Virus record (IMG/VR): IMGVR_UViG_3300021431_000086
Location: 61,932 to 125,931 of that record
Strand: one strand, 5' to 3'
DNA: 64,000 nucleotides
Source of the DNA: a virus
Taxonomy: Duplodnaviria > Caudoviricetes
Shown here: positions 1 to 64,000 of the stretch, piece after piece
How the letters are laid out: each line of letters begins with the position of its first letter
Position numbering within the stretch: position 1 is the stretch's first letter
Position numbers and translations under genes: made by a program
The notes under the pieces: generated by a model
Database searches by the model: none
Told to the model about the DNA's origin: nothing
The model's input: the letters and a program-made list of their open reading frames with translations, nothing else

Positions 1-3000
1 GGGATAGGCACTTCTGCCGTCTGCTCCGAAGCATCGACTGTCACTTTGTAGATGTTCGGTTCTACATCAACGCTGACACTCTTTATGCCTCCCACCTCAC
101 TTGTGGATGCTGTCTTCAGGCTTATCGTAGAACCACTAATGCTTATACCATCACCTGCTGTAGGTGCAGGGGAATTAGTTTGTACATACTCCTTGACTCC
201 TTGCCATGTGGGTATCTCCTTGGCAGCGGCACTTGATGTTGCGGAAGGAGCACCTTTGACACTCCCCAATTGAACCACATCTACATCTGAGGTTCCTCCA
301 TTTGTTGCAATAGTGACCTTCTTGCCTTCTACAATGTTGTAAGTCTCGTTGTTGGAAACAGATGTGACAGACTGGGCACTCTTATCTGCCTTGCCACTTA
401 TGTCCTGAGCCGTCAGGTAAGTGTTATTGTCAACACTTCCATCTGCCTTTAGGAACTGGGAAGATGTGCCACCTGTTTTCTTGAATGAAGTGGCTTGAAC
501 TTGTGCAGGAAATGTGGCATTTTGAGAGGCATCAAAAGCATATATATGACCAGTCTTTGCCATAGTGGAAGGAGTTGCCCAACCTACTCCTCCGTATCCA
601 AATATTTTATAGATATATAGTCCTGATGAACTACCAGAATAGCCTGTGCATCCGAATATAAATTGCCACTCACCATATTGTGAGCCTTTAGTATTACCAT
701 AGGTAGCAGTCCCGACAATATTAATGACATTATATCCAGTCCAACCTGTGATAGGAACTTGGTCTGCTCGTGTAACCCATGTATCTACATTATTCTCATA
801 GTTCTGCTGGGTTCTGCAACGAATAGTACAATAACAGCCAGTAGAACCATTTGTTCCGACAAAGATGATAAACTTATTTAAGACGGTATATATTCCAGCG
901 GCACTTGTGTGAAGTGTCACACGGAGCATATAATCGGTAGAGCTACCTCCTGCTGTTGAACTCTTCCCGATGTAAAAGTTTCTACCAGAGGAGAACAATC
1001 CGACCTTCGCATCATCTGTGGCCTCATAGTCAAGCCAAGTTTCCCCACCATCAGTAGAATATGCGACAACAATGCCTGCAGCTTTGGCGAACATAGTTCG
1101 GGGTGCCCCAAGCTCAGCAACTAAAGCAGCATCAATTGGGCCATAGTTCCCAGCAAAGTTTTTGCCTCCCCACGCAAGATACGCTTCATATTGTGTAAGC
1201 TCTGAAGCATTAGCTAAGTTACCATTACCAAGTACTACTTGGTTAGCATTCCCTCCACTCGTTATAAACTTGGCAGCACTTACATGGTTACTATCATTAA
1301 TAGTCACACCACTATTCTGTAAATTTCCAGATGTGCCATCATATCTCGCGATAGCATTGTCAGTAGATGTTGTTGGCTTGGTTGGAGCCTTTCCCTCTAT
1401 GTATGCAGCAATAGCGGCACTATCTGCTATCTCTCCATTGCCACCTGGGTCTAACTCATCCCTAATGTCCGTTGGCTGTATGGCAGTAGAACCCTTGCTT
1501 GCACCACTGCGGATTTCATTCAAGTCGGATATGGTGTCTTGTTTGCCCGAAAGTTTAGTATTCAGGGCATACCATGAGGGAGCCACATAGGGCCGTTGCG
1601 CTGTACCTGGTGCATAGGAGGTGACGACTGTGCCAATGGAAACATTGTCAACCTTGACATCAGTCTGTCCATTAGCAGGAGTGCCTTCGCTTGACTCTGT
1701 TGCATCTGAGTTGTACTTTTCAAGTTCTACCTTCCCTACCGCCTGTGCCTGGTTGACCCACACCCTTATGGCACCTCCCTTGTAGTAAAACACAGGATGC
1801 TCCATGCGAAGCTCCACGGCAGTAGCACTATAGGCTATACCAAAATAGATGTATATCTTACCATCCTCAGTTGAGGGCAATGTCTGCACATAGGGAGTAT
1901 CAGCATCTATGATTGCACTACCATCACTCTGTGGGGTACACTTGATATAGACAGGCGCCTTTGTTGTGAGGGCAAGGGCAGCACCAGTTCTGTTGAAAGA
2001 GTAGCCAAGAGTGATGGCATACTGTTGCCATATAGCAGTGGCAGTCACATCGGCATTGGCGGCAAATGCAGAGGTGGAATGGCAGTACACAATAGGGCCG
2101 AATGGGTTGATTGGCCTCTGGTTCACAGCCTTTGCAGATGTGGCATTGTTGGTAGAATCCACACTTGAAGGAACCCAATGAGTGTTGTCCGCAGAGGTAA
2201 AGAGCACCTTGTAATACCTGAAGGCATCAGTGGTCTTAAGAATACCATTGTTAGTCCTAAGTTGGTAGCCGATGGTATTGGTGTTGCTGTCATATCCCCT
2301 GTAACAGTCCCAGCACCCACCACTCACTCTTGTGCTGTTATAGACAAAGAGCATGGTATATGCCTTGTTGAAGATGGTGGTGTCCCTTGTAGCATCAGCA
2401 AGGTTGGTATATACAGGCTTTGCCCCAAGTCCGTTGATGTTCAGTGTAAACCCACTTGCACTTGTCACCACATCATTGGTAAGGTAACAGCACACACCAT
2501 CTTCAAGTTTAGTTATCCCTGCCACCGTAGCGGTGAATACAGTAGCCGTAGATGTAGAATCCACCTTCCCAAAGGGAATACTTGCCGTTCTCTTGGCCGT
2601 GAAGTTCGTAATGTCGATGTTATTCTGCACAACCGAGAAATCATTCTCATTGTACAGGAGGGAATAGTCCGAGATACAGAACACAAAATCTCCCGCCTCA
2701 CAGACCTTGCCAGCATAAGTTCCTGCTGTCCCAACTGCCCAGTACCATCCTGCCTTATATGAAGTGAGGTTGCTTAACTGTGAAGGTGATGTCAGTGTCC
2801 CGTGGAATGTGGTAGCACCTACCTGTGCCGTCTGTATGGCACCTGCTACATAGTTGACTACATTGGAACATGTCGGGATAGCAGAATCCTCATTTGCCGC
2901 GCCAAATGCGTTGTCAACCGCTGTGTCCATGATAAACGTAGCACTCGACGGGCCAGATGGCGTGTCTATCTGTATTGTCTTCGTCGGCAAGGTGGAAGAA

Positions 3001-3119
3001 CCATTCGCTATAAACTGATTCTTCTTGTCCGACTTATCTTCAAGCAGGGTAGTTATCCTGCTCCACAGCCATCCGAGACTGATTTTTCCAAGAAAACGAT
3101 GTCCACTTGTATCTCCCAT
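1..3119 (-). CDS. Tail fibre / receptor-binding-like protein, >1039 aa, runs off the left edge (not in ORF track)
   Basis: Hand translation from ATG 3119: MGDTSGHRFLGKISLGWLWSRITTLL...YKAGWYWAVGTAGTYAGKVCEAGDFVFCISDY...GFTLNINGLGAKPVY... The same frame is open at ~2600 and at 59-3 (PNIYKVTVDASEQTAEVPI). Thr/Ser/Gly-rich, in tail context. Confidence 0.8.
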   Translation of the reverse strand, partial: MGDTSGHRFLGKISLGWLWSRITTLLEDKSDKKNQFIANGSSTLPTKTIQIDTPSGPSSATFIMDTAVDNAFGAANEDSAIPTCSNVVNYVAGAIQTAQVGATTFHGTLTSPSQLSNLTSYKAGWYWAVGTAGTYAGKVCEAGDFVFCISDYSLLYNENDFSVVQNNIDITNFTAKRTASIPFGKVDSTSTATVFTATVAGITKLEDGVCCYLTNDVVTSASGFTLNINGLGAKPVYTNLADATRDTTIFNKAYTMLFVYNSTRVSGGCWDCYRGYDSNTNTIGYQLRTNNGILKTTDAFRYYKVLFTSADNTHWVPSSVDSTNNATSAKAVNQRPINPFGPIVYCHSTSAFAANADVTATAIWQQYAITLGYSFNRTGAALALTTKAPVYIKCTPQSDGSAIIDADTPYVQTLPSTEDGKIYIYFGIAYSATAVELRMEHPVFYYKGGAIRVWVNQAQAVGKVELEKYNSDATESSEGTPANGQTDVKVDNVSIGTVVTSYAPGTAQRPYVAPSWYALNTKLSGKQDTISDLNEIRSGASKGSTAIQPTDIRDELDPGGNGEIADSAAIAAYIEGKAPTKPTTSTDNAIARYDGTSGNLQNSGVTINDSNHVSAAKFITSGGNANQVVLGNGNLANASELTQYEAYLAWGGKNFAGNYGPIDAALVAELGAPRTMFAKAAGIVVAYSTDGGETWLDYEATDDAKVGLFSSGRNFYIGKSSTAGGSSTDYMLRVTLHTSAAGIYTVLNKFIIFVGTNGSTGCYCTIRCRTQQNYENNVDTWVTRADQVPITGWTGYNVINIVGTATYGNTKGSQYGEWQFIFGCTGYSGSSSGLYIYKIFGYGGVGWATPSTMAKTGHIYAFDASQNATFPAQVQATSFKKTGGTSSQFLKADGSVDNNTYLTAQDISGKADKSAQSVTSVSNNETYNIVEGKKVTIATNGGTSDVDVVQLGSVKGAPSATSSAAAKEIPTWQGVKEYVQTNSPAPTAGDGISISGSTISLKTASTSEVGGIKSVSVDVEPNIYKVTVDASEQTAEVPI

Positions 3120-3123
3120 GACC

Positions 3124-3705
3124 TCACACCTCAACAAAATCCATTAATAGAATATCCATATCCGTCCCTCTCTCGCGAATCTTCTTGTTGTTAAATCTCG
3201 CGTATAGAAGGGGGCACCAGTCATCAAGAATCCTTGGAGAGCATACGGAGGCATATCTCTCTTCGCAGGACGGCTTGTAGGCGAAGTCGTAGTCAACCTC
3301 CCAGTTGTAGAGGTTGCGGCCAAACCAGAATGTGATGTTCGGATAAGACTCTTCAAGCGCCTTGCACCATTGCGCAAAGAGCTTCCTCGACTCCGCCGTG
3401 CAATCCTTCCGGCTGCGTACATCATGCACAACGCGGACAACGGTGTCCCCCTTGTAGTCAAGCCATTGGAGACTCCCCTGTATGTCATACAGTGTGCCAT
3501 AGTCAAAAGCATTATGCACGACATGCGGCTCACCGCCTATGGACTTCAGACGGAGGTCGAAGCAACGGACACCATGTGCATACTGCGCTCCAATAGCCAG
3601 GTTCTGACACCGGGCCGTGAAAGCAATCATCCTCTGCCACCGTTTTTGGGGTGGCAGGTAACTCCATGAGTTGTGACTTCCTAATATGTATAACTTCTTC
3701 TCCAT
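3124..3705 (-). CDS. PI-PLC-like (PLC-like phosphodiesterase) protein
   Basis: GSHNS (catalytic His), CQ..I..Q...GVRCFDLR and a second His in HVVHN, all typical of the PI-PLC X domain. Confidence 0.8.
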   Translation of the reverse strand: MEKKLYILGSHNSWSYLPPQKRWQRMIAFTARCQNLAIGAQYAHGVRCFDLRLKSIGGEPHVVHNAFDYGTLYDIQGSLQWLDYKGDTVVRVVHDVRSRKDCTAESRKLFAQWCKALEESYPNITFWFGRNLYNWEVDYDFAYKPSCEERYASVCSPRILDDWCPLLYARFNNKKIRERGTDMDILLMDFVEV

Positions 3706-3706
3706 G

Positions 3707-3904
3707 TTAAAACCCGCAAACGTCTATAATGTCCTGATACGTCAGCTCTGATACATCCTGTAGGTCTCCCATTGTGTCAAGCATGTCCTTGTGTTCGGAC
3801 ACCTCTGTGCCAAGCGCATTCCACTCTTCAGCGGCAATCTGGTAGGTTGTGTCCGTTACTGGCCGCCTATTAATCTTGTGAAAGTTAATCTCATTGTAGT
3901 CCAT
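3707..3904 (-). CDS. Small hypothetical tail-module protein
   Basis: 65-aa ORF tightly packed between tail genes. Confidence 0.65.
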   Translation of the reverse strand: MDYNEINFHKINRRPVTDTTYQIAAEEWNALGTEVSEHKDMLDTMGDLQDVSELTYQDIIDVCGF

Positions 3905-3908
3905 AGTG

Positions 3909-6900
3909 TCATGTAGTTATGTCGTCAAGCCCAAGAGTATATCTATCATAGTAGCCACGAGTAGTTGAAGAAATAGACCATGCAATAATTTTAGTGCCAT
4001 TATCGTCAAACTCCTTACATTCAAGAGTTATATAATCCGTCGTCGGAATTGGGTCGCCGACAAAGTATGCTTCTTCTGGATTTACATTGTTTATGGTGTT
4101 CGCATTTTCAACTTCCTCATAAATTCCACGAATATATAATGCTGGGCCGCCCTTTACGGTTGAACTTCCTGTATATGCAGATGCACCATAAAAAGACAAT
4201 GTTATTTTAGTTCCGAGCAATTCCCGTGCATCATTAGCCATTTCCCCAATAAATTTGTTTAGGTAATGAATCCAATCGGGATTATTAAGTACATTCTCTC
4301 CATCGGCCGTATGATAAGTTTCGTCATATAACATTGTTCCTACATTAGATGACCCACCGTATGAAGCAGTTATGTCCGATTTGAAATTTCTATATAATCC
4401 AAGTCCATTGTAGGACACATTATTCTCTTTCGATGGAAACCAAGACATATATTGAGAACGCCCATAAATATCATTTGATAGGGGTATAAAGAATGGAAGG
4501 TTTATATAGAAGTCTCCTGAAACTTGACCATTAAAGTCTGCATAATCTTCTACTGGTAAACCATCGTCTAAATACCCGTACCCCGTTGGGAATACATATA
4601 CATCGCCTTTATATAATGTTCCAGAACCGCTATAATAATATTGATTCCCATCTGGTGTCGCATAAAAGGCAAAACTTTGTCCAAGATTTTTATATTGTAT
4701 AGTATTCTCATATTCCCCCGTCCATGCACTAACTTCCCTCTTCGTAAAGTCTTTTATATTAAACTCATGAAGAATAGTAGTCTTATGGGTAACAAAACCG
4801 CTAAAATTTCCTTTCATTGCATCCACCGTGCCATCGGCAAACACCTTGAAGGTGGCGCTGTCGGCATCCTGCCCACCGCTCCACAGATAATACTGTTTGC
4901 CATCGCCGTCCACACGGTTGCCCATTCCGGCGAGGACAGTTCCGAGGTTGTCCGTAATCACAAAGTTAGAGCCTGTGAGCATCCGTATGTAGGCATTCTG
5001 GGCAATGAGGTAGGTGAAGAATGCGCTGAGCGCATTGACAGAGATGGGCTGGAACGGAGCGCGTGTCAGATTCAGGTCTCCGGCAAGCGTCCCACTGCCC
5101 GTTGTTGTGAGATATTGAGTCAATTCCCCAGGTGTCAGGAAAGTAGCCGCCAAGTCCAAGTCGCTGTCGCTCTGATAATGGAACCCGTAGATGCACTCAT
5201 ACGCCATGTAGCCGCTCTGTACCAAACTCTGCGGATAGCCAACAACGATGTAGTCTTTATATCTCACGGCGACGGCAGTCTCAGTCCCGTCAAAGAAGTT
5301 CATGCCATTAGGAATGACATTCTGATGCACGCGGACAACGGGGCCAGCAAGCCCCTTGTCTCCCTTGTCACCCTTGTCTCCCTTTGCCGCCTTGATAAGT
5401 GGAATCTCCTTCTTGATGAGGTAGGTGTCCACCATCTCGTCAGGATTGGAGGCGTTGATACTTGATGCTGCGAACAGCTCCACTACATCAACCGAACTCT
5501 CAATCTCCCTGTAGGGCATGGAGAAGATAGCAAGGTTTGCACCGTTGAAGAGCAGTGTTCGCGTGTCACCCGTCCGCTTATACACCCGGCAATAGCATGG
5601 GAAGGCAGCGCGGACACCGCCGTTGTCGGTATAGAATCTGATGGAGCCGCCAAACTCTCCCTTGTCAGTCGCCGTGTCTATGGCGATGTAGTCCTTCTCC
5701 GTCTGGCAGATGTAGTTCACGCCCGTCTCACCATACACACCGATGACGTGTGGAGCTTCTGTCTCTTTGACTCCATCTGGCAAGATGGCATCCTCGTAAT
5801 GATCCCCGATATCGTCTATCGTCCCGTCGATTAGAATGGGATATTGTAGCGTCTTGCGCCACATGTAAGGGCGGAACTCGTTAAAGAAGTATGCGCTTTC
5901 TTCGTTGGAAAAGAAAGACTGGTCCGGGTTCCAGTACACAAGCTCCGCGCCCATTCCAACACCGCCTTCATTCAGATCCTTTGTTTCGCTTGTCGTATAA
6001 TAATGTATGTCTCGTGTTGCCGGAATGAAATTGACGGTCACAATTGCAAGTTCCACATTTGTATTATTGACAACCAGATGTACATTAAGACTCTTCCGAG
6101 ATGCAAATGCGGTGATAGGAAGAACTGCTTTTCCGGTGGTTGCGCCGGAGAAAACAAGCGGAGTGTCATCGCTACTATCCTCGCTGTCAACGGGATCATA
6201 GAAAAGTGCAAGGCCGGCCGTCCTGAACCATGCCTCATTAATATAGAATACACTTCCGTCCTGGGCAATAGAGCGGATAAAGATGTTGATATTGTTTTCC
6301 GGGATATATCTTCCAGAGGTGTCGTCGTAGCTTACGGTCCCCGAGGATAGTTCAATCTCGAATTTTTCCTTTGTCTCGGCAATTATAGTAATGGTGCCTG
6401 TGGCAATTGTGGAAAAACCGGTAATCTCCGACTCGTCGGCAACGCATGCTGATATATAGAATGTTGCAGAAACAGAGGCCGAGAAGTCGTCGGTTCCGGA
6501 ACTGCCAGCCTCATGCTTCAGCTCTATGCTATCTGTAAATCCATTAGCCTTACTTGCGTTCCACTGGTTGTCCGTGTTTGTATTGCCGGTATTCCTTGTA
6601 ATCATCCAGCGGTCAACACTCGTAGTTGCTGCCTCGTCAAATCCTTTTATCAGAACCGGACTAAGAATGATACTCCCCCCCCATCTCAGGTATGGAACGC
6701 CTGCATCCATGCCCTCACTTCGTATTTCCACGCGCAGCGGCAGAGAGTCGGGGTCAAGGCTCCATTCCTTGTTGTACTCGTCTGTGCCAAGTATTCCCGT
6801 GTCAAGGTTCACGGTACGCAGGTTGTTTTCTGGAAGACTGACCTCCCCCATGCGGACATACCAGTTGTCAGGGTCTATTGTGCCGTAATAATCCCTGCTC

Positions 6901-7238
6901 TCGCCGTCGGTGGTTACGCATGGGTATTTGTCCGTCCACTTCGACCCTCTCATCTCCATCGGCGCAAATACCAGGTAGGCATTGCTATTGTCGGACTTTG
7001 AGAGGCGGGCATAGATAGTGTAGGGCTTCCCACTTTCCGCCAATCTTCTGTTGCGTCCTTTCAGTGTCCACTCCTGATATGTGCTATCCACCATACCAAT
7101 ACCCGCGCGTCCAGACCACACCTTGATTTTGGCGCCATTCGCTATGTACACAGACAAATCGTTGTAAGAGTTGTTGGAGTTGGGCGTGATACTGATTGCG
7201 GATGGGGCTATATAGTGAACTGGTGATGTGCGTGGCAT
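3909..7238 (-). CDS. Large tail/baseplate-fibre protein with short collagen-like segment and AT-rich variable C-terminus
   Basis: ~1109 aa from ATG 7238 after an A-rich leader; KGDKGDKGDKGLAGP repeat; beta-rich; composition shift below ~4800. Confidence 0.7.
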   Translation of the reverse strand: MPRTSPVHYIAPSAISITPNSNNSYNDLSVYIANGAKIKVWSGRAGIGMVDSTYQEWTLKGRNRRLAESGKPYTIYARLSKSDNSNAYLVFAPMEMRGSKWTDKYPCVTTDGESRDYYGTIDPDNWYVRMGEVSLPENNLRTVNLDTGILGTDEYNKEWSLDPDSLPLRVEIRSEGMDAGVPYLRWGGSIILSPVLIKGFDEAATTSVDRWMITRNTGNTNTDNQWNASKANGFTDSIELKHEAGSSGTDDFSASVSATFYISACVADESEITGFSTIATGTITIIAETKEKFEIELSSGTVSYDDTSGRYIPENNINIFIRSIAQDGSVFYINEAWFRTAGLALFYDPVDSEDSSDDTPLVFSGATTGKAVLPITAFASRKSLNVHLVVNNTNVELAIVTVNFIPATRDIHYYTTSETKDLNEGGVGMGAELVYWNPDQSFFSNEESAYFFNEFRPYMWRKTLQYPILIDGTIDDIGDHYEDAILPDGVKETEAPHVIGVYGETGVNYICQTEKDYIAIDTATDKGEFGGSIRFYTDNGGVRAAFPCYCRVYKRTGDTRTLLFNGANLAIFSMPYREIESSVDVVELFAASSINASNPDEMVDTYLIKKEIPLIKAAKGDKGDKGDKGLAGPVVRVHQNVIPNGMNFFDGTETAVAVRYKDYIVVGYPQSLVQSGYMAYECIYGFHYQSDSDLDLAATFLTPGELTQYLTTTGSGTLAGDLNLTRAPFQPISVNALSAFFTYLIAQNAYIRMLTGSNFVITDNLGTVLAGMGNRVDGDGKQYYLWSGGQDADSATFKVFADGTVDAMKGNFSGFVTHKTTILHEFNIKDFTKREVSAWTGEYENTIQYKNLGQSFAFYATPDGNQYYYSGSGTLYKGDVYVFPTGYGYLDDGLPVEDYADFNGQVSGDFYINLPFFIPLSNDIYGRSQYMSWFPSKENNVSYNGLGLYRNFKSDITASYGGSSNVGTMLYDETYHTADGENVLNNPDWIHYLNKFIGEMANDARELLGTKITLSFYGASAYTGSSTVKGGPALYIRGIYEEVENANTINNVNPEEAYFVGDPIPTTDYITLECKEFDDNGTKIIAWSISSTTRGYYDRYTLGLDDITT

Positions 7239-7252
7239 TCTTTTTTTAAATG

Positions 7253-7330
7253 CAAAATAAGCGACGAAGTGGGTGCCGGTCAAGGGCAAGCCTCTGCCCT
7301 TGACCGGCGAACATTGGTGAGATAAATTTG
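7253..7330. promoter_or_regulatory. Back-to-back divergent late promoters
   Basis: Perfect 14-bp inverted repeat 7275-7288/7295-7308, each arm containing TGCCCTTGA. -7 boxes TAAATTTG (7323-7330, +) and TTATTTTG (7260-7253, -) lie at identical spacing. Confidence 0.7.
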
Positions 7331-7381
7331 TTCTGTGCCGATAATGTATATCGGCATGAAAGAATAACGACTAATTCGTAT

Positions 7382-10300
7382 ATGGAACATCTTTCTCTCG
7401 AGATATTCGACCGCGAAGGAACGGGAAGTAAGTACGCCTGGCTGCCTGAGGATGCCAGCATCACCATCACCGACACCAGTGAGATATTCGCCAGCGGAGA
7501 TGTATGGTCGCATAGCTTTTCTCTGAATATTCCTGCCAATGTCCACATCTTCGGTACCAGCGGTGATCTGCATGGATCCCGTCTGCACGATCAAATCAAC
7601 AAACGAAAGGCACGGCTGTGGGTGGAAGGCTTACCGCTTTATATGGGTTATCTCATGCTGGACGATGAAGTTGACGTGGATGAGAACGGTAATGTTGACG
7701 TAAGGTTTGAGAGCGGCAATAAGACTTTCGATGAAATGATTAAGGGTACAAAAGCCAGGGAGGTGAGCGTCGGCGACGTGGTAATTGGCGTGGCACTGAA
7801 CCGTAAAAGAGTCGTAGGAATCAAAAGACCATGCGGAGTATTTAGGCTTGATGGCCTTGCTGCGTATGTGGCAAAGAATCATCACCATGAAGGGCTGGAC
7901 GGATATTTTTGTTATTTTAGTGTAGGGAAGTATGACGAATGGGTAAGAACCCCTTACGCTCAACGCTGGCCGAAACTTGTGAAAAGCCATGGAAATATAT
8001 ATGACAGCAATGGTATCGCTGAAAATAAGGATTATACTAATGTCCAGATGCCCTACGATGCAGGGCATCCGTTCTGTAATATCAACATCTGCTATCCATT
8101 AAAGGCAACGAAAATTACGGATGGACAGTCGGAGGAAGTTGCCGGTCGTGGCTATACCATTCGTCTTGCACATGGAACCGCAACCACTGATGGCGGAGAT
8201 CGCCAGACACGTTTCAACAACTCGCCCAATTTCTATCTGCTGCATTTTGTTGACAGACTTTTCAAAGACCTTGGAATACACGTCGCAGAAAATCAGGCCC
8301 TGAACGTGGAAGACCTGCGACGTGTATTTATGCTTAACTACGGTTGCCACTACGAAGAGATTGAGGATGAGTATGAAGATGACGAGATGGACAGCCATGC
8401 CACTCCGAGAAAGAAGGTTGGACGATATGGTCAGTTTTATTTGCCACTTATTCAAACCGGGTCAGGCCGTGCCGGTGGTTATCTGCCTGTAGCTGGATGG
8501 GAAAATGCAGGGAAGCAGGTTCTTGCGGACGAAGAAATAATAGGCAAGGCACTGTTGCGAGATTTGGTTTTAAAAGAGAGGGGCAGTGTCATTCAAAATT
8601 TTGGATCTGTTGAGTGCCGGATTGCAACAGCACAATCCAATATTCCATCCTTCCCGTTTGAAGGTGGGTTGCAGTTTGAACTTATAAAAGATGAGCATGA
8701 GGAGGAAACAGGCGGATACTCTGCCTACCTCGCTTATGCTACGGGGGAAAACTACCCAAATGTGGAGATAAGCGAGATTGTCAACGCCATGAAGTCAATG
8801 TTCGGCATACGCCTTATTTTCGATAGTGATTATTCAACAGTTCGCATAGTTCTGCTTCGCAACATACTCCGAAATAGCGATGTACAGCACATTAACTGCG
8901 ATGTCCTCCCTGCGATTAAACAAGAGAATAACATACGCGGTTTCCGCATGACATACGGGAAGGGAAGCGACAGCACGAGCTTCTATTATAAGGGGTTTGC
9001 CGACTTGTTCGTCCGAAGTGCAAAGATATGGAAGGACACAACCGACAAGCACGATTACTCAAAATGGAACCTTGATGCGGACTATGATATTATCAATTCG
9101 CAGGTTTCTGCCTTTAACAAGACATGCTATGTCACTCCGGTGAACGGAAATGCCTATGGTGTACAGGTCGATGAGGATGAAGATGTACTTTTCCCATCTC
9201 TGTTCGAGTGGGCAGGGTTTATGGATGCCGAGGACGGCGACTGTTCCGGAGCGGATGAAACCGTCGAGGAAATACAGTGTGTGGCTGCACCAGTTATAAT
9301 GAACGAAATTAATGGGACATACGCTTCGCTGTTCGACAGCGATCTGAAAGCACCGTCAGGCGCTGCGCAAAAGATAGGAACTTTTGCCAGGGCAACCTAC
9401 CAGCCTCAGGAACTTACGAACGAAACCGTGTATGCAGGAATGGACATTGCAAGTAACTATACGATATCTGGCAAGCTCGAAATATTCCTTAGCGAAGGAT
9501 TCCAGATCCGTATGCTTGACAACTACGCTATAAGCAACGGCGGCACTCCATTCGACGAGGCGGACCCCGGCCTGTGCTTTGGCATCATGCGCGGAAGCGG
9601 AAGCGATGCCCATGTGAGATATTATGAAGATCAGGATGACGGCGAAGAGAATGATGCGTGGGAAATCGTTCCCGGGAACGGGGCAATTGTACACCCGGAC
9701 ACCTGTGACAGCTACGGGAACGAGTGGGACTATGACGGGGCGACTGGCTATAAGCGTGTCTGTACCAGTCCTGCTGACGCGGTGGAGGCAATGTCTGCCA
9801 TGTTCCCTGATACACACTTTAGTCTTACCACCCGCTCATCCAGCACTTATATGACAGGATTTTTCCTTCCGGCCGTTACCGACAATACGGGAAAATCCCA
9901 CACTTTGCTCATGGCTGGAGCTACTAAGGACCAATCTCCATTGATGCCAGGCATCATGCGTCAACAATACATCAACGACCTACAGGGAAAGAGCATCGAG
10001 CAAATTCTTGAATGGGACACTAATCATTATAACCTACTCATAGAAACTGACAGTTCCAGAGAGAGGGCGCAGACGCTACTTAATCTGCAGAAACTGGCAT
10101 ACTCCAATGGAGGGCCAGTTACCGTGAGTGGTGGAACGGATGTGTCACAGGGACGTTTCTCCCTTAAGCTCCGGGCAGAAAAACTCAACCCGAACTTCGA
10201 TCCGAACAGACCTGAATACAGGACCGTTGAGACCAAGGCCGAAGCGGCAGAGACAATGACTGAAATGTTTGAAGGCTCCAACGCGGATTTACTGAATCGC

Positions 10301-10918
10301 CCAAAGATATCAGGGACGGTCATGCGTGCAAAAGGCTGGGACGTAAACGAAGATGGTTACTTTACACTGTATGGCATTATATACTCTCTACTCGACAACA
10401 AAGGCAAAGCCCACGACGTGTTGTTCACTCCAATCAAAAATAACGGGGACGTCTTGACCCCAAGTGAAATGGAAAACTATGCAACATATTTCAATGGTTT
10501 TTCCATGGGTTTTGCATCTTCGTATGACCATGAGGCTTACGCCTTGATGATAGATATTGACACATCGGAGAGCAGGTCTTCGCTCCTGCAGGAACTACAG
10601 GTAATGTACTATGCCGATAGCACGGAGAATATACAGCCAATAAGTGTAAAAGACAATCCGCGCTATCTTGACATCACAACGCCGAATCTGCGCGGCCGGG
10701 GCTTGTGTGACAAATTCTACAAGGAATACAGCTATTGGATGAGGAATGCACGCATCGCCAGGAGGAAAGTTCCCATAGGGATGGCGCAGCTGCTCTCCAT
10801 TGATAAAACGGTACGTGTCAACGTGGGTGACATTACAGGTTTTATTCTGAAAATGCAATACACCGTAAGCAACAAGACGGGACTGGGAATGGTTGAAATG
10901 GATATTATGTACATCTAA
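7382..10918 (+). CDS. Large tail-tip/baseplate-like structural protein
   Basis: ~1178 aa from ATG 7382 (MEHLSLEIFDR...WSHSFSLNIPAN); size, late-promoter motif and tail context; internal ~130-aa duplication. Confidence 0.6.
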   Translation: MEHLSLEIFDREGTGSKYAWLPEDASITITDTSEIFASGDVWSHSFSLNIPANVHIFGTSGDLHGSRLHDQINKRKARLWVEGLPLYMGYLMLDDEVDVDENGNVDVRFESGNKTFDEMIKGTKAREVSVGDVVIGVALNRKRVVGIKRPCGVFRLDGLAAYVAKNHHHEGLDGYFCYFSVGKYDEWVRTPYAQRWPKLVKSHGNIYDSNGIAENKDYTNVQMPYDAGHPFCNINICYPLKATKITDGQSEEVAGRGYTIRLAHGTATTDGGDRQTRFNNSPNFYLLHFVDRLFKDLGIHVAENQALNVEDLRRVFMLNYGCHYEEIEDEYEDDEMDSHATPRKKVGRYGQFYLPLIQTGSGRAGGYLPVAGWENAGKQVLADEEIIGKALLRDLVLKERGSVIQNFGSVECRIATAQSNIPSFPFEGGLQFELIKDEHEEETGGYSAYLAYATGENYPNVEISEIVNAMKSMFGIRLIFDSDYSTVRIVLLRNILRNSDVQHINCDVLPAIKQENNIRGFRMTYGKGSDSTSFYYKGFADLFVRSAKIWKDTTDKHDYSKWNLDADYDIINSQVSAFNKTCYVTPVNGNAYGVQVDEDEDVLFPSLFEWAGFMDAEDGDCSGADETVEEIQCVAAPVIMNEINGTYASLFDSDLKAPSGAAQKIGTFARATYQPQELTNETVYAGMDIASNYTISGKLEIFLSEGFQIRMLDNYAISNGGTPFDEADPGLCFGIMRGSGSDAHVRYYEDQDDGEENDAWEIVPGNGAIVHPDTCDSYGNEWDYDGATGYKRVCTSPADAVEAMSAMFPDTHFSLTTRSSSTYMTGFFLPAVTDNTGKSHTLLMAGATKDQSPLMPGIMRQQYINDLQGKSIEQILEWDTNHYNLLIETDSSRERAQTLLNLQKLAYSNGGPVTVSGGTDVSQGRFSLKLRAEKLNPNFDPNRPEYRTVETKAEAAETMTEMFEGSNADLLNRPKISGTVMRAKGWDVNEDGYFTLYGIIYSLLDNKGKAHDVLFTPIKNNGDVLTPSEMENYATYFNGFSMGFASSYDHEAYALMIDIDTSESRSSLLQELQVMYYADSTENIQPISVKDNPRYLDITTPNLRGRGLCDKFYKEYSYWMRNARIARRKVPIGMAQLLSIDKTVRVNVGDITGFILKMQYTVSNKTGLGMVEMDIMYI

Positions 10919-10948
10919 AAAGCGATTACATCGCAGTATAGACACTGT

Positions 10949-12085
10949 ATGGCACAAAACATAGTAACGATTTCAGGGATGTTCGGCGACGACAAGACAT
11001 ATTTTGCCGGCTCACCCGTAGTGATAGGCATTCATGGGCTGGAATGGCCTGAAAGCAGTCCGTTCACAATCGTACATATCGAGGTTTTATATGACAACAA
11101 TATAGTGGGCAGCTTCCGGGCCGATGCTGGAGGACAGACTGAAGTCAGCATTGATATTGGCTCTGCCCTCCGGGCAATATGGAGCGACTATACATTTGCC
11201 AAGGAGGTTGAAGCGGCGAACAATGCTGCAGAATCCGCTGCATCTGGAGTATTCACCCCAAGCGGAGGGAGCGACTTCGATGCAAATGGGATTAGAAAAT
11301 ACCGCACATATTACCTGCGGATTAGCACTGAGTATTTGTCCAGCGATGACGGCGGCGTGTTCACTGTCACGCAGTGTGTTGACCAGAACGGGAACACGAA
11401 CATACCAGGGGGGAGGTGCATGATTGGGTGGCTCACGGAATGGGAACGCAGCAACATCGTGGACGAAGCGGATGCCGACGCCTCTCATCTGGAAAATACG
11501 AACCAGCGCGACGGAGACGCCAGCACAAAGCCGACAAGCACACCTGAACGGGTTGGCAGCCAGAGCATCACATCCTGGGTGGATGTGAGCAACAACGGGA
11601 CGCAATGTGTGTTCTATGCTCACGAAAACGGCTCACCCGACAGCCCCGCCTCCCATGCACCGATTGTACTACGCGATAGCATTCCATACACAGACTTTCT
11701 CTTCATCAACCGTCGCGGAGCCATCGAAACATGCAGCGGCATGACGAAGGAGACTATGGAAATAGACGTGAACGTCACACAATATGCTCGCGTGGAACAA
11801 CCTACGTTCCGCCCCAGCCGAAGTCTGATGGCCTTCGGCACCGACGGCAGACGGTCGTGGCAGATGTCCAGCGGCTACGTTACCCGCGAGTGGGCCGACT
11901 GGTGGACAATGGAGTTCCTGAGCGGTAAGCGCAAGCAGTGGTGGATGCGCTACCGGCGCGACGGCAGAGACATGTTTGTTCCCGTCATCGTAAAGCCCGC
12001 CAAGAACAGCGTCAGCATCTACGACAAGACAAAACAGCAGATGCCGCATGTGGACTTCACAGTGACACTGGCGCTGGAGGGGTAG
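10949..12085 (+). CDS. Putative tail structural protein
   Basis: 378 aa, co-oriented after the large tail gene; DFLFINRRGAIET motif resembles Bacteroidetes phage tail proteins. Confidence 0.55.
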   Translation: MAQNIVTISGMFGDDKTYFAGSPVVIGIHGLEWPESSPFTIVHIEVLYDNNIVGSFRADAGGQTEVSIDIGSALRAIWSDYTFAKEVEAANNAAESAASGVFTPSGGSDFDANGIRKYRTYYLRISTEYLSSDDGGVFTVTQCVDQNGNTNIPGGRCMIGWLTEWERSNIVDEADADASHLENTNQRDGDASTKPTSTPERVGSQSITSWVDVSNNGTQCVFYAHENGSPDSPASHAPIVLRDSIPYTDFLFINRRGAIETCSGMTKETMEIDVNVTQYARVEQPTFRPSRSLMAFGTDGRRSWQMSSGYVTREWADWWTMEFLSGKRKQWWMRYRRDGRDMFVPVIVKPAKNSVSIYDKTKQQMPHVDFTVTLALEG

Positions 12086-12087
12086 GC

Positions 12088-12122
12088 TGCCCTTGATTTT
12101 TGTGGGCGATATTTCGATATTG
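12088..12122 (+). promoter_or_regulatory. Late-promoter motif copy upstream of holin-like gene
   Basis: TGCCCTTGA-N23-TTG. Confidence 0.6.
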
Positions 12123-12148
12123 CGATATAACGTAATAACGCAAAGACT

Positions 12149-12598
12149 ATGACCGAAATCATTATCACGGCGCTTCTGAGTGCCATTACCAGCGGAGGAC
12201 TGGCCAGCATTTTCACCCTACGCGCAGCAAGGCGAAAGGCCGACGCCGACGCCATGCAGTCGGTACAGGATGTCTATCAACAGGCCCTGGCCGACCAGCA
12301 GAATTACATCGGCAAGTTGAAAGAAACGCGCGACCACCTGGTAACCGACCGTGAGGAGATGCGCCGCGAGAACAACGAGTTGCGGGAACGCCTAAACAAC
12401 ATGGATGAGAAAGTACGACAACTGGAATACGACGTGGCCCGCAATGGTAGAATGATGACCGCCCTGCGCCCTTTCCTTTGTGGTCGGTTGGATTGCCCCA
12501 ACCGGACGATGGTGGACCTGGGCAAAGCCACAGAGGTTGACGATGTGGAGCCTGCCGTGACATCGCACCCCAACCGCGCCCGCAAGGTCAAGAAATAG
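12149..12598 (+). CDS. Holin-like membrane protein (N-terminal TM + coiled coil)
   Basis: Hydrophobic MTEIIITALLSAITSGGLASIFTL, then coiled coil, C-terminal CxxxxC and basic tail. Confidence 0.5.
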   Translation: MTEIIITALLSAITSGGLASIFTLRAARRKADADAMQSVQDVYQQALADQQNYIGKLKETRDHLVTDREEMRRENNELRERLNNMDEKVRQLEYDVARNGRMMTALRPFLCGRLDCPNRTMVDLGKATEVDDVEPAVTSHPNRARKVKK

Positions 12599-12640
12599 TA
12601 TCGTAGCACTTTACGTTCTTCATGGGTTTTTAAGTTAGTT

Positions 12641-12684
12641 AATGCAAAAGGCCGCCGTCCGTAAGGATAGCGGCTTTTTGCATT
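12641..12684. terminator. Bidirectional intrinsic terminator between convergent operons
   Basis: aatgcaaaaggccgc...gcggctttttgcatt stem with A/T tracts. Confidence 0.75.
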
Positions 12685-12719
12685 TTTCTCGCGGAGTAGC
12701 GCGAGGCTCGGTGGCAAGG

Positions 12720-13058
12720 TCAGTCGAAACCGAAGGCGTGGTCCAATTCCTCCGTAGCTGGGTCGGCTGGACTGGGGCGAAGGTGGGCTGGCATGACCGT
12801 GGGTTCAAGAAGAAAACGTGGCAGCCATGCTTCGTCTGGACGAACGCCGGGAGTGTCGCAGAAGCGAATGCGGAGGTGACCGTGCCGTTCATCGACCGCC
12901 TCTCCCACGCGGTCGCGCCAATGGCGGACAAGGGCGAGCAGGGCACGGCGGTAGTCGTGTATGGACTCGTAGCCATGCAGCAGGTGATCGTCGAGCGGCG
13001 CGTTCCGAAGGTCGGGTAGCACGCGGTAGAATGTGGGGATAGTCTCTGTTTTCGTCAT
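12720..13058 (-). CDS. Hypothetical protein
   Basis: MTKTETIPTFYRV..., last gene of the leftward operon. Confidence 0.6.
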   Translation of the reverse strand: MTKTETIPTFYRVLPDLRNAPLDDHLLHGYESIHDYRRALLALVRHWRDRVGEAVDERHGHLRIRFCDTPGVRPDEAWLPRFLLEPTVMPAHLRPSPADPATEELDHAFGFD

Positions 13059-13090
13059 GTCGTTATTTGTTATGCCAAGATTTCGTCGGT

Positions 13091-13402
13091 TTACCATGTT
13101 TCCATCTGGTCGAACGCATCGGCTGCCTGCAGGGGCGGCTGTGGCGTTCCGGCTGTTTTTGCAGATATATCCTCCTCTGGCTCGTCCTCCCAACGCCTGT
13201 GGTTAAGATACCCTTGAGCATACATGCGGCTGATGCCGCGTTTCTTGCAGTCCTCACAATAGCGGTCAATGCCGTTGATTGCGGCTTGCTTGTCTTTAGC
13301 GGGGAGACGGTTCCATGCCCGCTCGGCGGCTATCTTGTCGCGCTTCAGAGCATAGAGATTCCAGAACTCGGCAAAGGTGGGAGCGTTCTTTTCTTTCGTC
13401 AT
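13091..13402 (-). CDS. Stand-alone replication-initiator C-terminal-like domain
   Basis: FAEFWNLY...K..AERAW..L...YLNHRRWEDE pattern of phage replisome-organiser C-termini. Confidence 0.6.
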   Translation of the reverse strand: MTKEKNAPTFAEFWNLYALKRDKIAAERAWNRLPAKDKQAAINGIDRYCEDCKKRGISRMYAQGYLNHRRWEDEPEEDISAKTAGTPQPPLQAADAFDQMETW

Positions 13403-13406
13403 TACG

Positions 13407-13805
13407 TTATTTCGTTGTTTTGTCATTGTAGCTGATTACTTCGATGCAGTCGCTCTTCTTCCAGGGGGAGAACCAGCGGCGTCTGCGGGTGAGCAGGAGG
13501 GTGTAGAGCAGGTCGTGGGGTGGTTCTTCCTGCACGACATGGAGGGCGAAAGGGGCGTTGTTGTAGTCCCATCCTGACCGAGGTGGCAGGTAGGCGGCAT
13601 AGGCGCGGAGGCGGCGCACCGTTTCAGGTATATCGATCTCGATTTGTTGCACTGGGTTGTCGCCGGGGGTCATGGCGTGCAGGGCAGCACGGGTCACGTA
13701 TGCCTCATGCTTGTCCTGCTTCATTTCGAGAAAACCCTGCTGCTCGTACTGATGCAGCATCTCGAAGTAGTCGAGCCAGGGGTGAAGGTCTTTATGCTTG
13801 CTCAT
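13407..13805 (-). CDS. Hypothetical protein
   Basis: MSKHKDLHPWLDYF..., operon-packed. Confidence 0.6.
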   Translation of the reverse strand: MSKHKDLHPWLDYFEMLHQYEQQGFLEMKQDKHEAYVTRAALHAMTPGDNPVQQIEIDIPETVRRLRAYAAYLPPRSGWDYNNAPFALHVVQEEPPHDLLYTLLLTRRRRWFSPWKKSDCIEVISYNDKTTK

Positions 13806-14370
13806 TGTCGGAGGAGGGTGCTTTGTGGAGATACACGTCGAGGATTTTTGTCTCGCTGATGTTCGACTTCTCATAGTCAATCATCGTGCCTTGCATGGCG
13901 ACGTTGATGTTCTGCACGGCATTGTCGAGCGAGGTTGCCTGCACGAGGTAGGTCACGCTGGTGCGCTTCTCCTTGGCAGTCTTATCGTCGAGCGTAATGA
14001 AGGCGAGCTTGGCCTTGAACCAGCGGGAGTCGGAGTTGTTCTGCTGCTCCAAGGGGCGGTGAAATACTTTCTTTGCCACCAGGAAATCTCCTTTCTGGAA
14101 TGCACGAGTCATTTCCTCCACTTCGTTTTGGAATTTCTTGGCAACGTCAGACATGAGGATAATTTCCTTGTAGGCGGCCTTCTTTACGTCGGTTACTTCA
14201 AACTCGCCACTGAAGTATTGTTTCATTTCCTCAATGAAACGTGTCTCTGCTTCGCTGAACGAGAGGGCTTCGACGACGTACTGTTCTGTCACTTTCTTCT
14301 GCAGGCCGTTCTCCTGCGTTTGGTCGTAGCGCACCTTGCACTCGAACCAGGTTGATGTAATTGTTTTCAT
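13792..14370 (-). CDS. DUF4494-like protein
   Basis: WFECKVRY....NGLQKKVTEQYVVEALSFSEAE and RWFKAKLAFITLDDKTAKEK signatures. Confidence 0.8.
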   Translation of the reverse strand: MKTITSTWFECKVRYDQTQENGLQKKVTEQYVVEALSFSEAETRFIEEMKQYFSGEFEVTDVKKAAYKEIILMSDVAKKFQNEVEEMTRAFQKGDFLVAKKVFHRPLEQQNNSDSRWFKAKLAFITLDDKTAKEKRTSVTYLVQATSLDNAVQNINVAMQGTMIDYEKSNISETKILDVYLHKAPSSDNEQA

Positions 14371-14382
14371 TGTTTGTTGTTT

Positions 14383-16080
14383 TTATTTGTTTATATTCTT
14401 CAGTTTCTTGCTCAGTGCCTCGCAGAGCACACGGCTCATGTTCACTTCCACGGCATTGCCGATGTACTTCTTCTGCTCGGCCTGGGTGCCTACCAGCACA
14501 TAGTCGGTGGGGAAGCCCATGATGCGTTTCAGTTCGCCGATGTTGAGCATACGCATACAGATGTCGATGATGCCATAGGCGGCCATGAACTCCTTCACCT
14601 TTCGTGTCCAGGGACTGTCGCTCTCGTAGATGGCGATGCCCACCGCGCCTTCCTTGGTGGTAATGAGGTAGGGCGGCATCTTATCCATACGCGCAATGAG
14701 CGTAAAACAAGGTTTTTCGACAGAGCCGCCTGCTGATGCAAACTGAGGATTCATCAAGTAATGATACTTGTGACATGCTGTTATGACTGGTGCCGGCCCA
14801 TCGATAGATCTTCCGACATTATTGAAGTCGGTGCTCATCACCCACGGCTTGCAGGTAACAATTTTCTGTTTTGGCGTAGTGAGCACGGCGGGGTTCGGCT
14901 GTTCAATGCTGGAGAGCTGACCGCCGCCGCTATATTCGTTGGCGATGAACTTCGTGCTCACCAGAGAAATCCTGTCCTTCGTGGTCACGGTGGGTGCAGG
15001 TGCGTCAACCGATGAGTTGTAGCCGTTCCCGTAGTAAGCCGTCACGAAGGCGTGGTGGTCGATGGTGGTCACGGTGCCGGCCGGCTGCTCGATGTCGATG
15101 TTCTTGCTCTCCGGGTCGCCGCTGAACTGCTTCGAGAGGAACTGGCACTTCACCAGTCCGAGGCGGTTCTGGCAGGCCACCGTGGGACACGGCTCGTCAA
15201 TAGAGGGTGCGTTGTGGTGGTTCTGCCGATTCATGGAGTTGTACTTCAATATCCATGCCTCGTGCTGCTTCTTGCCTCCGGCTACGAACTTCACCAGCCC
15301 TGCATAGATGCGCTCCAGCGTCTTCTCGCAGAGGGGCTTCTTGCGGGTGAAGATGCTCTCGCCGTCGTCGTCGAGGTCGAGCACGTCGCGCACAGCCTTC
15401 CACTTGTGGTACATGCGGAACATGCCGCCCTCGTCACCGTTCTTGGCGTAGGTCTGTTCGGGGAAGGCTATCGGAAGTCCCTTCTTGGCGAACTGCCCGA
15501 AGAACCGCTTGCGCGAGGTGTAGGCCCCAAAGTCGGCGGCGTTCAGGATGCGCCAGTCGAAGTTGTAGCCGTATTCGCATACGTTCTTCACCCACCTCAG
15601 GTAGTCGCTGCCTTGGTCCTTGCTCACGGGCTTGCCGTTCTCGTCGAGTGCGCCCCAGCACATGAACTCCTCCACATTCTCAATCTGGATATAGTCTGTG
15701 TCAAGTACTTCAATGTAGCGAAACAGATGCTCGGCCAGCGTGCGGCTGTCGGCGTCGCGTGGCTGTCCGCCCTTGGCTTTTGAGAAATTGGTACATTCCA
15801 GTGATGCCCACAGCACCACCTTCGCTTCGGGGTATTTTTCTTTCATCTTCCGTAGGTGATTCAACATCGGGGTCAGCTCCAGCGTGCGGATGTCCTCAGT
15901 GAAGTGGAGCGTGTGCGGATGGTTGGCCTGGTGTGAGAGTATTGCGTTCTTGTCGTGGTTGACGCATGCTATCACCTCGGCGCACTTCCTGCCATCCACA
16001 CGGGCATACTCCACGCCGCTTGACGTGCCGCCCGCCCCGCAGAAGAGGTCGATGTATAGTAGAGTTATATTATTTTTCAT
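14383..16080 (-). CDS. dcm: DNA cytosine-5 methyltransferase (orphan)
   Basis: Motif I DLFCGAGG, variant motif IV SLECTNFS, ENV, RKRFF, C-terminal IGNAV. Confidence 0.92.
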   Translation of the reverse strand: MKNNITLLYIDLFCGAGGTSSGVEYARVDGRKCAEVIACVNHDKNAILSHQANHPHTLHFTEDIRTLELTPMLNHLRKMKEKYPEAKVVLWASLECTNFSKAKGGQPRDADSRTLAEHLFRYIEVLDTDYIQIENVEEFMCWGALDENGKPVSKDQGSDYLRWVKNVCEYGYNFDWRILNAADFGAYTSRKRFFGQFAKKGLPIAFPEQTYAKNGDEGGMFRMYHKWKAVRDVLDLDDDGESIFTRKKPLCEKTLERIYAGLVKFVAGGKKQHEAWILKYNSMNRQNHHNAPSIDEPCPTVACQNRLGLVKCQFLSKQFSGDPESKNIDIEQPAGTVTTIDHHAFVTAYYGNGYNSSVDAPAPTVTTKDRISLVSTKFIANEYSGGGQLSSIEQPNPAVLTTPKQKIVTCKPWVMSTDFNNVGRSIDGPAPVITACHKYHYLMNPQFASAGGSVEKPCFTLIARMDKMPPYLITTKEGAVGIAIYESDSPWTRKVKEFMAAYGIIDICMRMLNIGELKRIMGFPTDYVLVGTQAEQKKYIGNAVEVNMSRVLCEALSKKLKNINK

Positions 16081-16136
16081 GTTAAAAATTTAGACTTAAT
16101 TGTACTGGCGTTTTTGGCTGTTTTGCTTTTGTTTTC

Positions 16137-16829
16137 TCAGTCCTCCTTATACTTCTTTATCACTTCATCGCAGATGCGGAGCACGCGCTCCACCTTGTCG
16201 AGGTCCAGCCAGTCGTCGGTGCGCACGCCGCTCTCCATGTCAATCCAGAACTCACCGTGGCGGACGTTCTCAAAGAGGTAGCGCAGTTTGTCGGCCACGT
16301 TCTCCGCGTTGATGCCGCCGGCATAACCAACCTTACCGTCACATTTGAGGATTTCAATGGGAGTATTTATACCCTGTCCGCCAGAGGCATCAAGCAGGAT
16401 AGATGTATTCACCCACTTGCTTCGCTCATAAAATTCGATGTCATGAATGCCTCTCTGCTGGATAATAACCTCGGTATGATTATAGGGCGTGCTTGCAAGC
16501 CTATACGGGATATCAGCCCGGTTGGCTATGTTCAGTTGAACGCGTTTGAACAGTCCAAGGCAATAATTTAAATGCTTACAGAGTCTATACCAATACCCGT
16601 CCGCTGCGTCAGAAGCTGCACGGCCGCATACGTGCAAAGCAAGGTTCAGCCTCTGTCCCCACAGATTGCAAAGGAACTGCGGATTGATATATCGGTTGCC
16701 GTTCTCATACCAGTGGTAGCTCGTCAGCACGCCGAACTCTGCCAACGGCCAACACTCTTGAATCTTCTTCAGTCGCTCGATGTCGGTACGGGCATCTACG
16801 CCAGTGAATGTAATGTGTTTTAGTCTCAT
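16137..16829 (-). CDS. TrpF/PRAI-like TIM-barrel protein (phage type)
   Basis: LLDASGGQG, GYAGGINAENV and WIDMESGVRT motifs. Confidence 0.7.
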   Translation of the reverse strand: MRLKHITFTGVDARTDIERLKKIQECWPLAEFGVLTSYHWYENGNRYINPQFLCNLWGQRLNLALHVCGRAASDAADGYWYRLCKHLNYCLGLFKRVQLNIANRADIPYRLASTPYNHTEVIIQQRGIHDIEFYERSKWVNTSILLDASGGQGINTPIEILKCDGKVGYAGGINAENVADKLRYLFENVRHGEFWIDMESGVRTDDWLDLDKVERVLRICDEVIKKYKED

Positions 16830-16842
16830 ATCGCCTTATTAT

Positions 16843-17040
16843 TTATTGTTTTTTATTATTCCATGCGTCGAAGATGTCTCTGCCTTCTTTGACGCCGAAG
16901 ATGGTAGTAATGGCTTTCAGTTTCTCCCTGTCTAAGCATTTGCGGCAGTAGGGGTGGCTGGGGATGTCGGGGTCGATGACGGGCCAAAAGGCCACTGCCT
17001 GTGCGCCACATTTGCAGCATTTGCATTCCGAGGCTTTCAT
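16843..17040 (-). CDS. Small Cys-rich hypothetical protein
   Basis: CCKC...CRKC. Confidence 0.6.
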   Translation of the reverse strand: MKASECKCCKCGAQAVAFWPVIDPDIPSHPYCRKCLDREKLKAITTIFGVKEGRDIFDAWNNKKQ

Positions 17041-17043
17041 ACG

Positions 17044-17298
17044 TCAGTCCTCCTTGCCTTTATCTATCAGCACCATCTTGAAGATGGGCTTGTCGCCGTC
17101 GGTGATTACCACGGTGTCGGTGTTGTGTTCGTCACAATAGTTGCGCAGATAAAACTCAGAGAGTCCAATCATTTCGCCCTCGGTGATAGGTCGGCGGTCT
17201 TGGCTCATGGTCTGATGGCCGTGCTTGGTGGGTTTCTTTTTCTTGGCGAGATAGGCATTGGCGAATCCCGTCACGATGATGTAATCTGTTGCTGCCAT
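17044..17298 (-). CDS. Hypothetical protein
   Basis: 84 aa, operon-packed. Confidence 0.65.
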   Translation of the reverse strand: MAATDYIIVTGFANAYLAKKKKPTKHGHQTMSQDRRPITEGEMIGLSEFYLRNYCDEHNTDTVVITDGDKPIFKMVLIDKGKED

Positions 17299-17309
17299 AG
17301 TTACTTTAA

Positions 17310-17600
17310 TTATTTATTCTCATTAATTTTTGCCTCCTTTATCGTTTTTAATTTCAGTCCAACCCTCGCCATAGCGAGTGTATAACTATGTTCTTCCGTC
17401 CATTTTATAGCGCGTCCGAAAATGCGTTTTAGAAGATTGTCGATGTATTCCTCCCCATCTTCGCGCACATGCACATGGAAAGATAGGCATCGTGCAAGTA
17501 TTTCCACGCCTACGTCTTCTGCCTCCTCCCAAGACATTCCTTTCATGCGCTGGTCAACGCGCTCGATGGGGGTCATATCGGATAGTTTCTTTCTGCTCAT
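17310..17600 (-). CDS. Hypothetical protein
   Basis: 96 aa, operon-packed. Confidence 0.65.
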   Translation of the reverse strand: MSRKKLSDMTPIERVDQRMKGMSWEEAEDVGVEILARCLSFHVHVREDGEEYIDNLLKRIFGRAIKWTEEHSYTLAMARVGLKLKTIKEAKINENK

Positions 17601-17791
17601 AATGCCATATCCGTCTTTAACCCAGCCTTAATCATTTCGTCCATTTGTTCCTTCGACACTTCGATTATCACCTTCACGTTTGCGGGCTTCTTTGTCACCT
17701 TGTGCTCAACCTTGAAGGGAACATCTTTAAGCCATCCGTTGATGTAACTAATTGCCAACTCTCTCAACATTTGTGTTTGTAGTTCATTCAT
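17597..17791 (-). CDS. Hypothetical protein
   Basis: 64 aa, ATGA overlap with next gene. Confidence 0.6.
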   Translation of the reverse strand: MNELQTQMLRELAISYINGWLKDVPFKVEHKVTKKPANVKVIIEVSKEQMDEMIKAGLKTDMAL

Positions 17792-17836
17792 AACTTACAA
17801 TTTTTATGGTGCATTTATTCACCATATTTTTTACGT

Positions 17837-18175
17837 TTATTTTGTTTTTATCGCCTGCTCATAGATAACTTTAAGCTCTTTATCATCTGCGTGAGGGTGA
17901 CTATACAGCACCGCCAGGAATTTGTCACGTCCCAGCTTACGGTAATACTTTACAAAGTCCTCACGGCAAAGGTCGCAGGGTTCTCCAGGTTCAATGGCTT
18001 TGTCGCGCCCTGCCTTCTCAGCCTCAATGGAGCATTGGAATATGTCCTTGCCTTCTTTGTTCACGATTACATAACGGTGGCCGCCCACCTTGATTTGCCC
18101 ATAATAACGGGCAATGGAGAATTGGCTGTTAGCCCAGAACTCCTCTGTCATACATATTGGTTTGAAGTCGTTCAT
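17837..18175 (-). CDS. Hypothetical protein
   Basis: 112 aa with A-rich start context. Confidence 0.7.
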   Translation of the reverse strand: MNDFKPICMTEEFWANSQFSIARYYGQIKVGGHRYVIVNKEGKDIFQCSIEAEKAGRDKAIEPGEPCDLCREDFVKYYRKLGRDKFLAVLYSHPHADDKELKVIYEQAIKTK

Positions 18176-18194
18176 AGTTTAGTGGTTGTTATTG

Positions 18195-18491
18195 TTATTT
18201 CTCCTTCTTATATCTCAACTTGAATGTGATGTGAAACCGATTCCATTTCACGCTGACATACCAATCGTCAGCCTTCAGCAACCTCTTCCACTCGGTCAGC
18301 AATTCCTCATCGTAGTCATATCGGGTACTTAGTTGCAATTTAACCCCGAAGCCTATATCTTCGCCCGTGTTCATGTTCACAAGTGGCAGTACCTCGTAGT
18401 CCCTGATGACTTCAGCATCAAATTGTGCCTTGATTACGCCAATGGCGGCTACTGCGTCTTTCAGCAGATTGTCTTTTTCTTTCTCGCTCAT
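18195..18491 (-). CDS. Hypothetical protein
   Basis: MSEKEKDN..., start after AAGGAACT. Confidence 0.6.
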   Translation of the reverse strand: MSEKEKDNLLKDAVAAIGVIKAQFDAEVIRDYEVLPLVNMNTGEDIGFGVKLQLSTRYDYDEELLTEWKRLLKADDWYVSVKWNRFHITFKLRYKKEK

Positions 18492-18568
18492 AGTTCCTTG
18501 ATTTTTTGTTTTAACACGAATCGCCACGAATGGGCACGAATTAAAAGAGTGAAGAGTGAAGAATTTGG

Positions 18569-19018
18569 CTACCGCTCGATGACGATTTTCTGATATTCCT
18601 CCAGCATACGGTGGTAGCCGTTATCCATGCCCCACCAACGGCCTTCGGTGTCTTGAATGAGCCAGCCGTTATCTTCGACGATGGTGTGGTTGTCTGACAT
18701 CTTCACGCTGAGTGTAGGAGTCCGCGACATATCAAACGACCATTCAGCGATGACACCTTCTTTCGCCAATTCCTGAAGTTGGTTGAAATTATTGATATGA
18801 ACTTCAATCTCTCGCTTGACGTGTATCACGGGCAGGTTCTTGAATCGTGCCAGCCGTTGCTCGCGTTGCCAATGTTCCTTGATAGTCTGAAATGCGCTGA
18901 GTGCATAGGTCTGACTCTTGGTGTCGGCTTCGTTGAAGTTCACCATCTTGCCCGGCTCTTCCATCGGTTCAATTCGGCACACGGCAAAGGCTCCGTTGTA
19001 GTCAATTTCGATTTTCAT
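18569..19018 (-). CDS. Hypothetical protein
   Basis: MKIEIDY..., ATGA overlap with upstream gene. Confidence 0.6.
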   Translation of the reverse strand: MKIEIDYNGAFAVCRIEPMEEPGKMVNFNEADTKSQTYALSAFQTIKEHWQREQRLARFKNLPVIHVKREIEVHINNFNQLQELAKEGVIAEWSFDMSRTPTLSVKMSDNHTIVEDNGWLIQDTEGRWWGMDNGYHRMLEEYQKIVIER

Positions 19019-19413
19019 TTCTTTGGTTTCTTTAATGGGTTGACATAGATATTCCACGTTCCGACCTTTTCTTCAGCATTGGCACCATAGATGCGATGTA
19101 CCACCTCATAGTGATGGTGTGCGCCATCTTTCCATATCACAATGCGCTCGTCAACATCGGGCACGCTGCACGTCCAAAGGTCGGCAATGATTTCGTCGTT
19201 GCTGTTGTTGAAAACATAGACGTGCATCTTCCCGTCCTTCGTCTCTTGCCAATATTTATAATCTTGTCTAACCTTGCATAAGAAGTAGGACACATCTGCG
19301 CAAAGGTCGCTCACTCTGATGGCTCCCGTGTCCGTCTGCTTGTTCTCGTTCTCTTTCACGCACTGGTTTAGTGCTGCGATGGCTTGATGAATGTTTTCGT
19401 AATTAATTGTCAT
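19015..19413 (-). CDS. Hypothetical protein
   Basis: 132 aa, operon-packed. Confidence 0.65.
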   Translation of the reverse strand: MTINYENIHQAIAALNQCVKENENKQTDTGAIRVSDLCADVSYFLCKVRQDYKYWQETKDGKMHVYVFNNSNDEIIADLWTCSVPDVDERIVIWKDGAHHHYEVVHRIYGANAEEKVGTWNIYVNPLKKPKK

Positions 19414-19434
19414 AGTTCCTTGATGTTTTAATTG

Positions 19435-19599
19435 TTATAGTCCATACCGGCGGCGTTGTGCTGCCAGTCTTTCTTCGTAGGTCATGTCGGTGGCGATGGC
19501 TGTGCGCCTCACTATCTCGCACCGCTGCTCAAACGAGCGGTTGGGATCGAAGGCAAAGCGGCCCACCCTGCATTCCTGCTCAAAGGTCTTGGCAGTCAT
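19435..19599 (-). CDS. Small hypothetical protein (54 aa, below ORF-track cutoff)
   Basis: MTAKTFEQECRVGRFAFDPNRS...; fills the gap, ATGA overlap. Confidence 0.5.
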   Translation of the reverse strand: MTAKTFEQECRVGRFAFDPNRSFEQRCEIVRRTAIATDMTYEERLAAQRRRYGL

Positions 19600-20054
19600 T
19601 GCTTGCCCTCCTTATCTATGATTTCCTTGACTTCATCCTGTGTGAAGATAAAATCCTTGCCGTATGCTTGCAAACAGCAGCAGACCACCTCTTCGCCAAC
19701 AGCCTTATAATATTCTGCGACATGATAGAGGTTTGGAATGGTGAGAGGGTCGAACTCTTCCTTGTGCGCCTTGATGCGGTGTATCGCATTGTATCGGTGC
19801 AATCCAATCTCGCTCATCATTAGTCCGTAGTCGAGCCAGCCTTTCCTCTGACTTTCCTCTTCGATGCCCGGAGGTGTCGGTTCTTCCTGCTTCATCTCTT
19901 CGATGGCACTCTTTACAAGCTCCAGTGCCTCAATCTCGGCAGCAACCAGGCATTCTTCTGTCGTGCCCATTGGGTCGGGGGTGCAGTTACGTTTTAGCCC
20001 GTCGATGATTCCATCAATCTTGGCTGTTATTTTCTCTGAATCAATATACTTCAT
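19596..20054 (-). CDS. Hypothetical protein
   Basis: 152 aa. Confidence 0.65.
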   Translation of the reverse strand: MKYIDSEKITAKIDGIIDGLKRNCTPDPMGTTEECLVAAEIEALELVKSAIEEMKQEEPTPPGIEEESQRKGWLDYGLMMSEIGLHRYNAIHRIKAHKEEFDPLTIPNLYHVAEYYKAVGEEVVCCCLQAYGKDFIFTQDEVKEIIDKEGKQ

Positions 20055-20063
20055 AGTTCCATT

Positions 20064-20345
20064 TTATTTTAAGTTTACTCCTCGTTTTAATTCCTTCCAC
20101 GCAAATGAGGCAGTATATCTTCTTATACCATACTCATTTCTCACACTGCCATTCCTTACCTCGTCGGATTGTTTTAGCAAGCTATTGCCTATCCACCAGG
20201 CAAATATTGCTATTTTATCTACCACAAATTCAAAGGGACGCGAGATTAGACGACATAGATGGCATACAAGGGCGAATGGTAATGCAATCACCACGAGGAT
20301 ACAACGAACGGCTATCTCTATCCGGGATAAATGTTGTAACTTCAT
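20064..20345 (-). CDS. Hypothetical membrane protein
   Basis: Hydrophobic N-terminal half. Confidence 0.55.
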   Translation of the reverse strand: MKLQHLSRIEIAVRCILVVIALPFALVCHLCRLISRPFEFVVDKIAIFAWWIGNSLLKQSDEVRNGSVRNEYGIRRYTASFAWKELKRGVNLK

Positions 20346-20782
20346 TTTTCCTCCTCCTTGATTCTCGCTTCAATGTTTACTAATACGTTGTCTAACGTCT
20401 TACCCGTGTACTTGGGCAGTAGTTCATTGAGTACTTCCCTCTGACGCTTAAGGATGTCCAGCTCCGTGAGAGTCGGTTGGTGTTCTTCAATACCTGGCCC
20501 GAAACCCCAATGAAACTTATCACCTAATTCAAATATTTTAGCGGCAAGCTGATTCCCAATTTCGTCCATTTGCGCTTCTACTGCCTTCCGCTTGCCTTTC
20601 TGGTAGGCGTCAAGCAAATCAGTTAGGTGCTGTTTCCGCTCCTCTTCTATCTTTTTAAGTTCAAAAGCTCTACCGGCAGAGAAGAAGTAATAAGCGGATT
20701 TTGTTCTTCCATCATTAAATGGAAGCTCTTCTCCATAGTACTCCATCATTACTTGGGTGACATCTTTAACTTCTTTTTCCAT
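20342..20782 (-). CDS. Hypothetical protein
   Basis: 146 aa. Confidence 0.6.
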   Translation of the reverse strand: MEKEVKDVTQVMMEYYGEELPFNDGRTKSAYYFFSAGRAFELKKIEEERKQHLTDLLDAYQKGKRKAVEAQMDEIGNQLAAKIFELGDKFHWGFGPGIEEHQPTLTELDILKRQREVLNELLPKYTGKTLDNVLVNIEARIKEEEK

Positions 20783-20786
20783 ACTC

Positions 20787-21026
20787 TTATTTTCCTTTCA
20801 TTGCCTTTTTGAAGTTACTAAAATAGTCGCAATCATGCCTACAGATGTGAATGGGTACTGTATGAGGATAGTGTCCACAAACTTTACAATACGCATCACA
20901 AACCTTCTCAATAAAAGCATCGGTACGGGTATATTCAATATATTCTCGTTCAAATGGTATTTCTTCTGTATAATAATGTAAACCATCTTCAACTGAAGTA
21001 AAATAAATCTTCTCTGGTGCATCCAT
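20787..21026 (-). CDS. Hypothetical protein
   Basis: MDAPEKIY...IEYTRTDAFIEK. Confidence 0.6.
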   Translation of the reverse strand: MDAPEKIYFTSVEDGLHYYTEEIPFEREYIEYTRTDAFIEKVCDAYCKVCGHYPHTVPIHICRHDCDYFSNFKKAMKGK

Positions 21027-21029
21027 AAA

Positions 21030-21473
21030 TTATAAAACTATTTCTTTTTTAATTCTACGCAACCTCAATGCGTGTTGTAATTCGTGGACGTAGAGGATAA
21101 TAAACGGAGTGTTATTGGTATCTTCATCGTCATAGTCAGAAGTGACAACAATGCGATAGCCACAATCGTCTGTACCCTGAAGCATCAATCCACCACCAAC
21201 CCACGTTTGCGGAAAGAACTTTTCATCTTCGTTGTTGTAAACCCAACCGTTCTTTTCAAGAATCTCTGGAGTGAGGGGAATAAAGCTAAGAATATCTAAG
21301 GCAAAATCTTCATATCTTTGTTTCTCACTAAGCCTATCATTAGGGTCACGATGACATCTTATATAATCCAACTCACCATCTGATGTACGATTGATTCCTT
21401 CTACCTTTGTGCAGTAGTTGTTAGGCCTGCTATAACACACCCAATCCCCAATCATTAAATCTTTTGCTTCCAT
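21030..21473 (-). CDS. Hypothetical phage protein
   Basis: DLMIGDWV...IPLTPEILEKNGW...YVHELQHALRL pattern. Confidence 0.7.
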   Translation of the reverse strand: MEAKDLMIGDWVCYSRPNNYCTKVEGINRTSDGELDYIRCHRDPNDRLSEKQRYEDFALDILSFIPLTPEILEKNGWVYNNEDEKFFPQTWVGGGLMLQGTDDCGYRIVVTSDYDDEDTNNTPFIILYVHELQHALRLRRIKKEIVL

Positions 21474-21869
21474 AACTTTATGCTTTAGGTATTAAGTAAA
21501 AATCGTTAAACAATTCTTCTATATGCTTATCAGTCCAGATTGGCTCTTTGGTTTCGTCAACTGAAGCCTGATACCAACTTTGAAGATAAGCCATACTCAC
21601 AGCGTTTGGGTGTTTATCCGCCCATCTTGCGCCACACATAAAAGACGTTCTGCCGTCACAATTACTGCTATGCTTTCTTGCGGCAGCATAAATACTGTTA
21701 TCCCTTTTTGTCATCATAATTCTTTTATTTTGAACATTTTGGGCAATAATGAACGTGAAGGCCATTGCCATACGTCCATCCTTTTGGTAATGGCTGGTCT
21801 GGGTCTAACACTTCCGTCAGTGCGCCACAGTTGTCACATGCGTATTGTACTAAAGTGTAATCCATAATT

Positions 21870-23153
21870 CTATCCTCCTATTCTTTGTTTAAGTGTTCTT
21901 AGCCAATCGACAATCTTTCCCATCTTACCGGAGTCGGTCGGGATGCCGTCTTCAAGTACGGCCAATAGATAGCCCAGTGTCCTATCGTCCTCTTCACTCC
22001 AACTTGTTTCCTCTTTACAGTCACTTACAGCACTTTTAACCTTCTCGAACTCTTTCTTTACAAGTAGTGCTGCATCATCTGCGGGATTTTCTACAAACAC
22101 ATAATCAGTATCGAGTATATAGGTTGAAACCCAACCTCCTGCAATACCACTCTCTCGTATTTCGGAAATAAACCATTCTTCATAATTTTCAGGGTCAGCT
22201 GCTTTTGCTATCTGCCATCTCTTTCCATTGTCATCTTTGAGTCTAACAATGTCACCAGGTTTCCAAGAATGTTTTTCTACAATTTTCTTCGACTCCTTTG
22301 CATCCCATTCATATCCTGATTCCTTCATCTTTGAGAATAGAAGTTCACGCTGTTCTTTAGTGGCTGGATGAATATCCATTTTATCTTGTTCTGTTAGGGA
22401 ATAAAGACTATCCGTTATAAATCTTTTACCATCATAGCAACAATAATAAACAAAACCGCCAAAGGTTGTTTCTTGTTTAGTGCAATTCTTTATATCGTGC
22501 TTATATAGTGAAATTTCATCTTCATAAACAAGCACATCGCCAACCTTTGCGTCTTCGATAGACCAAAGTCTATAGGATTCCTCAAACACATTGAAGTGAT
22601 TATAGCCTTTATATCCATATATAGACTCGATTGTATAATAGCCATTCTTAATATCAGTAATTTTACAAACACGATAATCTTCGTGAGCTTTGTTCGATAT
22701 AATCCAATCACCTACATGGAACTTTGGCTCGACCTTATCAGCAGGATTACCTTGCTTTTCAAACCTATGCAAATCTTCTATCAAGGTCTCCAAAACACCT
22801 TCATAATAGTTACCTTTTTCAGTATCGGAGCAACTATTATAGGCATAATCTAAGGCTTCGTATTGTTCCTTAGTTGGTTTCCAGTAGGATTTCGGTTCAC
22901 CTTGCTTTTCAAGCCAAGTGAGAAGTTCTTCTTGCGAAGTGTGGTGTGTATAATAAAAGTCTGCAAGTTCTTCTTCCACACTCATAAGAGCAATCTTGAT
23001 GTTTTTCCTTATCCTTTCATCATAGTCCTCGGCAAGCTGGGGAAATACCTCCTCAAGTACACCTATTGTGACGGCACTTTCGGTATTCTGCTTTGCCTCC
23101 CTGGCCCTTTCAAGAGCTTCATCATAGGCTCTTGCTTTTTCTTCTGTATTCAT
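21870..23153 (-). CDS. Mosaic hypothetical phage protein
   Basis: 427 aa; EEKARAYDEALERA start, PKFHVGDWI, HPATKEQRELLF and WSEED modules. Confidence 0.7.
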   Translation of the reverse strand: MNTEEKARAYDEALERAREAKQNTESAVTIGVLEEVFPQLAEDYDERIRKNIKIALMSVEEELADFYYTHHTSQEELLTWLEKQGEPKSYWKPTKEQYEALDYAYNSCSDTEKGNYYEGVLETLIEDLHRFEKQGNPADKVEPKFHVGDWIISNKAHEDYRVCKITDIKNGYYTIESIYGYKGYNHFNVFEESYRLWSIEDAKVGDVLVYEDEISLYKHDIKNCTKQETTFGGFVYYCCYDGKRFITDSLYSLTEQDKMDIHPATKEQRELLFSKMKESGYEWDAKESKKIVEKHSWKPGDIVRLKDDNGKRWQIAKAADPENYEEWFISEIRESGIAGGWVSTYILDTDYVFVENPADDAALLVKKEFEKVKSAVSDCKEETSWSEEDDRTLGYLLAVLEDGIPTDSGKMGKIVDWLRTLKQRIGG

Positions 23154-23204
23154 AGTTACAATAAGATTTTAGTTATTTTACTTTTGCGCCTCAAAGTACA
23201 ATAG

Positions 23205-23465
23205 TCATAGTTTATTATCCTTTCGTTCAAATTTATCACATGCTTTATTAGAAAGGTTCACACAATAGTGCCGAGGGTATTTCTTGCCCCATGTCCTTAC
23301 CATACACTGGTACTGGATGGGCCACTTGGGATTAGGAGCACAATGCCTGCAATTCCTACACCGCAACGCAGTCTTCATTTCTTCCGCTTTCTGCGCCTTG
23401 GCGATTTCAGTTCTTCTTTTGAGTTCGGCTTTTAACTCTTCGGCTGTATAATCTTTAAGTTCCAT
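23205..23465 (-). CDS. Hypothetical Cys-containing protein
   Basis: CRNCRHC. Confidence 0.6.
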   Translation of the reverse strand: MELKDYTAEELKAELKRRTEIAKAQKAEEMKTALRCRNCRHCAPNPKWPIQYQCMVRTWGKKYPRHYCVNLSNKACDKFERKDNKL

Positions 23466-23466
23466 A

Positions 23467-23883
23467 TTACAATAAGTTTAGTTCATGCAACTTTAATATT
23501 ATTTCGTAGCAAGCATCAACTGCTTCTTTATTATACACATCATATATATCGGTTGAAAGTCTATAAACATCTTCCAACAGATTCGCCCTACCATCAGAGG
23601 TTCGTTTGAGATAAACAAATTCAAAATATCCACATTTATCTTTAATTAAACTAAACAATGTCACAAGACTCCAACAAGGAATAAGTTCCCAATATTTATC
23701 CCATCCGTGGAGTGCTTCGTTAAATACGTCTTGCATTTCTTTTACGGTGTAAAGATTAGCGGAGAATTTATCTGTATAATTAACCCCTTTTATAGAGTTA
23801 TTGCACCAAGCCATATCTGCACTCTCAAGTGGCAGTATCTCTGCAAGTTTCTTGCTTTGTTCTATGTCTGTGTATGATTTCAT
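23467..23883 (-). CDS. Hypothetical protein
   Basis: 138 aa. Confidence 0.65.
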   Translation of the reverse strand: MKSYTDIEQSKKLAEILPLESADMAWCNNSIKGVNYTDKFSANLYTVKEMQDVFNEALHGWDKYWELIPCWSLVTLFSLIKDKCGYFEFVYLKRTSDGRANLLEDVYRLSTDIYDVYNKEAVDACYEIILKLHELNLL

Positions 23884-23918
23884 CAGTTCTTGATTTTATC
23901 CATTAATAATTGACTTTA

Positions 23919-24413
23919 TTAAAAATGTTTTTTACCTCTCCAAAACAATTTGTGATACCAACGAGTCTTATATCCGCATTGTTCCTCAAGATACTTTCTA
24001 ACACAAGGAACTGGACAAATCCATAAGAGTTTCTTATCTACTTCAAATGGAGTGTTCAATACTGGGCAAGTATATGAATCCTCCCAATCTCTTGCCGTCT
24101 TATGGTAGGCATCTATAATTGAAAATGCTTCCTCCTCAGCTTGTTCTCTTGGACAATCATAGCCAACAGATTCCTTATAGTGTTTAATAAGGTTTTCCAC
24201 CGCACGACTTTCTATTCCTATCTTCTCATAGTCCCTCTTGGCAATAGCAATGTGTATTTTTGCGTAAGCATTACTGTTGATTTTCCATTGCTGATAAGTC
24301 ATTATAATATCATAGAAGTAGAACAACAGCTCAGGATAATAAGCAATCGCCCATCTCCTTAAGTCATCATACTCATAGTATGAATGAACATACAGTTTGT
24401 CTATTGCTGCCAT
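23919..24413 (-). CDS. Hypothetical protein
   Basis: 164 aa. Confidence 0.65.
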   Translation of the reverse strand: MAAIDKLYVHSYYEYDDLRRWAIAYYPELLFYFYDIIMTYQQWKINSNAYAKIHIAIAKRDYEKIGIESRAVENLIKHYKESVGYDCPREQAEEEAFSIIDAYHKTARDWEDSYTCPVLNTPFEVDKKLLWICPVPCVRKYLEEQCGYKTRWYHKLFWRGKKHF

Positions 24414-24461
24414 AGTTATTTTATAGTTAATGTGTAATCAAAAGCAATAGATAAGTATAAG

Positions 24462-24506
24462 AATGATGCCGCGCACCTTCCAGTCAAGTTCTTTCCATTT
24501 CATAGT
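24462..24506. repeat. 45-bp direct repeat, copy 1 (5' end of a truncated 21-aa ORF, 24438-24503)
   Basis: Identical to 25623-25667. Confidence 0.9.
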
Positions 24507-24540
24507 GATGTGAATTAATTGTATTACTTCCCTTACGGGT

Positions 24541-24786
24541 TTATTCTTCCTCGTTGGCATGGTTGAGATTCTCACTGTGCAACTTTTTAAGCACCTCATC
24601 CTCTATTTCACGGAAGTGTTTGGCAATCCTTTGCACCTTTTCCAACTCCTCAAAATAGTTGTCAGTGAGCCCTTCAAGCATATCAACAGCCTTAGATGCA
24701 CGAAGAAGGTTCTTCGTTTCAATCGTAATGATGATGACCAAACCGATAAGCAAAACGGATTGGATGATGTTTAAAAATATTGTCAT
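24541..24786 (-). CDS. Hypothetical membrane-anchored protein
   Basis: N-terminal TM + helix. Confidence 0.55.
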   Translation of the reverse strand: MTIFLNIIQSVLLIGLVIIITIETKNLLRASKAVDMLEGLTDNYFEELEKVQRIAKHFREIEDEVLKKLHSENLNHANEEE

Positions 24787-24806
24787 AGCTTACTTGATTT
24801 ATAAAG

Positions 24807-25028
24807 TTAATACTTGTCGTTCATGTGCAATTCCCTAACCCTTGTAAGAGTTGCTATCGGGTCTTCCTTCAGCATGGATGAGGGGAGGATGGGGCACCCG
24901 GCAAAGGTAAGCCATATCTCGCCGTCTCGCTCCGTTATCTGGAAATCCTCCTTCACACGTTCGCTACTCCTGCGCCTTTCACGCAGCTTCACTCTCTCGA
25001 TGATGTTTGTAATCAGTTTCATAAGCAT
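24807..25028 (-). CDS. Hypothetical protein
   Basis: 73 aa. Confidence 0.55.
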   Translation of the reverse strand: MLMKLITNIIERVKLRERRRSSERVKEDFQITERDGEIWLTFAGCPILPSSMLKEDPIATLTRVRELHMNDKY

Positions 25029-25040
25029 TATGGATTTTTT

Positions 25041-25262
25041 CTATTCCTCAAAATTAAGTCCTAAGATAGCCACCCACTTCTCCGGGTTGCGCAACTTGCC
25101 TTCCTCAATCATCTTCTTTATCTGCTCCTTGGTGGCACGGGTGCGTTCCCATTCGGCATAGTCCCGCTCCCGCTTCTTTGACTGCATCTCCATACGGTAC
25201 CTGCCACGCTCTTGCTGAAGGTCGCGCCAGAAGGGCTGCAAGGCTCCAAGAAACTCCTGCAT
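25041..25262 (-). CDS. Hypothetical protein
   Basis: 73 aa. Confidence 0.55.
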   Translation of the reverse strand: MQEFLGALQPFWRDLQQERGRYRMEMQSKKRERDYAEWERTRATKEQIKKMIEEGKLRNPEKWVAILGLNFEE

Positions 25263-25562
25263 GTTGGGACGGTTGGTGGAGTATATCTTGCTACACCTGC
25301 TTATTTATATACGCTTTTACAGCTTTCATATTTGCCATATCTGCCTCAATATTACCCATGTGGGGGATTACATCATCATAAGCAATATATGAAATAAGAT
25401 TCTGAAGTAATTGCTGACTCTCGGACTCAGACAATTCCATGTCATACGCCTCTTTGTACATCTTCCTTGCCGCTTTCAAACATTCAGCAGCCCTTTTTTC
25501 AATTTCTTTCATCCTAATTTGAGGGTTAAGGAGAGAGGAGCGAGCCCCTCTCTCCATTCGTT

Positions 25563-25664
25563 TTACGTCAGCGAGGACAGCATGGCCAAGCCGAACAACA
25601 CAGCTGCGACGGCGACAATACCAATGATGCCGCGCACCTTCCAGTCAAGTTCTTTCCATTTCAT
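25563..25664 (-). CDS. 33-aa single-TM peptide containing copy 2 of the 45-bp repeat
   Basis: MKWKELDWKVRGIIGIVAVAAVVFGLAMLSSLT. Confidence 0.55.
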   Translation of the reverse strand: MKWKELDWKVRGIIGIVAVAAVLFGLAMLSSLT

Positions 25665-25738
25665 AGTTGTAATAATTAAGTTAATAATATCCCATGCGGG
25701 AATCTATTTATGCAATAAATATTCATTAATTCTTATGG

Positions 25739-25807
25739 TCAGTGTTTCGCATCCTGCATACAGTGCGGACACCCCATGTGGCAGCGTGATGTGAACATGA
25801 TTAACAT
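25739..25807 (-). pseudogene. Truncated radical-SAM gene remnant
   Basis: MLIMFTSRCHMGCPHCMQDAKH*: CxxxCxxC at the N-terminus, then a stop. Confidence 0.55.
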
Positions 25808-25832
25808 AATGTTGAGCTTTTTATTGAGGCTA

Positions 25833-26957
25833 TTATTTCTTCTTAATCTTACTATTCATTTTCTCTATCTCCTTGGCCTCCTTGGTCATCGTGTTCAGGA
25901 TGTCGAGGACGAAAGGGAGGTTCGAGTCATACACCTGCTGCTGCTCGGCATATCCGGCGTACTTCATCACGATGTTGATGGTGCCCACCTCGCCGGTGAG
26001 GGCGTCGCGCAGGGGGTCGCTCTTGCCGCTGTCCTGGAAGAGGAGGGGATAGACGTGGGAGTAATACTGGATGGCAGTCTGGTAGCACTGGAAGCAGATG
26101 TGGAAGAGGGTAGAAATCTGAGTATCCCGATTACTCTGATTACTCTGAGAGAGCCGCCTTTCCCACCACCGGGCCAGCCCATCGGCTTGTTCGGCATTGT
26201 AGCGAAACTCCCAGTGGGGACGGAGGCGGATGCTGCCGCCGCTGGTGTCGAGCAGGGCGAAGGAGCGTGGCACGAGGCAGTGGGCGAGGAACTGGGCTTG
26301 CAGGTGGAGCACCTGTCCGTCGGTGTTGCCCTCCTGAAAGAGCTGGGGGGCGATGGCTTGCAGGGAGCGGTATTGCTGCCAGGTGAGGTTGTTCATTGCC
26401 ACCTGTGGGAGGGAGAACACCTTAGTTGAGAGTTGAGAGTTGAGAGTTGAAAGTCTCTGCCACCACTTGCGCTTCTCGCCGGGAATTATGAACCCTGCAT
26501 TGTAAATTGTGCATTTGTCGATGGGCAGCTCCATCGCGTCGCGGAAGCCGCTGACGTACCCGCTGACTGCCTCGCGCCGTTCCTTCGTGACCTTGCCCTG
26601 CTCGTCGCGCTCCTCCTTCTCGCCCGGATCGCCGTAGGGGAAGTCGAACCAGGTGAGGGCATGGCGGGCGAGGTGGGCCAGTTCTCTTGCCGTCACCGTG
26701 AAGAACCGCCCATCCTTGCCCTTCAGGGAGTAGGTGGCTTCGCCAGTCTGCCGGCTGAACGACGCGCCGGAATCGTGCCGCACCGTCAGTCCGCAGAGGG
26801 TGAGCAGTGCCGCCGCCCGCGCCACGTCGGAGTTGCCGCCAAAGCGCATCTTCACCGTCCAGCAGTCGGTGAGCTGCTGCCAGGTGAGCTCGCTCCAGCT
26901 CTTGGGGAGAGCAGGAAGTGGGGTAGTGCTATGTGTCGGGTTGCTCATTGCTGCCAT
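25833..26957 (-). CDS. Hypothetical protein with in-frame short-repeat insertions
   Basis: 374 aa; LPKSWSELTWQQL; inserts LSTLNSQLST and SQSNQSNRD. Confidence 0.7.
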   Translation of the reverse strand: MAAMSNPTHSTTPLPALPKSWSELTWQQLTDCWTVKMRFGGNSDVARAAALLTLCGLTVRHDSGASFSRQTGEATYSLKGKDGRFFTVTARELAHLARHALTWFDFPYGDPGEKEERDEQGKVTKERREAVSGYVSGFRDAMELPIDKCTIYNAGFIIPGEKRKWWQRLSTLNSQLSTKVFSLPQVAMNNLTWQQYRSLQAIAPQLFQEGNTDGQVLHLQAQFLAHCLVPRSFALLDTSGGSIRLRPHWEFRYNAEQADGLARWWERRLSQSNQSNRDTQISTLFHICFQCYQTAIQYYSHVYPLLFQDSGKSDPLRDALTGEVGTINIVMKYAGYAEQQQVYDSNLPFVLDILNTMTKEAKEIEKMNSKIKKK

Positions 26958-27000
26958 ATCAATTCGTGCAATTCTTTCAATTCGTGGCCTGAAAAAAATC

Positions 27001-27432
27001 TCAGGGCATCATCCCCATCCGTTGCAGCAATCGCCGTATCTCAGCACTCACCTTATACTTCTGCGTGACGGCAATCACCTTCACCCCGTCGGCCAGGCCA
27101 TACTGCGTGCAGCACCACTCCCGCTTCTGCATCGTGGGGCGGTTGCCGCTAAAGATGGGTCCCTTCATCAGGTCGTCCTTCTTCGGGTCGCGGTAGGTGG
27201 CGGTGGCAGGGCGGAGCAGTGTGTCGGGCACCTCCATCGTCACGCACCAGTCGGGGTAGCAGCAGCCCGAGAGCCAATGTATCGCCTCTTCGGGCGGCTC
27301 CGTAAAGAAGCAGAAGCCCACGGCATCCGTCCGCTGTCCCCGCTCCCGTGCATGGTCGGTGGCGTTCATCAGCTTGCCGCCGCTAATGAGGCATTCATAC
27401 TCTGCCTCTGACATGAATCGGTGTACGGTCAT
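27001..27432 (-). CDS. Hypothetical protein
   Basis: 143 aa. Confidence 0.65.
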   Translation of the reverse strand: MTVHRFMSEAEYECLISGGKLMNATDHARERGQRTDAVGFCFFTEPPEEAIHWLSGCCYPDWCVTMEVPDTLLRPATATYRDPKKDDLMKGPIFSGNRPTMQKREWCCTQYGLADGVKVIAVTQKYKVSAEIRRLLQRMGMMP

Positions 27433-27482
27433 ATATCACGTTTTTTAGCTGTACCAGATTTCGGGATAATTCTCTTCGTATA

Positions 27483-27803
27483 TCATGACTCTCTGTTGTT
27501 TGTTTCAAACCATACAGGGATGCCGCAACTGCTGGCTACGTCCAACTCCAGCTTCGCCCCTTTGGAGTGCTCCCATCCGCTGAGCATATAGATGATGTCG
27601 CAGTCCACAAGTGCGCGAATATCGACCCTCATGTGCTCATGCCAGTCCGCCTCCTGAGACAGCCCATTCTCGAAAGGGTTGAACACGTCGTAGCCTTTCA
27701 GTTGCCAGTAGTCGGCTGCCATCTTGAACCTCCGGCGGCGCTCGTCGAGGTCCATGTGGGCAATCTTGCCCGAGATGTAGATTTTCAGTTTCTTCTGTCC
27801 CAT
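27483..27803 (-). CDS. DUF4406 / nucleoside 2-deoxyribosyltransferase-like protein
   Basis: KIYISGKI...NP..NGL...CDIIYMLSGWEHSKGAKLE. Confidence 0.85.
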   Translation of the reverse strand: MGQKKLKIYISGKIAHMDLDERRRRFKMAADYWQLKGYDVFNPFENGLSQEADWHEHMRVDIRALVDCDIIYMLSGWEHSKGAKLELDVASSCGIPVWFETNNRES

Positions 27804-27805
27804 AG

Positions 27806-28174
27806 TTATAATGAGATTTTGGTTACATTGATTCCCGCGTTGTCGCCAAAGGTCTCATTGAGCCATTTCAGGGCCTTCATAGCTGCTTCCTCCTGTTGCT
27901 CGATGAGCTCCTTCACCTTGGCTGCTTCGGCGAATTTTTCTCGTTTTACCAGGTGGGGGAGGAGTTTCCTCAATTTCTCCACCTCTGCGAATTGCTCTTT
28001 CACCTTTGTGGCGGAAAGCATAGAGTACACCTTGAAGAGTTCCACCTTCAGCACCAGAAGGTCGTTGGACTGATTTCGTAGCCGGACAAATGCGAACGCA
28101 GCCATAAAGGTCATCGCTGCGTAGGTGACAATGCCCATGACGAGGGCAATGGATTGAAGTACTTCGTTGTTCAT
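27806..28174 (-). CDS. Membrane protein with UvrB/UvrC-like motif
   Basis: N-terminal TM; LVKREKFAEAAKVKELI. Confidence 0.55.
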   Translation of the reverse strand: MNNEVLQSIALVMGIVTYAAMTFMAAFAFVRLRNQSNDLLVLKVELFKVYSMLSATKVKEQFAEVEKLRKLLPHLVKREKFAEAAKVKELIEQQEEAAMKALKWLNETFGDNAGINVTKISL

Positions 28175-28223
28175 CGTTTTATTATGATTTCGTTGGTAAA
28201 TACATATTTCTTCATCATGTCGG

Positions 28224-28451
28224 TTATCTGTTGACGTTATACCGATAACTGATGCGTCCCTTTGTGAGATCGTAGAGGGACAACTCTACATTCACTCGGT
28301 CGCCTGGCATGATGCGGATGTGCCGCTGCCGCATTTTGCCGCTGAGCATTCCAAGGATGCTCACACCGTTGTCCAACTCCACACGGAAACGGTCACCGCC
28401 CAATGCCTCAGTAACCTCACCCTCAGCAATAATAAAATTCTGCTTACTCAT
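28224..28451 (-). CDS. infA: Translation initiation factor IF-1
   Basis: EGEVTEAL...FRVELDNG......[30 protein letters not shown]. Confidence 0.93.
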
Positions 28452-28513
28452 GGCTGTATTTTTCCCTTATATTGTTATAAACCCGATTAAACATAATATC
28501 CATTCGCATAATT

Positions 28514-28903
28514 TCATTTCTTCATCCTCTGTCGTATTTTTCTGTCCTCATCGCGACGGCGGTTCATCTCCATGATGTGGTCGTAAAACTCACGATCACA
28601 CTCCGTCTGTTCTTGAGCCTGCCGTTGTAGCTCCTTGGCAGCCCCCTGTTGCTCGGGCGACAGCGTTGCATCTATAGGCAACTCAGCCAACATGTCGGCC
28701 AGCAGCTTGGCATAGTGGGCCTGTCGGCGGCGAACCTCCTCTTCCCACTTCCGCACACGTTCCACTTCTTTCCGGCAGGCCCGCCAGTAGGCTTTGCGTG
28801 CTGCCTCATGCGACGTACCCTGGTACACCCATACCACACGCCCCGTGAGGCACGAACGGCGGATGACTATGACCTTTCTCTTCTTCACCTTGCAATATTT
28901 CAT
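28514..28903 (-). CDS. Hypothetical basic protein
   Basis: 129 aa, overlaps primase stop. Confidence 0.6.
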   Translation of the reverse strand: MKYCKVKKRKVIVIRRSCLTGRVVWVYQGTSHEAARKAYWRACRKEVERVRKWEEEVRRRQAHYAKLLADMLAELPIDATLSPEQQGAAKELQRQAQEQTECDREFYDHIMEMNRRRDEDRKIRQRMKK

Positions 28904-31900
28904 TATTCCAAGACCTCATTGGCCCTGGCCTCCGGGTCCTTCTCCGGAGCTGCCTGCACATATCCCTCTTCATATTCCTTTCCCTGCGTGTAAGGCTTTG
29001 TCGGCACTTCACCCGGCCTGTTGCGGTAGAAGTAATGCACAAAAACGTGGTTGCTCAGTTCCCTCGGCAGACGCTCGCCGGTGCTGACCTCGCGGCGATA
29101 TTGGTTCTTCACCATCTTCTCCAGCGGGCGACCGAGGCCGTCGAGTTGGGTCATCCATGCCCGCATCTGTCGGCCACCATGACGGCGGTACGATGCCGTA
29201 GTCAGTACCACGTCGGGGTCCATGACGATGCCCATGCGGTTCAGGCAGGGCTTCAGGTACTTTGCGATGCGCTTCTTGGTCTTCTCGATTGTCTCGTAAG
29301 TGACCGCCTCTCCCTCGCTGTCCAAGAGGCTGATGGCCATCTCCTGCGGCGGGATGGGCTGACCAATACGCGGATTGTCGGGCACATCCTCGAAGTATTG
29401 CAGCATCCAGTCGGTCAGGCCGCCGTCCTTGGTCATGGCGTAGAGTTCGCGGCGCAGGCTGCGCGCCTCGGTGGGCGGCAGGATGACCTCGTTGGGGTGC
29501 TGCAGATAGAACTGTGCAAAGGCCAGCAGCAGGTTCTGCACCTCGTTGAGCAACGCGGGTGGCAGGTTGCGGGCCACCTCGGCCACACCGTACTTCTCCT
29601 GGAAGTCGTCCTTCGGAGCGTGGTCGAGCCAACGTCCATCGTCTGTGGCGGCATGGTAGTAGTCAGAGGTGTAGCAGGGATAGATACGTCCCTTGGTAGA
29701 GCCTGACGAGCGGTCGAAAGGTTTGTTTGACGTGAGGAACACCTTCGGCACCTCGTCGCCCGTCAGTGTGATGGGCTGCTTGTAGAGTGTCTTGCAAACT
29801 ATCTTCGTGCCGATGTTGTAGATGTCCTCCACGTTGAAGTTGTTGGGAAGTTCATCGACACAGACGAGGGTGTGCAGGCCGGCCACTACAGAGCCGAACA
29901 GAACCTCCATCGAGATATTCTTCATGCTCTTGCCGGCGACGTTGGCCGACGACGGGCGCACAAGTGCCATCAGGTCAATGAAGGCAGTCTTGCCGTTGCG
30001 TCCACTGGCTTTGTTCTCGTCCGTCACGCTATAGTCGGTCATGTGAACAGTCTGTTGGCTGGCAAGGCTCCTGTGCCGCGTGATGGCATAGCCCACAGCG
30101 TGTGCCTTGTTAATGAAGTGCATGTCCTGCATCTGCCGCTCCACGGCTGTCAGCGTCTCGCCAAACGATTCTTTCTCCCAGAAGATGCGACAGGTGTTAT
30201 ACACGAACTGGAAGTGCATCGGCATCTCATCAAAGGGTTTGTCCATGATGAGCCTGTACTTCCACAGGTTCTCGTAGTTTTTCCAGCGCAGGTTCTCGGC
30301 GGCTCGCATGGCGGGCGTGGTGCATTGCTTGCTTATCTCTTCGTGCCGCTTCCGCTCAGTTTCATATTTAGGATTGATGACGATACGCCACGATTGTTTC
30401 ATTTCTTGGAACTCGCCCGGCATGATGGCTTCCTCGTTCGTCACCCACGCCAACTGTTCGTATGCCACAGCCTTGATGCCGTCCTTATCGACGCGCACCG
30501 CTGTGTTCTCGAAGAAGAAATGGTCGAACGTCTCGCCCCACGAATGTTCGTTGATGGATGTCGGGGGCATCGTGCTCATCGTCCTTAGGTCGAGCCCCTT
30601 GCCCGTGAAGATGGTGTTGACGAGGTTGGCCTTGAAGGGCGCATCCTCCTCGCTGATGTGTGCATCTATCCAGTCGAGCATCGCCGTGCGGCTCACGGCC
30701 TCCAGTTGGCTGCCCGTCCGCGAGGTGTCAAGGTAGCGGTATGTGTTGTGGAAAGAGAGTTGGTAGAACGCACGTTGTCCGCGCTCGTCGCCGTGACAGC
30801 GTATGCCCTTCGCGTCGAGGAACTGCAGGAGGTTCGCCACGCTCAATACATAGCGCACGTTCTTTTCCTTCTCGTCGCCCTCGCGTGTCTTCTTCGTCGT
30901 CGCCTTGTCAATCCAAAACTGCATCGTCAACGCATTCTTCAGCAGTCGCATCAGTGCTTCCGATGGGTTTGCCTTGCGCAAGTCCGGCGCAAACCGCTTC
31001 TGTATCTGCGGGAAATGCGTCACGAAGTCCGTCACATCCTTCAGGGGTTTGCCACTGTGCCCGTCGGTTTTGCCGACAGGTTCTGCCATCTCCCTTGGCA
31101 ACCTCACCCAATGCACGTTAGCGTTTTCAAGCGCAATGCTTCCGCTGCAAGCCACACCCGTCTGGTCCAGGTCATAGCACACATACACATCCACCGCCAC
31201 CTGTGTCATTCTCACCAGCAACGCCCTAAGCCATTCGTCAAGCACGCCGTCGTGTATGCCGGCCAACTCATTGTGTAGCCATAGGACGTGTGCGTCCGTC
31301 GCTGCCCACATCTGCATCGCATCCCTCGGCCCAGAGCACAGGCACAGACGCTTCATCTTATAATATGTGCGTGCATCGCCCTTCTCATCCTTCCCTATTA
31401 TCTTCACCAGCGGATGCCGCAAGTCCTTCTGCACGTCAGCCCACCAAGGGCTTCCACCTTGCTCTCCCGTGTGCTCGGCGATTCTGCCGCCGAAGGCTTC
31501 CAGCGCAGCCATCGCCGTCCGGCTGCCATATACCTTCGTCCCCACATCTTCCTTGCTGTGCCAGTACCATTTGTTGCCAGTCTTGCTCCTCGGCTCGTAC
31601 TTCTTCACACCCCATTCGTATGGCATGACAAAGATGGGGTATGACGGACGGCTCTTGATGCAGAGGGAAATCTTGCCACCCTGCTTCGGCTCCGTGGCTG
31701 CCGTGACGAACGTATCTACGGGATAGGTCCTGAACTCACGTTCCACCACCTCGCCCCACTCTGCAGCAGTGCGTGCCTCTCCCCTGCCCCGCCAGTATTC
31801 GCGATCCAGCGAGCAACGGTATAGCGGTTCGGGGTTGCCGTCGGGCGAGTGCCATAGGCCGTCGGCATCGGGCTGCGAGAAACGTGTCACCTGCTCGCCG

Positions 31901-32385
31901 TCCTCGCCCTGCACGGTAGCCAACTTCACCGTGAAGCCCAGCGCCCGCAGATGCTCCGCCGTCCACGGTGTCAGGTCATAGTCGCAGTCGGACTGTGCCT
32001 TCACCACCGTCGTGCGTTGTTCCGGTGTCGTCGGTGCCGTCCCCTCAATCTCTACATTGTGATCGTCCACTAAGCGCTGGCATACCTTCTGCATCTGTTC
32101 GCCCGTCAGCGACGTGTGGTCCAGTCCCATCAGCGCCGCCTGCAGCGCAATGGCACCATATCCCGCCTTGTTGCAACCGCCACAAATCCAACCAGGCGCA
32201 TCATGGCCGCCATCGGCCTGCTGCTCCACACTGAACGACGGATTTGTATCGGGATGATGGAACGGACAATGGTACAGCACCCTCGCACCTGCCTTCTTAG
32301 GCATGTGGGCCGGTTCGTAACCGTTCATCCGCATCACATCCACCAGGGAGATATTCTTCGGTATATGTTTGTCTTGTTTGTTCAT
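28903..32385 (-). CDS. Primase-helicase (CHC2 Zn finger, TOPRIM-like, P-loop NTPase)
   Basis: CPFHHPDTNPSF...CGGC; YVCYDLDQTG; KDVTDF; Walker A ASGRNGKT; Walker B-like VCVDE. Confidence 0.8.
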   Translation of the reverse strand: MNKQDKHIPKNISLVDVMRMNGYEPAHMPKKAGARVLYHCPFHHPDTNPSFSVEQQADGGHDAPGWICGGCNKAGYGAIALQAALMGLDHTSLTGEQMQKVCQRLVDDHNVEIEGTAPTTPEQRTTVVKAQSDCDYDLTPWTAEHLRALGFTVKLATVQGEDGEQVTRFSQPDADGLWHSPDGNPEPLYRCSLDREYWRGRGEARTAAEWGEVVEREFRTYPVDTFVTAATEPKQGGKISLCIKSRPSYPIFVMPYEWGVKKYEPRSKTGNKWYWHSKEDVGTKVYGSRTAMAALEAFGGRIAEHTGEQGGSPWWADVQKDLRHPLVKIIGKDEKGDARTYYKMKRLCLCSGPRDAMQMWAATDAHVLWLHNELAGIHDGVLDEWLRALLVRMTQVAVDVYVCYDLDQTGVACSGSIALENANVHWVRLPREMAEPVGKTDGHSGKPLKDVTDFVTHFPQIQKRFAPDLRKANPSEALMRLLKNALTMQFWIDKATTKKTREGDEKEKNVRYVLSVANLLQFLDAKGIRCHGDERGQRAFYQLSFHNTYRYLDTSRTGSQLEAVSRTAMLDWIDAHISEEDAPFKANLVNTIFTGKGLDLRTMSTMPPTSINEHSWGETFDHFFFENTAVRVDKDGIKAVAYEQLAWVTNEEAIMPGEFQEMKQSWRIVINPKYETERKRHEEISKQCTTPAMRAAENLRWKNYENLWKYRLIMDKPFDEMPMHFQFVYNTCRIFWEKESFGETLTAVERQMQDMHFINKAHAVGYAITRHRSLASQQTVHMTDYSVTDENKASGRNGKTAFIDLMALVRPSSANVAGKSMKNISMEVLFGSVVAGLHTLVCVDELPNNFNVEDIYNIGTKIVCKTLYKQPITLTGDEVPKVFLTSNKPFDRSSGSTKGRIYPCYTSDYYHAATDDGRWLDHAPKDDFQEKYGVAEVARNLPPALLNEVQNLLLAFAQFYLQHPNEVILPPTEARSLRRELYAMTKDGGLTDWMLQYFEDVPDNPRIGQPIPPQEMAISLLDSEGEAVTYETIEKTKKRIAKYLKPCLNRMGIVMDPDVVLTTASYRRHGGRQMRAWMTQLDGLGRPLEKMVKNQYRREVSTGERLPRELSNHVFVHYFYRNRPGEVPTKPYTQGKEYEEGYVQAAPEKDPEARANEVLE

Positions 32386-32389
32386 CGTC

Positions 32390-33168
32390 CTAAAACAGCG
32401 TCAACTGTTGTCGTTCCCGTTCTATGCGCTCCTGCGCCTTGTCGTAATATTCCTTGTTCAGCTCGAAGCCGACGTAGTGCCTCTTTTCCTTCAGACAGGC
32501 GATGGCAGTCGTGCCACTGCCCATGCAGTTGTCCAATACTACCCCCCCCCCGAATTGGTATAGGTGCGAATGAGATAGCGGAGCAGGTCAACGGGCTTCT
32601 GGGTGGGGTGAAACTGCTCCTCGTTACAATGCACAGCCTTCACAGTGATAATGGAGCGCGGATGTTTCTTGTCTTCGTATGTCGGATTGATGCGTCCCAC
32701 CTTCCCATAGCATGAGTTCTTTTCCACATGGTCGCCGTGACCTTGCGGATGATTAGGCTCACGTCCGTTCAAATCTTCCATCTGAGGATTGTAGGTTGGT
32801 AACTTCTGATAGAACACACAGATGTCTTCGTGATAACGCAGCGGCATTCGGTTGGCATTGAGAAAACCCGTAGCACGCCCTTTGTCCCACACCAGATTAT
32901 ACCTCCACATCTTCGGATTGCTCATCATCAGCTGTGCCGTGAACATCCCTTGGGCGAAGAGCACGATGGCAGCATTGGGCTTCGTAATCCGCTTGTACTG
33001 CTCCCACAGCGGCTCCATCGGAATCATCCTGTCCCATTGCGCATTCGGGTTGTTCCGATGCAACACCCCGTATGGCAGATCGCAGATTACCGCGTCCGCC
33101 ATCCCGTCAGGAATCATCTTCATCCCCTCCAAGCAATCCATATTATATATAGTATCAAGTTCTATCAT
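32390..33168 (-). CDS. DNA N6/N4 methyltransferase (beta class), frameshifted at a G10 tract; likely phase-variable, OFF here
   Basis: DLPY and HPTQKP precede the tract; VLDNCMGSGTT...GFEL continues in the shifted frame to a stop at 32390. Confidence 0.85.
32542..32551 (-). repeat. G10 homopolymer (slippage tract)
   Basis: TC-G10-TAG on the coding strand; G8 or G11 restores the frame. Confidence 0.9.
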
Positions 33169-33183
33169 ATCCTTTCTTTCTTT

Positions 33184-33263
33184 TGTGGGAGTGTGTGGAA
33201 TCGAACCACCGCTCAGCGCCAATCTTACTTGCCCGTTGCCCATTTACGGGTCTTTCACTCCCA
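33184..33263 (-). ncRNA. tRNA-like element (acceptor + T arm, no canonical anticodon arm)
   Basis: TGGGAGTG/CACTCCCA stem; GTGG-TTCGATT-CCAC T arm. Confidence 0.55.
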
Positions 33264-33359
33264 TGTGGCTGCGCGTCCGGCGCTTTTACTCCTTTCCGCA
33301 CAGCCTGCCGTCTTTCCGGCTGTCATCCGAGAACCTCCACACGGATAAGCGCGTGGACA

Positions 33360-34574
33360 CTATTTCTTATTCATCCGCTCCACCACCTGCAGCATCATGT
33401 TCAGGCCGACGGCATCCATCGCGCTGCCACTGCCAGCACCGTTGCCCATGATTATTTCAGGCACCCAGCGAACTTGGCTCTGCGCCAGTTCGTGTGCGAT
33501 GCCGATGGCTGTCTCCTTCTCGATGGTGGCGCGTTCCAGTGGCGTGAGTCCGGCACTGACGAGGGCGCGGTTGGCAGCGGCCTTGGCTTCGCCCTCTGCC
33601 TTGACACGCTTGGCTACTTCCTCGGCACGGGCGGCTTCCAGCCGGGCCACCTCAAACTCCTGTTCTGCCTTGGTCACGGCCTTGGCCTTCTCCTTCTCCT
33701 GCTCCCACTTGGCAGTCTCGGCGGCCTGCTTGCCCTGTTCCGTCACGAGGATGGTCTTCTGGATGGCTTCAAGACTCTTGGTCTTCGATGTCACCTGTGC
33801 CAGGTTAGCGGCTTTCTGTGCGTCAATCTGGTCCTGCGTCATCTTGTCGTACTTGATGTCGGTGATGCTGACGAGGTTGCAGACAATGCCGTACTGTGAG
33901 AAGGGACTGACCTCCTGCCGCTTGTAGCCGCCGGGGGCGTTGCTGTCCATAATCAGTTCGGCCTTTGCCACGATGTCGCTGTCGCCCGTCAGTTCGTTGA
34001 TGACCGTCATCTTGTGCATCTTGGTTTTATACACGCCGTCGTTGAGCTGGTCGGTGATGTACTGGATAAGGTCGGTGCGGGTCTCGCTGACACTCTCCAA
34101 CGAGGACATGAGCGGGCCACACGAGGTGACAACCTTGTAGAGCGTGGGACGGATAAGCGCGGAAATCAGCGCCTGTTCCGAGCCGAAGTCCTGCTGTATC
34201 TTCGACATGTGGCCGGCATCCGTAGGCAACACCACACGCAGCGAGCCGATGATGAATCCCTTGCCTTTATCGTTGAAGGTGACGGCTGCACCGGGATTGT
34301 CGCCAACTGCCACATATCCCTCCTCGTTCTTCTCTACGCCGGTGAACTCCACTTGCGATGTCTTGTGATACTCGTAGATGTTGCCCCACCACTGCTGCTG
34401 CAGTCCACCATCGGTCCACACGGCGTAGTTGCCCGTATAGGGGTACTGGTTGACATAGATTTTAGATTTGTCGCAATCCTCGAAGGCTCCCTGCAACAGG
34501 AAGAGCATGAAGATAACGAGGGCACCGACGATGATGCCAACAATGTGGCCTCTCTTGATTTCAAATGGTTTCAT
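33360..34574 (-). CDS. SPFH/band-7 (prohibitin-like) membrane protein
   Basis: N-terminal TM, SPFH-like core, AE/AKA-rich coiled coil, C-terminal VPEIIMG. Confidence 0.75.
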   Translation of the reverse strand: MKPFEIKRGHIVGIIVGALVIFMLFLLQGAFEDCDKSKIYVNQYPYTGNYAVWTDGGLQQQWWGNIYEYHKTSQVEFTGVEKNEEGYVAVGDNPGAAVTFNDKGKGFIIGSLRVVLPTDAGHMSKIQQDFGSEQALISALIRPTLYKVVTSCGPLMSSLESVSETRTDLIQYITDQLNDGVYKTKMHKMTVINELTGDSDIVAKAELIMDSNAPGGYKRQEVSPFSQYGIVCNLVSITDIKYDKMTQDQIDAQKAANLAQVTSKTKSLEAIQKTILVTEQGKQAAETAKWEQEKEKAKAVTKAEQEFEVARLEAARAEEVAKRVKAEGEAKAAANRALVSAGLTPLERATIEKETAIGIAHELAQSQVRWVPEIIMGNGAGSGSAMDAVGLNMMLQVVERMNKK

Positions 34575-34750
34575 TTCTTTTTGTTTTTAGTTGATGAATA
34601 GATAAAATAATAAAACGGTATCAATACACGGGGAAATCGGATGTCAGCCTTGGTGAAGCGGATTACCCCGAAGAGCTGGAGCACGCACAGCAGATAATAC
34701 ACTGCCGCCAACGGAATGAGCGTCATGCTCAGAAGTCGTGCGTAAATCAT
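34571..34750 (-). CDS. Small membrane protein
   Basis: MIYARLLSMTLIPLAAVYYLLCVLQLFG..., overlaps SPFH start. Confidence 0.55.
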   Translation of the reverse strand: MIYARLLSMTLIPLAAVYYLLCVLQLFGVIRFTKADIRFPRVLIPFYYFIYSSTKNKKK

Positions 34751-34754
34751 AGAA

Positions 34755-35105
34755 CTACCAGTCAAAAGGATCCGTACTCTCAGTGGCTTCATCCTCAATG
34801 ATGGACGCATCCTGGTGCCCTGCCTTCTGACATGGGCAGTCGGGACTATGACGCAGGAAGCAATGGTTTTTTCCGCACTGAAGCACCGTGTGCCCAGGTT
34901 GCCCATCGCACGTCGTGTACACCACAATATACGCATGTTTGCCGATGTTCAGCTTCTTTGCATACACCTCGCTGTCGTAGCCACCAGCCACCACAGCCTC
35001 TCTGGGCCCCACCTCAGACGGCACAGATTCCTCACACGCCATCAGGCAGAAAACCATCAGCAGCACCGCTGCCACCGCTCCAAGTTTTACATAAATCTTT
35101 TTCAT
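34755..35105 (-). CDS. Putative lipoprotein
   Basis: Signal peptide with lipobox LMAC. Confidence 0.65.
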   Translation of the reverse strand: MKKIYVKLGAVAAVLLMVFCLMACEESVPSEVGPREAVVAGGYDSEVYAKKLNIGKHAYIVVYTTCDGQPGHTVLQCGKNHCFLRHSPDCPCQKAGHQDASIIEDEATESTDPFDW

Positions 35106-35182
35106 TGTTTCGTTTCGTATTATTGAATAACTATATTTCGTTTATTGCCCCACGATTCCATCGCGGACGTTGCCCGTCTGGA

Positions 35183-35782
35183 TTACTTGTGATTAAGCCT
35201 TTCTTCCAACTCCAGGTTTCTGCGCAAAACGACGAGATGCAACTGCGCGACCTGCAACAATAGATTGCTCCAGTCCAGATACTCCGCCACCGCCTTCATC
35301 TTCTCCACATCCGCCGAACGCATCGCTTGGCAGAGGTCGTTCAATGCGGCATTAGTCTTCGCCAGTAGGTTCGTATTCATCATCTCCCTGCCCATGTCGT
35401 GGTTAACCTTTTGAAGCTCTTCCAATGTGGCATCGAGGTCATCGCGAAGATTCTGGTTTTTCTGCTTCAGCTCTTCACGTTCAAGACGATGTTGCTCACG
35501 CAGTGTGTCGATGGCGTTTGCGTAATCTCGCTTGCGTCGGTCTATTTCTATGTCCTTATCCGTGATGCGCTGGCGCAAGTTTTCCGTCAGGTTTTGGTAA
35601 TTTTTCACCTCCTGCTCTTTCCTGACCAAACTGTCCGTAGCCTTCTTGGCCACGTCAGTCCAGCGATGGGCATCGACTTTTGCGTCATCCAGATGCCGTT
35701 TCGTTTCCGCCAGTTCCACCTGATACGGATTCCACCCCATCAGGGCAAGCCATAAATTCCTTAGATAGCGTTTCAGTTTCAT
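35183..35782 (-). CDS. Coiled-coil hypothetical protein
   Basis: 199 aa, heptad-rich. Confidence 0.65.
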   Translation of the reverse strand: MKLKRYLRNLWLALMGWNPYQVELAETKRHLDDAKVDAHRWTDVAKKATDSLVRKEQEVKNYQNLTENLRQRITDKDIEIDRRKRDYANAIDTLREQHRLEREELKQKNQNLRDDLDATLEELQKVNHDMGREMMNTNLLAKTNAALNDLCQAMRSADVEKMKAVAEYLDWSNLLLQVAQLHLVVLRRNLELEERLNHK

Positions 35783-35803
35783 TGGTATTATGTAATAGGT
35801 CCA

Positions 35804-35998
35804 TCATTTCGTCCTTGTCACACTGACCGAGGCCGACGAATAGTCGGCCTTCACCTCAAAGTCCAAGTCTTCCTCGTTCTTCAGTTGGTTGGCCTGCACC
35901 CTTGCCGACGCAATTTTCTTCTTGTCCGCCAGCGTAAAGATGCGCGTCTGACCGACACGCATATCCCTCAGTTCTTGTCTTGTTACTCGTTCTTGCAT
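35804..35998 (-). CDS. Small Cro-like/DNA-binding protein, first gene of the leftward operon
   Basis: 64 aa, basic, divergent from the repressor. Confidence 0.5.
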   Translation of the reverse strand: MQERVTRQELRDMRVGQTRIFTLADKKKIASARVQANQLKNEEDLDFEVKADYSSASVSVTRTK

Positions 35999-36052
35999 TT
36001 TTTTTGCTTTATTTATTAACACATATTATATTCAAAATACAGGAAAAAGCCT

Positions 36053-36197
36053 TACCTTTGCAGTGGAGATTTCAAAAAATTAGCATCGGCGGCACTACGC
36101 TTTCCGCTGAAAGACGTACCTTGTTGCGCCTACAGACCCTTCCTGTTTTCCCGACATAAAGAAACCTTAATTTATTTATTTCGGGATTACAAAGATA
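36053..36197. promoter_or_regulatory. Face-to-face host-type promoters of the genetic switch
   Basis: TACCTTTG at 36053-36060 (+) and TATCTTTG at 36197-36190 (-). Confidence 0.6.
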
Positions 36198-36263
36198 AGA
36201 AGAATAAGTGAGAAGTGGTGCAAGCAAAAACAAGTATTAACATTTTTTAATATATTTACAGCT

Positions 36264-36818
36264 ATGCAAACAAAAGAGAATGAAATTTTCAAGCAGATGC
36301 TTGATTGGATTTATGCCAACACCGAAGCTCACAACCAGGCAGATGTAGCCCGTCGTTCAGGACTATTTGAGGCTACCATCTCTCGAGTGTTAAATGGCAG
36401 AATAAAAAAAGTGAAACAAGAAACACTAAGAAAAGTCAATTCTGCATTCGACAACGTGTTCAACCCAGCATGGCTTCGTGGCGATAGTGACGTGATGCTC
36501 ACAGCAGATTTGCAACCCTCAGCAACACATTCCGACACCGACGCACCAGCTGGCTTTTCCGATATGGTAAACTCACCAGACCATTCAAGCCTTGTCAACG
36601 CCGCCCTCGCCGCAAAAGAAGAAACCATAGAATCGCTAAAGCGTGAACTGACCACAAAGGACGAAACCGTAACTGCACTTCGCGACCAGCTTGCTGACAA
36701 GGAGCGCTATATCCTTGCTCTTCAGCAGCAACTCCGTGAACTCCACACGCAGGAGCACCCCCAAAAAGAAATCTCACATGGCTGCTCCTACCACATGGGA
36801 GTTGCTGAACCTGAATAA
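36264..36818 (+). CDS. XRE-family HTH repressor with C-terminal coiled coil
   Basis: NQADVARRSGLFEATISRVLNG HTH; FNPAWLRGD. Confidence 0.85.
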   Translation: MQTKENEIFKQMLDWIYANTEAHNQADVARRSGLFEATISRVLNGRIKKVKQETLRKVNSAFDNVFNPAWLRGDSDVMLTADLQPSATHSDTDAPAGFSDMVNSPDHSSLVNAALAAKEETIESLKRELTTKDETVTALRDQLADKERYILALQQQLRELHTQEHPQKEISHGCSYHMGVAEPE

Positions 36819-36900
36819 TCCAAGCCAAACAATAAAACAAAACCCCTCGCCATGAAGCCAGGGGGTTCTGTTTGGGGTCGAGGCTACTTTGCGATACCTC

Positions 36901-36935
36901 TGCCCTTGACCGAACATTCAAGAGACTTTATCTTG
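36901..36935 (+). promoter_or_regulatory. Late-promoter motif copy
   Basis: cctcTGCCCTTGAccg identical over 16 bp to 7291-7306; TTG ends 26 nt after the motif. Confidence 0.6.
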
Positions 36936-36962
36936 CAGATAAATTCCTTTGGGGACAGGACA

Positions 36963-37095
36963 CAAAAAAGTCCCCGACCTGCACGTAAAGCTCTCTTACC
37001 TTCTTACACGCTATCTGCCAATCGCAGATGGTCGGGGGCTATAATCCTCGTTCATCCGCGATTGGCAGATTATTTTGTCAGCGTGTAGGTAAGAG
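36963..37095 (-). ncRNA. Structured ncRNA: long hairpin plus pseudoknot
   Basis: Stems 36993-37001/37087-37095, 37005-37012/37080-37087 and 37013-37025/37058-37070. Loop 37030-37037 pairs with 36972-36979. TACATTTG -7 box at 37107-37100; U tract at the end. Confidence 0.7.
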
Positions 37096-37131
37096 ATTGC
37101 AAATGTAGTTATTATTTTTCAAAAGAGAGCT

Positions 37132-37359
37132 ATGATACGTGCAGAAATTATTGAATTTAACAAAGAATTGCTTCAAAAGCTGAAGTATTCGGGCGTAAAA
37201 CTGGAAGATTACAAGTATTGTGACTTGTATCGAGACTATGTTGAAATGTCGCGCACAGAGCGGAATAGAAAGGTAATCTTCTTGACACTATCCCAGCGTT
37301 ATGGAATCAGCGATAGACAGGTGTACAACATTGTAAACCATCTCAAAACTCCTGTATAG
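37132..37359 (+). CDS. Small C-terminal-HTH regulator (Mor-like)
   Basis: LSQRYGISDRQVYNIV. Confidence 0.7.
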   Translation: MIRAEIIEFNKELLQKLKYSGVKLEDYKYCDLYRDYVEMSRTERNRKVIFLTLSQRYGISDRQVYNIVNHLKTPV

Positions 37360-37367
37360 CAGTATGT

Positions 37368-37454
37368 TGAAACGGGTGCTTCGGGGATGAAGTGTTGTCT
37401 TCGTGTGCTCTCATGTAATTGTCTTTGTGTCAGTGGAATGAGTGCGTAATTTTG
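37368..37454 (+). promoter_or_regulatory. Two operator-like boxes plus a consensus host promoter
   Basis: TGAA-N8-TTCG at 37368-37383 and 37388-37403; TTTG(37424-27)-N19-TAATTTTG(37447-54). Confidence 0.65.
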
Positions 37455-37524
37455 CCGCCGGGTTCTTCAATAAGACCCGCGAGATTATTCACATTTTTAC
37501 CCACAACACAAACACATCACAATT

Positions 37525-38610
37525 ATGAGTGACATGAAAGTATTTTCCATTCCCGACACGAACGGCGGTAATGGAGGCGGCGCTTTCGGTAACGGTGTCG
37601 TGCCCTTCATGCTCGGTGCAGCCATGAATGGCGGCATGGGAGGCTTCGGAGGTTTCGGAGGCGGCTATGGTTGGAATGCCATGAACATGAACAACATCAC
37701 CGAGTTGTTCGCAATGGGCATTCTCGCTCGCATGTTCGGCTGGTATGGCAATGGTGACGGCATGGGCGGCGGCAGCGGTGCAGCCTTCCTCTCCAGTCAA
37801 ATCAACGGCAACAATGGCCGCGACCTGATTATGCAGGCTGTGACCAGTCAGGGCGAACAAAGCCGCACGGCTACACAAACCCTCTCGACGATGCTCGGCC
37901 AGGACTTCAACCTCGTCAACAGCGGCATCCAGCTCATCCAGTCTTCGCTCGCTTCAATCGCTGCACAGCAGGGCATGACTCCGCTGCAAATCATCAACGC
38001 CATCCAGAGCGGCAACGCTGCCCTAAGCCAGCAACTCTGTCAATGTTGCTGCGACAACAAGTATGCTATCGCGCAGCAGACCAGCGAACTGCAGCAAGGC
38101 ATGAACAGCGGCTTCAACGGCGTACAGATGGGCCTGAATCAGGGCTTCAACGGCGTAGAGCGCGGCCTCTCCGGCATCCAGACACAGATGGCGCTCAACG
38201 CAGGCAAGGACGAACTCGCCACCTGCCAGCAAACCTACGCCCTCACCGATGGTGCCAACCGCAACACGCAGGCTGTCCTCGCCAAGCTCGACGCCATGCA
38301 GACTCAGGCGCTACAGGACAAACTCGATGCCGCGCGTGAGAAGAACACGCAGTTGGCAGGCGAAATCTCCCAACTTAACCAGAACCAGTACATCGCCGGT
38401 GTGGTGGGTCAGACAATGGCTCCGGTCAACGCACAACTCGCCGCACTCAACAAGGAGGTTGACGACATCAAGTGCAAGCTGCCTAATACCGTCAACGTGC
38501 AGTACCCGAACCTCGTGGCCGTCAACGCTACGCCCTATGTCAGCGGAGGCATCTACCCCAACGGCATGTTCGGCGGATACCCCGGCGGCTACGGTAATTT
38601 CGGTTTCTAA
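37525..38610 (+). CDS. Gly-rich / Gln-Asn coiled-coil protein with CQCCC motif
   Basis: 361 aa; hydrophobic Gly-rich N-terminus, 11-residue GFNGV repeats, strongly C-ending codons. Confidence 0.85.
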   Translation: MSDMKVFSIPDTNGGNGGGAFGNGVVPFMLGAAMNGGMGGFGGFGGGYGWNAMNMNNITELFAMGILARMFGWYGNGDGMGGGSGAAFLSSQINGNNGRDLIMQAVTSQGEQSRTATQTLSTMLGQDFNLVNSGIQLIQSSLASIAAQQGMTPLQIINAIQSGNAALSQQLCQCCCDNKYAIAQQTSELQQGMNSGFNGVQMGLNQGFNGVERGLSGIQTQMALNAGKDELATCQQTYALTDGANRNTQAVLAKLDAMQTQALQDKLDAAREKNTQLAGEISQLNQNQYIAGVVGQTMAPVNAQLAALNKEVDDIKCKLPNTVNVQYPNLVAVNATPYVSGGIYPNGMFGGYPGGYGNFGF

Positions 38611-38627
38611 GAAAGGAGGAATGAGCT

Positions 38628-38972
38628 ATGGGATGTTATGCTAATATACCAACCAATATCAACGGGATTCCCTACCTGCGCACGAGCAACACTACCGTAG
38701 GCACTGCGACGGTTGACCTCGCTCTCGGTTCGTATCGCCGTCCGCTTCCTCCCGTTGGCTACTTCACGGTGCGTATCGCCGATTCCATCCCGACGGGCAC
38801 GACACCAACGCTGCCCGTCACCTTGACGCGGAACGGTACGACCCGTGCGCTCACCCTCTTCGATGGAACTGCAGTAACCGTGGCTGACCTCATCGGCGGC
38901 ACTGGAGTCTTCCTCGTATTCAACGATGCGGAGAACGGCATCCTCCAGCTGATGAGTCGCACCGTGGTCTGA
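38628..38972 (+). CDS. Small beta-rich hypothetical protein
   Basis: 114 aa, Thr/Val-rich. Confidence 0.75.
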   Translation: MGCYANIPTNINGIPYLRTSNTTVGTATVDLALGSYRRPLPPVGYFTVRIADSIPTGTTPTLPVTLTRNGTTRALTLFDGTAVTVADLIGGTGVFLVFNDAENGILQLMSRTVV

Positions 38973-39033
38973 CAGCCACTGTGCCCGTCGCATCAGCGGC
39001 GGGATAGTATTAACAAACAAAAAGCAATAACAA

Positions 39034-39603
39034 ATGGATTTCCAAAGCCTAAAACAAGGCTCGCCCATCTACATCCTTCAGGAGGGTGGCACCGAACCGC
39101 AACTCACCATCGCAACGGTGGTGAACAAACCCGAACCCAAGCCCATGTACATGACGCAGACACCTGGAGCAACCCCTGGCATCTATGCCGGCACCAACAT
39201 GATGCAACCCGTCGTGGAGGTAGTTGCCCGCGTAGGTAATGAGGACATTCCGTTCTCGAACCTGACTCCAACCGCTTCATCTGCCACATACAACAACGGG
39301 CAGACCACCATCAGTTGCACTACCGAGGGAATGTTGCCTGCCGTCGATTCCATGATGCAGAAGAGCCGTAAGCACATCGAGGAAAACCCCTATCACGAGG
39401 CAGTGCTGGTGAAAGGAAAGGAGTTCCTGATGTCGCTTAATCCCCGCTATAAGGAGGAGGAAGAGCAGAAGCAGGACATCGCCAACCTGAAGGGTCAGAT
39501 GGGTGACGTGGTGAACACGATGAACACCATGATGTCCATGATGCAGGATCTGAACAAAAAGATTTCAGGCTCCTCATCAAAAGGCAAACGGGAATCCGAC
39601 TAA
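39034..39603 (+). CDS. Hypothetical protein (beta N-terminus + Met-rich coiled coil)
   Basis: 189 aa. Confidence 0.75.
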   Translation: MDFQSLKQGSPIYILQEGGTEPQLTIATVVNKPEPKPMYMTQTPGATPGIYAGTNMMQPVVEVVARVGNEDIPFSNLTPTASSATYNNGQTTISCTTEGMLPAVDSMMQKSRKHIEENPYHEAVLVKGKEFLMSLNPRYKEEEEQKQDIANLKGQMGDVVNTMNTMMSMMQDLNKKISGSSSKGKRESD

Positions 39604-39618
39604 ACACCCCTTACGACT

Positions 39619-39921
39619 ATGATTTTCGGTATAGAATTTCGCGACGAGCACGACAAGCAGGAACTCGTCGAGAAGGCACAGGCTGCCAAGGAAGCGGTTT
39701 GTGACCTCTGGGAGAAGATGGCCGAACACATGCCCGAGCTTCAGCAACTGCAGGAGCGTGGTGGCCGCTATCGTGGCGGCTACGGCATGGGCTGGAATGG
39801 TAACGTAGGCTATCGCAACTACGGCGGTGGCATGAACTACGGCGGCGGCAACTACCGCGAAGGCGGCATGTACCGCGAGAACCCGGCTTACACCGGCTAC
39901 GGTGACCGTCGCGGCTACTAA
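39619..39921 (+). CDS. Helical N-terminus + RGG/YGG low-complexity protein
   Basis: ERGGRYRGGYGMG...NYGGGMNYGGGNYREGG. Confidence 0.75.
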   Translation: MIFGIEFRDEHDKQELVEKAQAAKEAVCDLWEKMAEHMPELQQLQERGGRYRGGYGMGWNGNVGYRNYGGGMNYGGGNYREGGMYRENPAYTGYGDRRGY

Positions 39922-40067
39922 GCCCCAGCGGTTGAGCACCGTGCCCGGCGGTTCTCCGTCGGGCCTCTCCCTCCCCGGAGCGGGCGGCGCATCGCCGCCG
40001 CCCCCTCCACTTTTCTCAATCATCGTCATGTATGCTGCGATGACATCGCAGCCCAAATAAAACAACT

Positions 40068-40487
40068 ATGGAAAATCTCCGCCAATACGACATCATGCCG
40101 GAACCGCTGCGCAAGTACCTTGCTCAGTACGGCCACCACTTTTCAAAGCCACTCTGCGACTACGCCGTGTCCCTTATGAAGAAAGCAGGACCAGACGGGA
40201 AACCGCAAGCCATCACGCCAATGACGCGCGAGGAAGTAGAGAACCTCCTCAAAACAAACGGCGTAGAGTTGAAAAACAACGTCCTCTACGACCACGTGTT
40301 TGTCGCCAATATGGTAAAGTCCGACCAACTCGGCTCCAGCGTCCCAGATGCCAAGCATCACGCCCTCGCCATCCGCGACTACATAGATGACATCGACAAG
40401 GCCGAAGGCTATATCTTCGACCGCTGGATGTCCGACCTTTGCGGCCTCGGCCCAAAATATATCCCTTATTGGGAAGACATGATATAG
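40068..40487 (+). CDS. Hypothetical helical protein
   Basis: 139 aa; YG.HFSK.LC.YAVS.M and DYIDDID. Confidence 0.75.
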   Translation: MENLRQYDIMPEPLRKYLAQYGHHFSKPLCDYAVSLMKKAGPDGKPQAITPMTREEVENLLKTNGVELKNNVLYDHVFVANMVKSDQLGSSVPDAKHHALAIRDYIDDIDKAEGYIFDRWMSDLCGLGPKYIPYWEDMI

Positions 40488-40587
40488 ATTTACGATTTGA
40501 CGATTTACAAATTACCAACCGCAAGTAAATCGTCAAATAATCAAATCGTAAATAAATAGTAAATTGCAAATTGGCAAATCGTAAATG
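40488..40587. repeat. Inverted arrays of ~8-bp ATTTACG/CGTAAAT repeats (REP-like hairpin)
   Basis: atttacgatttgacgatttac ... gtaaatcgtcaaat...aaatcgtaaat. Confidence 0.6.
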
Positions 40588-40971
40588 ATAAGGGATTATC
40601 TCGACATAGACTCCCACTGGGGCATCCTCGCTTATTACGATGCCACCCCTTCCGACTTCTCACAGCTCGGCCCCATTCTCCGTGAGTTCGGTTGTCCTGA
40701 GCAGGAAATCGAAAAAGCATGGCACACCCTCCACCGTCCCAACAAAGCCTTCGTGTGGAACGCGCCCTGGACACGCATGTCTGTCATGGTCGTCTCGCCC
40801 GTCACTCATCCTGCTCAGTTCCTCAACAGCTTCATGCACGAGACCGATCACCTGCAGGATGCCATTCTCTCCTATTACCGCGTTCCGCAAGGTACTGAGG
40901 ATGCCGCCTACCTTCAAGGCTACATCGGGCAGATAGCCTATGATGCCATCTTGCCCTTGCTATGCCCTTAG
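40585..40971 (+). CDS. HExxH (zincin-like) small protein
   Basis: FMHETDHL plus downstream EDAAYLQG. Confidence 0.65.
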   Translation: MIRDYLDIDSHWGILAYYDATPSDFSQLGPILREFGCPEQEIEKAWHTLHRPNKAFVWNAPWTRMSVMVVSPVTHPAQFLNSFMHETDHLQDAILSYYRVPQGTEDAAYLQGYIGQIAYDAILPLLCP

Positions 40972-41002
40972 TGCGCTTTGCGGTGTCCCCACAAAGATTC
41001 CC

Positions 41003-41037
41003 TGCCCTTGATTTTTTCCCTGTATTTTGCGATTTTG
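41003..41037 (+). promoter_or_regulatory. Late-promoter motif copy
   Basis: TGCCCTTGA-N23-TTG ending 13 nt before the ATG at 41051. Confidence 0.6.
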
Positions 41038-41050
41038 TCGCAAAAAAGAT

Positions 41051-41533
41051 ATGAACAACTGCAAAGAATTTATCCTCGATGACGTGATGGCTATCACCGC
41101 CATCCCCGTCACCGATTTCTTCCCCAGCACAGCCACCTGGCAACTTACGCCCACCATAGAAGCCGACCTCTTCTCCCCTAACCTCACCAACGCAATCACC
41201 ATCGGCCTTCAAGCCGCCACGACTGGCGCCACACTCATCCCCATCATGCGCAAGACAGGCAAAGCCAAGGATGACGAGTCTGACAGTACCGCAGGCCGCC
41301 TCCATACCGTCACCGTCACATGCGAAGCCGACGACCGCGACCTGTCCGTATGGAACGACCTTCTCTCCCTGGAGCGCACAACATCCCACCTCCTTCTCAC
41401 CTTCCGCGACCAGAGCCGCGCTTTCGTCCAAGCCACTGAGGACACCTACCTCTGTAACGTAGAACGCGACGGAAGCAAAACCTCCGTCGCATTCCAGGTG
41501 CAAAACATCATGGGCATCCAGATGATAGTGTAA
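41051..41533 (+). CDS. Beta-rich hypothetical protein, possibly structural
   Basis: 160 aa from ATG 41051, preceded by the late motif. Confidence 0.6.
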   Translation: MNNCKEFILDDVMAITAIPVTDFFPSTATWQLTPTIEADLFSPNLTNAITIGLQAATTGATLIPIMRKTGKAKDDESDSTAGRLHTVTVTCEADDRDLSVWNDLLSLERTTSHLLLTFRDQSRAFVQATEDTYLCNVERDGSKTSVAFQVQNIMGIQMIV

Positions 41534-41580
41534 CCACTGCGCTTGCGATTTTTCACTCTTCACTTCCCTTTCAGCCAACA

Positions 41581-41700
41581 CAACAGCTTTTCGCACTCCG
41601 CAACCACTCTCCGCAGGAGAGCCCCCAAAAAGACTTTTCACGTGGCTATTCCTACCCCTTGGGAGTTGCTGAACGGGGACAAAACGCAGCCGAGCCCTAA
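41581..41700 (+). pseudogene. Remnant 3' end of a paralogous repressor gene
   Basis: 41612-41674 is 53/63 identical to 36748-36810; QESPQKDFSRGYSYPLGVAE vs QEHPQKEISHGCSYHMGVAE. Confidence 0.75.
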
Positions 41701-41702
41701 AA

Positions 41703-41795
41703 CAAAAACCGCCCCTCGCTATCACAGCGAAGGACGGCAAAACTCAAAATCACTATAGTTATGAAAACTATGGTGTGCTTTCACGCGCACACGCA
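41703..41795 (-). ncRNA. Candidate 3'-end sRNA B with anti-translation-start sequence and terminator
   Basis: Two hairpins, AUAGUGAUUUUGAGUUUUG, then GCCGTCCTTCGCT-GTGAT-AGCGAGGGGCGG-TTTTT. Confidence 0.55.
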
Positions 41796-41815
41796 CGTTA
41801 TGTATATAGGTAATG

Positions 41816-42304
41816 TCATTGATTATATGGTGTCACCTTCATGTCGAAATCCGTTCCGTTGTACCTTTCGACCACAAATCGCACGTAACCCTTCCCCGAT
41901 TTTAAGTACTTTATGATTTTGCGGATGTCCTTTCGCCCGAACATATAGTAATCGGCGGTCGCTATGTATTGCCCCATGTGATTATCCTCTGGCAGGAGAT
42001 GCACTGTCACCATTTTCTGCATATTCCCTTGTTCGTCGTAAAATCCTGCCTTGACCGGAACAAATACAGAACCAGAAGAAACCCACGTCCTGAACATTCC
42101 TTTCTCGGTGATAAGCCGGAAATCCGCTTTATCCCAGTCCCAGATAACCATAGAGCCAACTCCTGCGACATCATAAATATACACATCCTTGGCTTCCTGC
42201 CCCTTCATAGGGTCGGCCTCACGATGCGAAACATTCCACACTCCCTGTGCGCTTGCTGTCAGCACCGCTAACAGCATCAGCGCGATTGTCAATAACTTCT
42301 TCAT
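41816..42304 (-). CDS. Secreted hypothetical protein
   Basis: Sec signal MKKLLTIALMLLAVLTASA. Confidence 0.7.
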   Translation of the reverse strand: MKKLLTIALMLLAVLTASAQGVWNVSHREADPMKGQEAKDVYIYDVAGVGSMVIWDWDKADFRLITEKGMFRTWVSSGSVFVPVKAGFYDEQGNMQKMVTVHLLPEDNHMGQYIATADYYMFGRKDIRKIIKYLKSGKGYVRFVVERYNGTDFDMKVTPYNQ

Positions 42305-42419
42305 AGTTGTTTCAGATTTTATTTGTCATTATTCATTTTTTACGACCCAAAGCAGACCGTTGCCAACTCATTGGGATGTACGTCCAGTTGCTCAAATAGT
42401 TTCATAGTCGTTATTTGTT

Positions 42420-42791
42420 TTAGTGATACATTTTTCCTACAATCCCGTCGTTAAGGTCCTGCCAGATTTTTACCTCGCGCTCATCTTCACGGGTCAAAGA
42501 ATTAAACTCAATGCCGTCGATGCTGTAGAACATAGCCTTGTCACCAATGCCATACCCGGACATACGGATGCGCAGACTGTTGCTTGGGAGCTTGGGACAA
42601 TCCGTCTTATAGATGGTCAATCTATTTCGACTTTGCCAATGCCCTTTCATTATTCCTACATACACACTGCCGTCGTATGGTTTTAATCCACACTCTTGAT
42701 AGTATGTTTCCAGAAATTGCCTTATTCCTTCCTCCGTAATCGCATCGCGATTATTCAGTAAGGCAATCAGTTTATCTTTGAGCTTTCCCAT
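42420..42791 (-). CDS. Hypothetical protein
   Basis: 123 aa. Confidence 0.6.
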   Translation of the reverse strand: MGKLKDKLIALLNNRDAITEEGIRQFLETYYQECGLKPYDGSVYVGIMKGHWQSRNRLTIYKTDCPKLPSNSLRIRMSGYGIGDKAMFYSIDGIEFNSLTREDEREVKIWQDLNDGIVGKMYH

Positions 42792-42845
42792 AATACTTTC
42801 TTGCTATTATTCGTTTTATTCGTTCAATTTATACTGCACTCAAAT

Positions 42846-42892
42846 TCCCGTAACACTGCACACAAATTTCTGTTTGCGTGCAGTGTTACGGA
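42846..42892. repeat. Long intergenic palindrome
   Basis: ccgtaacactgcac.caaa / tttg.gtgcagtgttacgg. Confidence 0.7.
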
Positions 42893-43067
42893 ATTTTCAT
42901 TCGCGCCTCACTTCCCCTTCAGCCACGCCAATAGCAGGATGATGGCCAGAATCCAGTTCTCGCCCGTGCTGTCCTCGCCGCCGGCGGAGCAGGATGCCAC
43001 ACAGAGGATAACGAGGAAGATGACTACACACAGACTGATGATACTTTCTTTCATAGTTGTTATGGTT

Positions 43068-43244
43068 TTACCAGTGTTTTACCAATTTGCCAATCTCGTC
43101 ATAGAGGTCCATGCAGATGAGTACGGGCACCGCATCGGATACATGCTCAGCCGCCGCAATAGCCTCTTGGTCATTCTGCGCCTCTATGGTTCTCTCCACC
43201 GACATCGGTGCCAGTTCAGAGAGCATGGATAGTTTGTAGGTCAT
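43068..43244 (-). CDS. Small hypothetical protein
   Basis: 58 aa, packed. Confidence 0.5.
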   Translation of the reverse strand: MTYKLSMLSELAPMSVERTIEAQNDQEAIAAAEHVSDAVPVLICMDLYDEIGKLVKHW

Positions 43245-43246
43245 AA

Positions 43247-43738
43247 TCAGAAGATTCTCAAAGCTCCGCTCGGACACCATGCCGTACCATACTGCCGGTC
43301 AATTTCGGCAAGGTACTTCTCGATGTCCGAGTTCAGTTGCTCCAGTTCATCATAGATGCGGGAGTATTCCTCGTTCCACTTCTCCTGCCATTCATCGGTG
43401 CCCGACTCCGGCCAGTCTTCAATCTCCAGCAGCTCGTCGATGTCGTCGATGTCGATATAGTCGCCATCGCCCGTCGGGATGCAGGGGACTGGCGTCAGTC
43501 CGCTTTCCTTGATGGCAGCATTAGCCACCACCAGTTGCGCCTTGATGCGCAGGTCATCGGAGCGCGTCACGGCGTCCATGTTTGTGTGCAGTTCGTGACG
43601 CAGACGGCACAGGTCGGAGATGAGTCCCGCCTGTTCCTCCGTCATCCCGTGCTCAACGGCCACCACCTCATTGTCGGCATTCCTACGCTCCGCACTCTCG
43701 CGGCGATAAGCGTATTGTTCCTTATTCAAGTATGCCAT
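43247..43738 (-). CDS. Acidic hypothetical protein
   Basis: 163 aa. Confidence 0.7.
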   Translation of the reverse strand: MAYLNKEQYAYRRESAERRNADNEVVAVEHGMTEEQAGLISDLCRLRHELHTNMDAVTRSDDLRIKAQLVVANAAIKESGLTPVPCIPTGDGDYIDIDDIDELLEIEDWPESGTDEWQEKWNEEYSRIYDELEQLNSDIEKYLAEIDRQYGTAWCPSGALRIF

Positions 43739-43756
43739 AACAAGTCCTCCTTTCTT

Positions 43757-44500
43757 TTAGATTTCACCATTGCGTTTCCACTCTTCCCACTTCTCCACGC
43801 TGTATCCATCGTCGGTCTTTACGCCGAGGAAGGTGCAGTCGTAGCCCTTGGAGGTCATTTCTGCACATGATTGCAACACACCCCAGTCACCACGGTGTCT
43901 CATACGGCTCGTTTCAAGTTCTTCGGGGTGTTCCCTGATGTAGTTGCGAGCCTTGTCATAGGCATCAGCCCCACTGTTGGCAATCACATTGCCCTCGAAG
44001 GTAGTGTCCTCAAAATAGTCGTTGCCATGACTGGCGAATACATATATTGTCAGTTCGAGTTCCACATGCCACCAGCCCTTTTTCGGCTCCATGAGTTCTG
44101 CCATGCGGCGCTGCTTGGCTTCCTCTGCCAGTCGCAGACGCTCCTTACGCGCTGCCTCGCGACGCTCGTTGTAGATGCGTTCATGCTCCTCGATAGTGTC
44201 GGCCAGGGCCGGATGGAAAACAATATCCCACGCTCCGCAGCCGGTGGTGCGGAAGCCGGCGTAGGTGCGAGGCACACCTCTGGGATCGGTGCCGAAGCCG
44301 TCGCGGAACAGGTCGCGGATTTTCTCTGCCGTCCGCTCGTTCACCACGATGCAGTCCGTCGATGTCTTCCTGCCGTAGGTCTTCCAGGTGTTGATGACTG
44401 CAATAGCCTCTTCTGCTGTGTGTGCTATTGCCTTGTAGGGAATGTAGGTGTTCCCGTTGTTGGCACGTCCGCCATAGGTAATGCAAAATACGTTTGCCAT
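43757..44500 (-). CDS. Hypothetical protein
   Basis: 247 aa. Confidence 0.7.
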   Translation of the reverse strand: MANVFCITYGGRANNGNTYIPYKAIAHTAEEAIAVINTWKTYGRKTSTDCIVVNERTAEKIRDLFRDGFGTDPRGVPRTYAGFRTTGCGAWDIVFHPALADTIEEHERIYNERREAARKERLRLAEEAKQRRMAELMEPKKGWWHVELELTIYVFASHGNDYFEDTTFEGNVIANSGADAYDKARNYIREHPEELETSRMRHRGDWGVLQSCAEMTSKGYDCTFLGVKTDDGYSVEKWEEWKRNGEI

Positions 44501-44788
44501 AATGTTTAACTGTTTAACCGATCAGTCCGGGGTCTTAAACTGTGATTACTTGTTGTAGCGTTTGCAAATTTCGTGTTTTATCTCGATATAGACAAGCGCT
44601 TTGACGTTTTATTTGCCATTCTGTGTTGCAGAACATATTCTAAGCCCTCCTGCTGGAGGTCATTCTCCTGTTATTGACTACAGCCAACAGATACAATGCC
44701 CCAAACAGGGCCGTTATCATACACATTTCCATGATGTCATTCATAGGTCTCATTTTTTAATTCATAATTCATAATGCACAATGCACAA

Positions 44789-44977
44789 TTATTCAGCATG
44801 TTTCACAATCTTCAGCCCGGCGGGGTAGAACGTGTCGAAGCCGTCGAAGGCTTCCTCCGTGTCCTCGATGGTGAAGTCATAGAGTGTGCCGTCCTCGTCC
44901 TCCACGAGGATTTCGGCTTCCGGCTCCAGCTCCGCTGCGCGTTCCTGAAGGCGGTCGATGAATTTGTAGATGTTCAT
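44789..44977 (-). CDS. Small very acidic protein
   Basis: 62 aa, D/E-rich. Confidence 0.6.
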   Translation of the reverse strand: MNIYKFIDRLQERAAELEPEAEILVEDEDGTLYDFTIEDTEEAFDGFDTFYPAGLKIVKHAE

Positions 44978-45252
44978 ACTTTCATGGGTTTAATTGTTCC
45001 GTTGTTGATATTCTCATACACATTTTCCGGCCATACAAAGCGCCCGGACTGGCTGGGAAGAACAAGCAGGAAATAAGCTGTCCAATACTCATCCGTCGGG
45101 GCTTTCGCCTCAATCTTTTGGATATGCACTTCATTGCCGATACGGGCGAAATGTTCACAGAAGCGAGGCTGCTCCTTCCAACGACGCTCGCAGTAGCGGT
45201 TCAGGGCATCCCATCCCTTGATGACTGCGTGAAATTTTGGGTTAAAGTCCAT
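44974..45252 (-). CDS. Hypothetical protein, paralogue of 45543-45824
   Basis: YCERRWK...RFCEHFA. Confidence 0.65.
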   Translation of the reverse strand: MDFNPKFHAVIKGWDALNRYCERRWKEQPRFCEHFARIGNEVHIQKIEAKAPTDEYWTAYFLLVLPSQSGRFVWPENVYENINNGTIKPMKV

Positions 45253-45263
45253 AGCCAATTTTA

Positions 45264-45536
45264 CTATTTAATGATTTCAATATCCTTGATGTAATCAATC
45301 CTACCGTCAATATAATTTACTTGAACGCTCAGGTTCTCGTCCGTAGGGCGATTGTCTGCGTCAATGTTACCCCAAACGGAAACCCCGTAGTTCAAATTAT
45401 CAACGAACACATTGTGGCATCGCCAACAATATGGTTCGTCAACGTCAACGTCCTCCACTCTCACCATGCAGGTAAGTTCTTCATTTGCTCCTGGAGCAAA
45501 GAACTTGAAATAAAGTTTGTCTTTAATCTTTCCCAT
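45264..45536 (-). CDS. Hypothetical protein
   Basis: 90 aa. Confidence 0.6.
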   Translation of the reverse strand: MGKIKDKLYFKFFAPGANEELTCMVRVEDVDVDEPYCWRCHNVFVDNLNYGVSVWGNIDADNRPTDENLSVQVNYIDGRIDYIKDIEIIK

Positions 45537-45542
45537 AAGTTT

Positions 45543-45824
45543 TCACTTAATCAATTTTACTGTTCCTTCACTGATTTCCCTTTTCACCATCGTGGCGATG
45601 TCGTTGTGCCAGCATAGACCCGTGTCGCGGTTGGTGGGCATAGTCATCAGGAAATACTCTGTGTAGCCGTCGTCAGTGGGCGACTTCTCATAGAAGCGTT
45701 CCACCGTCACGTCCTCGATGTGTGCAAAGCTCTCGCAGAACCTCGCCCGCTGTTTCCAGCGACGCTGGCAGTAAGCGTCAAATGCCCGCTCGCCGCGAAT
45801 TACTCCGTAAGTCAGTTGTGCCAT
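45543..45824 (-). CDS. Hypothetical protein, paralogue of 44974-45252
   Basis: YCQRRWK...RFCESFA. Confidence 0.65.
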   Translation of the reverse strand: MAQLTYGVIRGERAFDAYCQRRWKQRARFCESFAHIEDVTVERFYEKSPTDDGYTEYFLMTMPTNRDTGLCWHNDIATMVKREISEGTVKLIK

Positions 45825-45893
45825 AGTCTTTTCTTGTTTGCTTTCCTTTCATCCAGCAAAGTAACAACAAAATTGCAATAAACCAGTTTTCTG

Positions 45894-46103
45894 TCATGCG
45901 ATATTTCTTTTAACGGTTAAAAACTCAATGTTTGCTTCTCTCACACAGCGGCGACGTGCCTTGTAGCCGTTGCTCTTCAGCAGGCGCATCTGGCTACGCA
46001 TCTCCGCCTTTTCCTGCGGCACGGCTTCGGCATAGTCTATGCCGTTCCATTCCTTCCATTCGCCGTCCACTTGTACGTCGATGGTGTAGATCTTACTTTT
46101 CAT
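45894..46103 (-). CDS. Hypothetical protein
   Basis: 69 aa. Confidence 0.55.
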   Translation of the reverse strand: MKSKIYTIDVQVDGEWKEWNGIDYAEAVPQEKAEMRSQMRLLKSNGYKARRRCVREANIEFLTVKRNIA

Positions 46104-46358
46104 TCTTCACTTTTAACTTTTCACTTTTCACTATACTTATCCCGTTCCGTCGGGCTTTCTCATAGAAGTTCTGTCGCACCTCGTCGGTAGGAAGCCATGC
46201 GAGTGTGCGTTGCTCCCTACCATCGGGTGACATAAGTGTAAGTCCGTAAACCCCATCCATAATCCATCACTTTACACCGCATTTCATTGCGGCAAGGATC
46301 ATAATGATTGCAAGAATCCAATTTTCAACCATAGTTCTTCTTTTTAAAAGTTAAACAT

Positions 46359-46592
46359 TTACAGTTCAAGATTGCACCGTGTATCGTCGCACCAGTTCGT
46401 AAGGTCGCCAGACGCTTCCTGCAGGTTATCCGCGGCCTCCTGTATAGACATGGCACGTTCGCTTTCATTCAGATTGTCCGGTATGTTATCATACTTCTCC
46501 TGTTCTTCTTCGGCCATCTCTTGTATTTCCGTTGCGATGCCTTCAACCTGTTCTATAAGTTCATTCAGGCGTTTTCGTTGTTCCTTGTTCAT
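46359..46592 (-). CDS. Acidic helical hypothetical protein
   Basis: MNKEQRKRL...EEQEKYDNIPDNL. Confidence 0.7.
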   Translation of the reverse strand: MNKEQRKRLNELIEQVEGIATEIQEMAEEEQEKYDNIPDNLNESERAMSIQEAADNLQEASGDLTNWCDDTRCNLEL

Positions 46593-46886
46593 GCTGGTTT
46601 TCAATTTTTGTTAAACATAGTCTATTTTCTCTCTCAACCTGTGCTGCCAGATCCTCGATAATATACTGTGCAGCCTGGTGCTCTCTATTTATGTAATCCA
46701 TAATCGTTTTATTCTTTTTTTAGCTTAACGTGTAACACTTTCCTTATTCTGTCATGCAGCTTGTAACCCGTGTGAAAGTCATTATCTGCACGCCTTGCGC
46801 AATCCTTCCACTTGTCAAGAAGCCTGTCCAGAAGAAGAAGTTCACTCAAATCCTCAATAATAAGTTTTTCTTCCATAGTTTTAAAT

Positions 46887-47150
46887 TTAGTGGGTTAGTT
46901 GTAAGCAGATGTCATATAGGTCGTCGGCCGTTAATTTATCAACGGCAACCAACTCGTTATCACAATCATCAAACATGAAAAGATTTTTGTCCTCGTTGTA
47001 CTTGATAACACGTAGTTCATTGCCAAACTCTATGCGGTCGTAATACTCGATACTACCTTTCGCCTCCACTACATCTGTAATAGCGGTGATCATTTTTTCT
47101 CGTGCTTGGGAGAGTAAGTCATAACCCTCTTTGATTAAGTCTTGTGTCAT
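46887..47150 (-). CDS. Hypothetical protein
   Basis: 87 aa. Confidence 0.55.
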   Translation of the reverse strand: MTQDLIKEGYDLLSQAREKMITAITDVVEAKGSIEYYDRIEFGNELRVIKYNEDKNLFMFDDCDNELVAVDKLTADDLYDICLQLTH

Positions 47151-47199
47151 AGCCACTGTGATTGTAAATACTCGGCCAACTTAGCCATATTATTTCCAT

Positions 47200-47475
47200 T
47201 TATAGTTTATTTCCGTTTCTGTCATACAGACGAATAGGATTACCATTATTGTCGTGTAAGCTGCCGTCTGGCTCCACTACAACAATTGGTGGAAGGAAAC
47301 CATACCTCCTACTTATTTCGATTTGCTTACCAAAGGTCAGTTGCTTTGCCTCTATTACAGCTTCTTCGAGAGTGACACAATAGTGCATCTCTCTCGATGT
47401 CCTTCTCCATTTTTTTCCATCAGACAACTTCATTTCCCGACCTCCATTGTCTAAAAAAAAGTAATTCCATGCCAT
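47200..47475 (-). CDS. Hypothetical protein
   Basis: 91 aa. Confidence 0.55.
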   Translation of the reverse strand: MAWNYFFLDNGGREMKLSDGKKWRRTSREMHYCVTLEEAVIEAKQLTFGKQIEISRRYGFLPPIVVVEPDGSLHDNNGNPIRLYDRNGNKL

Positions 47476-47486
47476 AATCGTTTTTG

Positions 47487-47663
47487 TTATTGGTTAATTC
47501 TCTCTCCTGTCCTACGGTCGATGTAGCACTCACAAATGGTGTCGAAAGGTCCCGCATCGCGCTCTTTATGTGAACAATAGTAACTGTGGTAGCCAGTACA
47601 TCCAAAGTGTTGACAATCCTCGCAAGTTGCTTTGACACCAGGGAAAAATGTTGCTTTATTCAT
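47487..47663 (-). CDS. Small Cys-rich protein
   Basis: CEDCQHF...C...CEC. Confidence 0.5.
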   Translation of the reverse strand: MNKATFFPGVKATCEDCQHFGCTGYHSYYCSHKERDAGPFDTICECYIDRRTGERINQ

Positions 47664-47680
47664 AGTCGTTTTTGTTTTAG

Positions 47681-47725
47681 TGGGCTTCGCCCAGAAATTA
47701 TACAAAATCTTTTCAAAATCTCACA
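47681..47725 (+). repeat. Early-region repeat, orientation A, copy 1
   Basis: 47681-47698 is the exact reverse complement of 51122-51139; 47695-47725 is identical to 48384-48414. Confidence 0.85.
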
Positions 47726-47726
47726 T

Positions 47727-47966
47727 TCAATCCAGGATAGAGAAGCAGTATTTCTCTTTATCCCGTGTGGTATAGTGGAAGTGAAGCGTATCGTGGGTCA
47801 CTTGCCTGATGCCGTTGCGTGTGCAGTGCCCGAAGGACAATTCTATATTTGTCACCTGCGAAAGCGGAACGTAACAGTTCTCATCAAACACCTTCGCTTT
47901 CCTTGCCGCTGTCTTCCAGTCGCCCGTGAAGGCGGCAATCTGTTGTTGAATTTGTTTACGTGTCAT
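47727..47966 (-). CDS. Hypothetical protein
   Basis: 79 aa. Confidence 0.55.
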   Translation of the reverse strand: MTRKQIQQQIAAFTGDWKTAARKAKVFDENCYVPLSQVTNIELSFGHCTRNGIRQVTHDTLHFHYTTRDKEKYCFSILD

Positions 47967-47969
47967 AGT

Positions 47970-48314
47970 TTATGCCGTTTGTAATTTTTCCATTAGTAGT
48001 CGCTTAAAGCCAAGGTCATTGCCGAAGAGTTTAGTGATAGTGCCAAGGTTATCTATAATGTCATCCACATATCCCGTTCTGATATATGGGTGTTCTGGAG
48101 TCAGTTTCTTTACCAGCCCTTTGGCGGTATAGGTGCCGCGTAGCCGTCCGACTTCCTCAGCATGTCGTAGGTCTATCTTGTAGAGAAACACACTCTCACC
48201 GTCTCTCTTTCTTACACCATCGTACACGCTATCATAGCAGCGTTTCACACAGAAGAAACTGGCGATAATGTTCCACTCGCTTCTCGTTGCCTTCACTTTA
48301 ATTGTCGATTCCAT
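47970..48314 (-). CDS. Hypothetical protein
   Basis: 114 aa. Confidence 0.6.
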   Translation of the reverse strand: MESTIKVKATRSEWNIIASFFCVKRCYDSVYDGVRKRDGESVFLYKIDLRHAEEVGRLRGTYTAKGLVKKLTPEHPYIRTGYVDDIIDNLGTITKLFGNDLGFKRLLMEKLQTA

Positions 48315-48383
48315 AGTTCTTTAGTTTTTTTGTCCCACGGAAACAACAGAAATAACAGAAACAATTTCCGTCCTTCCCGTGGA

Positions 48384-48414
48384 AAATTATACAAAATCTT
48401 TTCAAAATCTCACA
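48384..48414 (+). repeat. Early-region repeat, orientation A, copy 2
   Basis: 31 bp identical to 47695-47725. Confidence 0.85.
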
Positions 48415-48419
48415 GGGCA

Positions 48420-50147
48420 TTAAGCCACTTTCTCGAAGAAATCGCGCCAGTCGTCAACGCCTTTGCCCTTGTCCTGATAGATAGGCCATGCGTGGTTTGC
48501 GTTTCCGCTCTCGTTGGTAATAAAACCCAAGGAATAACCATGTTCCCGTTCGGAACGGTACACCATATCCTTGCGGTACGCCATTGTTCCATCACTGTAT
48601 TTCACATCCTTCTTACAGCGGAATAGGTCGCCCTTGTCGATGCGGGGAATAAGTTTCGATGGAGACTGCTGCCAACCGTCGCCCTTCTTGGGCAGTGTCC
48701 AGCCCTTTGTCTTGGCAACTTCGGCATTGAACTTATACCACACGTCCTCGTCCAGGAACTCGAAGTGCATAGTGCCCTTCTTGAACGCCTTGCAGCGGAA
48801 GAAGCCCCAGATAAACCAAGTGTTCCATGCGGCACGCTGGCCACCATAACCACCTGGCAGTGAAGAAATCTCGTTGTAGTCGCGCCCAGTCAGATAGCAC
48901 AACGCCTTGCAGACATCGCACATCTTCTCTACACTGGAACCGCTGACTTTCACATACTCGCGCCCTACCCTCTTTTTCGCCATGCTCCATGCCGAAGTCC
49001 CCGTATATTCCCAGTCGTAGCCGTCGCACATACAGGGAATGATAAACTTGCGGTTGACCATGTAGTTCGCATTCGTCTTCCATGTCTCGCCAGCCGTGGA
49101 GTTCTCAGCACTGAAAGAACAGATGTGCTCGAAGGCCTCAATCAGCGCTTTGTGCATCCGCTGCCCGTGAGTCTGCACAATCATGTCGAGCACCCTGTAG
49201 ATGTTACCCATCGTGAAAGGCACGTTCACCTGTTTCTCCACAAAGCGGTTCATCTGCTCACGCAGCGATTGTGTCTCATACTTCCCCATCTTCAGCATCT
49301 GGAAGATGGTGCGCCAATAGTATTTCTTCAGTTCCTTCTTGTACTCCTCGCGAGAGACGGTAGTTGCACGACCATCACGAGACTCTACGGCACGAAACTC
49401 AATAGGTGGTGTATCATGCTTTCCATCCGTTGCCCGTGCCGTATCATTGATGCGCTGCGTCATCTCCATCACCTCGTTAAACATCTTCACGGCACTCATG
49501 TAGCGGTTCACCATTTCGCGTACAACATTGTGCTGTACCAGACCTTCGGTATCATTCATGTTCAGCACGTCCTCGTCCTGCTGGCTGAACATATAGTCCT
49601 GCCATTCCTCTTCGCCTGTGCCCTCCTTATAGAGCTTTACCAGCGCCACCTCCACGCTCGTCTTGCGCTCGGCGGTCTCAAACACCTTGCCCAGACACTC
49701 CGTGTAGCCATAGAGCTGTATGTTTTCGTACAGGATTTTGTTGCGGCTGTAGCTGTGATATTCACTCACACTGTCATCGTTGCATAGTGCAATCACTACA
49801 CATCCCGGAGGTGCAATCTCGAAAGCGTGAAGGATATGCTCGGCGCCCTTCGAGAAAGGCGGATTCATCACAATCATATCCACGTGACTCACCTGCTCGC
49901 TCGTTACCGTCAGGAAGTCGTCAGCCACCAGCCGACACTTGTCAGCCAATAGTTTCCTACAATGCGGGTCGTTCTCGCAGGCAATCACCTCCGCCGCACC
50001 GTTCTCCTTCAGCCAGTCAACGATGTTGCCACTGCCAGCACTCGGTTCCAGAATAATTTTGCCAGCCACGTCTTCGCCCATCATCATCTGCTCGATAACC
50101 TCCTTGGGTGTAGGATAGAAATCGGGGTTATTCGTAAATAAGTTCAT
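48420..50147 (-). CDS. N6-adenine-type methyltransferase with DUF4942-like C-terminal domain
   Basis: DFYPTP, ILEPSAGSGNI, MNPPF; C-terminal WGFFRCKAFKKGTMHFEF. Confidence 0.8.
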   Translation of the reverse strand: MNLFTNNPDFYPTPKEVIEQMMMGEDVAGKIILEPSAGSGNIVDWLKENGAAEVIACENDPHCRKLLADKCRLVADDFLTVTSEQVSHVDMIVMNPPFSKGAEHILHAFEIAPPGCVVIALCNDDSVSEYHSYSRNKILYENIQLYGYTECLGKVFETAERKTSVEVALVKLYKEGTGEEEWQDYMFSQQDEDVLNMNDTEGLVQHNVVREMVNRYMSAVKMFNEVMEMTQRINDTARATDGKHDTPPIEFRAVESRDGRATTVSREEYKKELKKYYWRTIFQMLKMGKYETQSLREQMNRFVEKQVNVPFTMGNIYRVLDMIVQTHGQRMHKALIEAFEHICSFSAENSTAGETWKTNANYMVNRKFIIPCMCDGYDWEYTGTSAWSMAKKRVGREYVKVSGSSVEKMCDVCKALCYLTGRDYNEISSLPGGYGGQRAAWNTWFIWGFFRCKAFKKGTMHFEFLDEDVWYKFNAEVAKTKGWTLPKKGDGWQQSPSKLIPRIDKGDLFRCKKDVKYSDGTMAYRKDMVYRSEREHGYSLGFITNESGNANHAWPIYQDKGKGVDDWRDFFEKVA

Positions 50148-50188
50148 AGTATTTTTGAGTTTTGGTGTTAGTCTGTTTAATCCGTTGT

Positions 50189-50395
50189 TCACTCCGCCAT
50201 GCGCCAGCGGACGTTTTTGTTAGGGTCGGCCCCTCGCTCACAGGCGATGGCAAAGGCATCGTCGAGGTTGTCGCGGAAGGGCTTCGCAGGGTCAATCGTA
50301 TGCTCCAGTGTGCGCACCTCGAAGGTGGTCTTGCAGTAGTTCCCCAGCCCGTACTCGCGGCGGGGCACCTGATACTGCAGGATGATGTGTTCCAT
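50189..50395 (-). CDS. Hypothetical protein
   Basis: 68 aa. Confidence 0.6.
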   Translation of the reverse strand: MEHIILQYQVPRREYGLGNYCKTTFEVRTLEHTIDPAKPFRDNLDDAFAIACERGADPNKNVRWRMAE

Positions 50396-50414
50396 AGTGA
50401 TTGAGTTTTTGTTT

Positions 50415-50452
50415 GATTTTGAATTAGATTTTGTTCGATTTCTGGGCGAAGC
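50415..50452 (-). repeat. Early-region repeat, orientation B, copy 1
   Basis: Shares tgaattagattttgttcgatttctgggcgaagc with 51104-51136. Confidence 0.85.
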
Positions 50453-50464
50453 AACCCCATTACC

Positions 50465-51079
50465 CTACGCCGCCGCTGGCAGAGGGTAGAACTTACGTTG
50501 GCAGTAGTCGCTACCCTTATAGAGTTCGTCCTGCGAGTTAAAGCCTACGCCGTGGAAGATATAGTCCACTTCCTGCACAGCTCCTGCCGTCCATACGGGC
50601 ACGCCTTTCTTACTCTCCATATCCTTGCGGACGGCATCGGCACTCTCACTCATATACAACCACAGCCCCGTCTCGATGTGGTCAAACACGCGGTCGCCCA
50701 CCTTCAGGCGTAGTCCCCACCATATCTGTCCGCAACTGCCACCGTCCTCTTCCACCAATCCGAGGATGTCATAGCCCTTCACGCCGTGCTCCTGCGAGAG
50801 CCGTGCATCGGATGCCTGCCACTCGCGCAGCACCTCCATGACGGCACGTTGGTGCTCGGCACTGCGGCAACGCTTCAGCCCCTCCACCGCCTCTGTCAAA
50901 CGGCTTTTGAATCCGTACATACCATTGTTGACAAACATTTCCTGCCCGTCCTCCCATCGCAGGGAATAGTCCGTCGTACCGGCCCACTTGCCTGTACAGG
51001 GGCTGCCAACCTTTGTCCATGACTTGTGGCCCATCAGGGCACACATCTCGTCGCACAATGCTTTTGTTTCCTTATCCAT
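50465..51079 (-). CDS. Hypothetical protein
   Basis: 204 aa. Confidence 0.7.
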   Translation of the reverse strand: MDKETKALCDEMCALMGHKSWTKVGSPCTGKWAGTTDYSLRWEDGQEMFVNNGMYGFKSRLTEAVEGLKRCRSAEHQRAVMEVLREWQASDARLSQEHGVKGYDILGLVEEDGGSCGQIWWGLRLKVGDRVFDHIETGLWLYMSESADAVRKDMESKKGVPVWTAGAVQEVDYIFHGVGFNSQDELYKGSDYCQRKFYPLPAAA

Positions 51080-51098
51080 AGTGATTTCAGTTTTGTTA

Positions 51099-51139
51099 GA
51101 TTCTGAATTAGATTTTGTTCGATTTCTGGGCGAAGCCCA
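51099..51139 (-). repeat. Early-region repeat, orientation B, copy 2
   Basis: See 50415-50452 and 47681-47725. Confidence 0.85.
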
Positions 51140-51143
51140 TCCC

Positions 51144-51398
51144 TTATGCGGCGTCGAGCACCGCCTGCAACTGGTCCAGCGTGACCACGGGGATGCCCAT
51201 AGCCTTCGCTTTTTGTAGTTTGGCCGGTCCCACTCCCCTGCCCGGCACGTTGGCGGTGCCGATGCAGAGGTAGTCCGTCTTGCGGCTCAGTTCCGAGCAA
51301 ACCTTGTGTCCGCTGTGCGCAATCATCGAGCGCACGGCCTGACGGCCATAGCCGTCGATGGCTGATGTGTTGAAGCAGCCAGTGATAACGATGTTCAT
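51144..51398 (-). CDS. Stand-alone BRCT-domain protein (LigA C-terminal type)
   Basis: IVITG...G.KV...LSRKTDYL..G.....GPAKLQKAKAMGIPVV. Confidence 0.8.
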   Translation of the reverse strand: MNIVITGCFNTSAIDGYGRQAVRSMIAHSGHKVCSELSRKTDYLCIGTANVPGRGVGPAKLQKAKAMGIPVVTLDQLQAVLDAA

Positions 51399-52057
51399 AA
51401 TTTGAGAGTTGAGAGTTGAGAATCCTTGTTGGCCATGTCGGCGATAACGTCCAGCTCGGCCAACAGGTCGCGCAGCAGCTCCTTGTGGTGCCATACGTTG
51501 CAGAGTGCCACGTCGCGGCACTCCACGCTATCATCTTCGTCCTTGAACTCAGCACAGAAGCTCAGTGACTCCTCATAGTGCCCGTAGAACTCGCCGCCAG
51601 GGTCGTTGCAGTCGATGTCGGGGTCATAGCCGATGCAGAACAGGCGTCCCTTGGGGAATGTGTCGTGGTCCTCGTCCGTGATGCTGTGTTCCATATTTAG
51701 GGCGCAGTCCTTCAGGATGATGGCAAATACATCGTGGTCGTCGATGCGCCAGCACAGCCCCTTCAGTTCGCGTCCCTTGCACGCTCCATAGTGGTGATAG
51801 GTCTGCATGACGCTGTAGAGCGCGGCAAACAGTTCGTTCAGGCTCATGTGCTCATACTTCATCTTGGCACGGTCGTGCTCTGCCAACCGTTTGCCGCCCA
51901 TAATCTGCACGGGCAGCAGATGTGCCAGCAGGTCGTTCTCTATCACGGCGCCGGTAAAGCGCTGCTCACCCTGCAATTCCTTCATAGCGTCACAAACCGC
52001 ACCCAGCAGTTTGTTATTGGCCTCGATAGAGAGGCGATTAAAATCTTTCTGTTCCAT
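51395..52057 (-). CDS. Hypothetical protein
   Basis: 220 aa. Confidence 0.65.
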   Translation of the reverse strand: MEQKDFNRLSIEANNKLLGAVCDAMKELQGEQRFTGAVIENDLLAHLLPVQIMGGKRLAEHDRAKMKYEHMSLNELFAALYSVMQTYHHYGACKGRELKGLCWRIDDHDVFAIILKDCALNMEHSITDEDHDTFPKGRLFCIGYDPDIDCNDPGGEFYGHYEESLSFCAEFKDEDDSVECRDVALCNVWHHKELLRDLLAELDVIADMANKDSQLSTLKL

Positions 52058-52080
52058 AATTATCAAGAATTAGAGAATTT

Positions 52081-52260
52081 TTATAATGTGTAGTTCCACA
52101 TAAAGTTGTGATTCATGTCGTACACATAACATGACTTGTAACCGTTGCTCTTCATCCAAGTCTCGGCAATCTTTTGTATGTTGTCGCCTTTCCGGATAGG
52201 TATCACTTGGCACCCAGAGGCGAACCCCATGTGGGTGTTGCAGAAATAATAATGTTTCAT
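52081..52260 (-). CDS. Small hypothetical protein (59 aa)
   Basis: MKHYYFCNTHMGF...; fills the gap in the coding frame. Confidence 0.5.
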   Translation of the reverse strand: MKHYYFCNTHMGFASGCQVIPIRKGDNIQKIAETWMKSNGYKSCYVYDMNHNFMWNYTL

Positions 52261-52295
52261 AATTCGTGAAATCTTTCTGTGTTATCTGTGTGCGC

Positions 52296-53138
52296 TTATC
52301 CCTCGAAGTCAATCAGCAGCACGATGTCGTCCAAGTCGCACTCTTCTTCCCACCACCCTTCCGGGAGGTCGTGGTCCATGCCGTACTCACCAAGCAGGTC
52401 GGTAATCTTGCCGTCGTCGATGCCATAGGCGGGGTTCATGTGCTGCTTGAAGTTCTTATCCACCTTGGCGCAGATGATAGCCTTGTCCTCCGGCTCTAAC
52501 TGCTCGTTGATATAGGCCACCGCCTTGCGCATGTCCGCGCTGTACTCGGCATAGACATCCTGTGCGGGGTCGTCGGCGGGTGTAGTCGTGGCAGGGTCGG
52601 CGGGTTCGCCATCCGACAGCGCACCAATGAAGTGCTCATTGTTATGCGCCAGGGTGGTCAGCGTGGCAAGCATCACCAGGCAACATTCGCGGGCGCTCTT
52701 TCCGTGATACAGGCTGACGTTGTACCCATCGCCGTAGATGTAGGCGGAATAGTCGCCGCCCATCTCGTAGCACTCTGCATTGCAGCGGATGACACCGCAT
52801 TCGTGCGCCTTGCCAATCTCCGCTTCGCAGAGACGCATCAGGTTGTAATAGTGCTGGTCGGTCATCTCCTGCTCGATGTCGGTGTTCTTCGCCACCAGCC
52901 ATATCAGCTCTGCGTCCGTCAGGTTCGCCTCCATCACACCGCTGTCCGTGTAGTAGTAGATGCCGTTGTCAATCTGCGAAACCTCACTGTCCACCTCTTC
53001 GAGGTCGGTGCCCAGCGCTTCCGACAACTCCCAGCCCGCCACCGTCACAGGCTCCGTATAGAAGCCACTCACTGCCGACAGGTCAATCACGCGTGCCGGA
53101 TATTTCACACCCTTGTATTCAATCTGAATCTTCTTCAT
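52296..53138 (-). CDS. Acidic multi-domain hypothetical protein
   Basis: 280 aa. Confidence 0.7.
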   Translation of the reverse strand: MKKIQIEYKGVKYPARVIDLSAVSGFYTEPVTVAGWELSEALGTDLEEVDSEVSQIDNGIYYYTDSGVMEANLTDAELIWLVAKNTDIEQEMTDQHYYNLMRLCEAEIGKAHECGVIRCNAECYEMGGDYSAYIYGDGYNVSLYHGKSARECCLVMLATLTTLAHNNEHFIGALSDGEPADPATTTPADDPAQDVYAEYSADMRKAVAYINEQLEPEDKAIICAKVDKNFKQHMNPAYGIDDGKITDLLGEYGMDHDLPEGWWEEECDLDDIVLLIDFEG

Positions 53139-53163
53139 AATCGTAATCTTTTTTTGGGGGGGG

Positions 53164-53661
53164 TTAACACATATATGTTGTCTGCCAGTCCTCGCACGAC
53201 GGGTGCAGGGTAGTGGCGCGGAAGGAAAGCGGGTTACAGCCGCAGGGTGTGAACAGGTGGAAGTCTTCGCCACGATAGCCGCTCTTGAAGTCGGCCTTCC
53301 ATGCGGCATAATTGTGCATGACAGCATCGAGCGTCACATGGAATCCGTGCTCGGCAAACTCTGCCACCACCTCACGTGCCTTCTTCGGAGTAAGACGGCG
53401 GAAGCGTTCGGGGAAGTCGATGTCGTACTCCTGATAGGGATGACCCAGCTTCACATCCATGCCGGCAGCCTTCATCTCGTTCAGTGTAGGCCAGTCGCTC
53501 TGTGTCCACTCCTCCTTACCATCGCCCCACGGAGTGATATACTGCATCGCAGTGAGGTTGACTTTAACCTCCCAGTTCCAAGGGATGAAACAATCCCGTC
53601 CGTCAATCACAAACCAATGGGAGTCGGTTGGTTGCTGCTGTGTTCTAATGTTCTGTGCCAT
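53164..53661 (-). CDS. Hypothetical protein
   Basis: 165 aa; DFKSGYR...HLFTPCGCNPL. Confidence 0.7.
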   Translation of the reverse strand: MAQNIRTQQQPTDSHWFVIDGRDCFIPWNWEVKVNLTAMQYITPWGDGKEEWTQSDWPTLNEMKAAGMDVKLGHPYQEYDIDFPERFRRLTPKKAREVVAEFAEHGFHVTLDAVMHNYAAWKADFKSGYRGEDFHLFTPCGCNPLSFRATTLHPSCEDWQTTYMC

Positions 53662-53712
53662 AGTCGTAATCTGTTATCGTTGTTATTCGTTTTGTTTATC
53701 TCGGTTGATTGG

Positions 53713-54270
53713 TTACGCTGCCAGCCGCTCACGGAGCGCAGCCCGCAACTTATCCGCAAGGGTCATTTCTTTTTGTCCCGCAGAAATAGCAGAAACTTTC
53801 TGTGCTTTCTGTGCTTTCTGTGTGACCTTCCTCGGTGCGGACTTTGGAGACACTTTCTCCGGCAGCCGGCACCAGCGTTCGCCGTCCTTATAGCCGAACA
53901 CTGTCTTGTTCATCATGGCGCTGCAGCCGTTCATGCGGCAGAACGCCAAGGCCACGGAGAATACGTTGGCCATGTGGTAGGCGCATCGGAATGTTCCGAA
54001 CTCCATCACCGCCTCGTAGGTCTTGGCGTTGTAGGTCAGGCCCTCGATGTGTCCGTCCGTATTGAACACATTCCAGTATTCACACCATACCAGGTCCACG
54101 AATACCATGCCCGGCTTCGCATTGGTGCGGTTGCGTCCCTTGTGCCCCTGCACCACTTCGCTCAGTTTGAACTCGCCCTCGTGGACATTCTGTGTGCAGG
54201 TTTCCCACACCCATGCCGCCTGCATCAGCAGCGACATAGCAATTTTGCTGTTCAGTTCCTTCTGTGTCAT
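53713..54270 (-). CDS. Hypothetical protein
   Basis: 185 aa; AQKAQK repeat near the C-terminus. Confidence 0.7.
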   Translation of the reverse strand: MTQKELNSKIAMSLLMQAAWVWETCTQNVHEGEFKLSEVVQGHKGRNRTNAKPGMVFVDLVWCEYWNVFNTDGHIEGLTYNAKTYEAVMEFGTFRCAYHMANVFSVALAFCRMNGCSAMMNKTVFGYKDGERWCRLPEKVSPKSAPRKVTQKAQKAQKVSAISAGQKEMTLADKLRAALRERLAA

Positions 54271-54306
54271 AGTTGTGTCCTCCAATTATGAATTTTGAAT
54301 TGTGAA

Positions 54307-54495
54307 TTATGGATTATAGATGACCGCTTTGCGCTTATCGGCCCGTGTAGCCGGCCGGGTGTCGAAGGGTTCCTTCCCTCGGCTCACCACCACCAGCTCG
54401 CCCCACAGGTCCGGGACGATACACAGCAGCGGGTCGTCCTTCAGCACCACCACCTTTCCGACCAGCAGTGCTGAGTTGATATCTTTCGTTGTCAT
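54307..54495 (-). CDS. Hypothetical protein
   Basis: 62 aa. Confidence 0.55.
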   Translation of the reverse strand: MTTKDINSALLVGKVVVLKDDPLLCIVPDLWGELVVVSRGKEPFDTRPATRADKRKAVIYNP

Positions 54496-54499
54496 AGGC

Positions 54500-54706
54500 T
54501 CAGAATTTCCAGCTATTGTCCGGGTCGTTGGCATAGCAGGCCTTGAAGCCCGCAGGGGTCAGGAACACGATATAGGTGTAGTAGTTGGTATAGTCCATCA
54601 CCTGCGCCTCACGCATCCAGTCGTTGAGTACATCGACGGATGTGCTGTCCGTTTCACACATTTCCCGCAGTGGGCGAAAAGTGTACGTCTGTCCTTGAAT
54701 TTCCAT
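54500..54706 (-). CDS. Hypothetical protein
   Basis: 68 aa. Confidence 0.55.
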   Translation of the reverse strand: MEIQGQTYTFRPLREMCETDSTSVDVLNDWMREAQVMDYTNYYTYIVFLTPAGFKACYANDPDNSWKF

Positions 54707-54777
54707 AGGCGTATATGTTTAGGGTTATTTGTATTTTATAGCCCTCCATTACGGGAGGGCTGGGTAGGTCTTCTCTT

Positions 54778-54906
54778 AAAAAAGACTGCCGCGCTTCACA
54801 ACGCAGCAGCCCGTTCACTCAAAAATTCAAAAGTTATGTTTAGCAACATAATAGTTCCCGCAGTGCCATCAAAGGCATAGGTCGGTGCCACTGCGGGATA
54901 GTTTCA
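54778..54906 (-). ncRNA. Candidate sRNA A with anti-translation-start sequence and terminator
   Basis: -7-like AATCTTTG (54919-54912); hairpins TCCCGCAGTG/CACTGCGGGA and TTATGTT/AACATAA; CAUAACUUUUGAAUUUUUGAGUGA; terminator + U6. Confidence 0.6.
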
Positions 54907-54959
54907 CGATGCAAAGATTCTTCTTTTTCCGTGATTTCAGTGATTCCCGTGTAAGAATT

Positions 54960-55301
54960 TCATGCTGATAACACAACTTCCTTCTCCTTAATCTCTCCGT
55001 AAGCTCTGTTGGCGCAGTGGTCCTCGAAGAGGAAGTCATCATCGTTCTTATTGCTCACCACCTCGTCGTATTCCTCCGATGCGGTCAGCGTCTGCCATTC
55101 CTTGTCCAGACACTTGCGGGCTTCCTCTTCCGTTCCAAACACATTCACCGACAAGTTAAGTCCCCACTCGTAGTCGTTCAGGAACGTCACCACCCACACC
55201 TTCTGCGGCGGCTTGGCCTTGGCGATAGTTTCCAGCGACTCTGCGATGTCGCCCAGCAGGTTTGGCACCCGCTCCATGAATCTTTGTTCCAATACTGTCA
55301 T
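54960..55301 (-). CDS. Hypothetical protein
   Basis: 113 aa. Confidence 0.65.
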   Translation of the reverse strand: MTVLEQRFMERVPNLLGDIAESLETIAKAKPPQKVWVVTFLNDYEWGLNLSVNVFGTEEEARKCLDKEWQTLTASEEYDEVVSNKNDDDFLFEDHCANRAYGEIKEKEVVLSA

Positions 55302-55315
55302 AGTCGTTTCTTATT

Positions 55316-55813
55316 TTAATAGTTTTGTTCCACATATCTGTCCACCGCTTGATGTAGCACGATAGCCGTCAGGCGCTTCAGTTCCTTCCGCAGTTCCGCC
55401 TCCGTCAGTCCTGCATACTCTCCCGTGCTGGCAGCATCGCCCGGCTCTGCCTCGCCGTCGAGCAACTTGCAGATGTCGTCAATCCAACCGAGATAGTCAT
55501 TGCCGCCTTCCATAGGGCAATAATGCTCGATGAACGCCTGCTCGTTGAACTCCCACACCACCTGCGGCTGTTTTGCCTTTGCCTTCGCCCTGGCGTGTGC
55601 CCAGGCTTCGTTCACCACCTCGCCCAACTCACGCTCATAGTAGTTGTCGGCGAACACCTCTTCCTCGTCGCCGTCCTTGATGAACACGGTGTGATAATCG
55701 TCGTCCACCTCCATGCCCGGCCCGTCGGGGCGGACGATAATCTCCATCCCGTACTGCTTCAAGTCCTCGTTAGCCATTTGCAGGGTGCCCTCCCAATCGT
55801 TTCTTGTATTCAT
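55316..55813 (-). CDS. Acidic hypothetical protein
   Basis: 165 aa. Confidence 0.65.
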   Translation of the reverse strand: MNTRNDWEGTLQMANEDLKQYGMEIIVRPDGPGMEVDDDYHTVFIKDGDEEEVFADNYYERELGEVVNEAWAHARAKAKAKQPQVVWEFNEQAFIEHYCPMEGGNDYLGWIDDICKLLDGEAEPGDAASTGEYAGLTEAELRKELKRLTAIVLHQAVDRYVEQNY

Positions 55814-55847
55814 AATTCAATCCGCTTAATCCGTTAAATCCTTGTTA

Positions 55848-56330
55848 TTACTCATTCACTTTCTCCACATCCCTGCGCAGGTGCCAGTAGATAGCCTGTG
55901 TCAGATAGTCCAGTTCCGCCAGCGACATTTCCGATGCCGGCTGGTGGTCAGGTTCAGCCATGTCACCCTGCCAGTTCACACCGCCGTTGAAGAACTGATA
56001 GAGCATCAGCGTTTCATAACCCGTCTCGTCACGCTCGATATAGAGCGACCAGAAAGCGTGGTGCCCGAACTCGTCCGACAAATCAGCCACCGTAGGGTCT
56101 ATGTCGCCTTCAATGCCATCCACCCATTTCAAAGGCAGGGCAAAGGCGCATCCGAAGCTGGCAATGTCAAGCACCTTTACGATGGTGTAGCCCTCGTCTT
56201 CCTCTATGCCGTGTTCGTCACGGTAATAGTCGTTATAGTCGTCGCCGTTCTCACGCACCAGCGTCATCAGTGTGTCGAGCAACTGCTCCTTGCACGCCTC
56301 TCTCACTTGATGAAGTTGTTCTGATTTCAT
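55848..56330 (-). CDS. Acidic hypothetical protein
   Basis: 160 aa. Confidence 0.65.
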   Translation of the reverse strand: MKSEQLHQVREACKEQLLDTLMTLVRENGDDYNDYYRDEHGIEEDEGYTIVKVLDIASFGCAFALPLKWVDGIEGDIDPTVADLSDEFGHHAFWSLYIERDETGYETLMLYQFFNGGVNWQGDMAEPDHQPASEMSLAELDYLTQAIYWHLRRDVEKVNE

Positions 56331-56468
56331 AGTCTTGTTGTTTTAGTTGTTTTCCTTCCATGTGATTCCGTCCCGTACATACTCGTGGATAGAGCCGCCG
56401 TCCATGCTGTCCACCTGAATGACCAGCCCCTCCATGACAGGTTCACCCTGCTCGTCGATTTCCGTAGT

Positions 56469-56933
56469 TTAGTCGATTAAATTCAGTTCCTTCATTACCT
56501 TGTTCTCGAACGCTTCAAGTTCCGTCATGTAGTCGCGCTCATCATCCACTTGCCAGTCCAGTTCCTTCTCAAACTGCTTGGCATACTCAATGATAGCGTC
56601 ACACACATCACCCCACCCGCCGAAGCGGTCGCTCTGATACATGGTGTTGTAGAGGTCCGACGACAGCAGCGCAATAGTCTCTTGCAACAGATGCTCCTTG
56701 TCGATGAGCTTCTTAGGTTCTGGTAATGAAATACCGATTTTCTCAAGTATCTCACTCTCGGTCTCCTTCACCTCGTAGGAGCGTCCGCCACATACGATGC
56801 AGGTGTAGCGCCATTCGCGGTTGTCGGCTACCGCCTGGTCCGATTGCATGTCGCGGATAGAAGCAATCTGTTCCACTTGCAGAATGACGCTTGCGCCGCC
56901 CTTCCGTTCTTTCAGTCTGATAAATGTTGCCAT
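56469..56933 (-). CDS. Hypothetical protein
   Basis: 154 aa. Confidence 0.65.
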   Translation of the reverse strand: MATFIRLKERKGGASVILQVEQIASIRDMQSDQAVADNREWRYTCIVCGGRSYEVKETESEILEKIGISLPEPKKLIDKEHLLQETIALLSSDLYNTMYQSDRFGGWGDVCDAIIEYAKQFEKELDWQVDDERDYMTELEAFENKVMKELNLID

Positions 56934-56954
56934 AGTCGTATAATTTTTGATTTA

Positions 56955-56991
56955 ATTTTGAGCGGAGCGACCCCATGAATAGAGCCGCCCC
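56955..56991 (-). repeat. Conserved G-U-rich mRNA hairpin, copy 1
   Basis: 33/37 identical to 61370-61406. Confidence 0.75.
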
Positions 56992-57010
56992 GCATTTTTC
57001 ACTTTTCACT

Positions 57011-59242
57011 TCAAGCGGCTAAGAGACGCTTGATATCCTCTGGCACATCGCCGCCGGCCAGCACGTTCTTCAGCATAGCGGCCACGTCCTCCTTCGTATA
57101 GCACTTCTTGGCCTGCTCCTCGGCAGTCTTGGCTGCCTGACGTTCGGCCTTCTTCTCTGCCCACTGCTGCTTTTTCTCCTCCCAGCGGGCCTTGCCGTCG
57201 CGCTGGGCTTGCTCATAGATAGCCATGCAAGCATCCTCGGCGCGGCGCCAGGCATCCACGTCGGCGGTGTTGTAGGCTCCTGCCAGTGCCTTGGCTACGT
57301 CCATGTAGCGGACACCGAACAGCAGGATATAGACCTTGTTGCCGTTCAGGTCGCGGCGGTAGGATGCACTCACGTACTTGTGCCCTGCATCCTTGTGCGT
57401 CTTCCAGCGCGGGTCATCCTCGCCGCCGAAGCCGATAATCTGAGGGGCCGTGTCGCCGCGCTTGGTCTTATAGGTGGAGAACTGCACCTCCGGCAGTCCT
57501 GCGAAGTAGTTCTCTGCTGTCATGGGCACGCTGTCCTCGGCCACCTTGATAGAAGCAATAGCCTGGTTGTTCACTGTGTTAGCACTCTCGTTCTGGGTCA
57601 TGTTCTTCTTTGCCATAGTTGTAGATGATTTTGAGTTGTTGTTTTCTGTTGTTGTTTCGTCGCCGTCCGTACCCGTCGGGGGTACGGTAGGCGTTTCGGT
57701 CTGCTCCACAAAACTCGTGTGGCAGAAGATGCGATGCACGATGGTCTGGGCATACTCGCGGTAGTTGTAGTGTCCGAAGAGTTCACGCTCGAAGCGTCCG
57801 AAGTGCTGCGCCACCTCCTCGGCCTTGCCCTCGAAGTCATACGGCTCATCGTCCACGATGTCCGGCACGATAGCCTTCAGTTTCTCCGTCAATTCGGCTT
57901 TCTTCGCCTCGCTCATCTCGCGGCTTATGCGAATGTCACCCGCCGTGCCACCCATAAACTTCATGGCGAAGTCCGTATGTTCCTCCTTTGTCGTATAGGA
58001 AGAATCCGTCATGCCGTCGAAACAGTCGTGATAGGTCACGAAGATGTCGAGGTCGGTCTTTTCCGCAAATTCCTCCTCCGTAGGTCCGTCCCACCACGTC
58101 AGTTCCCAGTCACCACCCCATCCATGATGCACTTTCAGCGAGAACTTCACACCAGGGAACGCCGTCTGCACCATAGCAAGAATGTTCTTCTTCCTCACAT
58201 TCTGCTCCTTGCGCTGCGCCTGGTCGAAGGCCTTCTTTTCCTTCTCCAGTGCCTTCTTGCGCTCCTTGCCATAGATGCCACGCAATTTCTGGTCAGCCTC
58301 GTAGAGTACATGGTTGGCTTCCTCACGCGCCTTGGTATAGGACGCAATAGGTTCCATCAGATGCTCCCATTTCTCACACTTCTTACGGTATGCCTCCAGC
58401 CTATCCTTATACTCACGTTCCTGCCGTTCCTGTTCCTGGCGGTTACGCTCGTTGTTGCGCTCACGGATAGCCGTCAGCACCTTTTCAAACATTGTGTTCC
58501 ACGTCAGCGGTACGAGAATATATCGGCTGTAACTATAGCCCTCGGTATCAACGATATACCAGCGGTCGCCGCATGCGATAGCCACGCCCAGCGTATAGAA
58601 CGTGCGCTGCTTCCACTCCACCAGCTTGCCATAGTCGCCAAAGGTGCTGCACTCCTCGTCCGTCACGTCGTCGCTGGCAGAGCCATAGTCACCCTCCGTC
58701 AGTTGCTTCACGATGCCCTCCAGCACCTCGGCACTCTTCTGCTCGCTGATAGGGTCGAAGTCCTCCTCCGAGAGCGTGAACACCCTCGTCACTTTCACCA
58801 ACCTTGGCTTCAGTTCCTTCTCGTCGCTATTCTCGCGCTCATACACCATGTACTCCATGTTCGAGATAGCATGGGGCAGACCACCCTCGCACTTCAGTCC
58901 CGAGTCCAGTGCCCACACGAAACTGCCTGCAACGGGTGCCGGCTGTCCGTTCATCACATGCTCGTCGGCCAGCATCGTGTAGCCCTTATAGGCCGACTGC
59001 TCAAACCGCTGCTGCCTGTCCTCCACGATGGCGCGTGCCACCTCCTCAGCCTGTGCGACCATCTCCTTGCCGAAAGCATCGAGATAGGCGGCGCGGGACA
59101 GGGGCGAAAGCCCTGAGCCGTCCCATCCGAAGCAGATAGAGTGATGACCCTCTTCGTTATACTCTGCGGTCATAGCCGCGTTACTGAACACTTCCACCAG
59201 TCTGTCCGACAGGCGGTCCAAAGTCATATTCTTGATTGCCAT
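57011..59242 (-). CDS. Polyvalent-type protein with LPD29-like domain; probable in-frame fusion with a second gene starting at 57616
   Basis: KNILAMVQTAFPGVKFS...LTWWDGPT...FDGMTD; internal start context before MAKKNMT. Confidence 0.65.
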   Translation of the reverse strand: MAIKNMTLDRLSDRLVEVFSNAAMTAEYNEEGHHSICFGWDGSGLSPLSRAAYLDAFGKEMVAQAEEVARAIVEDRQQRFEQSAYKGYTMLADEHVMNGQPAPVAGSFVWALDSGLKCEGGLPHAISNMEYMVYERENSDEKELKPRLVKVTRVFTLSEEDFDPISEQKSAEVLEGIVKQLTEGDYGSASDDVTDEECSTFGDYGKLVEWKQRTFYTLGVAIACGDRWYIVDTEGYSYSRYILVPLTWNTMFEKVLTAIRERNNERNRQEQERQEREYKDRLEAYRKKCEKWEHLMEPIASYTKAREEANHVLYEADQKLRGIYGKERKKALEKEKKAFDQAQRKEQNVRKKNILAMVQTAFPGVKFSLKVHHGWGGDWELTWWDGPTEEEFAEKTDLDIFVTYHDCFDGMTDSSYTTKEEHTDFAMKFMGGTAGDIRISREMSEAKKAELTEKLKAIVPDIVDDEPYDFEGKAEEVAQHFGRFERELFGHYNYREYAQTIVHRIFCHTSFVEQTETPTVPPTGTDGDETTTENNNSKSSTTMAKKNMTQNESANTVNNQAIASIKVAEDSVPMTAENYFAGLPEVQFSTYKTKRGDTAPQIIGFGGEDDPRWKTHKDAGHKYVSASYRRDLNGNKVYILLFGVRYMDVAKALAGAYNTADVDAWRRAEDACMAIYEQAQRDGKARWEEKKQQWAEKKAERQAAKTAEEQAKKCYTKEDVAAMLKNVLAGGDVPEDIKRLLAA

Positions 59243-59267
59243 AGTTGTATGTCGTTTTAGTTGGTTA

Positions 59268-59498
59268 TTACTTTTCTGCCATCCATACGTCACAGATAGC
59301 GATTGTGTGGATATAGTTGCCTTGTGCATCCAGCACGCGGAACTCGTTCTTCAGTTCCGTCTGCTCCAGCCTGCGATCGTCGGGCTTGTGTTCATAGATG
59401 CTTTTCATTGCGCTCTCGAAGGTGGGATATGCCCTGAAGGGCACCATAGTGATGTCGCCGTCCACCTTCTTTCCGACGAAATAGATTTTCTTGCTCAT
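59268..59498 (-). CDS. Hypothetical protein
   Basis: MSKKIYFVG..., 76 aa. Confidence 0.6.
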   Translation of the reverse strand: MSKKIYFVGKKVDGDITMVPFRAYPTFESAMKSIYEHKPDDRRLEQTELKNEFRVLDAQGNYIHTIAICDVWMAEK

Positions 59499-59668
59499 AA
59501 CAGTTTTGAATTTTTGATAGGTTGATGTTAGGGCAAAATGCCCCGATTTGTCACACACATTTAACAATTTTTAGAGTGTTCCTTGTAGCCAAAAATGACT
59601 ACCCACACAGCGGCGTAGATAGTCATGGCGATAAGAATGTCAGATAATGCTTGCATAGTGGTTAGGGG

Positions 59669-61093
59669 TTATGCTTCTCCTTGAAAGTTCAGTTGCGGCA
59701 GTTCTTCCTGTGCGTCCTTCACACAATAGGCTTTCACGTCGTCATAGATGCAGCGCAGCACGTCCACGTCTTGCGTCACGAAGTGTCCGGCATAGTCCTT
59801 CGCCACCTCCTCGAAGGTCAGGTGCGTCTCGTAGCGCAAGATAGAGTCCATTGTTTCATAGTCCATATCCTCGTCGAAGGCCGTATAGGACGATGCCTTG
59901 CGCTTGCGCCTCCGTCCGAAGCCGTACCAGCCATCGTCCCACGCGCTCCATGCGTCCGTGTACTCATGCGGATAGCGGTCGATCAGCGTCGCGCAGATGT
60001 GCCGTGCGAAGTCCAGTGCGTTCTTCAGTTCGCTCCACACGGTACACTCCTGGTCGGTGTGGGGGTTGTAGTAGCCGCACGATATGTTGATGCAACTCAC
60101 CCCCACCCCGTTCTCGCATAGCGTTTCCACGTCGGTCATCAGCCCGTCGGTAGGCTCATAGCCGAACTGCTCATAGCCCAGCGCATCCACGAAGTCCTGC
60201 GAGCAGATAGGCCCAGAGATTTCCGTAATGAGGTCGCCACCGTTCCTGCGGTCAGGTTCGATGCAATAGAGCACGTCCTTGAAGAAGTCCATGTCGGCCT
60301 GACGCGAGCCCACGCATCCCACTTCCTCACCCACGAAGAAGGCACACTTCAGCACGTCGCGCTCGGCCAATAGTTCCAGTGCAATCCACAGCCCGTTCTT
60401 GTCGTCGGCACCGAGTCCCTGCTGTGCCTTAGATTTGGGCGAATAGGCAAAGATGATGTCGTCGTCGTAGATAGTCTCGAAGTCCTCCAACTCGCCACCC
60501 ACATGCAGGTGGAAGCCCGTACACTTGCCGCGGGCGTAGGCAATCCACCGCTCCGTGAAGTCCTCGCACATCCACACCTTCACCTGCTCGGGCAGGATAG
60601 CGCCAAACGGATTCTCGTCGATGAGTCGGCGCATGAACTTACCGGCCTTCATCTTGTAAATCTTGTCATTCTCGCGGTTGCGATAGCGCACGGCCTTGAA
60701 GTCGCCGTCGAAGCACAGACCGCCGTCCATCACCTCATACTGCATCGACTTCAGCCGATAGAGGCAGCCACGCTGTTCCTTGTCATAGAGGAGATAGCAG
60801 TCGGTCGTATAGCCGTCGTAGTTGCCCAGCGGATAGACCTCCGTGTGCATAGCGTCCAGCACAAGCTGGCGCATGTCGGCCATAGACTTCAGAGTATAAA
60901 ACCGCTCCATGAAGGCGCGGACTGTGCGCTGGCCTTTGTTCCACGCCGTAGTGCGCACTGCGTTGACAAACTCGCGGCTCGTCAGCAGAGCCAATAGTAT
61001 CTTGTTGCGGCGACTCTTCACACCGTTTCCATGTTCCTGTATGCCGAAGATTTCCTTGAAACCCTCGTAGCCGTTGAATTGATAGTACAACAT
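59669..61093 (-). CDS. Fusion of a phage hypothetical N-terminus to an N-truncated M28/M20-like Zn peptidase
   Basis: GLGADDKNG, FFVGEEVGCVGS, DRR and NISCGYYNPHT present; the first HxD Zn ligand is not evident. Confidence 0.7.
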   Translation of the reverse strand: MLYYQFNGYEGFKEIFGIQEHGNGVKSRRNKILLALLTSREFVNAVRTTAWNKGQRTVRAFMERFYTLKSMADMRQLVLDAMHTEVYPLGNYDGYTTDCYLLYDKEQRGCLYRLKSMQYEVMDGGLCFDGDFKAVRYRNRENDKIYKMKAGKFMRRLIDENPFGAILPEQVKVWMCEDFTERWIAYARGKCTGFHLHVGGELEDFETIYDDDIIFAYSPKSKAQQGLGADDKNGLWIALELLAERDVLKCAFFVGEEVGCVGSRQADMDFFKDVLYCIEPDRRNGGDLITEISGPICSQDFVDALGYEQFGYEPTDGLMTDVETLCENGVGVSCINISCGYYNPHTDQECTVWSELKNALDFARHICATLIDRYPHEYTDAWSAWDDGWYGFGRRRKRKASSYTAFDEDMDYETMDSILRYETHLTFEEVAKDYAGHFVTQDVDVLRCIYDDVKAYCVKDAQEELPQLNFQGEA

Positions 61094-61127
61094 CGCAATA
61101 GTGATTTTGAGTGTTAGTAATTCGTGT

Positions 61128-61331
61128 TCAGGCATAGAGTCCGTCGAACGGGTCCCATGTATATTGCACGGAATAGACGTGGGTGTCCTTGCCCATTTCC
61201 TCGCGCATGTCGGCCAGGGCCTGACGTGCGGCTGCACTTGTCTGTGATACACTTGCCCCTGCGATAGCGGCCATAGCGATGATAGTTGCACGCTTCTTGG
61301 CGGTGCTTGCCATGTTCTTTTTAGTTGCCAT
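61128..61331 (-). CDS. Hypothetical protein
   Basis: MATKKNMAST..., 67 aa. Confidence 0.6.
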   Translation of the reverse strand: MATKKNMASTAKKRATIIAMAAIAGASVSQTSAAARQALADMREEMGKDTHVYSVQYTWDPFDGLYA

Positions 61332-61369
61332 AATTTTGAATTTTGAATTTTTTGAGTTGCTTTTGAATG

Positions 61370-61406
61370 ATTTTGAGCGGAGCGGCCCCACAGATAGAGC
61401 CGCCCC
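61370..61406 (-). repeat. Conserved G-U-rich mRNA hairpin, copy 2
   Basis: GGGGCGGCTCTA...TGGGGCCGCTCC. Confidence 0.75.
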
Positions 61407-61417
61407 ACACGGATAGA

Positions 61418-61654
61418 TTATGCTGCGTCCTGATAGTGCGCAGTCCTCCCCATTACGGAGGAGTCAGAGAGATTCTTTTCGTTGCGTTCTGATTCGCGCT
61501 CTACGCGGCGAAACAAAACGCACGACACACAAAGCATGGGCAGGGCATAGATTGCCTGCACTGGATTCTCCTCTACTCCTGTAAGCAGGGCGAGAGCCGC
61601 CACGAAAAGGATAGTGGCGACAAGGATAGTTCTTGTTGTTTTTGTTGTTTTCAT
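61418..61654 (-). CDS. Two-TM small membrane protein
   Basis: Two hydrophobic segments. Confidence 0.6.
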   Translation of the reverse strand: MKTTKTTRTILVATILFVAALALLTGVEENPVQAIYALPMLCVSCVLFRRVERESERNEKNLSDSSVMGRTAHYQDAA

Positions 61655-61854
61655 TTTACGTCAAAATTAAATGCTGAATTGATAAATTTTCGGAGCGCAT
61701 CGGCTCGCATAGGCGGTTCTATCTTTCGCCTGTGCTCATAGTCACGGGCGAAGGCATAGAGAATTTGTTTTACGTCGCTCTCCTGATAGGTGCGACTGTC
61801 CCGCTCCTGCACATGGGCAGGGCGAAACTCGATGATTTTACAGGGTTCTCCCAT
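61651..61854 (-). CDS. Hypothetical protein
   Basis: 67 aa. Confidence 0.55.
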   Translation of the reverse strand: MGEPCKIIEFRPAHVQERDSRTYQESDVKQILYAFARDYEHRRKIEPPMRADALRKFINSAFNFDVK

Positions 61855-61865
61855 AGGCAGATAGG

Positions 61866-62165
61866 TTATTTGATAATTTCGGGTCCGATTTCTACTTCAT
61901 AGTGAGTGCGTCCCTTGGCCTTGCCCGTGTGCTCATAGTCGCGGAACGATGAGCGCAGTTCCTCTCCGTCGATTTCCTCAATAGAGCTGAAGTTGTCGTC
62001 GTAGGTACACGCCAGGTTTATCCTTCCTTCGTACTTGTCGCATAGTGCTTCGTACTTGGCCTTGGCCTTGTCTTCACTCTCTGCACGATAGTAATGGTTC
62101 GTGCTCACAGTTATATCGCCATTGATAGTGCGATGTTCTGTTACTACCCAAATGTAGTTTTTCAT
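61866..62165 (-). CDS. Hypothetical protein
   Basis: 99 aa. Confidence 0.6.
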   Translation of the reverse strand: MKNYIWVVTEHRTINGDITVSTNHYYRAESEDKAKAKYEALCDKYEGRINLACTYDDNFSSIEEIDGEELRSSFRDYEHTGKAKGRTHYEVEIGPEIIK

Positions 62166-62169
62166 TTTT

Positions 62170-62213
62170 TTTGAATTTTGAATTGTGAATTATGAATTAT
62201 GAATTATGAATTG
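62170..62213. repeat. Heptamer tandem repeat (TGAATTN)
   Basis: ttgaattttgaattgtgaattatgaattatgaattatgaattg. Confidence 0.8.
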
Positions 62214-62220
62214 TCTCAAT

Positions 62221-62300
62221 AGTAGAAGTGGTGGGAGTCGAACCCACTTGCATACGCTGATAGCATACGCCCATAGCCTTCCATGTTGCCATGCACTCCT
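62221..62300 (-). ncRNA. tRNA-like element
   Basis: 7-bp acceptor AGGAGTG/CACTTCT + A; T arm GTGGG-TTCGACT-CCCAC; non-canonical D/anticodon region. Confidence 0.6.
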
Positions 62301-62914
62301 CCTTCGTTCGTACCATGTGCGCCCTCATACGTGACGGCATAGTACGTTGATAGTCTTTTCTTGGCCCATTTTGGTTACTTCGAGATGTTTTTGACCTGTG
62401 TATAGTTTCCGCTCGTGCTTACTTCATCGCGCCATACACATTACTAACCGCACACGTTTTACCGCGCACTCCTCTTCTCCCTGATAGGCTGAGCCATACC
62501 TCTTCTGTTTATAGTCCGGTATTCGCAGACTTCACCCTATAGCCTGTCACCCTATAGGGGCTGTATCATTTTGCGATAGATACACTTTCTCCACCGCGTA
62601 TTTTATTACACACCTTTTGCACCCCGTATCAAATGCAAATAGATAGAACTTGTAAGGTACGTTCCCGTGTCCCCTTTGCCCCTAAAATCGGGGTGCATAC
62701 TTTTTGCGCATAGCACAAAATTCTGCTGCAATAACTCTGCAGGATAGCACTATATTTGTACCCGTTTCTAAAAGTGCTTTTTGTTTGTCAAAGACCGGTA
62801 CCTTTGTGCTGCTCTCGAGCAATAAAATCATGCTCCGCGTATTGTCGCGCTGCTCTAAATCAAGCAAGCAAGCGACAAAGGTAACTACCTATCAAGCGGG
62901 TAACTCGCTTTGTT

Positions 62915-62960
62915 TGCAGGGGACGGGGGTAACGATCCCCCGTGCGCTCCGTGCTCCCCT
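62915..62960 (-). ncRNA. tRNA-like minihelix
   Basis: AGGGGA/TCCCCT stem with GGGGG-ATCGTTA-CCCCC T-arm variant. Confidence 0.4.
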
Positions 62961-62972
62961 TATACTGCTATA

Positions 62973-63605
62973 TTACGCAGTTTTTGCCATGATAACGGCA
63001 AATTGCTCTATAGTAATTTTGCCGTTATTATAGTCTGCGCGCGCTTGCTGCTGCTGCGCTTTAATGGCTGCGCGCTCTGCTCTCCTTGCTTTGCTCTCCG
63101 CTGCTCTCTGCGCTGCGCGCTCTGCTTTGTCCTGCTCTGCTGCAAATGGTGCAAGCACAGCACGGAACGCAGTGACATAACCGCATTCGCTTTTAGTAAT
63201 GGCGCGATACATTATAAGGGCGTTTGAATTGGTCGCGGATAGGCGTAATTCGTTACCTTTGTCCGTGACAATTTCCCCGTGCTGCAGCTCTGCAGCTGTG
63301 TGCTCTCCTTTATATTTGCAGAGATAGCAGGGACGGCCGAGAAAATCGGGGGTAAACATGCGGAGTGAAAATTCACGCTCCCCGCTTACTGCGCAGTACA
63401 TGCGCTGCAGGTCTCGCACGTTAATATTATCCATATATTCGTTTTTGCGTGCCATGCGGTTAAGAACATTAACGTAATACATATTACTACGTTCTTTAAG
63501 GTCTTCGCGTGCTCCCTTTGCCGCATTGTTAAGGGCAGTGCGGTTCGTCACTTGCTGCGCTGCTGCGCTGCTGCAAATCTCATTGAAATTCTTTTTGTTA
63601 GCCAT
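62973..63605 (-). CDS. Hypothetical protein, first early gene
   Basis: 210 aa, Ala-rich C-terminal helix, downstream of a consensus promoter. Confidence 0.7.
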   Translation of the reverse strand: MANKKNFNEICSSAAAQQVTNRTALNNAAKGAREDLKERSNMYYVNVLNRMARKNEYMDNINVRDLQRMYCAVSGEREFSLRMFTPDFLGRPCYLCKYKGEHTAAELQHGEIVTDKGNELRLSATNSNALIMYRAITKSECGYVTAFRAVLAPFAAEQDKAERAAQRAAESKARRAERAAIKAQQQQARADYNNGKITIEQFAVIMAKTA

Positions 63606-63676
63606 AACTTTTTAATTTTGAGTGAGTTAAACATTTTTTTTACTTTTGCAGTCCTTTTTTGTACTGCTTTCGGGGA

Positions 63677-63707
63677 CAAAGTTACGGCTTTTTTTCAAAC
63701 TAACAAA
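63677..63707 (-). promoter_or_regulatory. Consensus Bacteroidetes primary-sigma promoter driving the early region
   Basis: TTTG(63707-04)-N19-TAACTTTG(63684-77). Confidence 0.8.
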
Positions 63708-63749
63708 GTATTTTTGCAATTATTTTTTGTTTTTTTTCAAACTTTTTTC

Positions 63750-63825
63750 TAATGTATTGATTTACAATTATTTACAAATTAAGATTTTGCCGTATTTTGC
63801 TAAATGCTTAAATATCAATGATTTA
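63750..63825. promoter_or_regulatory. Two IHF-consensus-like sites
   Basis: WATCAA-N4-TTR at 63762-63750 (-) and 63813-63825 (+). Confidence 0.4.
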
Positions 63826-63870
63826 GGCATTTTCACTATATATTGATATATAATGTACCCGCGCGCGTAT

Positions 63871-64000
63871 GGCGGGGGGTGTCGGGAGGGTGTCGGGGTG
63901 TCGGGAGGGTGTCGGGGTGTCCTGATGATGGCGGGAGGGTGTCGGGGTGTCCTGATGATGGCGGGAGGGTGTCGGGGTGTCCTGATGATGGCGGGAGGGT
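63871..64000 (+). repeat. G-rich tandem repeats (30-bp unit, 3.3 copies, runs off the edge)
   Basis: cgggagggtgtcggggtgtcctgatgatgg at 63902, 63932, 63962 and partial at 63992; shorter units from 63871. Confidence 0.92.

Follow-up and report, generated by a model that had tools for sequence, protein, structure and literature searches.

Gene content and regulatory features of the locus

Within the window (the whole 64-kb stretch of phage DNA that was analysed), all seven open reading frames named in a preliminary description of this sequence were found, and they are followed by an eighth at 41027-41533. The features of the cassette and its borders are as follows.

36264-36818, Cro/CI-type HTH gene, 184 aa, left-flank neighbour
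36731-36810, no strand assigned, left copy of an 80-nt direct repeat, overlapping the 3' end of the Cro/CI-type HTH gene
37132-37359, + strand, ORF1, 75 aa, probable C-terminal HTH, phrog_17790
37368-37383 and 37388-37403, + strand, two TGAA-N8-TTCG dyads, candidate operator or activator site
37424-37454, + strand, Bacteroides-type promoter, with -33 TTTG at 37424-37427, a 19-nt spacer and -7 TAATTTTG at 37447-37454
37525-38610, + strand, ORF2, 361 aa, phrog_16490/T5.077 family
38628-38972, + strand, ORF3, 114 aa, phrog_31654, predicted beta-sandwich
39034-39603, + strand, ORF4, 189 aa, phrog_28898, N-terminal beta domain and Met-rich C-terminal coiled coil
39619-39921, + strand, ORF5, 100 aa, acidic helix, then RGG/YGG-rich tail
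40068-40487, + strand, ORF6, 139 aa, helical, DUF7841 (PF25223)/phrog_38431
40488-40586, + strand, structured spacer between ORF6 and ORF7, nested inverted repeats, RNA fold
40585-40971, + strand, ORF7, 128 aa, small zincin-like protein, HExxH and downstream Glu
41027-41533, + strand, ORF8, 168 aa, TTG start with an ATG 8 codons inside, lineage-specific last gene
41595-41674, no strand assigned, right copy of the 80-nt direct repeat, bracketing the cassette on the right

The two copies of the bracketing repeat (family D1) are 78% identical and are spaced 4864 nt apart. The spacer between ORF6 and ORF7 includes a perfect 14-nt inverted pair (40495-40508 and 40525-40538) whose 14-mer has no further occurrence in the 64-kb window, and its predicted RNA fold reaches -23.7 kcal/mol (z -3.7). 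By inspection, no signal peptide or lipobox is present in any cassette product.

Both the paired TGAA-N8-TTCG boxes (at 37368 and 37388, 20 bp apart) and the host-type promoter reported upstream of ORF2 are present. The promoter is of the Bacteroides type, as judged against the consensus for that group. Just three TGAA-N8-TTCG sequences occur in the window on both strands, two of which form the pair upstream of ORF2. In the related phages L004 and L005, the half-sites GAA(A/G)-N6-CTTC are retained while the spacers diverge. A conserved A/C-rich leader runs from the promoter to the ORF2 ATG, and 7 of 12 Bacteroidales-type loci have a TAnnTTTG box 35-84 nt 5' of their ORF2 homologue.

ORF1 matches phrog_17790 (E 4e-17) and is weakly similar to Mor (E 0.13) and to late-activator PHROGs (E 0.04-0.06). 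The HTH gene was originally counted as part of a seven-gene unit, but it is not a fixed member. Its homologue adjoins the cassette in L004 and L014, and lies 6.5 kb upstream and before other late genes in L005; the HTH genes of distant cassettes are unrelated to it. ORF1 is thus only loosely tied to the cassette.

The enrichment of C-ending codons holds up (C3 of 0.36-0.58 in ORF2-8 versus 0.15-0.48 in 15 other ORFs checked), but 27 of the 32 two-kb bins of the window are C-rich on the + strand and the total GC3 of the cassette is in line with that of other genes on the same contig, so that the high expression read from it is no more than plausible.

ORF2 and the CCC-rod family

ORF2 matches phrog_16490 (E 1e-37) and belongs to the uncharacterised phrog_16490/T5.077 ‘CCC-rod’ family. 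Its predicted structure consists of a helical domain (residues 86-195) that carries the sequence CQCCC (residues 172-176; CCC codons at 38044-38052), and one helix of ~100 residues (217-318). The protein also carries a conserved KCKLPNTVNVQYP motif. The 33-bp duplication noted previously is a tandem one (38098-38130 and 38131-38163, with copies 73% identical) and represents a clade-specific insertion in a loop modelled at low confidence. In profile searches, its similarity to coronavirus S2 HR1 and influenza HA2 is weak and below significance (E 0.01-0.7).

The N-terminus was described as hydrophobic and Gly-rich. It is indeed rich in glycine (32%) and has a short hydrophobic helix, but the hydrophobicity is weak in this copy, where the best Kyte-Doolittle 13-mer scores 1.45 (at residue 61) and the best 19-mer scores 1.16 at residue 290, outside the N-terminus. 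No convincing transmembrane segment was found in this ORF2 copy with these Kyte-Doolittle windows. The tail is composed largely of Gly, Tyr and Phe (35% Gly and 15% Tyr).

Many relatives have a far more hydrophobic stretch at the N-terminal position than this copy. Among 94 full-length representatives of the family, CCC is present in 86, the C-terminal residue is aromatic in 78, and a hydrophobic 13-mer (Kyte-Doolittle >= 2.0) occurs in 54; the most hydrophobic 13-mer has a median position at residue 48 across all 94, and just 22 reach a classical transmembrane score. In many members a very hydrophobic Phe/Trp/Leu stretch lies between poly-Gly flanks, which suggests membrane contact.

Partner proteins

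The ORF3 model (pLDDT 82, pTM 0.75) has one standout match in the PDB, the Pa193 phage tail fibre gp47 at residues 239-336 (Z 5.9, rmsd 3.2 A, 90 aligned residues; next best match Z 2.9), although with Z < 8 the match is moderate, and the stretch of Pa193 that serves as reference is in turn an AlphaFold model that was fitted. The top matches in BFVD are from its own family (E 2e-10 to 2e-4), followed by at least ten entries annotated as tail fibre, collagen-like, minor tail or receptor-binding proteins (E 6e-4 to 3e-2, TM ~0.5). In its predicted fold, ORF3 is similar to domains that occur in the tail-fibre and receptor-binding proteins of phages. BFVD also gives a match between this fold and a crAss-like protein annotated as DUF7841-containing, which links ORF3 with ORF6.

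Cysteine content co-varies between ORF2 and the second gene of the cassette. Cys-rich-tailed forms of ORF2 (phages cr116_1, C3_41T2LP and XP41-N3) adjoin second-gene products with Cys clusters, and the KCKLP form adjoins an ORF3 whose Cys3 is nearly invariant within its clade. The second genes of cr116_1 and C3_41T2LP have no detectable homology to ORF3.

After ORF2, ORF4 is the most widely retained partner; its profile matches to paramyxovirus F and syntaxin are weak and below significance (E 0.006-0.04). The RGG/YGG character ascribed to ORF5 resides in its tail, and in distant cassettes its position is occupied by proteins with Arg/Gly/Tyr- or Arg/Asp-rich tails, which in Suoliviridae are fused to DUF7841. 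ORF7 carries the expected HExxH sequence as HETDH. Across 7 homologues, H85-E86-x-x-H89 (40837-40851) and E105 do not vary and form a gluzincin pattern, and profile and structure-database searches returned no Pfam or PDB family match. ORF8 moves with the cassette in L004 and L005.

Distribution and mobility of the cassette

A neighbourhood survey revealed that ORF2-3-4-5-6-7 recur widely in one order among gut phages with no other relationship to each other, which, together with the promoter, agrees with the initial view of a self-contained unit. This order, at times extended by ORF8, is retained in L004 (ORF2 94% identical) and L005 (65%), and ORF2-7 also keep it in the distant metagenomic phages L014, L015 and L017 (ORF2 25-39% identical). 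The crAss-like carriers come from three families, Intestiviridae (cr271_1), Steigviridae (cr116_1) and Suoliviridae (cr4_1, cr109_1 and cr53_1), the last of which have a DUF7841-RGG fusion before ORF2-4. The cultured Bacteroides phage C3_41T2LP carries the cassette 3' of recombination genes rather than lysis genes, and Parabacteroides phage PD691P3 has a divergent form, with ORF4-like, weakly ORF2-like and DUF7841 genes beside its endolysin. No paper on the cassette was found in the literature, and none of its proteins matches a characterised virion protein.

In crAss-like phages and L005, the cassette is part of late operons for structural or lysis functions, and in Suoliviridae, cr116_1, L005 and PD691P3 it comes after holin, LysB-like or endolysin genes. 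Its carriers include podovirus-like crAss phages as well as phages with tape-measure or large tail proteins. The ORF2 family extends further, to phages of E. coli (T5), Bacteroidales and Clostridium and to predicted archaeal viruses. Its remote members include, by hhalign, a gene of Clostridium phage XP41-N3 (probability 99.3%) and T5.077 (96.6%, N-terminal half only); both of these remote genes are located in early or accessory regions.

In cr116_1, a relative of PhicrAss001, the cassette is positioned between homologues of PhicrAss001 gp30 and gp31, where PhicrAss001 has only 236 bp, and the ORF2 and ORF4 profiles have no match in PhicrAss001, PhicrAss002 or DAC15. Homology between the window and L004 is confined to 37125-41533, and cassette proteins 63-94% identical to those of the window occur in a phage with unrelated flanks. 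Given the absence at the PhicrAss001 site, this block-limited homology and the 80-nt bracketing repeat, gene comparison marks out 37132-41533 as an accessory, horizontally mobile operon of Bacteroidales phages.

Possible functions

Our preferred explanation, which we hold tentatively and at somewhat less than even probability, is that the cassette encodes a dispensable, cysteine-stapled coiled-coil fibre module with its own helper proteins. Its products would assemble in the cytoplasm, since they carry no export signals, and probably late in infection. ORF2 would form the shaft from its helical domain and ~100-residue coiled-coil helix, with the near-invariant CCC serving as an inter-chain staple by disulfide or metal. 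ORF3, as a knob or partner with a tail-fibre-type beta-sandwich, and ORF4, with its beta domain and coiled coil, might be structural partners, whereas ORF5, ORF6 (DUF7841) and the peptidase-like ORF7 (HExxH...E) might act as assembly or processing helpers. The end product would most likely be a dispensable fibre on the released particle, similar to side tail fibres or whiskers, rather than a core component of the virion, a device for lysis or a modifier of the host envelope. By analogy, trimeric rods stapled through neighbouring cysteines are a typical trait of extracellular fibres such as collagen III and laminin, and phages classically exchange fibre genes and the associated helper genes as modules (lambda stf/tfa, T4 gp37/38). 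The assembly system suggested in the preliminary description thus gains partial support, as the ORF2 helices, ORF3 beta-sandwich and ORF7 zincin motif fit a fibre-type system, while nothing in the analysis supports an alteration of host envelope or physiology.

Several observations weigh against a fibre. The same cassette sits in phages of varied virion types, which is easier to explain if its function is independent of virion architecture; the remote members in T5 and XP41-N3 lie in early or accessory regions; many ORF2-family members have the poly-Gly-flanked hydrophobic stretch; and the ORF3 fold match is moderate, with no ORF3 homology detectable in the second gene of cr116_1 or C3_41T2LP. 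Nearly as likely, though still doubtful in its own right, is a cell-associated rod, in which the Gly-flanked hydrophobic segment of ORF2 would attach it to the cytoplasmic membrane of infected cells. Together with its partners, ORF2 would then form a structure separate from the virion, which might, for example, shut out the DNA of other phages, stabilise the membrane or adjust when lysis occurs. The hydrophobic 13-mers in 54 of 94 representatives, some of them Trp/Phe-rich, point in this direction, as do the self-contained promoter, the moron-like site at module borders and the frequent proximity of holin-like genes, and the cytoplasmic membrane is the one target common to all host groups and virion types of the family. 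However, the segment in this ORF2 is weak and charged, and a classical transmembrane score is rare among the representatives. In contrast to this six-gene set with its fibre-domain-like beta-sandwich, each known exclusion protein comes from a single small gene. An invariant Cys cluster would be odd in the reducing cytoplasm unless it binds metal, and a rod in the periplasm would be out of reach of its partners, none of which carries an export signal.

The remaining alternatives are much less probable than the fibre module or the membrane-associated rod. ORF2 might be an internal virion protein, packed and ejected as a pilot or channel for the host membrane, with ORF7 as its processing peptidase. 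Its fusion-peptide-like Gly-rich hydrophobic segment followed by a coiled coil would suit this role, as would the weak viral fusion protein and syntaxin matches of ORF2 and ORF4, and the cargo proteins of PhicrAss001 include one with a predicted transmembrane helix (PMC10172136). We consider this improbable, given that those matches all fall below significance and probably reflect coiled-coil composition, that internal proteins have to be packaged in a phage-specific way whereas the cassette moves among unrelated virion types, and that PhicrAss001, PhicrAss002 and DAC15 infect without it. A shade less probable is the condensate or prion-like scaffold proposed originally, in which ORF2, through its Gly/Asn/Gln/Tyr-rich ends, and ORF5, through its RGG/YGG tail, would drive phase separation in infected cells. 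Composition is what speaks for it, along with the recurrence of Arg/Gly/Tyr-rich tails at the ORF5 position, but the conserved parts are the ordered ones (helical domain, CCC, long helix, KCKLP motif, and the ORF3 and ORF4 folds), and the low-complexity parts are free to vary in sequence. The lowest probability falls to a spanin-type lysis accessory that connects the inner membrane with the outer one, or fuses the two, in the final step of lysis, despite the frequent location behind lysis genes and a layout of N-terminal hydrophobic segment and Cys-bearing coiled coil that recalls the i-spanin Rz. This role is largely refuted by the distribution of the cassette, as a clear homologue exists in a phage of Clostridium perfringens, a host without an outer membrane. 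Moreover, no cassette gene encodes a partner lipoprotein, lipobox or signal peptide, Suoliviridae already encode a LysB-like protein beside their own holin, lytic crAss phages exist without the cassette, and in C3_41T2LP the genes that precede it are for recombination, not lysis.

Comparison with known systems

Two-component spanins (lambda Rz/Rz1, P2 LysB/LysC) likewise are often encoded beside holin or endolysin genes and have an N-terminal hydrophobic segment followed by a helical rod with conserved cysteines. In contrast, the cassette has no lipoprotein partner, this ORF2 has no convincing transmembrane domain and is about twice the length of Rz, and a phage with a Gram-positive host also has homologues. 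ORF7 is similar in size to the small zincin-like peptidases found on mobile elements (ImmA/IrrE Peptidase_M78, MPTase-PolyVal and DUF6782) and shares their gluzincin pattern, with a Glu 16 residues past the second His of HExxH, and its C3_41T2LP homologue is deposited as ‘PolyVal metallopeptidase superfamily’. However, the ORF7 family has no significant Pfam model (best Reprolysin_3 at E 0.016 and DUF6782 at E 0.15, one member each), and an Atlas lead to Peptidase_M78 scores only 0.87.

T5.077 (PHROG 16490) has the same Gly-rich N-terminus, short hydrophobic stretch and helical domain as ORF2, and its operon is likewise small and self-contained, has a promoter of its own and is set against the flanking genes. 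The alignment is limited to the N-terminal half, the T5 partners are a poly-Gln protein and a 64-aa Cys-rich peptide unrelated to ORF3-7, and T5.077 is annotated but never characterised, so that the match gives a family name and not a mechanism. Like phage morons (lambda bor and lom, stx region), the cassette has its own promoter, is inserted at module borders, is present or absent in close relatives and is bracketed by repeats. Classic morons comprise one or two genes and are often prophage-expressed, whereas the cassette is a conserved six- to eight-gene set found mostly in non-integrated phages (strong matches in 2 of 301 bacterial genomes of the same order, one of them the window's own).

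Phage fibre modules (lambda stf/tfa, T4 gp37/gp38, T4 fibritin and Pa193 gp47) differ in that the cassette has no sequence homology to any known fibre, would make shaft and knob as separate proteins, and adds the hydrophobic Gly-rich head and CCC motif of ORF2 as well as a zincin-like protein, DUF7841 and an RGG-tail protein. What they have in common is a long coiled coil with a small beta-sandwich of tail-fibre fold, attached helper genes, dispensability, and exchange between phages.

Organization and control of the operon

The cassette is a self-contained, mobile and dispensable operon that carries its own promoter. All seven open reading frames of the preliminary description exist where it placed them, and an eighth in the same orientation lies directly downstream, as listed here together with the upstream elements.

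Features of the cassette
37132-37359, + strand: ORF1, probable HTH protein
37368 and 37388: two TGAA-N8-TTCG boxes
37447-37454, + strand: TAATTTTG, preceded by TTTG and 19 nt, Bacteroides-type promoter
37525-38610, + strand: ORF2, 361 aa
38628-38972, + strand: ORF3, 114 aa
39034-39603, + strand: ORF4, 189 aa
39619-39921, + strand: ORF5, protein with an RGG/YGG tail
40068-40487, + strand: ORF6, DUF7841 protein
40585-40971, + strand: ORF7, HExxH protein
41027-41533, + strand: ORF8

The two boxes, correctly located from the outset, are nearly private to this site, as TGAA-N8-TTCG occurs just once more in the 64 kb on either strand. The promoter that follows them was called with the Bacteroides consensus. 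A scan with the sigma-70 consensus, which is the wrong model for Bacteroides promoters, returned sites no more numerous than in shuffled sequence. A TAnnTTTG box is found 35-84 nt 5' of the ORF2 homologue in seven of 12 Bacteroidales-type loci. The near relatives L004 and L005 retain the half-sites GAA(A/G)...CTTC together with the -7 box and an A/C-rich leader, and differ in the spacers. This is the pattern expected of a protein-binding site, for which these dyads are a candidate.

ORF1, with its probable C-terminal HTH, may act on the dyads. Its only strong match is phrog_17790, a PHROG without assigned function; weaker similarities are to Pfam Mor (E 0.13) and to the late activators phrog_836 and phrog_532 (E 0.04-0.06). 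Its place in the cassette is not fixed. The homologue in L005 lies 6.5 kb upstream, preceding a large (1034 aa) late gene without an assigned family, and the crAss-like phages cr116_1 and cr271_1 have unrelated excisionase-type HTH genes at the ORF1 position.

The C-ending codons from which strong expression had been proposed are indeed enriched (C3 of 0.36-0.58 in ORF2-8 versus 0.15-0.48 in the other ORFs checked). Given that the + strand is C-rich in 27 of the 32 two-kb bins of the window, high expression of the cassette genes is no more than plausible. An Rfam search of 36200-42000 matched no family. Nested inverted repeats lie in the spacer between ORF6 and ORF7 (40488-40586), among them a perfect 14-nt pair absent elsewhere in the window, and the spacer RNA folds far better than shuffled controls (z -3.7). 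The gap between the homologous frames is about 50 nt in L004 versus 97 nt in the window. This spacer may be an inserted palindromic element, an internal attenuator or a processing site.

The contig itself looks like part of a large phage; it encodes several DNA methyltransferases, an LPD29 protein and many proteins without a family, and the window holds no tRNA genes. On the opposite strand, 2.5 kb upstream of the cassette, 33360-34574 encodes a protein of 404 aa that matches SPFH/Band 7 weakly (E 2e-4) and also matches phrog_11908. It is possibly a membrane-scaffold protein of the phage.

Recurrence of the gene order among phages

The genes do co-occur elsewhere, contrary to the outcome that, in the preliminary description, would have counted against its reading. 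By tblastn and locus look-ups, the order ORF2-3-4-5-6-7 is repeated in L004 (ORF2 94% identical) and L005 (65%), in the distant metagenomic phages L014, L015 and L017 (25-39%), in the crAss-like phages cr271_1 (Intestiviridae) and cr116_1 (Steigviridae), and in the cultured phage C3_41T2LP, whose host is Bacteroides uniformis. The contigs that carry relatives of the cassette are 120-134 kb long and also encode a protease, a tape-measure protein and a reverse transcriptase. The Suoliviridae cr4_1, cr109_1 and cr53_1 have a rearranged version in which a DUF7841-RGG fusion is followed by ORF2-4. A divergent form is present in the Parabacteroides distasonis phage PD691P3, where an ORF4 homologue (E 3.5e-8), a weak ORF2-like gene and a DUF7841 fusion sit immediately 5' of the endolysin; the divergent homologues are the 226-aa and 179-aa genes, and the 370-aa, 100-aa and 189-aa genes showed no homology to ORF2, ORF3 and ORF4. 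Megablast of the cassette against the phage collection gave no match.

Several of these loci have features of their own. In cr4_1, the genes at 8791-10790 contain in-frame TAG codons, one in the ORF2 homologue and seven in the ORF4 homologue, and align well with TAG read as Gln, which places the cassette in a recoded part of that genome; the L015 genes likewise need TAG read as Gln. Directly upstream of the L005 cassette (8877-9517) are two small membrane-type proteins, one of 99 aa with a single hydrophobic helix and a coiled coil and one of 111 aa with two hydrophobic helices, whose genes look like holin or lysis-regulator genes. Besides its ORF7 homologue, cr116_1 encodes a second small HExxH-like protein (5267-5614, 115 aa, HECLH, deposited as VOG3488) immediately before the ORF2 homologue.

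Comparisons between phages show the operon to be accessory and mobile. Between the window and L004, proteins encoded across 37125-41533 are 63-94% identical, and the 10-kb flanks on both sides show no detectable similarity. The two copies of an 80-nt direct repeat (36731-36810 and 41595-41674, 78% identical) bracket exactly the stretch homologous to L004. The left copy overlaps the 3' end of a 184-aa HTH gene and contains a hairpin followed by a T-run on the minus strand; the repeat could mark a boundary of recombination or be a terminator element that occurs twice. The second comparison is between cr116_1 and PhicrAss001, members of the same subfamily. The cassette of cr116_1 is flanked by homologues of PhicrAss001 gp28, gp30 and gp31, and PhicrAss001 has only 236 bp at that site. 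ORF2 and ORF4 profiles found nothing in PhicrAss001, PhicrAss002 or DAC15, which are the searched crAss phages for which virion proteomics or structures exist, and all three of these cultured phages make virions without the cassette. Among 301 genomes from the same bacterial order, a strong cassette match was found in only two, the window's own included, which indicates that the cassette resides mostly in non-integrated phages.

The gene for the dimeric head fibre, gp29, lies between holin and endolysin in PhicrAss001, and the cassette of cr116_1 is a few hundred bp further on. No homologue of gp29 was detectable in cr116_1 (3570-4549 versus 25698-26865 of PhicrAss001); gp29 was also not found in cr271_1 or cr4_1, although the genomes compared are too few to call this a replacement by the cassette.

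The ORF2 family

ORF2 belongs to a very large family found in phages only. Clustering at 90% identity gives more than 3000 clusters, and clustering at 50% identity gives 422 (E <=0.001 for the latter). The window protein matches phrog_16490 over residues 66-347 (E 1.1e-37). Our family alignment, A2, reveals a conserved plan: a Gly-rich N-terminus that includes a short hydrophobic stretch, a helical domain that ends in a near-invariant CCC, a long helix, a KCKxPxTVxVPYP motif and a Gly/Tyr tail. The cysteines C174-C176 are nearly invariant, with CCC present in 86 of 94 full-length representatives, and an aromatic residue is among the last three in 78 of the 94. The 33-bp duplication at 38098-38163 that had been pointed out is real, and proves to be an insertion specific to its clade, in a loop that the model places at low confidence.

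The hydrophobic stretch varies in strength. A strongly hydrophobic 13-mer occurs in 54 of the 94 representatives and a classical transmembrane score in just 22. The window protein falls below that score; its Gly-flanked segment, which in the family lies near residue 50, is present but weak (Kyte-Doolittle 13-mer 1.45 at residue 61), and its best 19-mer (1.16) is at residue 290, away from the N-terminus.

Structure models in this analysis are monomers of ORF2 and ORF3. The AlphaFold model of ORF2 (pLDDT 63) has helices at 86-195, a single helix at 217-318 and disordered ends. Foldseek found nothing in the PDB at E <=0.001 with this model, the top rows being unrelated helical proteins (Vipp1 at probability 0.25), and the ESM Atlas returned unnamed viral clusters only. 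Class I fusion proteins (coronavirus S2 HR1, influenza HA2) were considered and rejected, with best E values of 0.011-0.7 in the PDB profile search, matches put down to composition. Deposited names such as 'spike protein/glycoprotein' and 'outer capsid protein/viral fiber' derive from non-significant coiled-coil matches of this kind (E >=0.01) and are unsupported.

Remote homologues extend well beyond Bacteroidales phages. The N-terminal half of A2 aligns with T5.077 of phage T5 (hhalign probability 96.6%, E 5.8e-10, 114 columns), which a genome-scale profile search of T5 also recovers (E 5e-4); T5.077-079 are presumably dispensable and absent from T5 virions. Further homologues are encoded by the Clostridium perfringens phage XP41-N3 (probability 99.3%, E 3e-20) and by predicted Methanomassiliicoccales viruses. 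In Caudoviricetes sp. vir215, a phrog_16490 member with two CCC motifs (4641-5522) adjoins a retron- or DGR-type reverse transcriptase and an integrase. The depositors assign this virus to Methanomassiliicoccales, and if that host is right the phrog_16490 family extends to archaeal viruses.

ORF3 and a tail-fibre-type fold

The ORF3 family has more than 3900 clusters at 90% identity. The predicted structure is a beta-sandwich (pLDDT 82, pTM 0.75), for which a wide PDB search yielded one standout, residues 239-336 of the Pa193 tail fibre gp47 (Z 5.9, rmsd 3.2 A, 90 residues aligned). The next best chain scored Z 2.9, and Foldseek also ranked Pa193 gp47 first. Among the viral structure models of BFVD, its own family came first, followed by at least 10 proteins named as tail-fibre, collagen-like, minor-tail or RBP (E 6e-4 to 3e-2). 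This likeness to tail-fibre domains is moderate and concerns the fold only. BFVD also matched the ORF3 fold to a crAss-like protein whose deposited name is DUF7841-containing, a link between ORF3 and ORF6.

ORF3 was also compared with other proteins. An identity with the PhicrAss001 head fibre gp29 (HFD) was rejected, as hhalign of alignment A4 against gp29 gave a probability of 0.1%. Ena, BxpB/ExsFA and the BclA C-terminal domain, the jelly-rolls of endospore appendages and exosporium, were not among the 18 chains that the wide PDB search listed at Z >=2; collagen-like phage proteins do feature among the BFVD matches. ORF3 has no detectable homology to the second gene of either cr116_1 or C3_41T2LP, and that of XP41-N3 has a weak motif match (probability 29%). 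Pfam searches matched no family to seven ORF3-type proteins, including the XP41-N3 protein with its Cys-rich N-terminus.

The remaining products

ORF4, a beta domain plus coiled coil, is present in every Bacteroidales version of the cassette; its matches to paramyxovirus F and syntaxin (PDB profile, E 0.006-0.04) are non-significant and were taken as compositional. In ORF5-type proteins an acidic helix is always joined to a tail rich in Arg/Gly/Tyr or in Arg/Asp. ORF6 is the only product with a significant single-sequence Pfam match, to DUF7841 (PF25223, E 1.2e-20, 74.3 bits versus a cut-off of 25.2), which the homologues in cr271_1 and C3_41T2LP also match; ORF2 and ORF4 give generic coiled-coil noise. 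Similarity of ORF6 to RNase A (PDB profile, E 0.008-0.6) was likewise non-significant and compositional. PHROGs without assigned function match ORF1, ORF2, ORF3, ORF4 and ORF6.

The zincin-like motif of ORF7 has withstood scrutiny: H85, E86, H89 and E105 are invariant in seven homologues of 20-80% identity, a gluzincin pattern. All seven members lack a Pfam match at or near cut-offs, the families M78 ImmA/IrrE, MPTase-PolyVal and DUF6782 included, and sequence and profile searches of the PDB found no match for ORF7. The ESM Atlas gave only sub-threshold leads, including Peptidase_M78 at 0.87. ORF7 does not align with the cr4_1 endolysin.

Possible functions of the cassette

Our tentative proposal, in which we place somewhat less than even confidence, is that the cassette builds a dispensable fibre borne by the particle after its release. 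The products would assemble in the cytoplasm, as suggested by the lack of export signals: by-eye inspection of the N-termini found no signal peptide or lipobox in any of the eight. ORF2 would form the shaft, stapled through CCC, with ORF3 and ORF4 as its structural partners and ORF5, ORF6 and ORF7 as helpers. We base this reading on the tail-fibre-type fold of ORF3, the rod-like prediction for ORF2, the location of the cassette within late structural/lysis operons of crAss-like phages and L005, and the covariation of cysteine content at the ORF2 C-terminus with the second gene. By analogy, adjacent cysteines could staple the rod as they do extracellular trimeric rods, and fibre-plus-helper modules swapped among phages, which are well known, may offer a precedent.

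The same proteins might instead form a virion-independent rod on the cytoplasmic membrane, a cysteine- or metal-stapled coiled coil in the infected cell, with the adaptor, RGG-tail, DUF7841 and peptidase proteins as partners belonging to it. We regard this as the main rival, nearly as probable as the fibre. In its favour, many ORF2 relatives have a strongly hydrophobic segment, the cassette is found in phages of quite different virions and hosts, and remote family members in T5 and XP41-N3 lie in early or accessory regions. If true, it would represent a previously unrecognised phage machine, for example a superinfection barrier or a membrane-stabilising scaffold, whose core protein is common to phages of Bacteroidota, Enterobacteria, Clostridia and perhaps archaea. 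A spanin role of the Rz/Rz1 type is unlikely given that there is no lipoprotein partner (ORF3-ORF8 and their homologues lack a lipobox or signal peptide on by-eye inspection), that the window ORF2 is without an N-terminal transmembrane domain, that a homologue occurs in XP41-N3, a phage of a Gram-positive host, that Suoliviridae have a separate LysB-like gene adjoining the holin, and that lytic relatives do without the cassette. The condensate scaffold, proposed in the preliminary description beside an assembly system such as a fibre or pore, is suggested by composition alone.

Significance and relation to known systems

CrAss-like phages, which are among the most abundant human gut viruses, carry the ORF2 and ORF3 families in three of their families, and these have thousands of members in gut metagenomes, none functionally characterised. 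One close relative has the cassette and another lacks it, so that its role is probably to tune an ecological trait, for instance adsorption, how stable the particle is in the gut, or phage-phage competition. It is probably not part of the basic replication machinery. We found no paper mentioning T5.077, phrog_16490 or DUF7841, none on C3_41T2LP or the PD691 and DA691 phages, and none on any cassette component; the paper on epsilon crAss-like phages does not discuss the gene. New here are the fold link of ORF3 to tail-fibre domains and its match to a protein that bears the name DUF7841-containing, an exact comparison with PhicrAss001 of where the cassette is present and absent, the observation that the products lack export signals, the HExxH...E pattern conserved in ORF7, and the recognition of two cultured hosts that allow functional tests. 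With carriers in culture, namely C3_41T2LP and, in divergent form, PD691P3, the question of function is directly testable.

The closest named relatives of ORF2 are T5.077 and phrog_16490, both uncharacterised. As functional analogues, exchangeable fibre modules and morons come closest to the cassette.

Follow-up and report, generated by a model that had tools for sequence, protein, structure and literature searches.

Several phages are known to carry small RNAs that act by blocking ribosome-binding regions in phage genes, among them C4 of P1 and P7, Sar of P22 and OOP of lambda. C4 derives from the operon that also contains its target, Sar and OOP act as cis-antisense RNAs, and each of these RNAs has one target. 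In phage T4, many early genes are shut off by the RegA repressor and the RegB endoribonuclease, both acting via a short motif in the initiation region. T4-type phages also contain PeSL modules, short conserved boundary sequences with a stem-loop, around which genes are swapped. Another RNA, sRNA2 of PAK_P3, was considered as a parallel for an antisense RNA with multiple start sites and was dropped because its paper does not say so. We know of no characterized regulatory RNA of a Bacteroidota phage, a literature search retrieved none, and little is known about the timing of gene expression in large gut and rumen phages. In Bacteroides thetaiotaomicron, the FopS/GibS RNAs form a multicopy family with related seeds and with targets in polysaccharide utilization; one member, FopS-14, is derived from a 3' end (PMC11697453; PMC7366714). 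The locus described here, designated element B, is well supported by sequence comparison as a conserved minus-strand RNA element with a selected stretch predicted to be antisense to start sites.

The window, i.e. the whole 64,000-nt stretch of phage DNA that was analyzed, corresponds, in reverse orientation, to the initial 63,926 bases of contig C50 (125,820 bp), which belongs to a rumen Bacteroidales genome bin of 3.1 Mb. Tandem G-rich repeats (GGGAGGGTGTCGGGGTGTC units with a spacing of 8-19 nt) are located at the window end (63855-63993). The intergenic region at 41534-41815 is flanked by convergent genes, a plus-strand gene ending at 41533 and a minus-strand gene of 162 codons at 41816-42304. 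A first-pass annotation of the DNA had described two hairpins, a U-rich stretch and a terminator after the last early gene. All of these are present, on the minus strand only: element B occupies 41812-41699 of that strand, 3' of the last minus-strand gene of a leftward early block. It recurs in six related phage sequences, namely G119:C8 (13445-13574), G556 (IMG/VR 3300028805_000072; 9299-9426), G557 (IMG/VR 3300021254_000029; 47388-47513), L197, L201 and L203. The related phage contigs measure 96-132 kb, and one carries terminal repeats.

All parts of element B lie on the minus strand. The first is a TATA-rich box (41799-41812), which always precedes hairpin 1, is conserved in eight relatives and is a possible promoter, operator or processing signal. 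Hairpin 1 (41783-41798) is GC-rich, reads ACGUGC-GUGU-GCGCGU and is a hairpin or a palindrome in all relatives. Hairpin 2 (CACCAUAG...CUAUAGUG; 41751-41775) includes the 5' end of the seed and has an equivalent helix in G556 and G557. The seed, AUAGUGAUUUUGAGUUUUG (41738-41756, with a 16-nt core at 41755-41740), is antisense to positions -17 to +2 of a start region that is common to early genes. A terminator hairpin of 14 pairs with the loop GUGAUA (41708-41738; -21 kcal/mol) and the U-tract UUUUUGUUUU (41699-41708) complete an intrinsic terminator.

The minus-strand fold has an energy of -43.7 kcal/mol (z = -3.8). Mismatches in hairpin 1 are wobble-compatible on the minus strand only, and the U·G and G·U pairs of the terminator hairpin become A·C mismatches on the plus strand. 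A plus-strand reading of element B was rejected, since the hairpin there is weaker, interrupted by mismatches and followed by an A-rich tail with no terminator; thus, the description in the first-pass annotation, and its logic, fits the minus strand. On the strand of the RNA itself, the 3' end of B is an intrinsic terminator, as in terminator-ended sRNAs. The seed segment AUUUUGAGUUU is predicted to be unpaired in three of four homologs. The seed part UAGUG is predicted to be paired in hairpin 2, which counts against reading the element as an sRNA. No Bacteroidota -7 promoter box (TAnnTTTG) was recognized upstream of B. Searches with Rfam covariance models gave no match at the gathering score in the window and chance-level matches only (E of 1 or more) in 41600-41900; element B matches neither FopS, GibS, C4 nor other Rfam families.

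The last gene of the minus-strand block (41816-42304), of which element B is the 3' UTR, encodes a hypothetical protein of 162 aa with a signal-peptide-like N-terminus; the protein has 62 homolog clusters. Exact contigs from three metatranscriptome runs cover 41961-44544 (including 41961-42436) at a depth of 3-7. None of the contigs listed in these runs covers 41700-41810; contigs show neither ends, strand nor level, and this gap therefore says nothing about expression. Pfam and PHROG searches with the flanking genes and the predicted target genes identified only DUF4942, LPD29, DUF7841 and an HTH. On the plus strand, 41612-41700 is a 3'-terminal remnant of a gene for an HTH regulator, paralogous to 36748-36818. 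Comparison of 41612-41700 with 36748-36864 reveals a duplication, 76% identical over 106 nt, that comprises the HTH gene's 3' end along with the terminator region. In many relatives, the gene for the 162-aa protein is followed by a spacer of 130-195 nt and then by a convergent HTH gene, and orthologs of the HTH gene of the window (36264-36818) face B in G557 and lie near B in G556. The remnant marks the ancestral convergent neighbor of element B. Because the HTH gene directly faces B in relatives, the block between the duplicated copies looks inserted: in the window, a 4.7-kb cassette has separated the HTH gene from B, leaving the 3' remnant behind.

The first-pass annotation had also reported a perfect 15-nt match between plus-strand 41742-41756 (ACTCAAAATCACTAT) and the leader of gene 61093. 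The identity with minus-strand 61112-61098 is exact, and because this leader belongs to a minus-strand gene, a minus-strand RNA from element B is complementary to its mRNA. The near matches that had been quoted for the starts of genes 50395, 51079 and 50147 were likewise recovered. Over its full 19 nt (41756-41738), the seed is exactly complementary to the leader of gene 61093 and nearly so to the starts of 51079, 50395, 50147 and 57616. The predicted targets, all on the minus strand, are the leader and ATG of the 474-aa gene 61093 (61091-61112; 15/15 match), the 204-aa gene 51079 (51077-51095; duplex of -22.3 kcal/mol), the 68-aa gene 50395 (50393-50411; -20.7 kcal/mol) and the 575-aa DUF4942 (methyltransferase-associated) gene 50147 (50145-50164). 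The fifth and weaker predicted target (57614-57643) is a leader-like stretch with an in-frame ATG at 57616 and the seed partner itself at 57624-57643; it lies inside an ORF with an LPD29 domain (57011-59329). This ORF, of 772 codons, contains two leader-like stretches with an in-frame ATG GCA A.. AAG AA (57614-57643 and 59237-59269), which may be internal starts or fused genes.

We scanned both strands of the window for duplexes with the seed. Leaving aside the self-match, its five best partners are minus-strand sites, each overlapping a start codon. When the energies of the four best start-site partners are added up, the sum has a z-score of -5.3 relative to 60 shuffled seeds, none of which reaches it. 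Complementarity begins at about -17 and includes the first two bases, A and U, of the AUG, and the predicted targets are located 8-19 kb upstream of B on the same strand. A similar picture was obtained for G119, G556 and G557, where the best partners of each phage's own seed are same-strand starts 6-21 kb upstream, mostly with the ATG adjoining (G119:C8 was treated as circularly permuted when measuring target distance). The corresponding shuffle tests on the sums of the top four duplexes gave z-scores of -3.4 for G119:C8, -6.9 for G556 and -3.6 for G557, with 60 shuffles each and no shuffle reaching the observed value.

The seed matches the consensus of a leader family, CAAAACTCAAAATCACTATG, from which single leaders deviate by one to four bases, and these leaders precede non-orthologous genes. 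The DUF4942 gene 50147 has an ortholog in G556 (15646; 93% identical) with the same leader. The other genes behind these leaders in the relatives are not orthologous, from which it follows that the leader is a shared module that does not belong to particular genes. A generic start context, …AAAAC.AAAC[GA]ACT ATG, was observed for most phage genes (for example, at the minus-strand starts 42304, 42405, 47663 and 55301), so that a very large number of starts would be compatible with the AUAGU end of the seed. The leader family is also represented in a rumen metagenome (L043, Ga0247611_10039346, at about 4311-4329) by a CRISPR spacer, the reverse complement of which is a family leader with the gene start (…CAAAACTCAAAATCACTATGAAAGCTA). 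This match indicates that a rumen host has been immunized against the start-site module of a related phage.

In six sequences, 16-19 nt of the seed are invariant. It is identical at 19 of 19 positions in the window, G119:C8, G556 and L203, and the 16-nt core is also found in G557; L197 has a variant that is 3 nt shorter (…CUAUGAUUUUGAG…) and finds a perfect 15-bp partner in a CATTATG-type leader. A four-way alignment has 53 unchanged positions out of 121, of which the 16-nt core forms the longest uninterrupted stretch (permutation p = 3.5e-5). Around this constant seed, both the flanking hairpins and the terminator have diverged, and the upstream gene is approximately 76% identical in DNA. Among eight sequences, 12 of the 20 predicted pairs in the terminator stem and hairpin 1 (seven of them in hairpin 1) have changed on both sides and are still paired. 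One U·G pair, which could form on the minus strand alone, persists in six of these eight sequences and is a C·G pair in the remaining two. Because the seed hardly varies, compensatory change between seed and target is not seen for B itself.

Element B is a portable unit: its downstream neighbor varies between phages and the unit stays intact. For example, in G556 it follows a different gene and precedes a gene that runs in the same direction and has a TAnnTTTG promoter. Two distant relatives (L198 and L200) have kept the box, the GC hairpin and the terminator and have a different middle region, for which no convincing start-site partner was found in the 10 kb upstream that were searched, a range to be read against the 8-19 kb of the window targets. 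Element B is absent from L194, L196, L202, L195 and L199, which carry genes related to that for the 162-aa protein. Beyond L198 and L200, there are also relatives with a plain terminator in its place, and the distant phage G555 has no equivalent. A near-identity search of deposited phages with 40000-44000 and a protein-led IMG/VR search with the 162-aa gene produced no match, and an IMG/VR search with the plus-strand gene 41027-41533 identified two relatives with unrelated junctions. Exact 19-mer scans of metagenome and genome collections returned, beyond true relatives, chance matches only. An exact 16-mer scan of IMG/VR returned mostly chance matches and one more relative, G557.

We used 184 strictly defined terminators elsewhere in the host bin as a control. 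None of them shows an identity of at least 12/14 to the antisense-leader motif, TTTTGA precedes only four, and T makes up, on average, 25% of the 26 nt ahead of them. The observation that the first-pass annotation had named as speaking against its proposal, an equal frequency of the motif before terminators in genomes that lack such targets, is thus not borne out in this host. Nor is there any 12-mer match to the leader at the start sites of the host bin. In 150 genomes of the genus, a covariance model built from B alone (R1) matched mostly ordinary host terminators of the GCGUCGUGAUGACGC type. Seed-like stretches found by this search in G501, G475 and G499 were rejected, as they have no start-site partners; the G501 copy is a GAPDH 3' UTR.

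The same model finds a second element of the window, sRNA A (54778-54919, minus strand), together with its homologs in G119, G556, G557 and G439. In the window, this sister element consists of a -7-type promoter box, a 5' hairpin, the seed CAUAACUUUUGAAUUUUUGAGUG and a terminator. Across the homologs, the box is of the TAnnTTTG type (perfect in G557 and G439), the 5' hairpin is conserved, the seed reads CAUAACUUUUGAAUUUU(U)GAGUG and the terminator is variable. A related phage in one DNA run has 88 other letters in place of the 287 nt at 54500-54788, and the break of this replacement is at the end of the terminator of sRNA A.

In the first-pass annotation, A and B were considered a paralogous pair with different target sets and with a GTGA-containing loop in both. 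The target sets do differ: the best partners of A in the window are the leaders of 63605 and 59498, and those of B are 51079, 50395, 50147, 61093 and 57616. The loop of A does contain GUGA. GUGA and GUGAUG loops are, however, frequent in host terminators of the genus, where they commonly read CGUCGUGAUGACG, and the loop therefore carries no information on the kinship of A and B. Paralogy is uncertain. What the two elements have in common is the antisense of related leaders and a host-type terminator with a GNRA-like loop, so that common descent is possible, but their 5' halves are unrelated. In element A, the length of the U-run equals that of the A-run in the orthologous target leader (5/5 in the window and G119, 4/4 in G556). 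This is the sole covariation between seed and target that was seen, and gene conversion could be an alternative source of it. The 3' UTR of a host GAPDH gene (G501:C10 39379-39435; L105/L114) resembles the seed and terminator of A, with 84% identity across 61 nt. This likeness, present in one of 179 genomes of the genus, could reflect phage-host exchange or a host decoy.

The explanation that we favor, and in which we place about half of our confidence, is that element B is an anti-start-site regulatory RNA that represses the translation of a set of early genes. Minus strand 41812-41699 would encode a structured RNA of about 110 nt that ends the leftward early block; it would be either a 3' UTR, belonging to the transcript of the 162-aa gene, or a small transcript of its own starting from the TATA-rich box. 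Its U-rich stretch would be exposed between hairpin 2 and the terminator and, together with the 3' arm of hairpin 2, would form the antisense of the A/C-rich leader and of the A and U of the start codon. By pairing in trans with early-gene start regions, the RNA would cover the unstructured A-rich ribosome landing site, which is the Bacteroidota substitute for the Shine-Dalgarno sequence, and would thereby reduce translation of that subset of genes. Duplex-directed cleavage may be an added effect. Encoded at the far end of the block, the RNA would accumulate after its targets have been made. Delayed negative feedback, as proposed in the first-pass annotation, may be the consequence. We infer such accumulation, pairing in vivo and repression as the outcome from the arrangement and complementarity described above.

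The same complementarity could have another origin. The leader family is a repeated, recombining junction module, and an antisense stretch could therefore derive from an inverted copy that is kept uniform via gene conversion. According to this alternative, which we regard as rather unlikely, B is the intrinsic terminator of the operon and nothing else, and its antisense stretch is an inverted copy of the leader module that arose by recombination, is kept uniform by gene conversion and has no role in a regulatory RNA. Copies of the leader module precede non-orthologous genes and are found in either orientation, the flanks of B have been swapped between phages, and B is dispensable in some relatives. 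Furthermore, 44751-44790 is complementary to 62174-62213 and to 54284-54314 with no terminator nearby. Considered by itself, this third antisense-leader, located away from terminators, is the G/U-rich leader of a 37-codon membrane-type minus-strand ORF and is 74-91% complementary over 31-40 nt to the two A/C-rich minus-strand leaders. An unselected relic, however, would be expected to decay no more slowly than the working leaders, and B is the best-conserved copy and equals the leader consensus. An inverted copy is also a poor substrate for productive recombination with sense copies. Finally, the seed is always separated by 0-3 nt from a covarying terminator and preceded by two conserved hairpins, and the same arrangement is present independently in element A.

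Conservation of the scaffold raises a further alternative. The box, the GC hairpin and the terminator are conserved further than the seed (L198 and L200), and B is syntenic with the convergent HTH gene. The box and hairpin together make up a motif of about 35 nt (ACCTATATA.ATAACGTGCG.GCGCGTGA) that is present in exactly two copies in each of four phage genomes. One of the two stands at the head of element B (41799-41775 in the window). The other is located at about 76975 of C50 (outside the window), 67703 of G119:C8, 90532 of G556 and 1649 of G557; it lies at the 3' end of a 421-codon ORF, which in C50 belongs to the other half of the contig, and there it precedes a 594-codon gene. The motif may be a phage-specific promoter, a processing site or an operator to which the adjacent HTH protein binds; an RNA hairpin is slightly favored, since only on the minus strand are the mismatches compatible with wobble pairing. 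These features would suit a real sRNA, or a protein-bound 3' UTR, that functions through protein binding, host mRNAs or processing and stability without pairing with start sites, or a box and palindrome that serve as operator DNA for the HTH protein. The RbpB protein of Bacteroides, which binds single-stranded regions of sRNAs (PMC11697453), would be in line with the protein-binding version. We consider this group of explanations quite improbable. Start sites of the host bin lack even a 12-mer match; protein binding does not require 19 nt of complementarity to phage starts in four phages; and the operator idea covers the 5' motif, not the seed.

It is very improbable that the plus-strand copy is the working leader of a small plus-strand gene (ATG at 41761, 51 aa) or one half of a type I toxin-antitoxin pair: an ATG 4 nt after plus-strand ACTCAAAATCACTAT does open a 51-codon frame, and the G556 copy likewise has an ATG after it, but G119 has none at that site (ACTATCGTTAGC), the frame is broken by +2/-2 indels between the window and G556, the ORF overlaps the 162-aa gene in antisense by 100 nt and has its distal part in unrelated genes elsewhere, the 51-aa peptide is not hydrophobic, and no conserved small hydrophobic ORF was found opposite the RNA.

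Taking B as an anti-start-site RNA, we tentatively suggest a broader scheme, which is possible and on balance doubtful: A and B together would constitute an RNA-based global shut-off of early-gene translation in rumen Bacteroidales phages of about 126 kb, each being antisense to a different variant of the start module. Of the two, A has a canonical Bacteroidota promoter, and B is positioned where the early block ends, next to a convergent HTH regulator. Within this scheme, synthesis of B may be gated via the motif of TATA-rich box and palindrome that occurs twice per genome in the four phages. Many early genes would then be provided with one interchangeable start-site module that is controlled by one or two antisense RNAs. 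Such a design would account for the strong conservation of the junction modules, and it would tie gene shuffling to regulation. It would also allow sRNA control of Shine-Dalgarno-independent initiation to be tested directly and would provide a compact and portable pair of repressor and target for Bacteroidales genetics.

Among the systems introduced above, the FopS/GibS RNAs pair with translation initiation regions, as is proposed for element B, in a host phylum without Hfq or Shine-Dalgarno-led initiation. They are chromosomal and have their seed at the 5' end, whereas B is phage-borne and antisense to the start motif of the phage's own genes. In contrast to C4, Sar and OOP, with one target each, the single trans-acting seed of B fits four or five start sites. 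One seed that fits a start-site module common to several of the phage's own genes is new among FopS/GibS-type RNAs and phage immunity RNAs. The sense leaders of this phage behave like PeSL modules. Unlike these modules, which sit in the same orientation at gene starts and supply the next gene with a promoter or leader, B is inverted relative to the leader copies, is present as a single copy, ends transcription and contains two further conserved hairpins. The comparison with RegA and RegB of T4 differs in the nature of the recognizer, which is a protein there and would be an RNA here; if the proposed shut-off by A and B is true, the two elements would represent an RNA counterpart of the T4 system.

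Follow-up and report, generated by a model that had tools for sequence, protein, structure and literature searches.

Does a short minus-strand unit in the middle of a phage's early region (sRNA A) encode an RNA that silences the phage's own first genes? Phage and plasmid entry (leading-region) genes, including those for anti-restriction, need brief expression followed by silencing, and the means by which this is achieved in Bacteroidota are largely unknown. The window, i.e. the whole stretch of 64,000 nucleotides analysed here, corresponds to 1-63926, in reverse orientation, of a contig (C50; 125,820 bp) from a rumen-type Bacteroidaceae genome bin. Both ends of this contig overlap, making it a 125.8-kb circle of which the window is one half. 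Its genes include those for ParA, a Rep3-type initiator, a DnaC-like loader, an HTH regulator, an S49 protease and an M15 peptidase, no tyrosine integrase was found among them, and we infer that it is likely a phage-plasmid of a rumen Bacteroidaceae host, a reading made from sequence alone. Its relatives are IMG/VR virus records of 130-134 kb that are rated complete, or 114-122-kb contigs from rumen bins.

A canonical -7 box at 63684 is followed by a series of small minus-strand genes, about 40 in number, that extends from 63605 to 41816, and the terminator of sRNA A breaks up this same-strand run. We label these genes early or entry genes by inference, from their position and from the ArdA, ArdC-like and helicase-methylase genes found in the same region of relatives. 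The early regions of these phages hold many short A/T repeats. Just upstream of the first early promoter, at the circular junction, lie GC-rich tandem repeats (63840-64000) that could be a packaging or origin signal. A sequence-only reading of the window had proposed that a separately transcribed minus-strand unit with a -7-like box, two hairpins, a U-rich stretch and a terminator is antisense to several early starts and shuts off their translation.

A conserved RNA family in the early regions of related phages

The features of the unit are collected in Table 1. Its minus-strand fold is supported against shuffles (z = -5.8) and the U tract of the terminator faces the minus strand, as the sequence-only reading had claimed. 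Its other structural claims held in part: the -7-like box has one mismatch and is not conserved, the first of the two hairpins is better read as a three-way junction, and the second is lineage-specific, being present only in the window copy and in L145. The junction (5′ module) is closed by an outer stem of 8 bp, in which 54898-54891 pair with 54863-54856; its inner parts are a side hairpin of 2-3 bp, a 3-bp stem with a 6-nt T-loop-like loop, one unpaired purine and an A-C tail. Folding of the unit revealed no alternative anti-terminator structure. An additional 8-bp hairpin (54740-54761), not seen in homologues, follows right after the terminator, ahead of gene 54706.

Table 1. Positions in the window of sRNA A, the related unit sRNA B, the first early promoter and the sites best paired with the seed
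Feature	Position	Strand	Basis
-7-like Bacteroidota promoter box, one mismatch to consensus, not conserved	54912..54919	(-)	sequence
5′ module, three-way junction	54853..54898	(-)	alignment, pair counts, geometry in 22 copies
Predicted processing site (inferred)	54898	(-)	
Weak lineage-specific hairpin, overlapping and partly masking the anti-AUG	54834..54851	(-)	folding
U-rich two-box seed, complement of target start codon and A-rich upstream stretch	54815..54838	(-)	alignment, pairing
Intrinsic terminator with U tract	54778..54812	(-)	folding, sequence
sRNA B, second seed-plus-terminator unit without 5′ module, end of early region	41702..41768	(-)	model R2, 55 bits
Canonical -7 box, promoter of first early gene	63677..63684	(-)	sequence
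Best target: start region of first early gene	63603..63625	(-)	rank 1/1,745
Second target: start region of gene 59268-59498 (76 aa, no family)	59496..59517	(-)	rank 2/1,745
Third target: leader of gene 61128-61331, two overlapping sites	61329..61380	(-)	rank 8/1,745

Collecting copies by DNA search, by a neighbouring marker protein and by covariance models yielded 22 copies of the 5′ part. Every one maps to the same region in a related phage, some of these phages being close kin, and 20 of the 22 continue into seed and terminator. These full copies share one layout, a covarying 5′ three-way junction followed by a variable spacer, a two-box anti-start seed and a terminator, with the seed retained while the spacer ranges from ~15 to 200 nt. 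Covariance model R1 found matches in 4/151 sampled genomes of the genus and 3/151 of the family, those inspected lying in phage-like regions. DNA pattern scans for sRNA A gave no match in IMG/VR, and in GTDB mostly chance matches plus known relatives.

Covariation strongly supports the outer stem of the 5′ module: 98.8% of cells are paired and two-sided changes (n = 15) occur in five of its eight pairs, against 0/500 shuffles and at most 58% in slid controls. All 22 copies parse into an 8-bp stem, one unpaired purine, a 3-bp stem and a 6-nt loop with an invariant G-A, where two loop-proximal pairs were required for the parse, and the pairs of the 3-bp stem interchange between G-C, C-G and wobble. 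The side hairpin is small and closed by an invariant GG/CC, and the A-C tail is present in 20/22 copies. Conservation and structure thus show a real, undescribed family of structured phage RNAs, while its expression is inferred. Rfam holds no gathering-level match to sRNA A (a Ref55 match covers the terminator only), and no description of it was found in the literature searched. Hammerhead- and HDV-like ribozyme folds were rejected on inspection of the 5′ module alignment, which offers neither a catalytic core nor a downstream P2 partner.

The copies also bear on how the RNA might arise. A -7 box lies within 45 nt in 4/22 copies and is absent from the other 18, and 17/22 start 5-13 nt past the stop of an upstream frame. 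Because so many copies abut an upstream stop and lack the box, release of the RNA by processing is likely, which refines the earlier claim of a separate transcription unit: in most relatives the RNA is probably processed and not separately transcribed, an inference made without RNA data. RNase P is a possible processing enzyme. The enzyme gauges the distance between a T-loop-like loop and the stem end, 12 positions (PMC11143913), and the 5′ module has this same spacing of 12 positions; the geometry is compatible, cleavage has not been shown and there are again no RNA data.

The 5′ module also occurs alone, right before a gene start, in three prophage-like early operons (L039:5556-5606, L040:6589-6638 and L209 about 1500-1551), where it may conceivably process or stabilise the mRNA. 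As it stands alone before genes in these other loci, we regard it as a portable part and not as the targeting element. In the G135 phage two tandem copies of the whole RNA (L035:6284-6410 and 6888-7014) flank one gene. sRNA B has a counterpart at G135:C8:13495-13562, and the phage starts that pair best with it (51079 and 61093) differ from the sRNA A targets. Nearly the same seed and terminator, without the 5′ module, lie before a restriction-modification or helicase-like gene in L188 (G024:C156:16577-16648). In host-genus chromosomes (L176, L177, L178, L180, L181, L190, L191) U-rich anti-start tails preceding a terminator are numerous, both downstream of tRNAs and at the 3′ ends of genes, gapA among them; they include FopS as well as tails with different seeds.

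Predicted pairing of the seed with early start regions

Seed box 1 complements the start codon and the bases preceding it, and box 2 complements an A-rich stretch further upstream. The complementarity that the sequence-only reading had listed held exactly, as 54815-54838 aligns best in the window with 63625-63603 (22/24, one gap), with 59517-59496 before gene 59498 and, partially, with 61357-61341 before gene 61331. The possibility that such matches are no better than those to random A-rich Bacteroidetes starts did not hold, as they beat host starts, anti-start decoys and shuffles. Compared over 1,745 start regions (1,588 from the host and 157 from the phage, with start codons assigned by a simple rule, so that the background is approximate), the seed pairs most strongly with 63605 (-24.8 kcal/mol), second with 59498 (-23.2) and eighth with 61331; host start regions average -8.2 (sd 2.6), the best reaching -19.6. 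A gene-blind scan of both strands of the whole 126-kb phage returned the leaders of 63605, 59498 and 61331 as its top three sites. Decoy seeds from the most A-rich real host starts equalled the seed in 1/250 cases for the best site and 4/250 for the top three, and shuffled seeds equalled the window seed in 0/250. Decoys were equal or better in 0-6/250 in three relatives, so that across four phages host anti-start decoys stand at 0-6/250 and shuffles at 0-1/250. Even with the cost of opening the weak local hairpin deducted, cofolding with the three targets gains -19.7, -18.7 and -18.6 kcal/mol.

The first early gene (62973-63605) encodes 210 aa with no family and no fold match, and the 67-aa product of gene 61128-61331 belongs to a family conserved in these phages. 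The target proteins have no Pfam, PHROG, Atlas or fold match, and their structure models are of low confidence. A strict two-box motif occurs in 1/1,588 host starts versus 2-4 of 24-41 early starts in six seed-carrying phages, and in 0/133, 2/112 and 0/100 of the other starts of seed-carrying phages. Two elements that carry the 5′ module only have the motif in 0/43 early starts, and their orthologous genes pair at -5 to -14. A site is present in just some of the early genes (about 2-6 per phage), and the proposed multi-target shut-off is supported in this narrowed form, with repression itself inferred.

Covariation of the RNA with its targets in related phages, which had been suggested as a check, was found. 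In nearly all relatives whose sequence suffices, the first early gene and the 61331 orthologue are among the best-paired starts, followed in some by the helicase-methylase, ArdC-like or ArdA gene. The orthologues of 63605, 59498 and 61331 are the top three of 15 starts in L211 despite diverged leaders, the site of gene 59498 being retained in its orthologue. Where other seeds have GA that of G180 has GG, and its own three targets have CC. Five relatives have a split seed with a 25-nt hairpin between the boxes; in G181, G182 and L157 box 2 is altered as well and the targets carry the matching box, and 61331 orthologues in split-seed phages have a longer spacer between the target boxes. These split seeds are likely the best argument for pairing at the RNA level, an inference again from sequence alone. 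Furthermore, the starts of one orthologous first gene in G135, G180 and G181 each pair best with their own seed, and over ten phages cognate seed-target pairs are favoured with a permutation p of <1 in 20,000 (0.00035 for box 2 alone). This p overstates the case, as the phages are related and comprise about three seed classes, and boxes and targets were picked by the analyst; among phages of the commonest seed class, seeds show no preference for their own targets. Exceptions are L157, whose called first gene lacks a site, and the partial or short loci L129, L131, L145 and L146, in which no target was seen.

A proposed delayed shut-off and its rivals

Bacteroidota initiate translation without Shine-Dalgarno pairing and rely on upstream adenines (PMC6847099), and FopS shows that an anti-start seed design represses translation in Bacteroides (PMC11697453). 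We consider it likely (roughly 0.72) that sRNA A is a trans-acting antisense RNA of ~120 nt that blocks translation of the phage's own first genes; the conservation, structure, complementarity and co-variation described above are shown, and expression, processing, repression and role are inferred. In the mechanism we propose, the RNA, whose gene sits midway along the early region in phage-plasmids of rumen Bacteroidaceae, would be freed from early transcripts and end at the terminator. Its source would be a weak promoter of its own in the window; most relatives would instead depend on a cut at the 5′ junction module, for which RNase P is a candidate. The two-box U-rich seed would pair across -20 to +3, covering the AUG and the upstream adenines, and would block translation of a small set of genes, among them the first early gene and the 61331-family gene; in relatives the set may also include ArdA, ArdC-like and large helicase-methylase genes. 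As the RNA is encoded behind the first genes, at a distance of 5-13 kb, it would build up later than they do and then shut them off, providing a delayed negative feedback in which entry genes are silenced once the phage is established. The RNA of a carrier might perhaps also block the same genes of a superinfecting relative with a compatible code.

A bolder reading, which we regard as no more than possible, is that the phage joined a portable tRNA-like RNase P module to a host FopS-type seed, whose targets became the phage's own entry and anti-restriction genes, marked by a private code in their start regions. The RNA would then time the shut-off and confer superinfection immunity specific to the seed class, without a repressor protein.

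Four rival explanations were weighed. First, the unit might be a cis-acting switch in which the seed pairs on the same long early transcript, or which attenuates downstream early genes, with no free small RNA. The position of 17/22 copies directly behind an upstream stop, the 18/22 without a -7 box and the interruption of a same-strand gene run by the terminator speak for it. However, targets in the phages examined lie 4.5-13 kb upstream, and some lie downstream of the terminator, at 59595 a terminator-like hairpin stands between the unit and two targets, and the lack of a visible anti-terminator fold also counts against a switch, which we consider unlikely.

Second, the U-rich stretch might be a protein site, either a decoy for RbpB/bS1 or a DNA operator common to early starts, with incidental complementarity. 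FopS RNAs of the same design do bind RbpB (PMC11697453), FopS-like tails are common in the host genus, and the G-U wobble asymmetry (12/616 vs 15/613 pairs) does not separate RNA pairing from DNA-level similarity. This too is unlikely, however, as the match includes the start codon in register, and the 25-nt hairpin that splits the seed in five relatives, whose targets have the longer spacer, would break a DNA site but not RNA pairing.

Third, lineage-specific start-region repeats might have been copied repeatedly, in inverted orientation, beside a terminator as a neutral by-product. Early regions are rich in short A/T repeats and such copying would likewise yield co-variation, but 20 copies agree in location, orientation and the structure of the boxes despite turnover of the spacer, none of the targets is copied exactly and a covarying 5′ module is attached, which makes this very unlikely. 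Finally, the seed might be the genuine start region of a + strand mini-gene (14 codons at 54836), as had also been raised; the + strand start context is good, but homologue frames of 3, 4, 7, 8, 14, 20, 25 or 87 codons share no peptide, split-seed copies place a strong hairpin within the would-be start region and the U tract faces the minus strand, so that we consider it very unlikely as well.

On the antisense reading, the family is a concrete candidate for an RNA mechanism that exploits Shine-Dalgarno-independent initiation, in which one seed would read a common start-region signature in several distant genes. New here is an undescribed covarying RNA module that is also found alone before genes. 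The arrangement suggests a simple rule by which synthetic repressors for gut and rumen Bacteroidota could be designed.

Comparison with known regulatory RNAs

The 5′ module resembles tRNA-like modules such as the tRNA-like domain of tmRNA and model RNase P substrates, with which it shares the 12 positions from T-loop-like loop to stem end (PMC11143913); the invariant GG in its side arm and its purine-C tail are further tRNA-like traits. In contrast to these modules it has a 6-nt loop, no anticodon arm and no CCA, and its cleavage is not shown. The P4 CI RNA is an immunity RNA that is processed from the early transcript with involvement of RNase P and acts via premature termination of its own operon. 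Both it and sRNA A are phage RNAs tied to the early transcript, although processing of sRNA A is inferred and no Rfam match links the two.

The sequence-only reading had named P1 c4 as precedent, and the likeness in role held. Like c4 (P1, P7) and c4-2 (RF02944), sRNA A would be an antisense RNA of a phage-plasmid with two recognition elements, and it too is located in the early region of such an element, a temperate phage or phage-plasmid. c4 is released from a longer RNA when RNase P cleaves at the base of its outer stem (PMC5320573, PMC11143913). Its antisense bases lie in cloverleaf loops, whereas the seed of sRNA A lies outside the junction, in the linker between junction and terminator. 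Moreover, c4 controls one adjacent antirepressor operon, whereas sRNA A would read several distant start regions; target sites in such an operon are not met here, the best sites being 4.5-9 kb off in unrelated genes. Rfam c4-clan models do not match sRNA A. They do find a genuine c4-2 RNA (L155:13310-13387, 48.9 bits) before a 99-aa ORF in a phage that also carries an RNA of the sRNA A family.

For the seed, FopS is the closer precedent. Like FopS/GibS of Bacteroides (RF04319, RF04182; PMC11697453), sRNA A has a single-stranded U-rich seed that begins with the anti-AUG and is followed by an intrinsic terminator with a similar loop. FopS/GibS repress by pairing around the start codon, the pairing position we propose for sRNA A, and a FopS copy in a phage has been noted (PMC11697453). 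The differences are a distinct seed, two boxes and the extra 5′ junction module, and the best targets are the phage's own genes and not host transporters. A sigma-ABfr promoter directly before the seed, a FopS feature, is not found, as the 5′ module precedes the seed and a -7 box is near only 4/22 copies. The RF04319 covariance model gave no match to sRNA A at E up to 10 or 0.5, and the FopS R1' seed sequence is absent from it, the seed differing after the anti-AUG (that of L146 looks intermediate). As FopS was detected in the host genus (54-77 bits) and c4-2 elsewhere in L155, both negatives have positive controls. The seed-terminator model of our family also picks up host FopS copies and similar 3′ tails, which points to a shared ancestry of the seed-terminator half. 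sRNA A is a member of neither family, like c4 in its inferred role and like FopS in the design of its seed, and it connects this host design with phage self-regulation.
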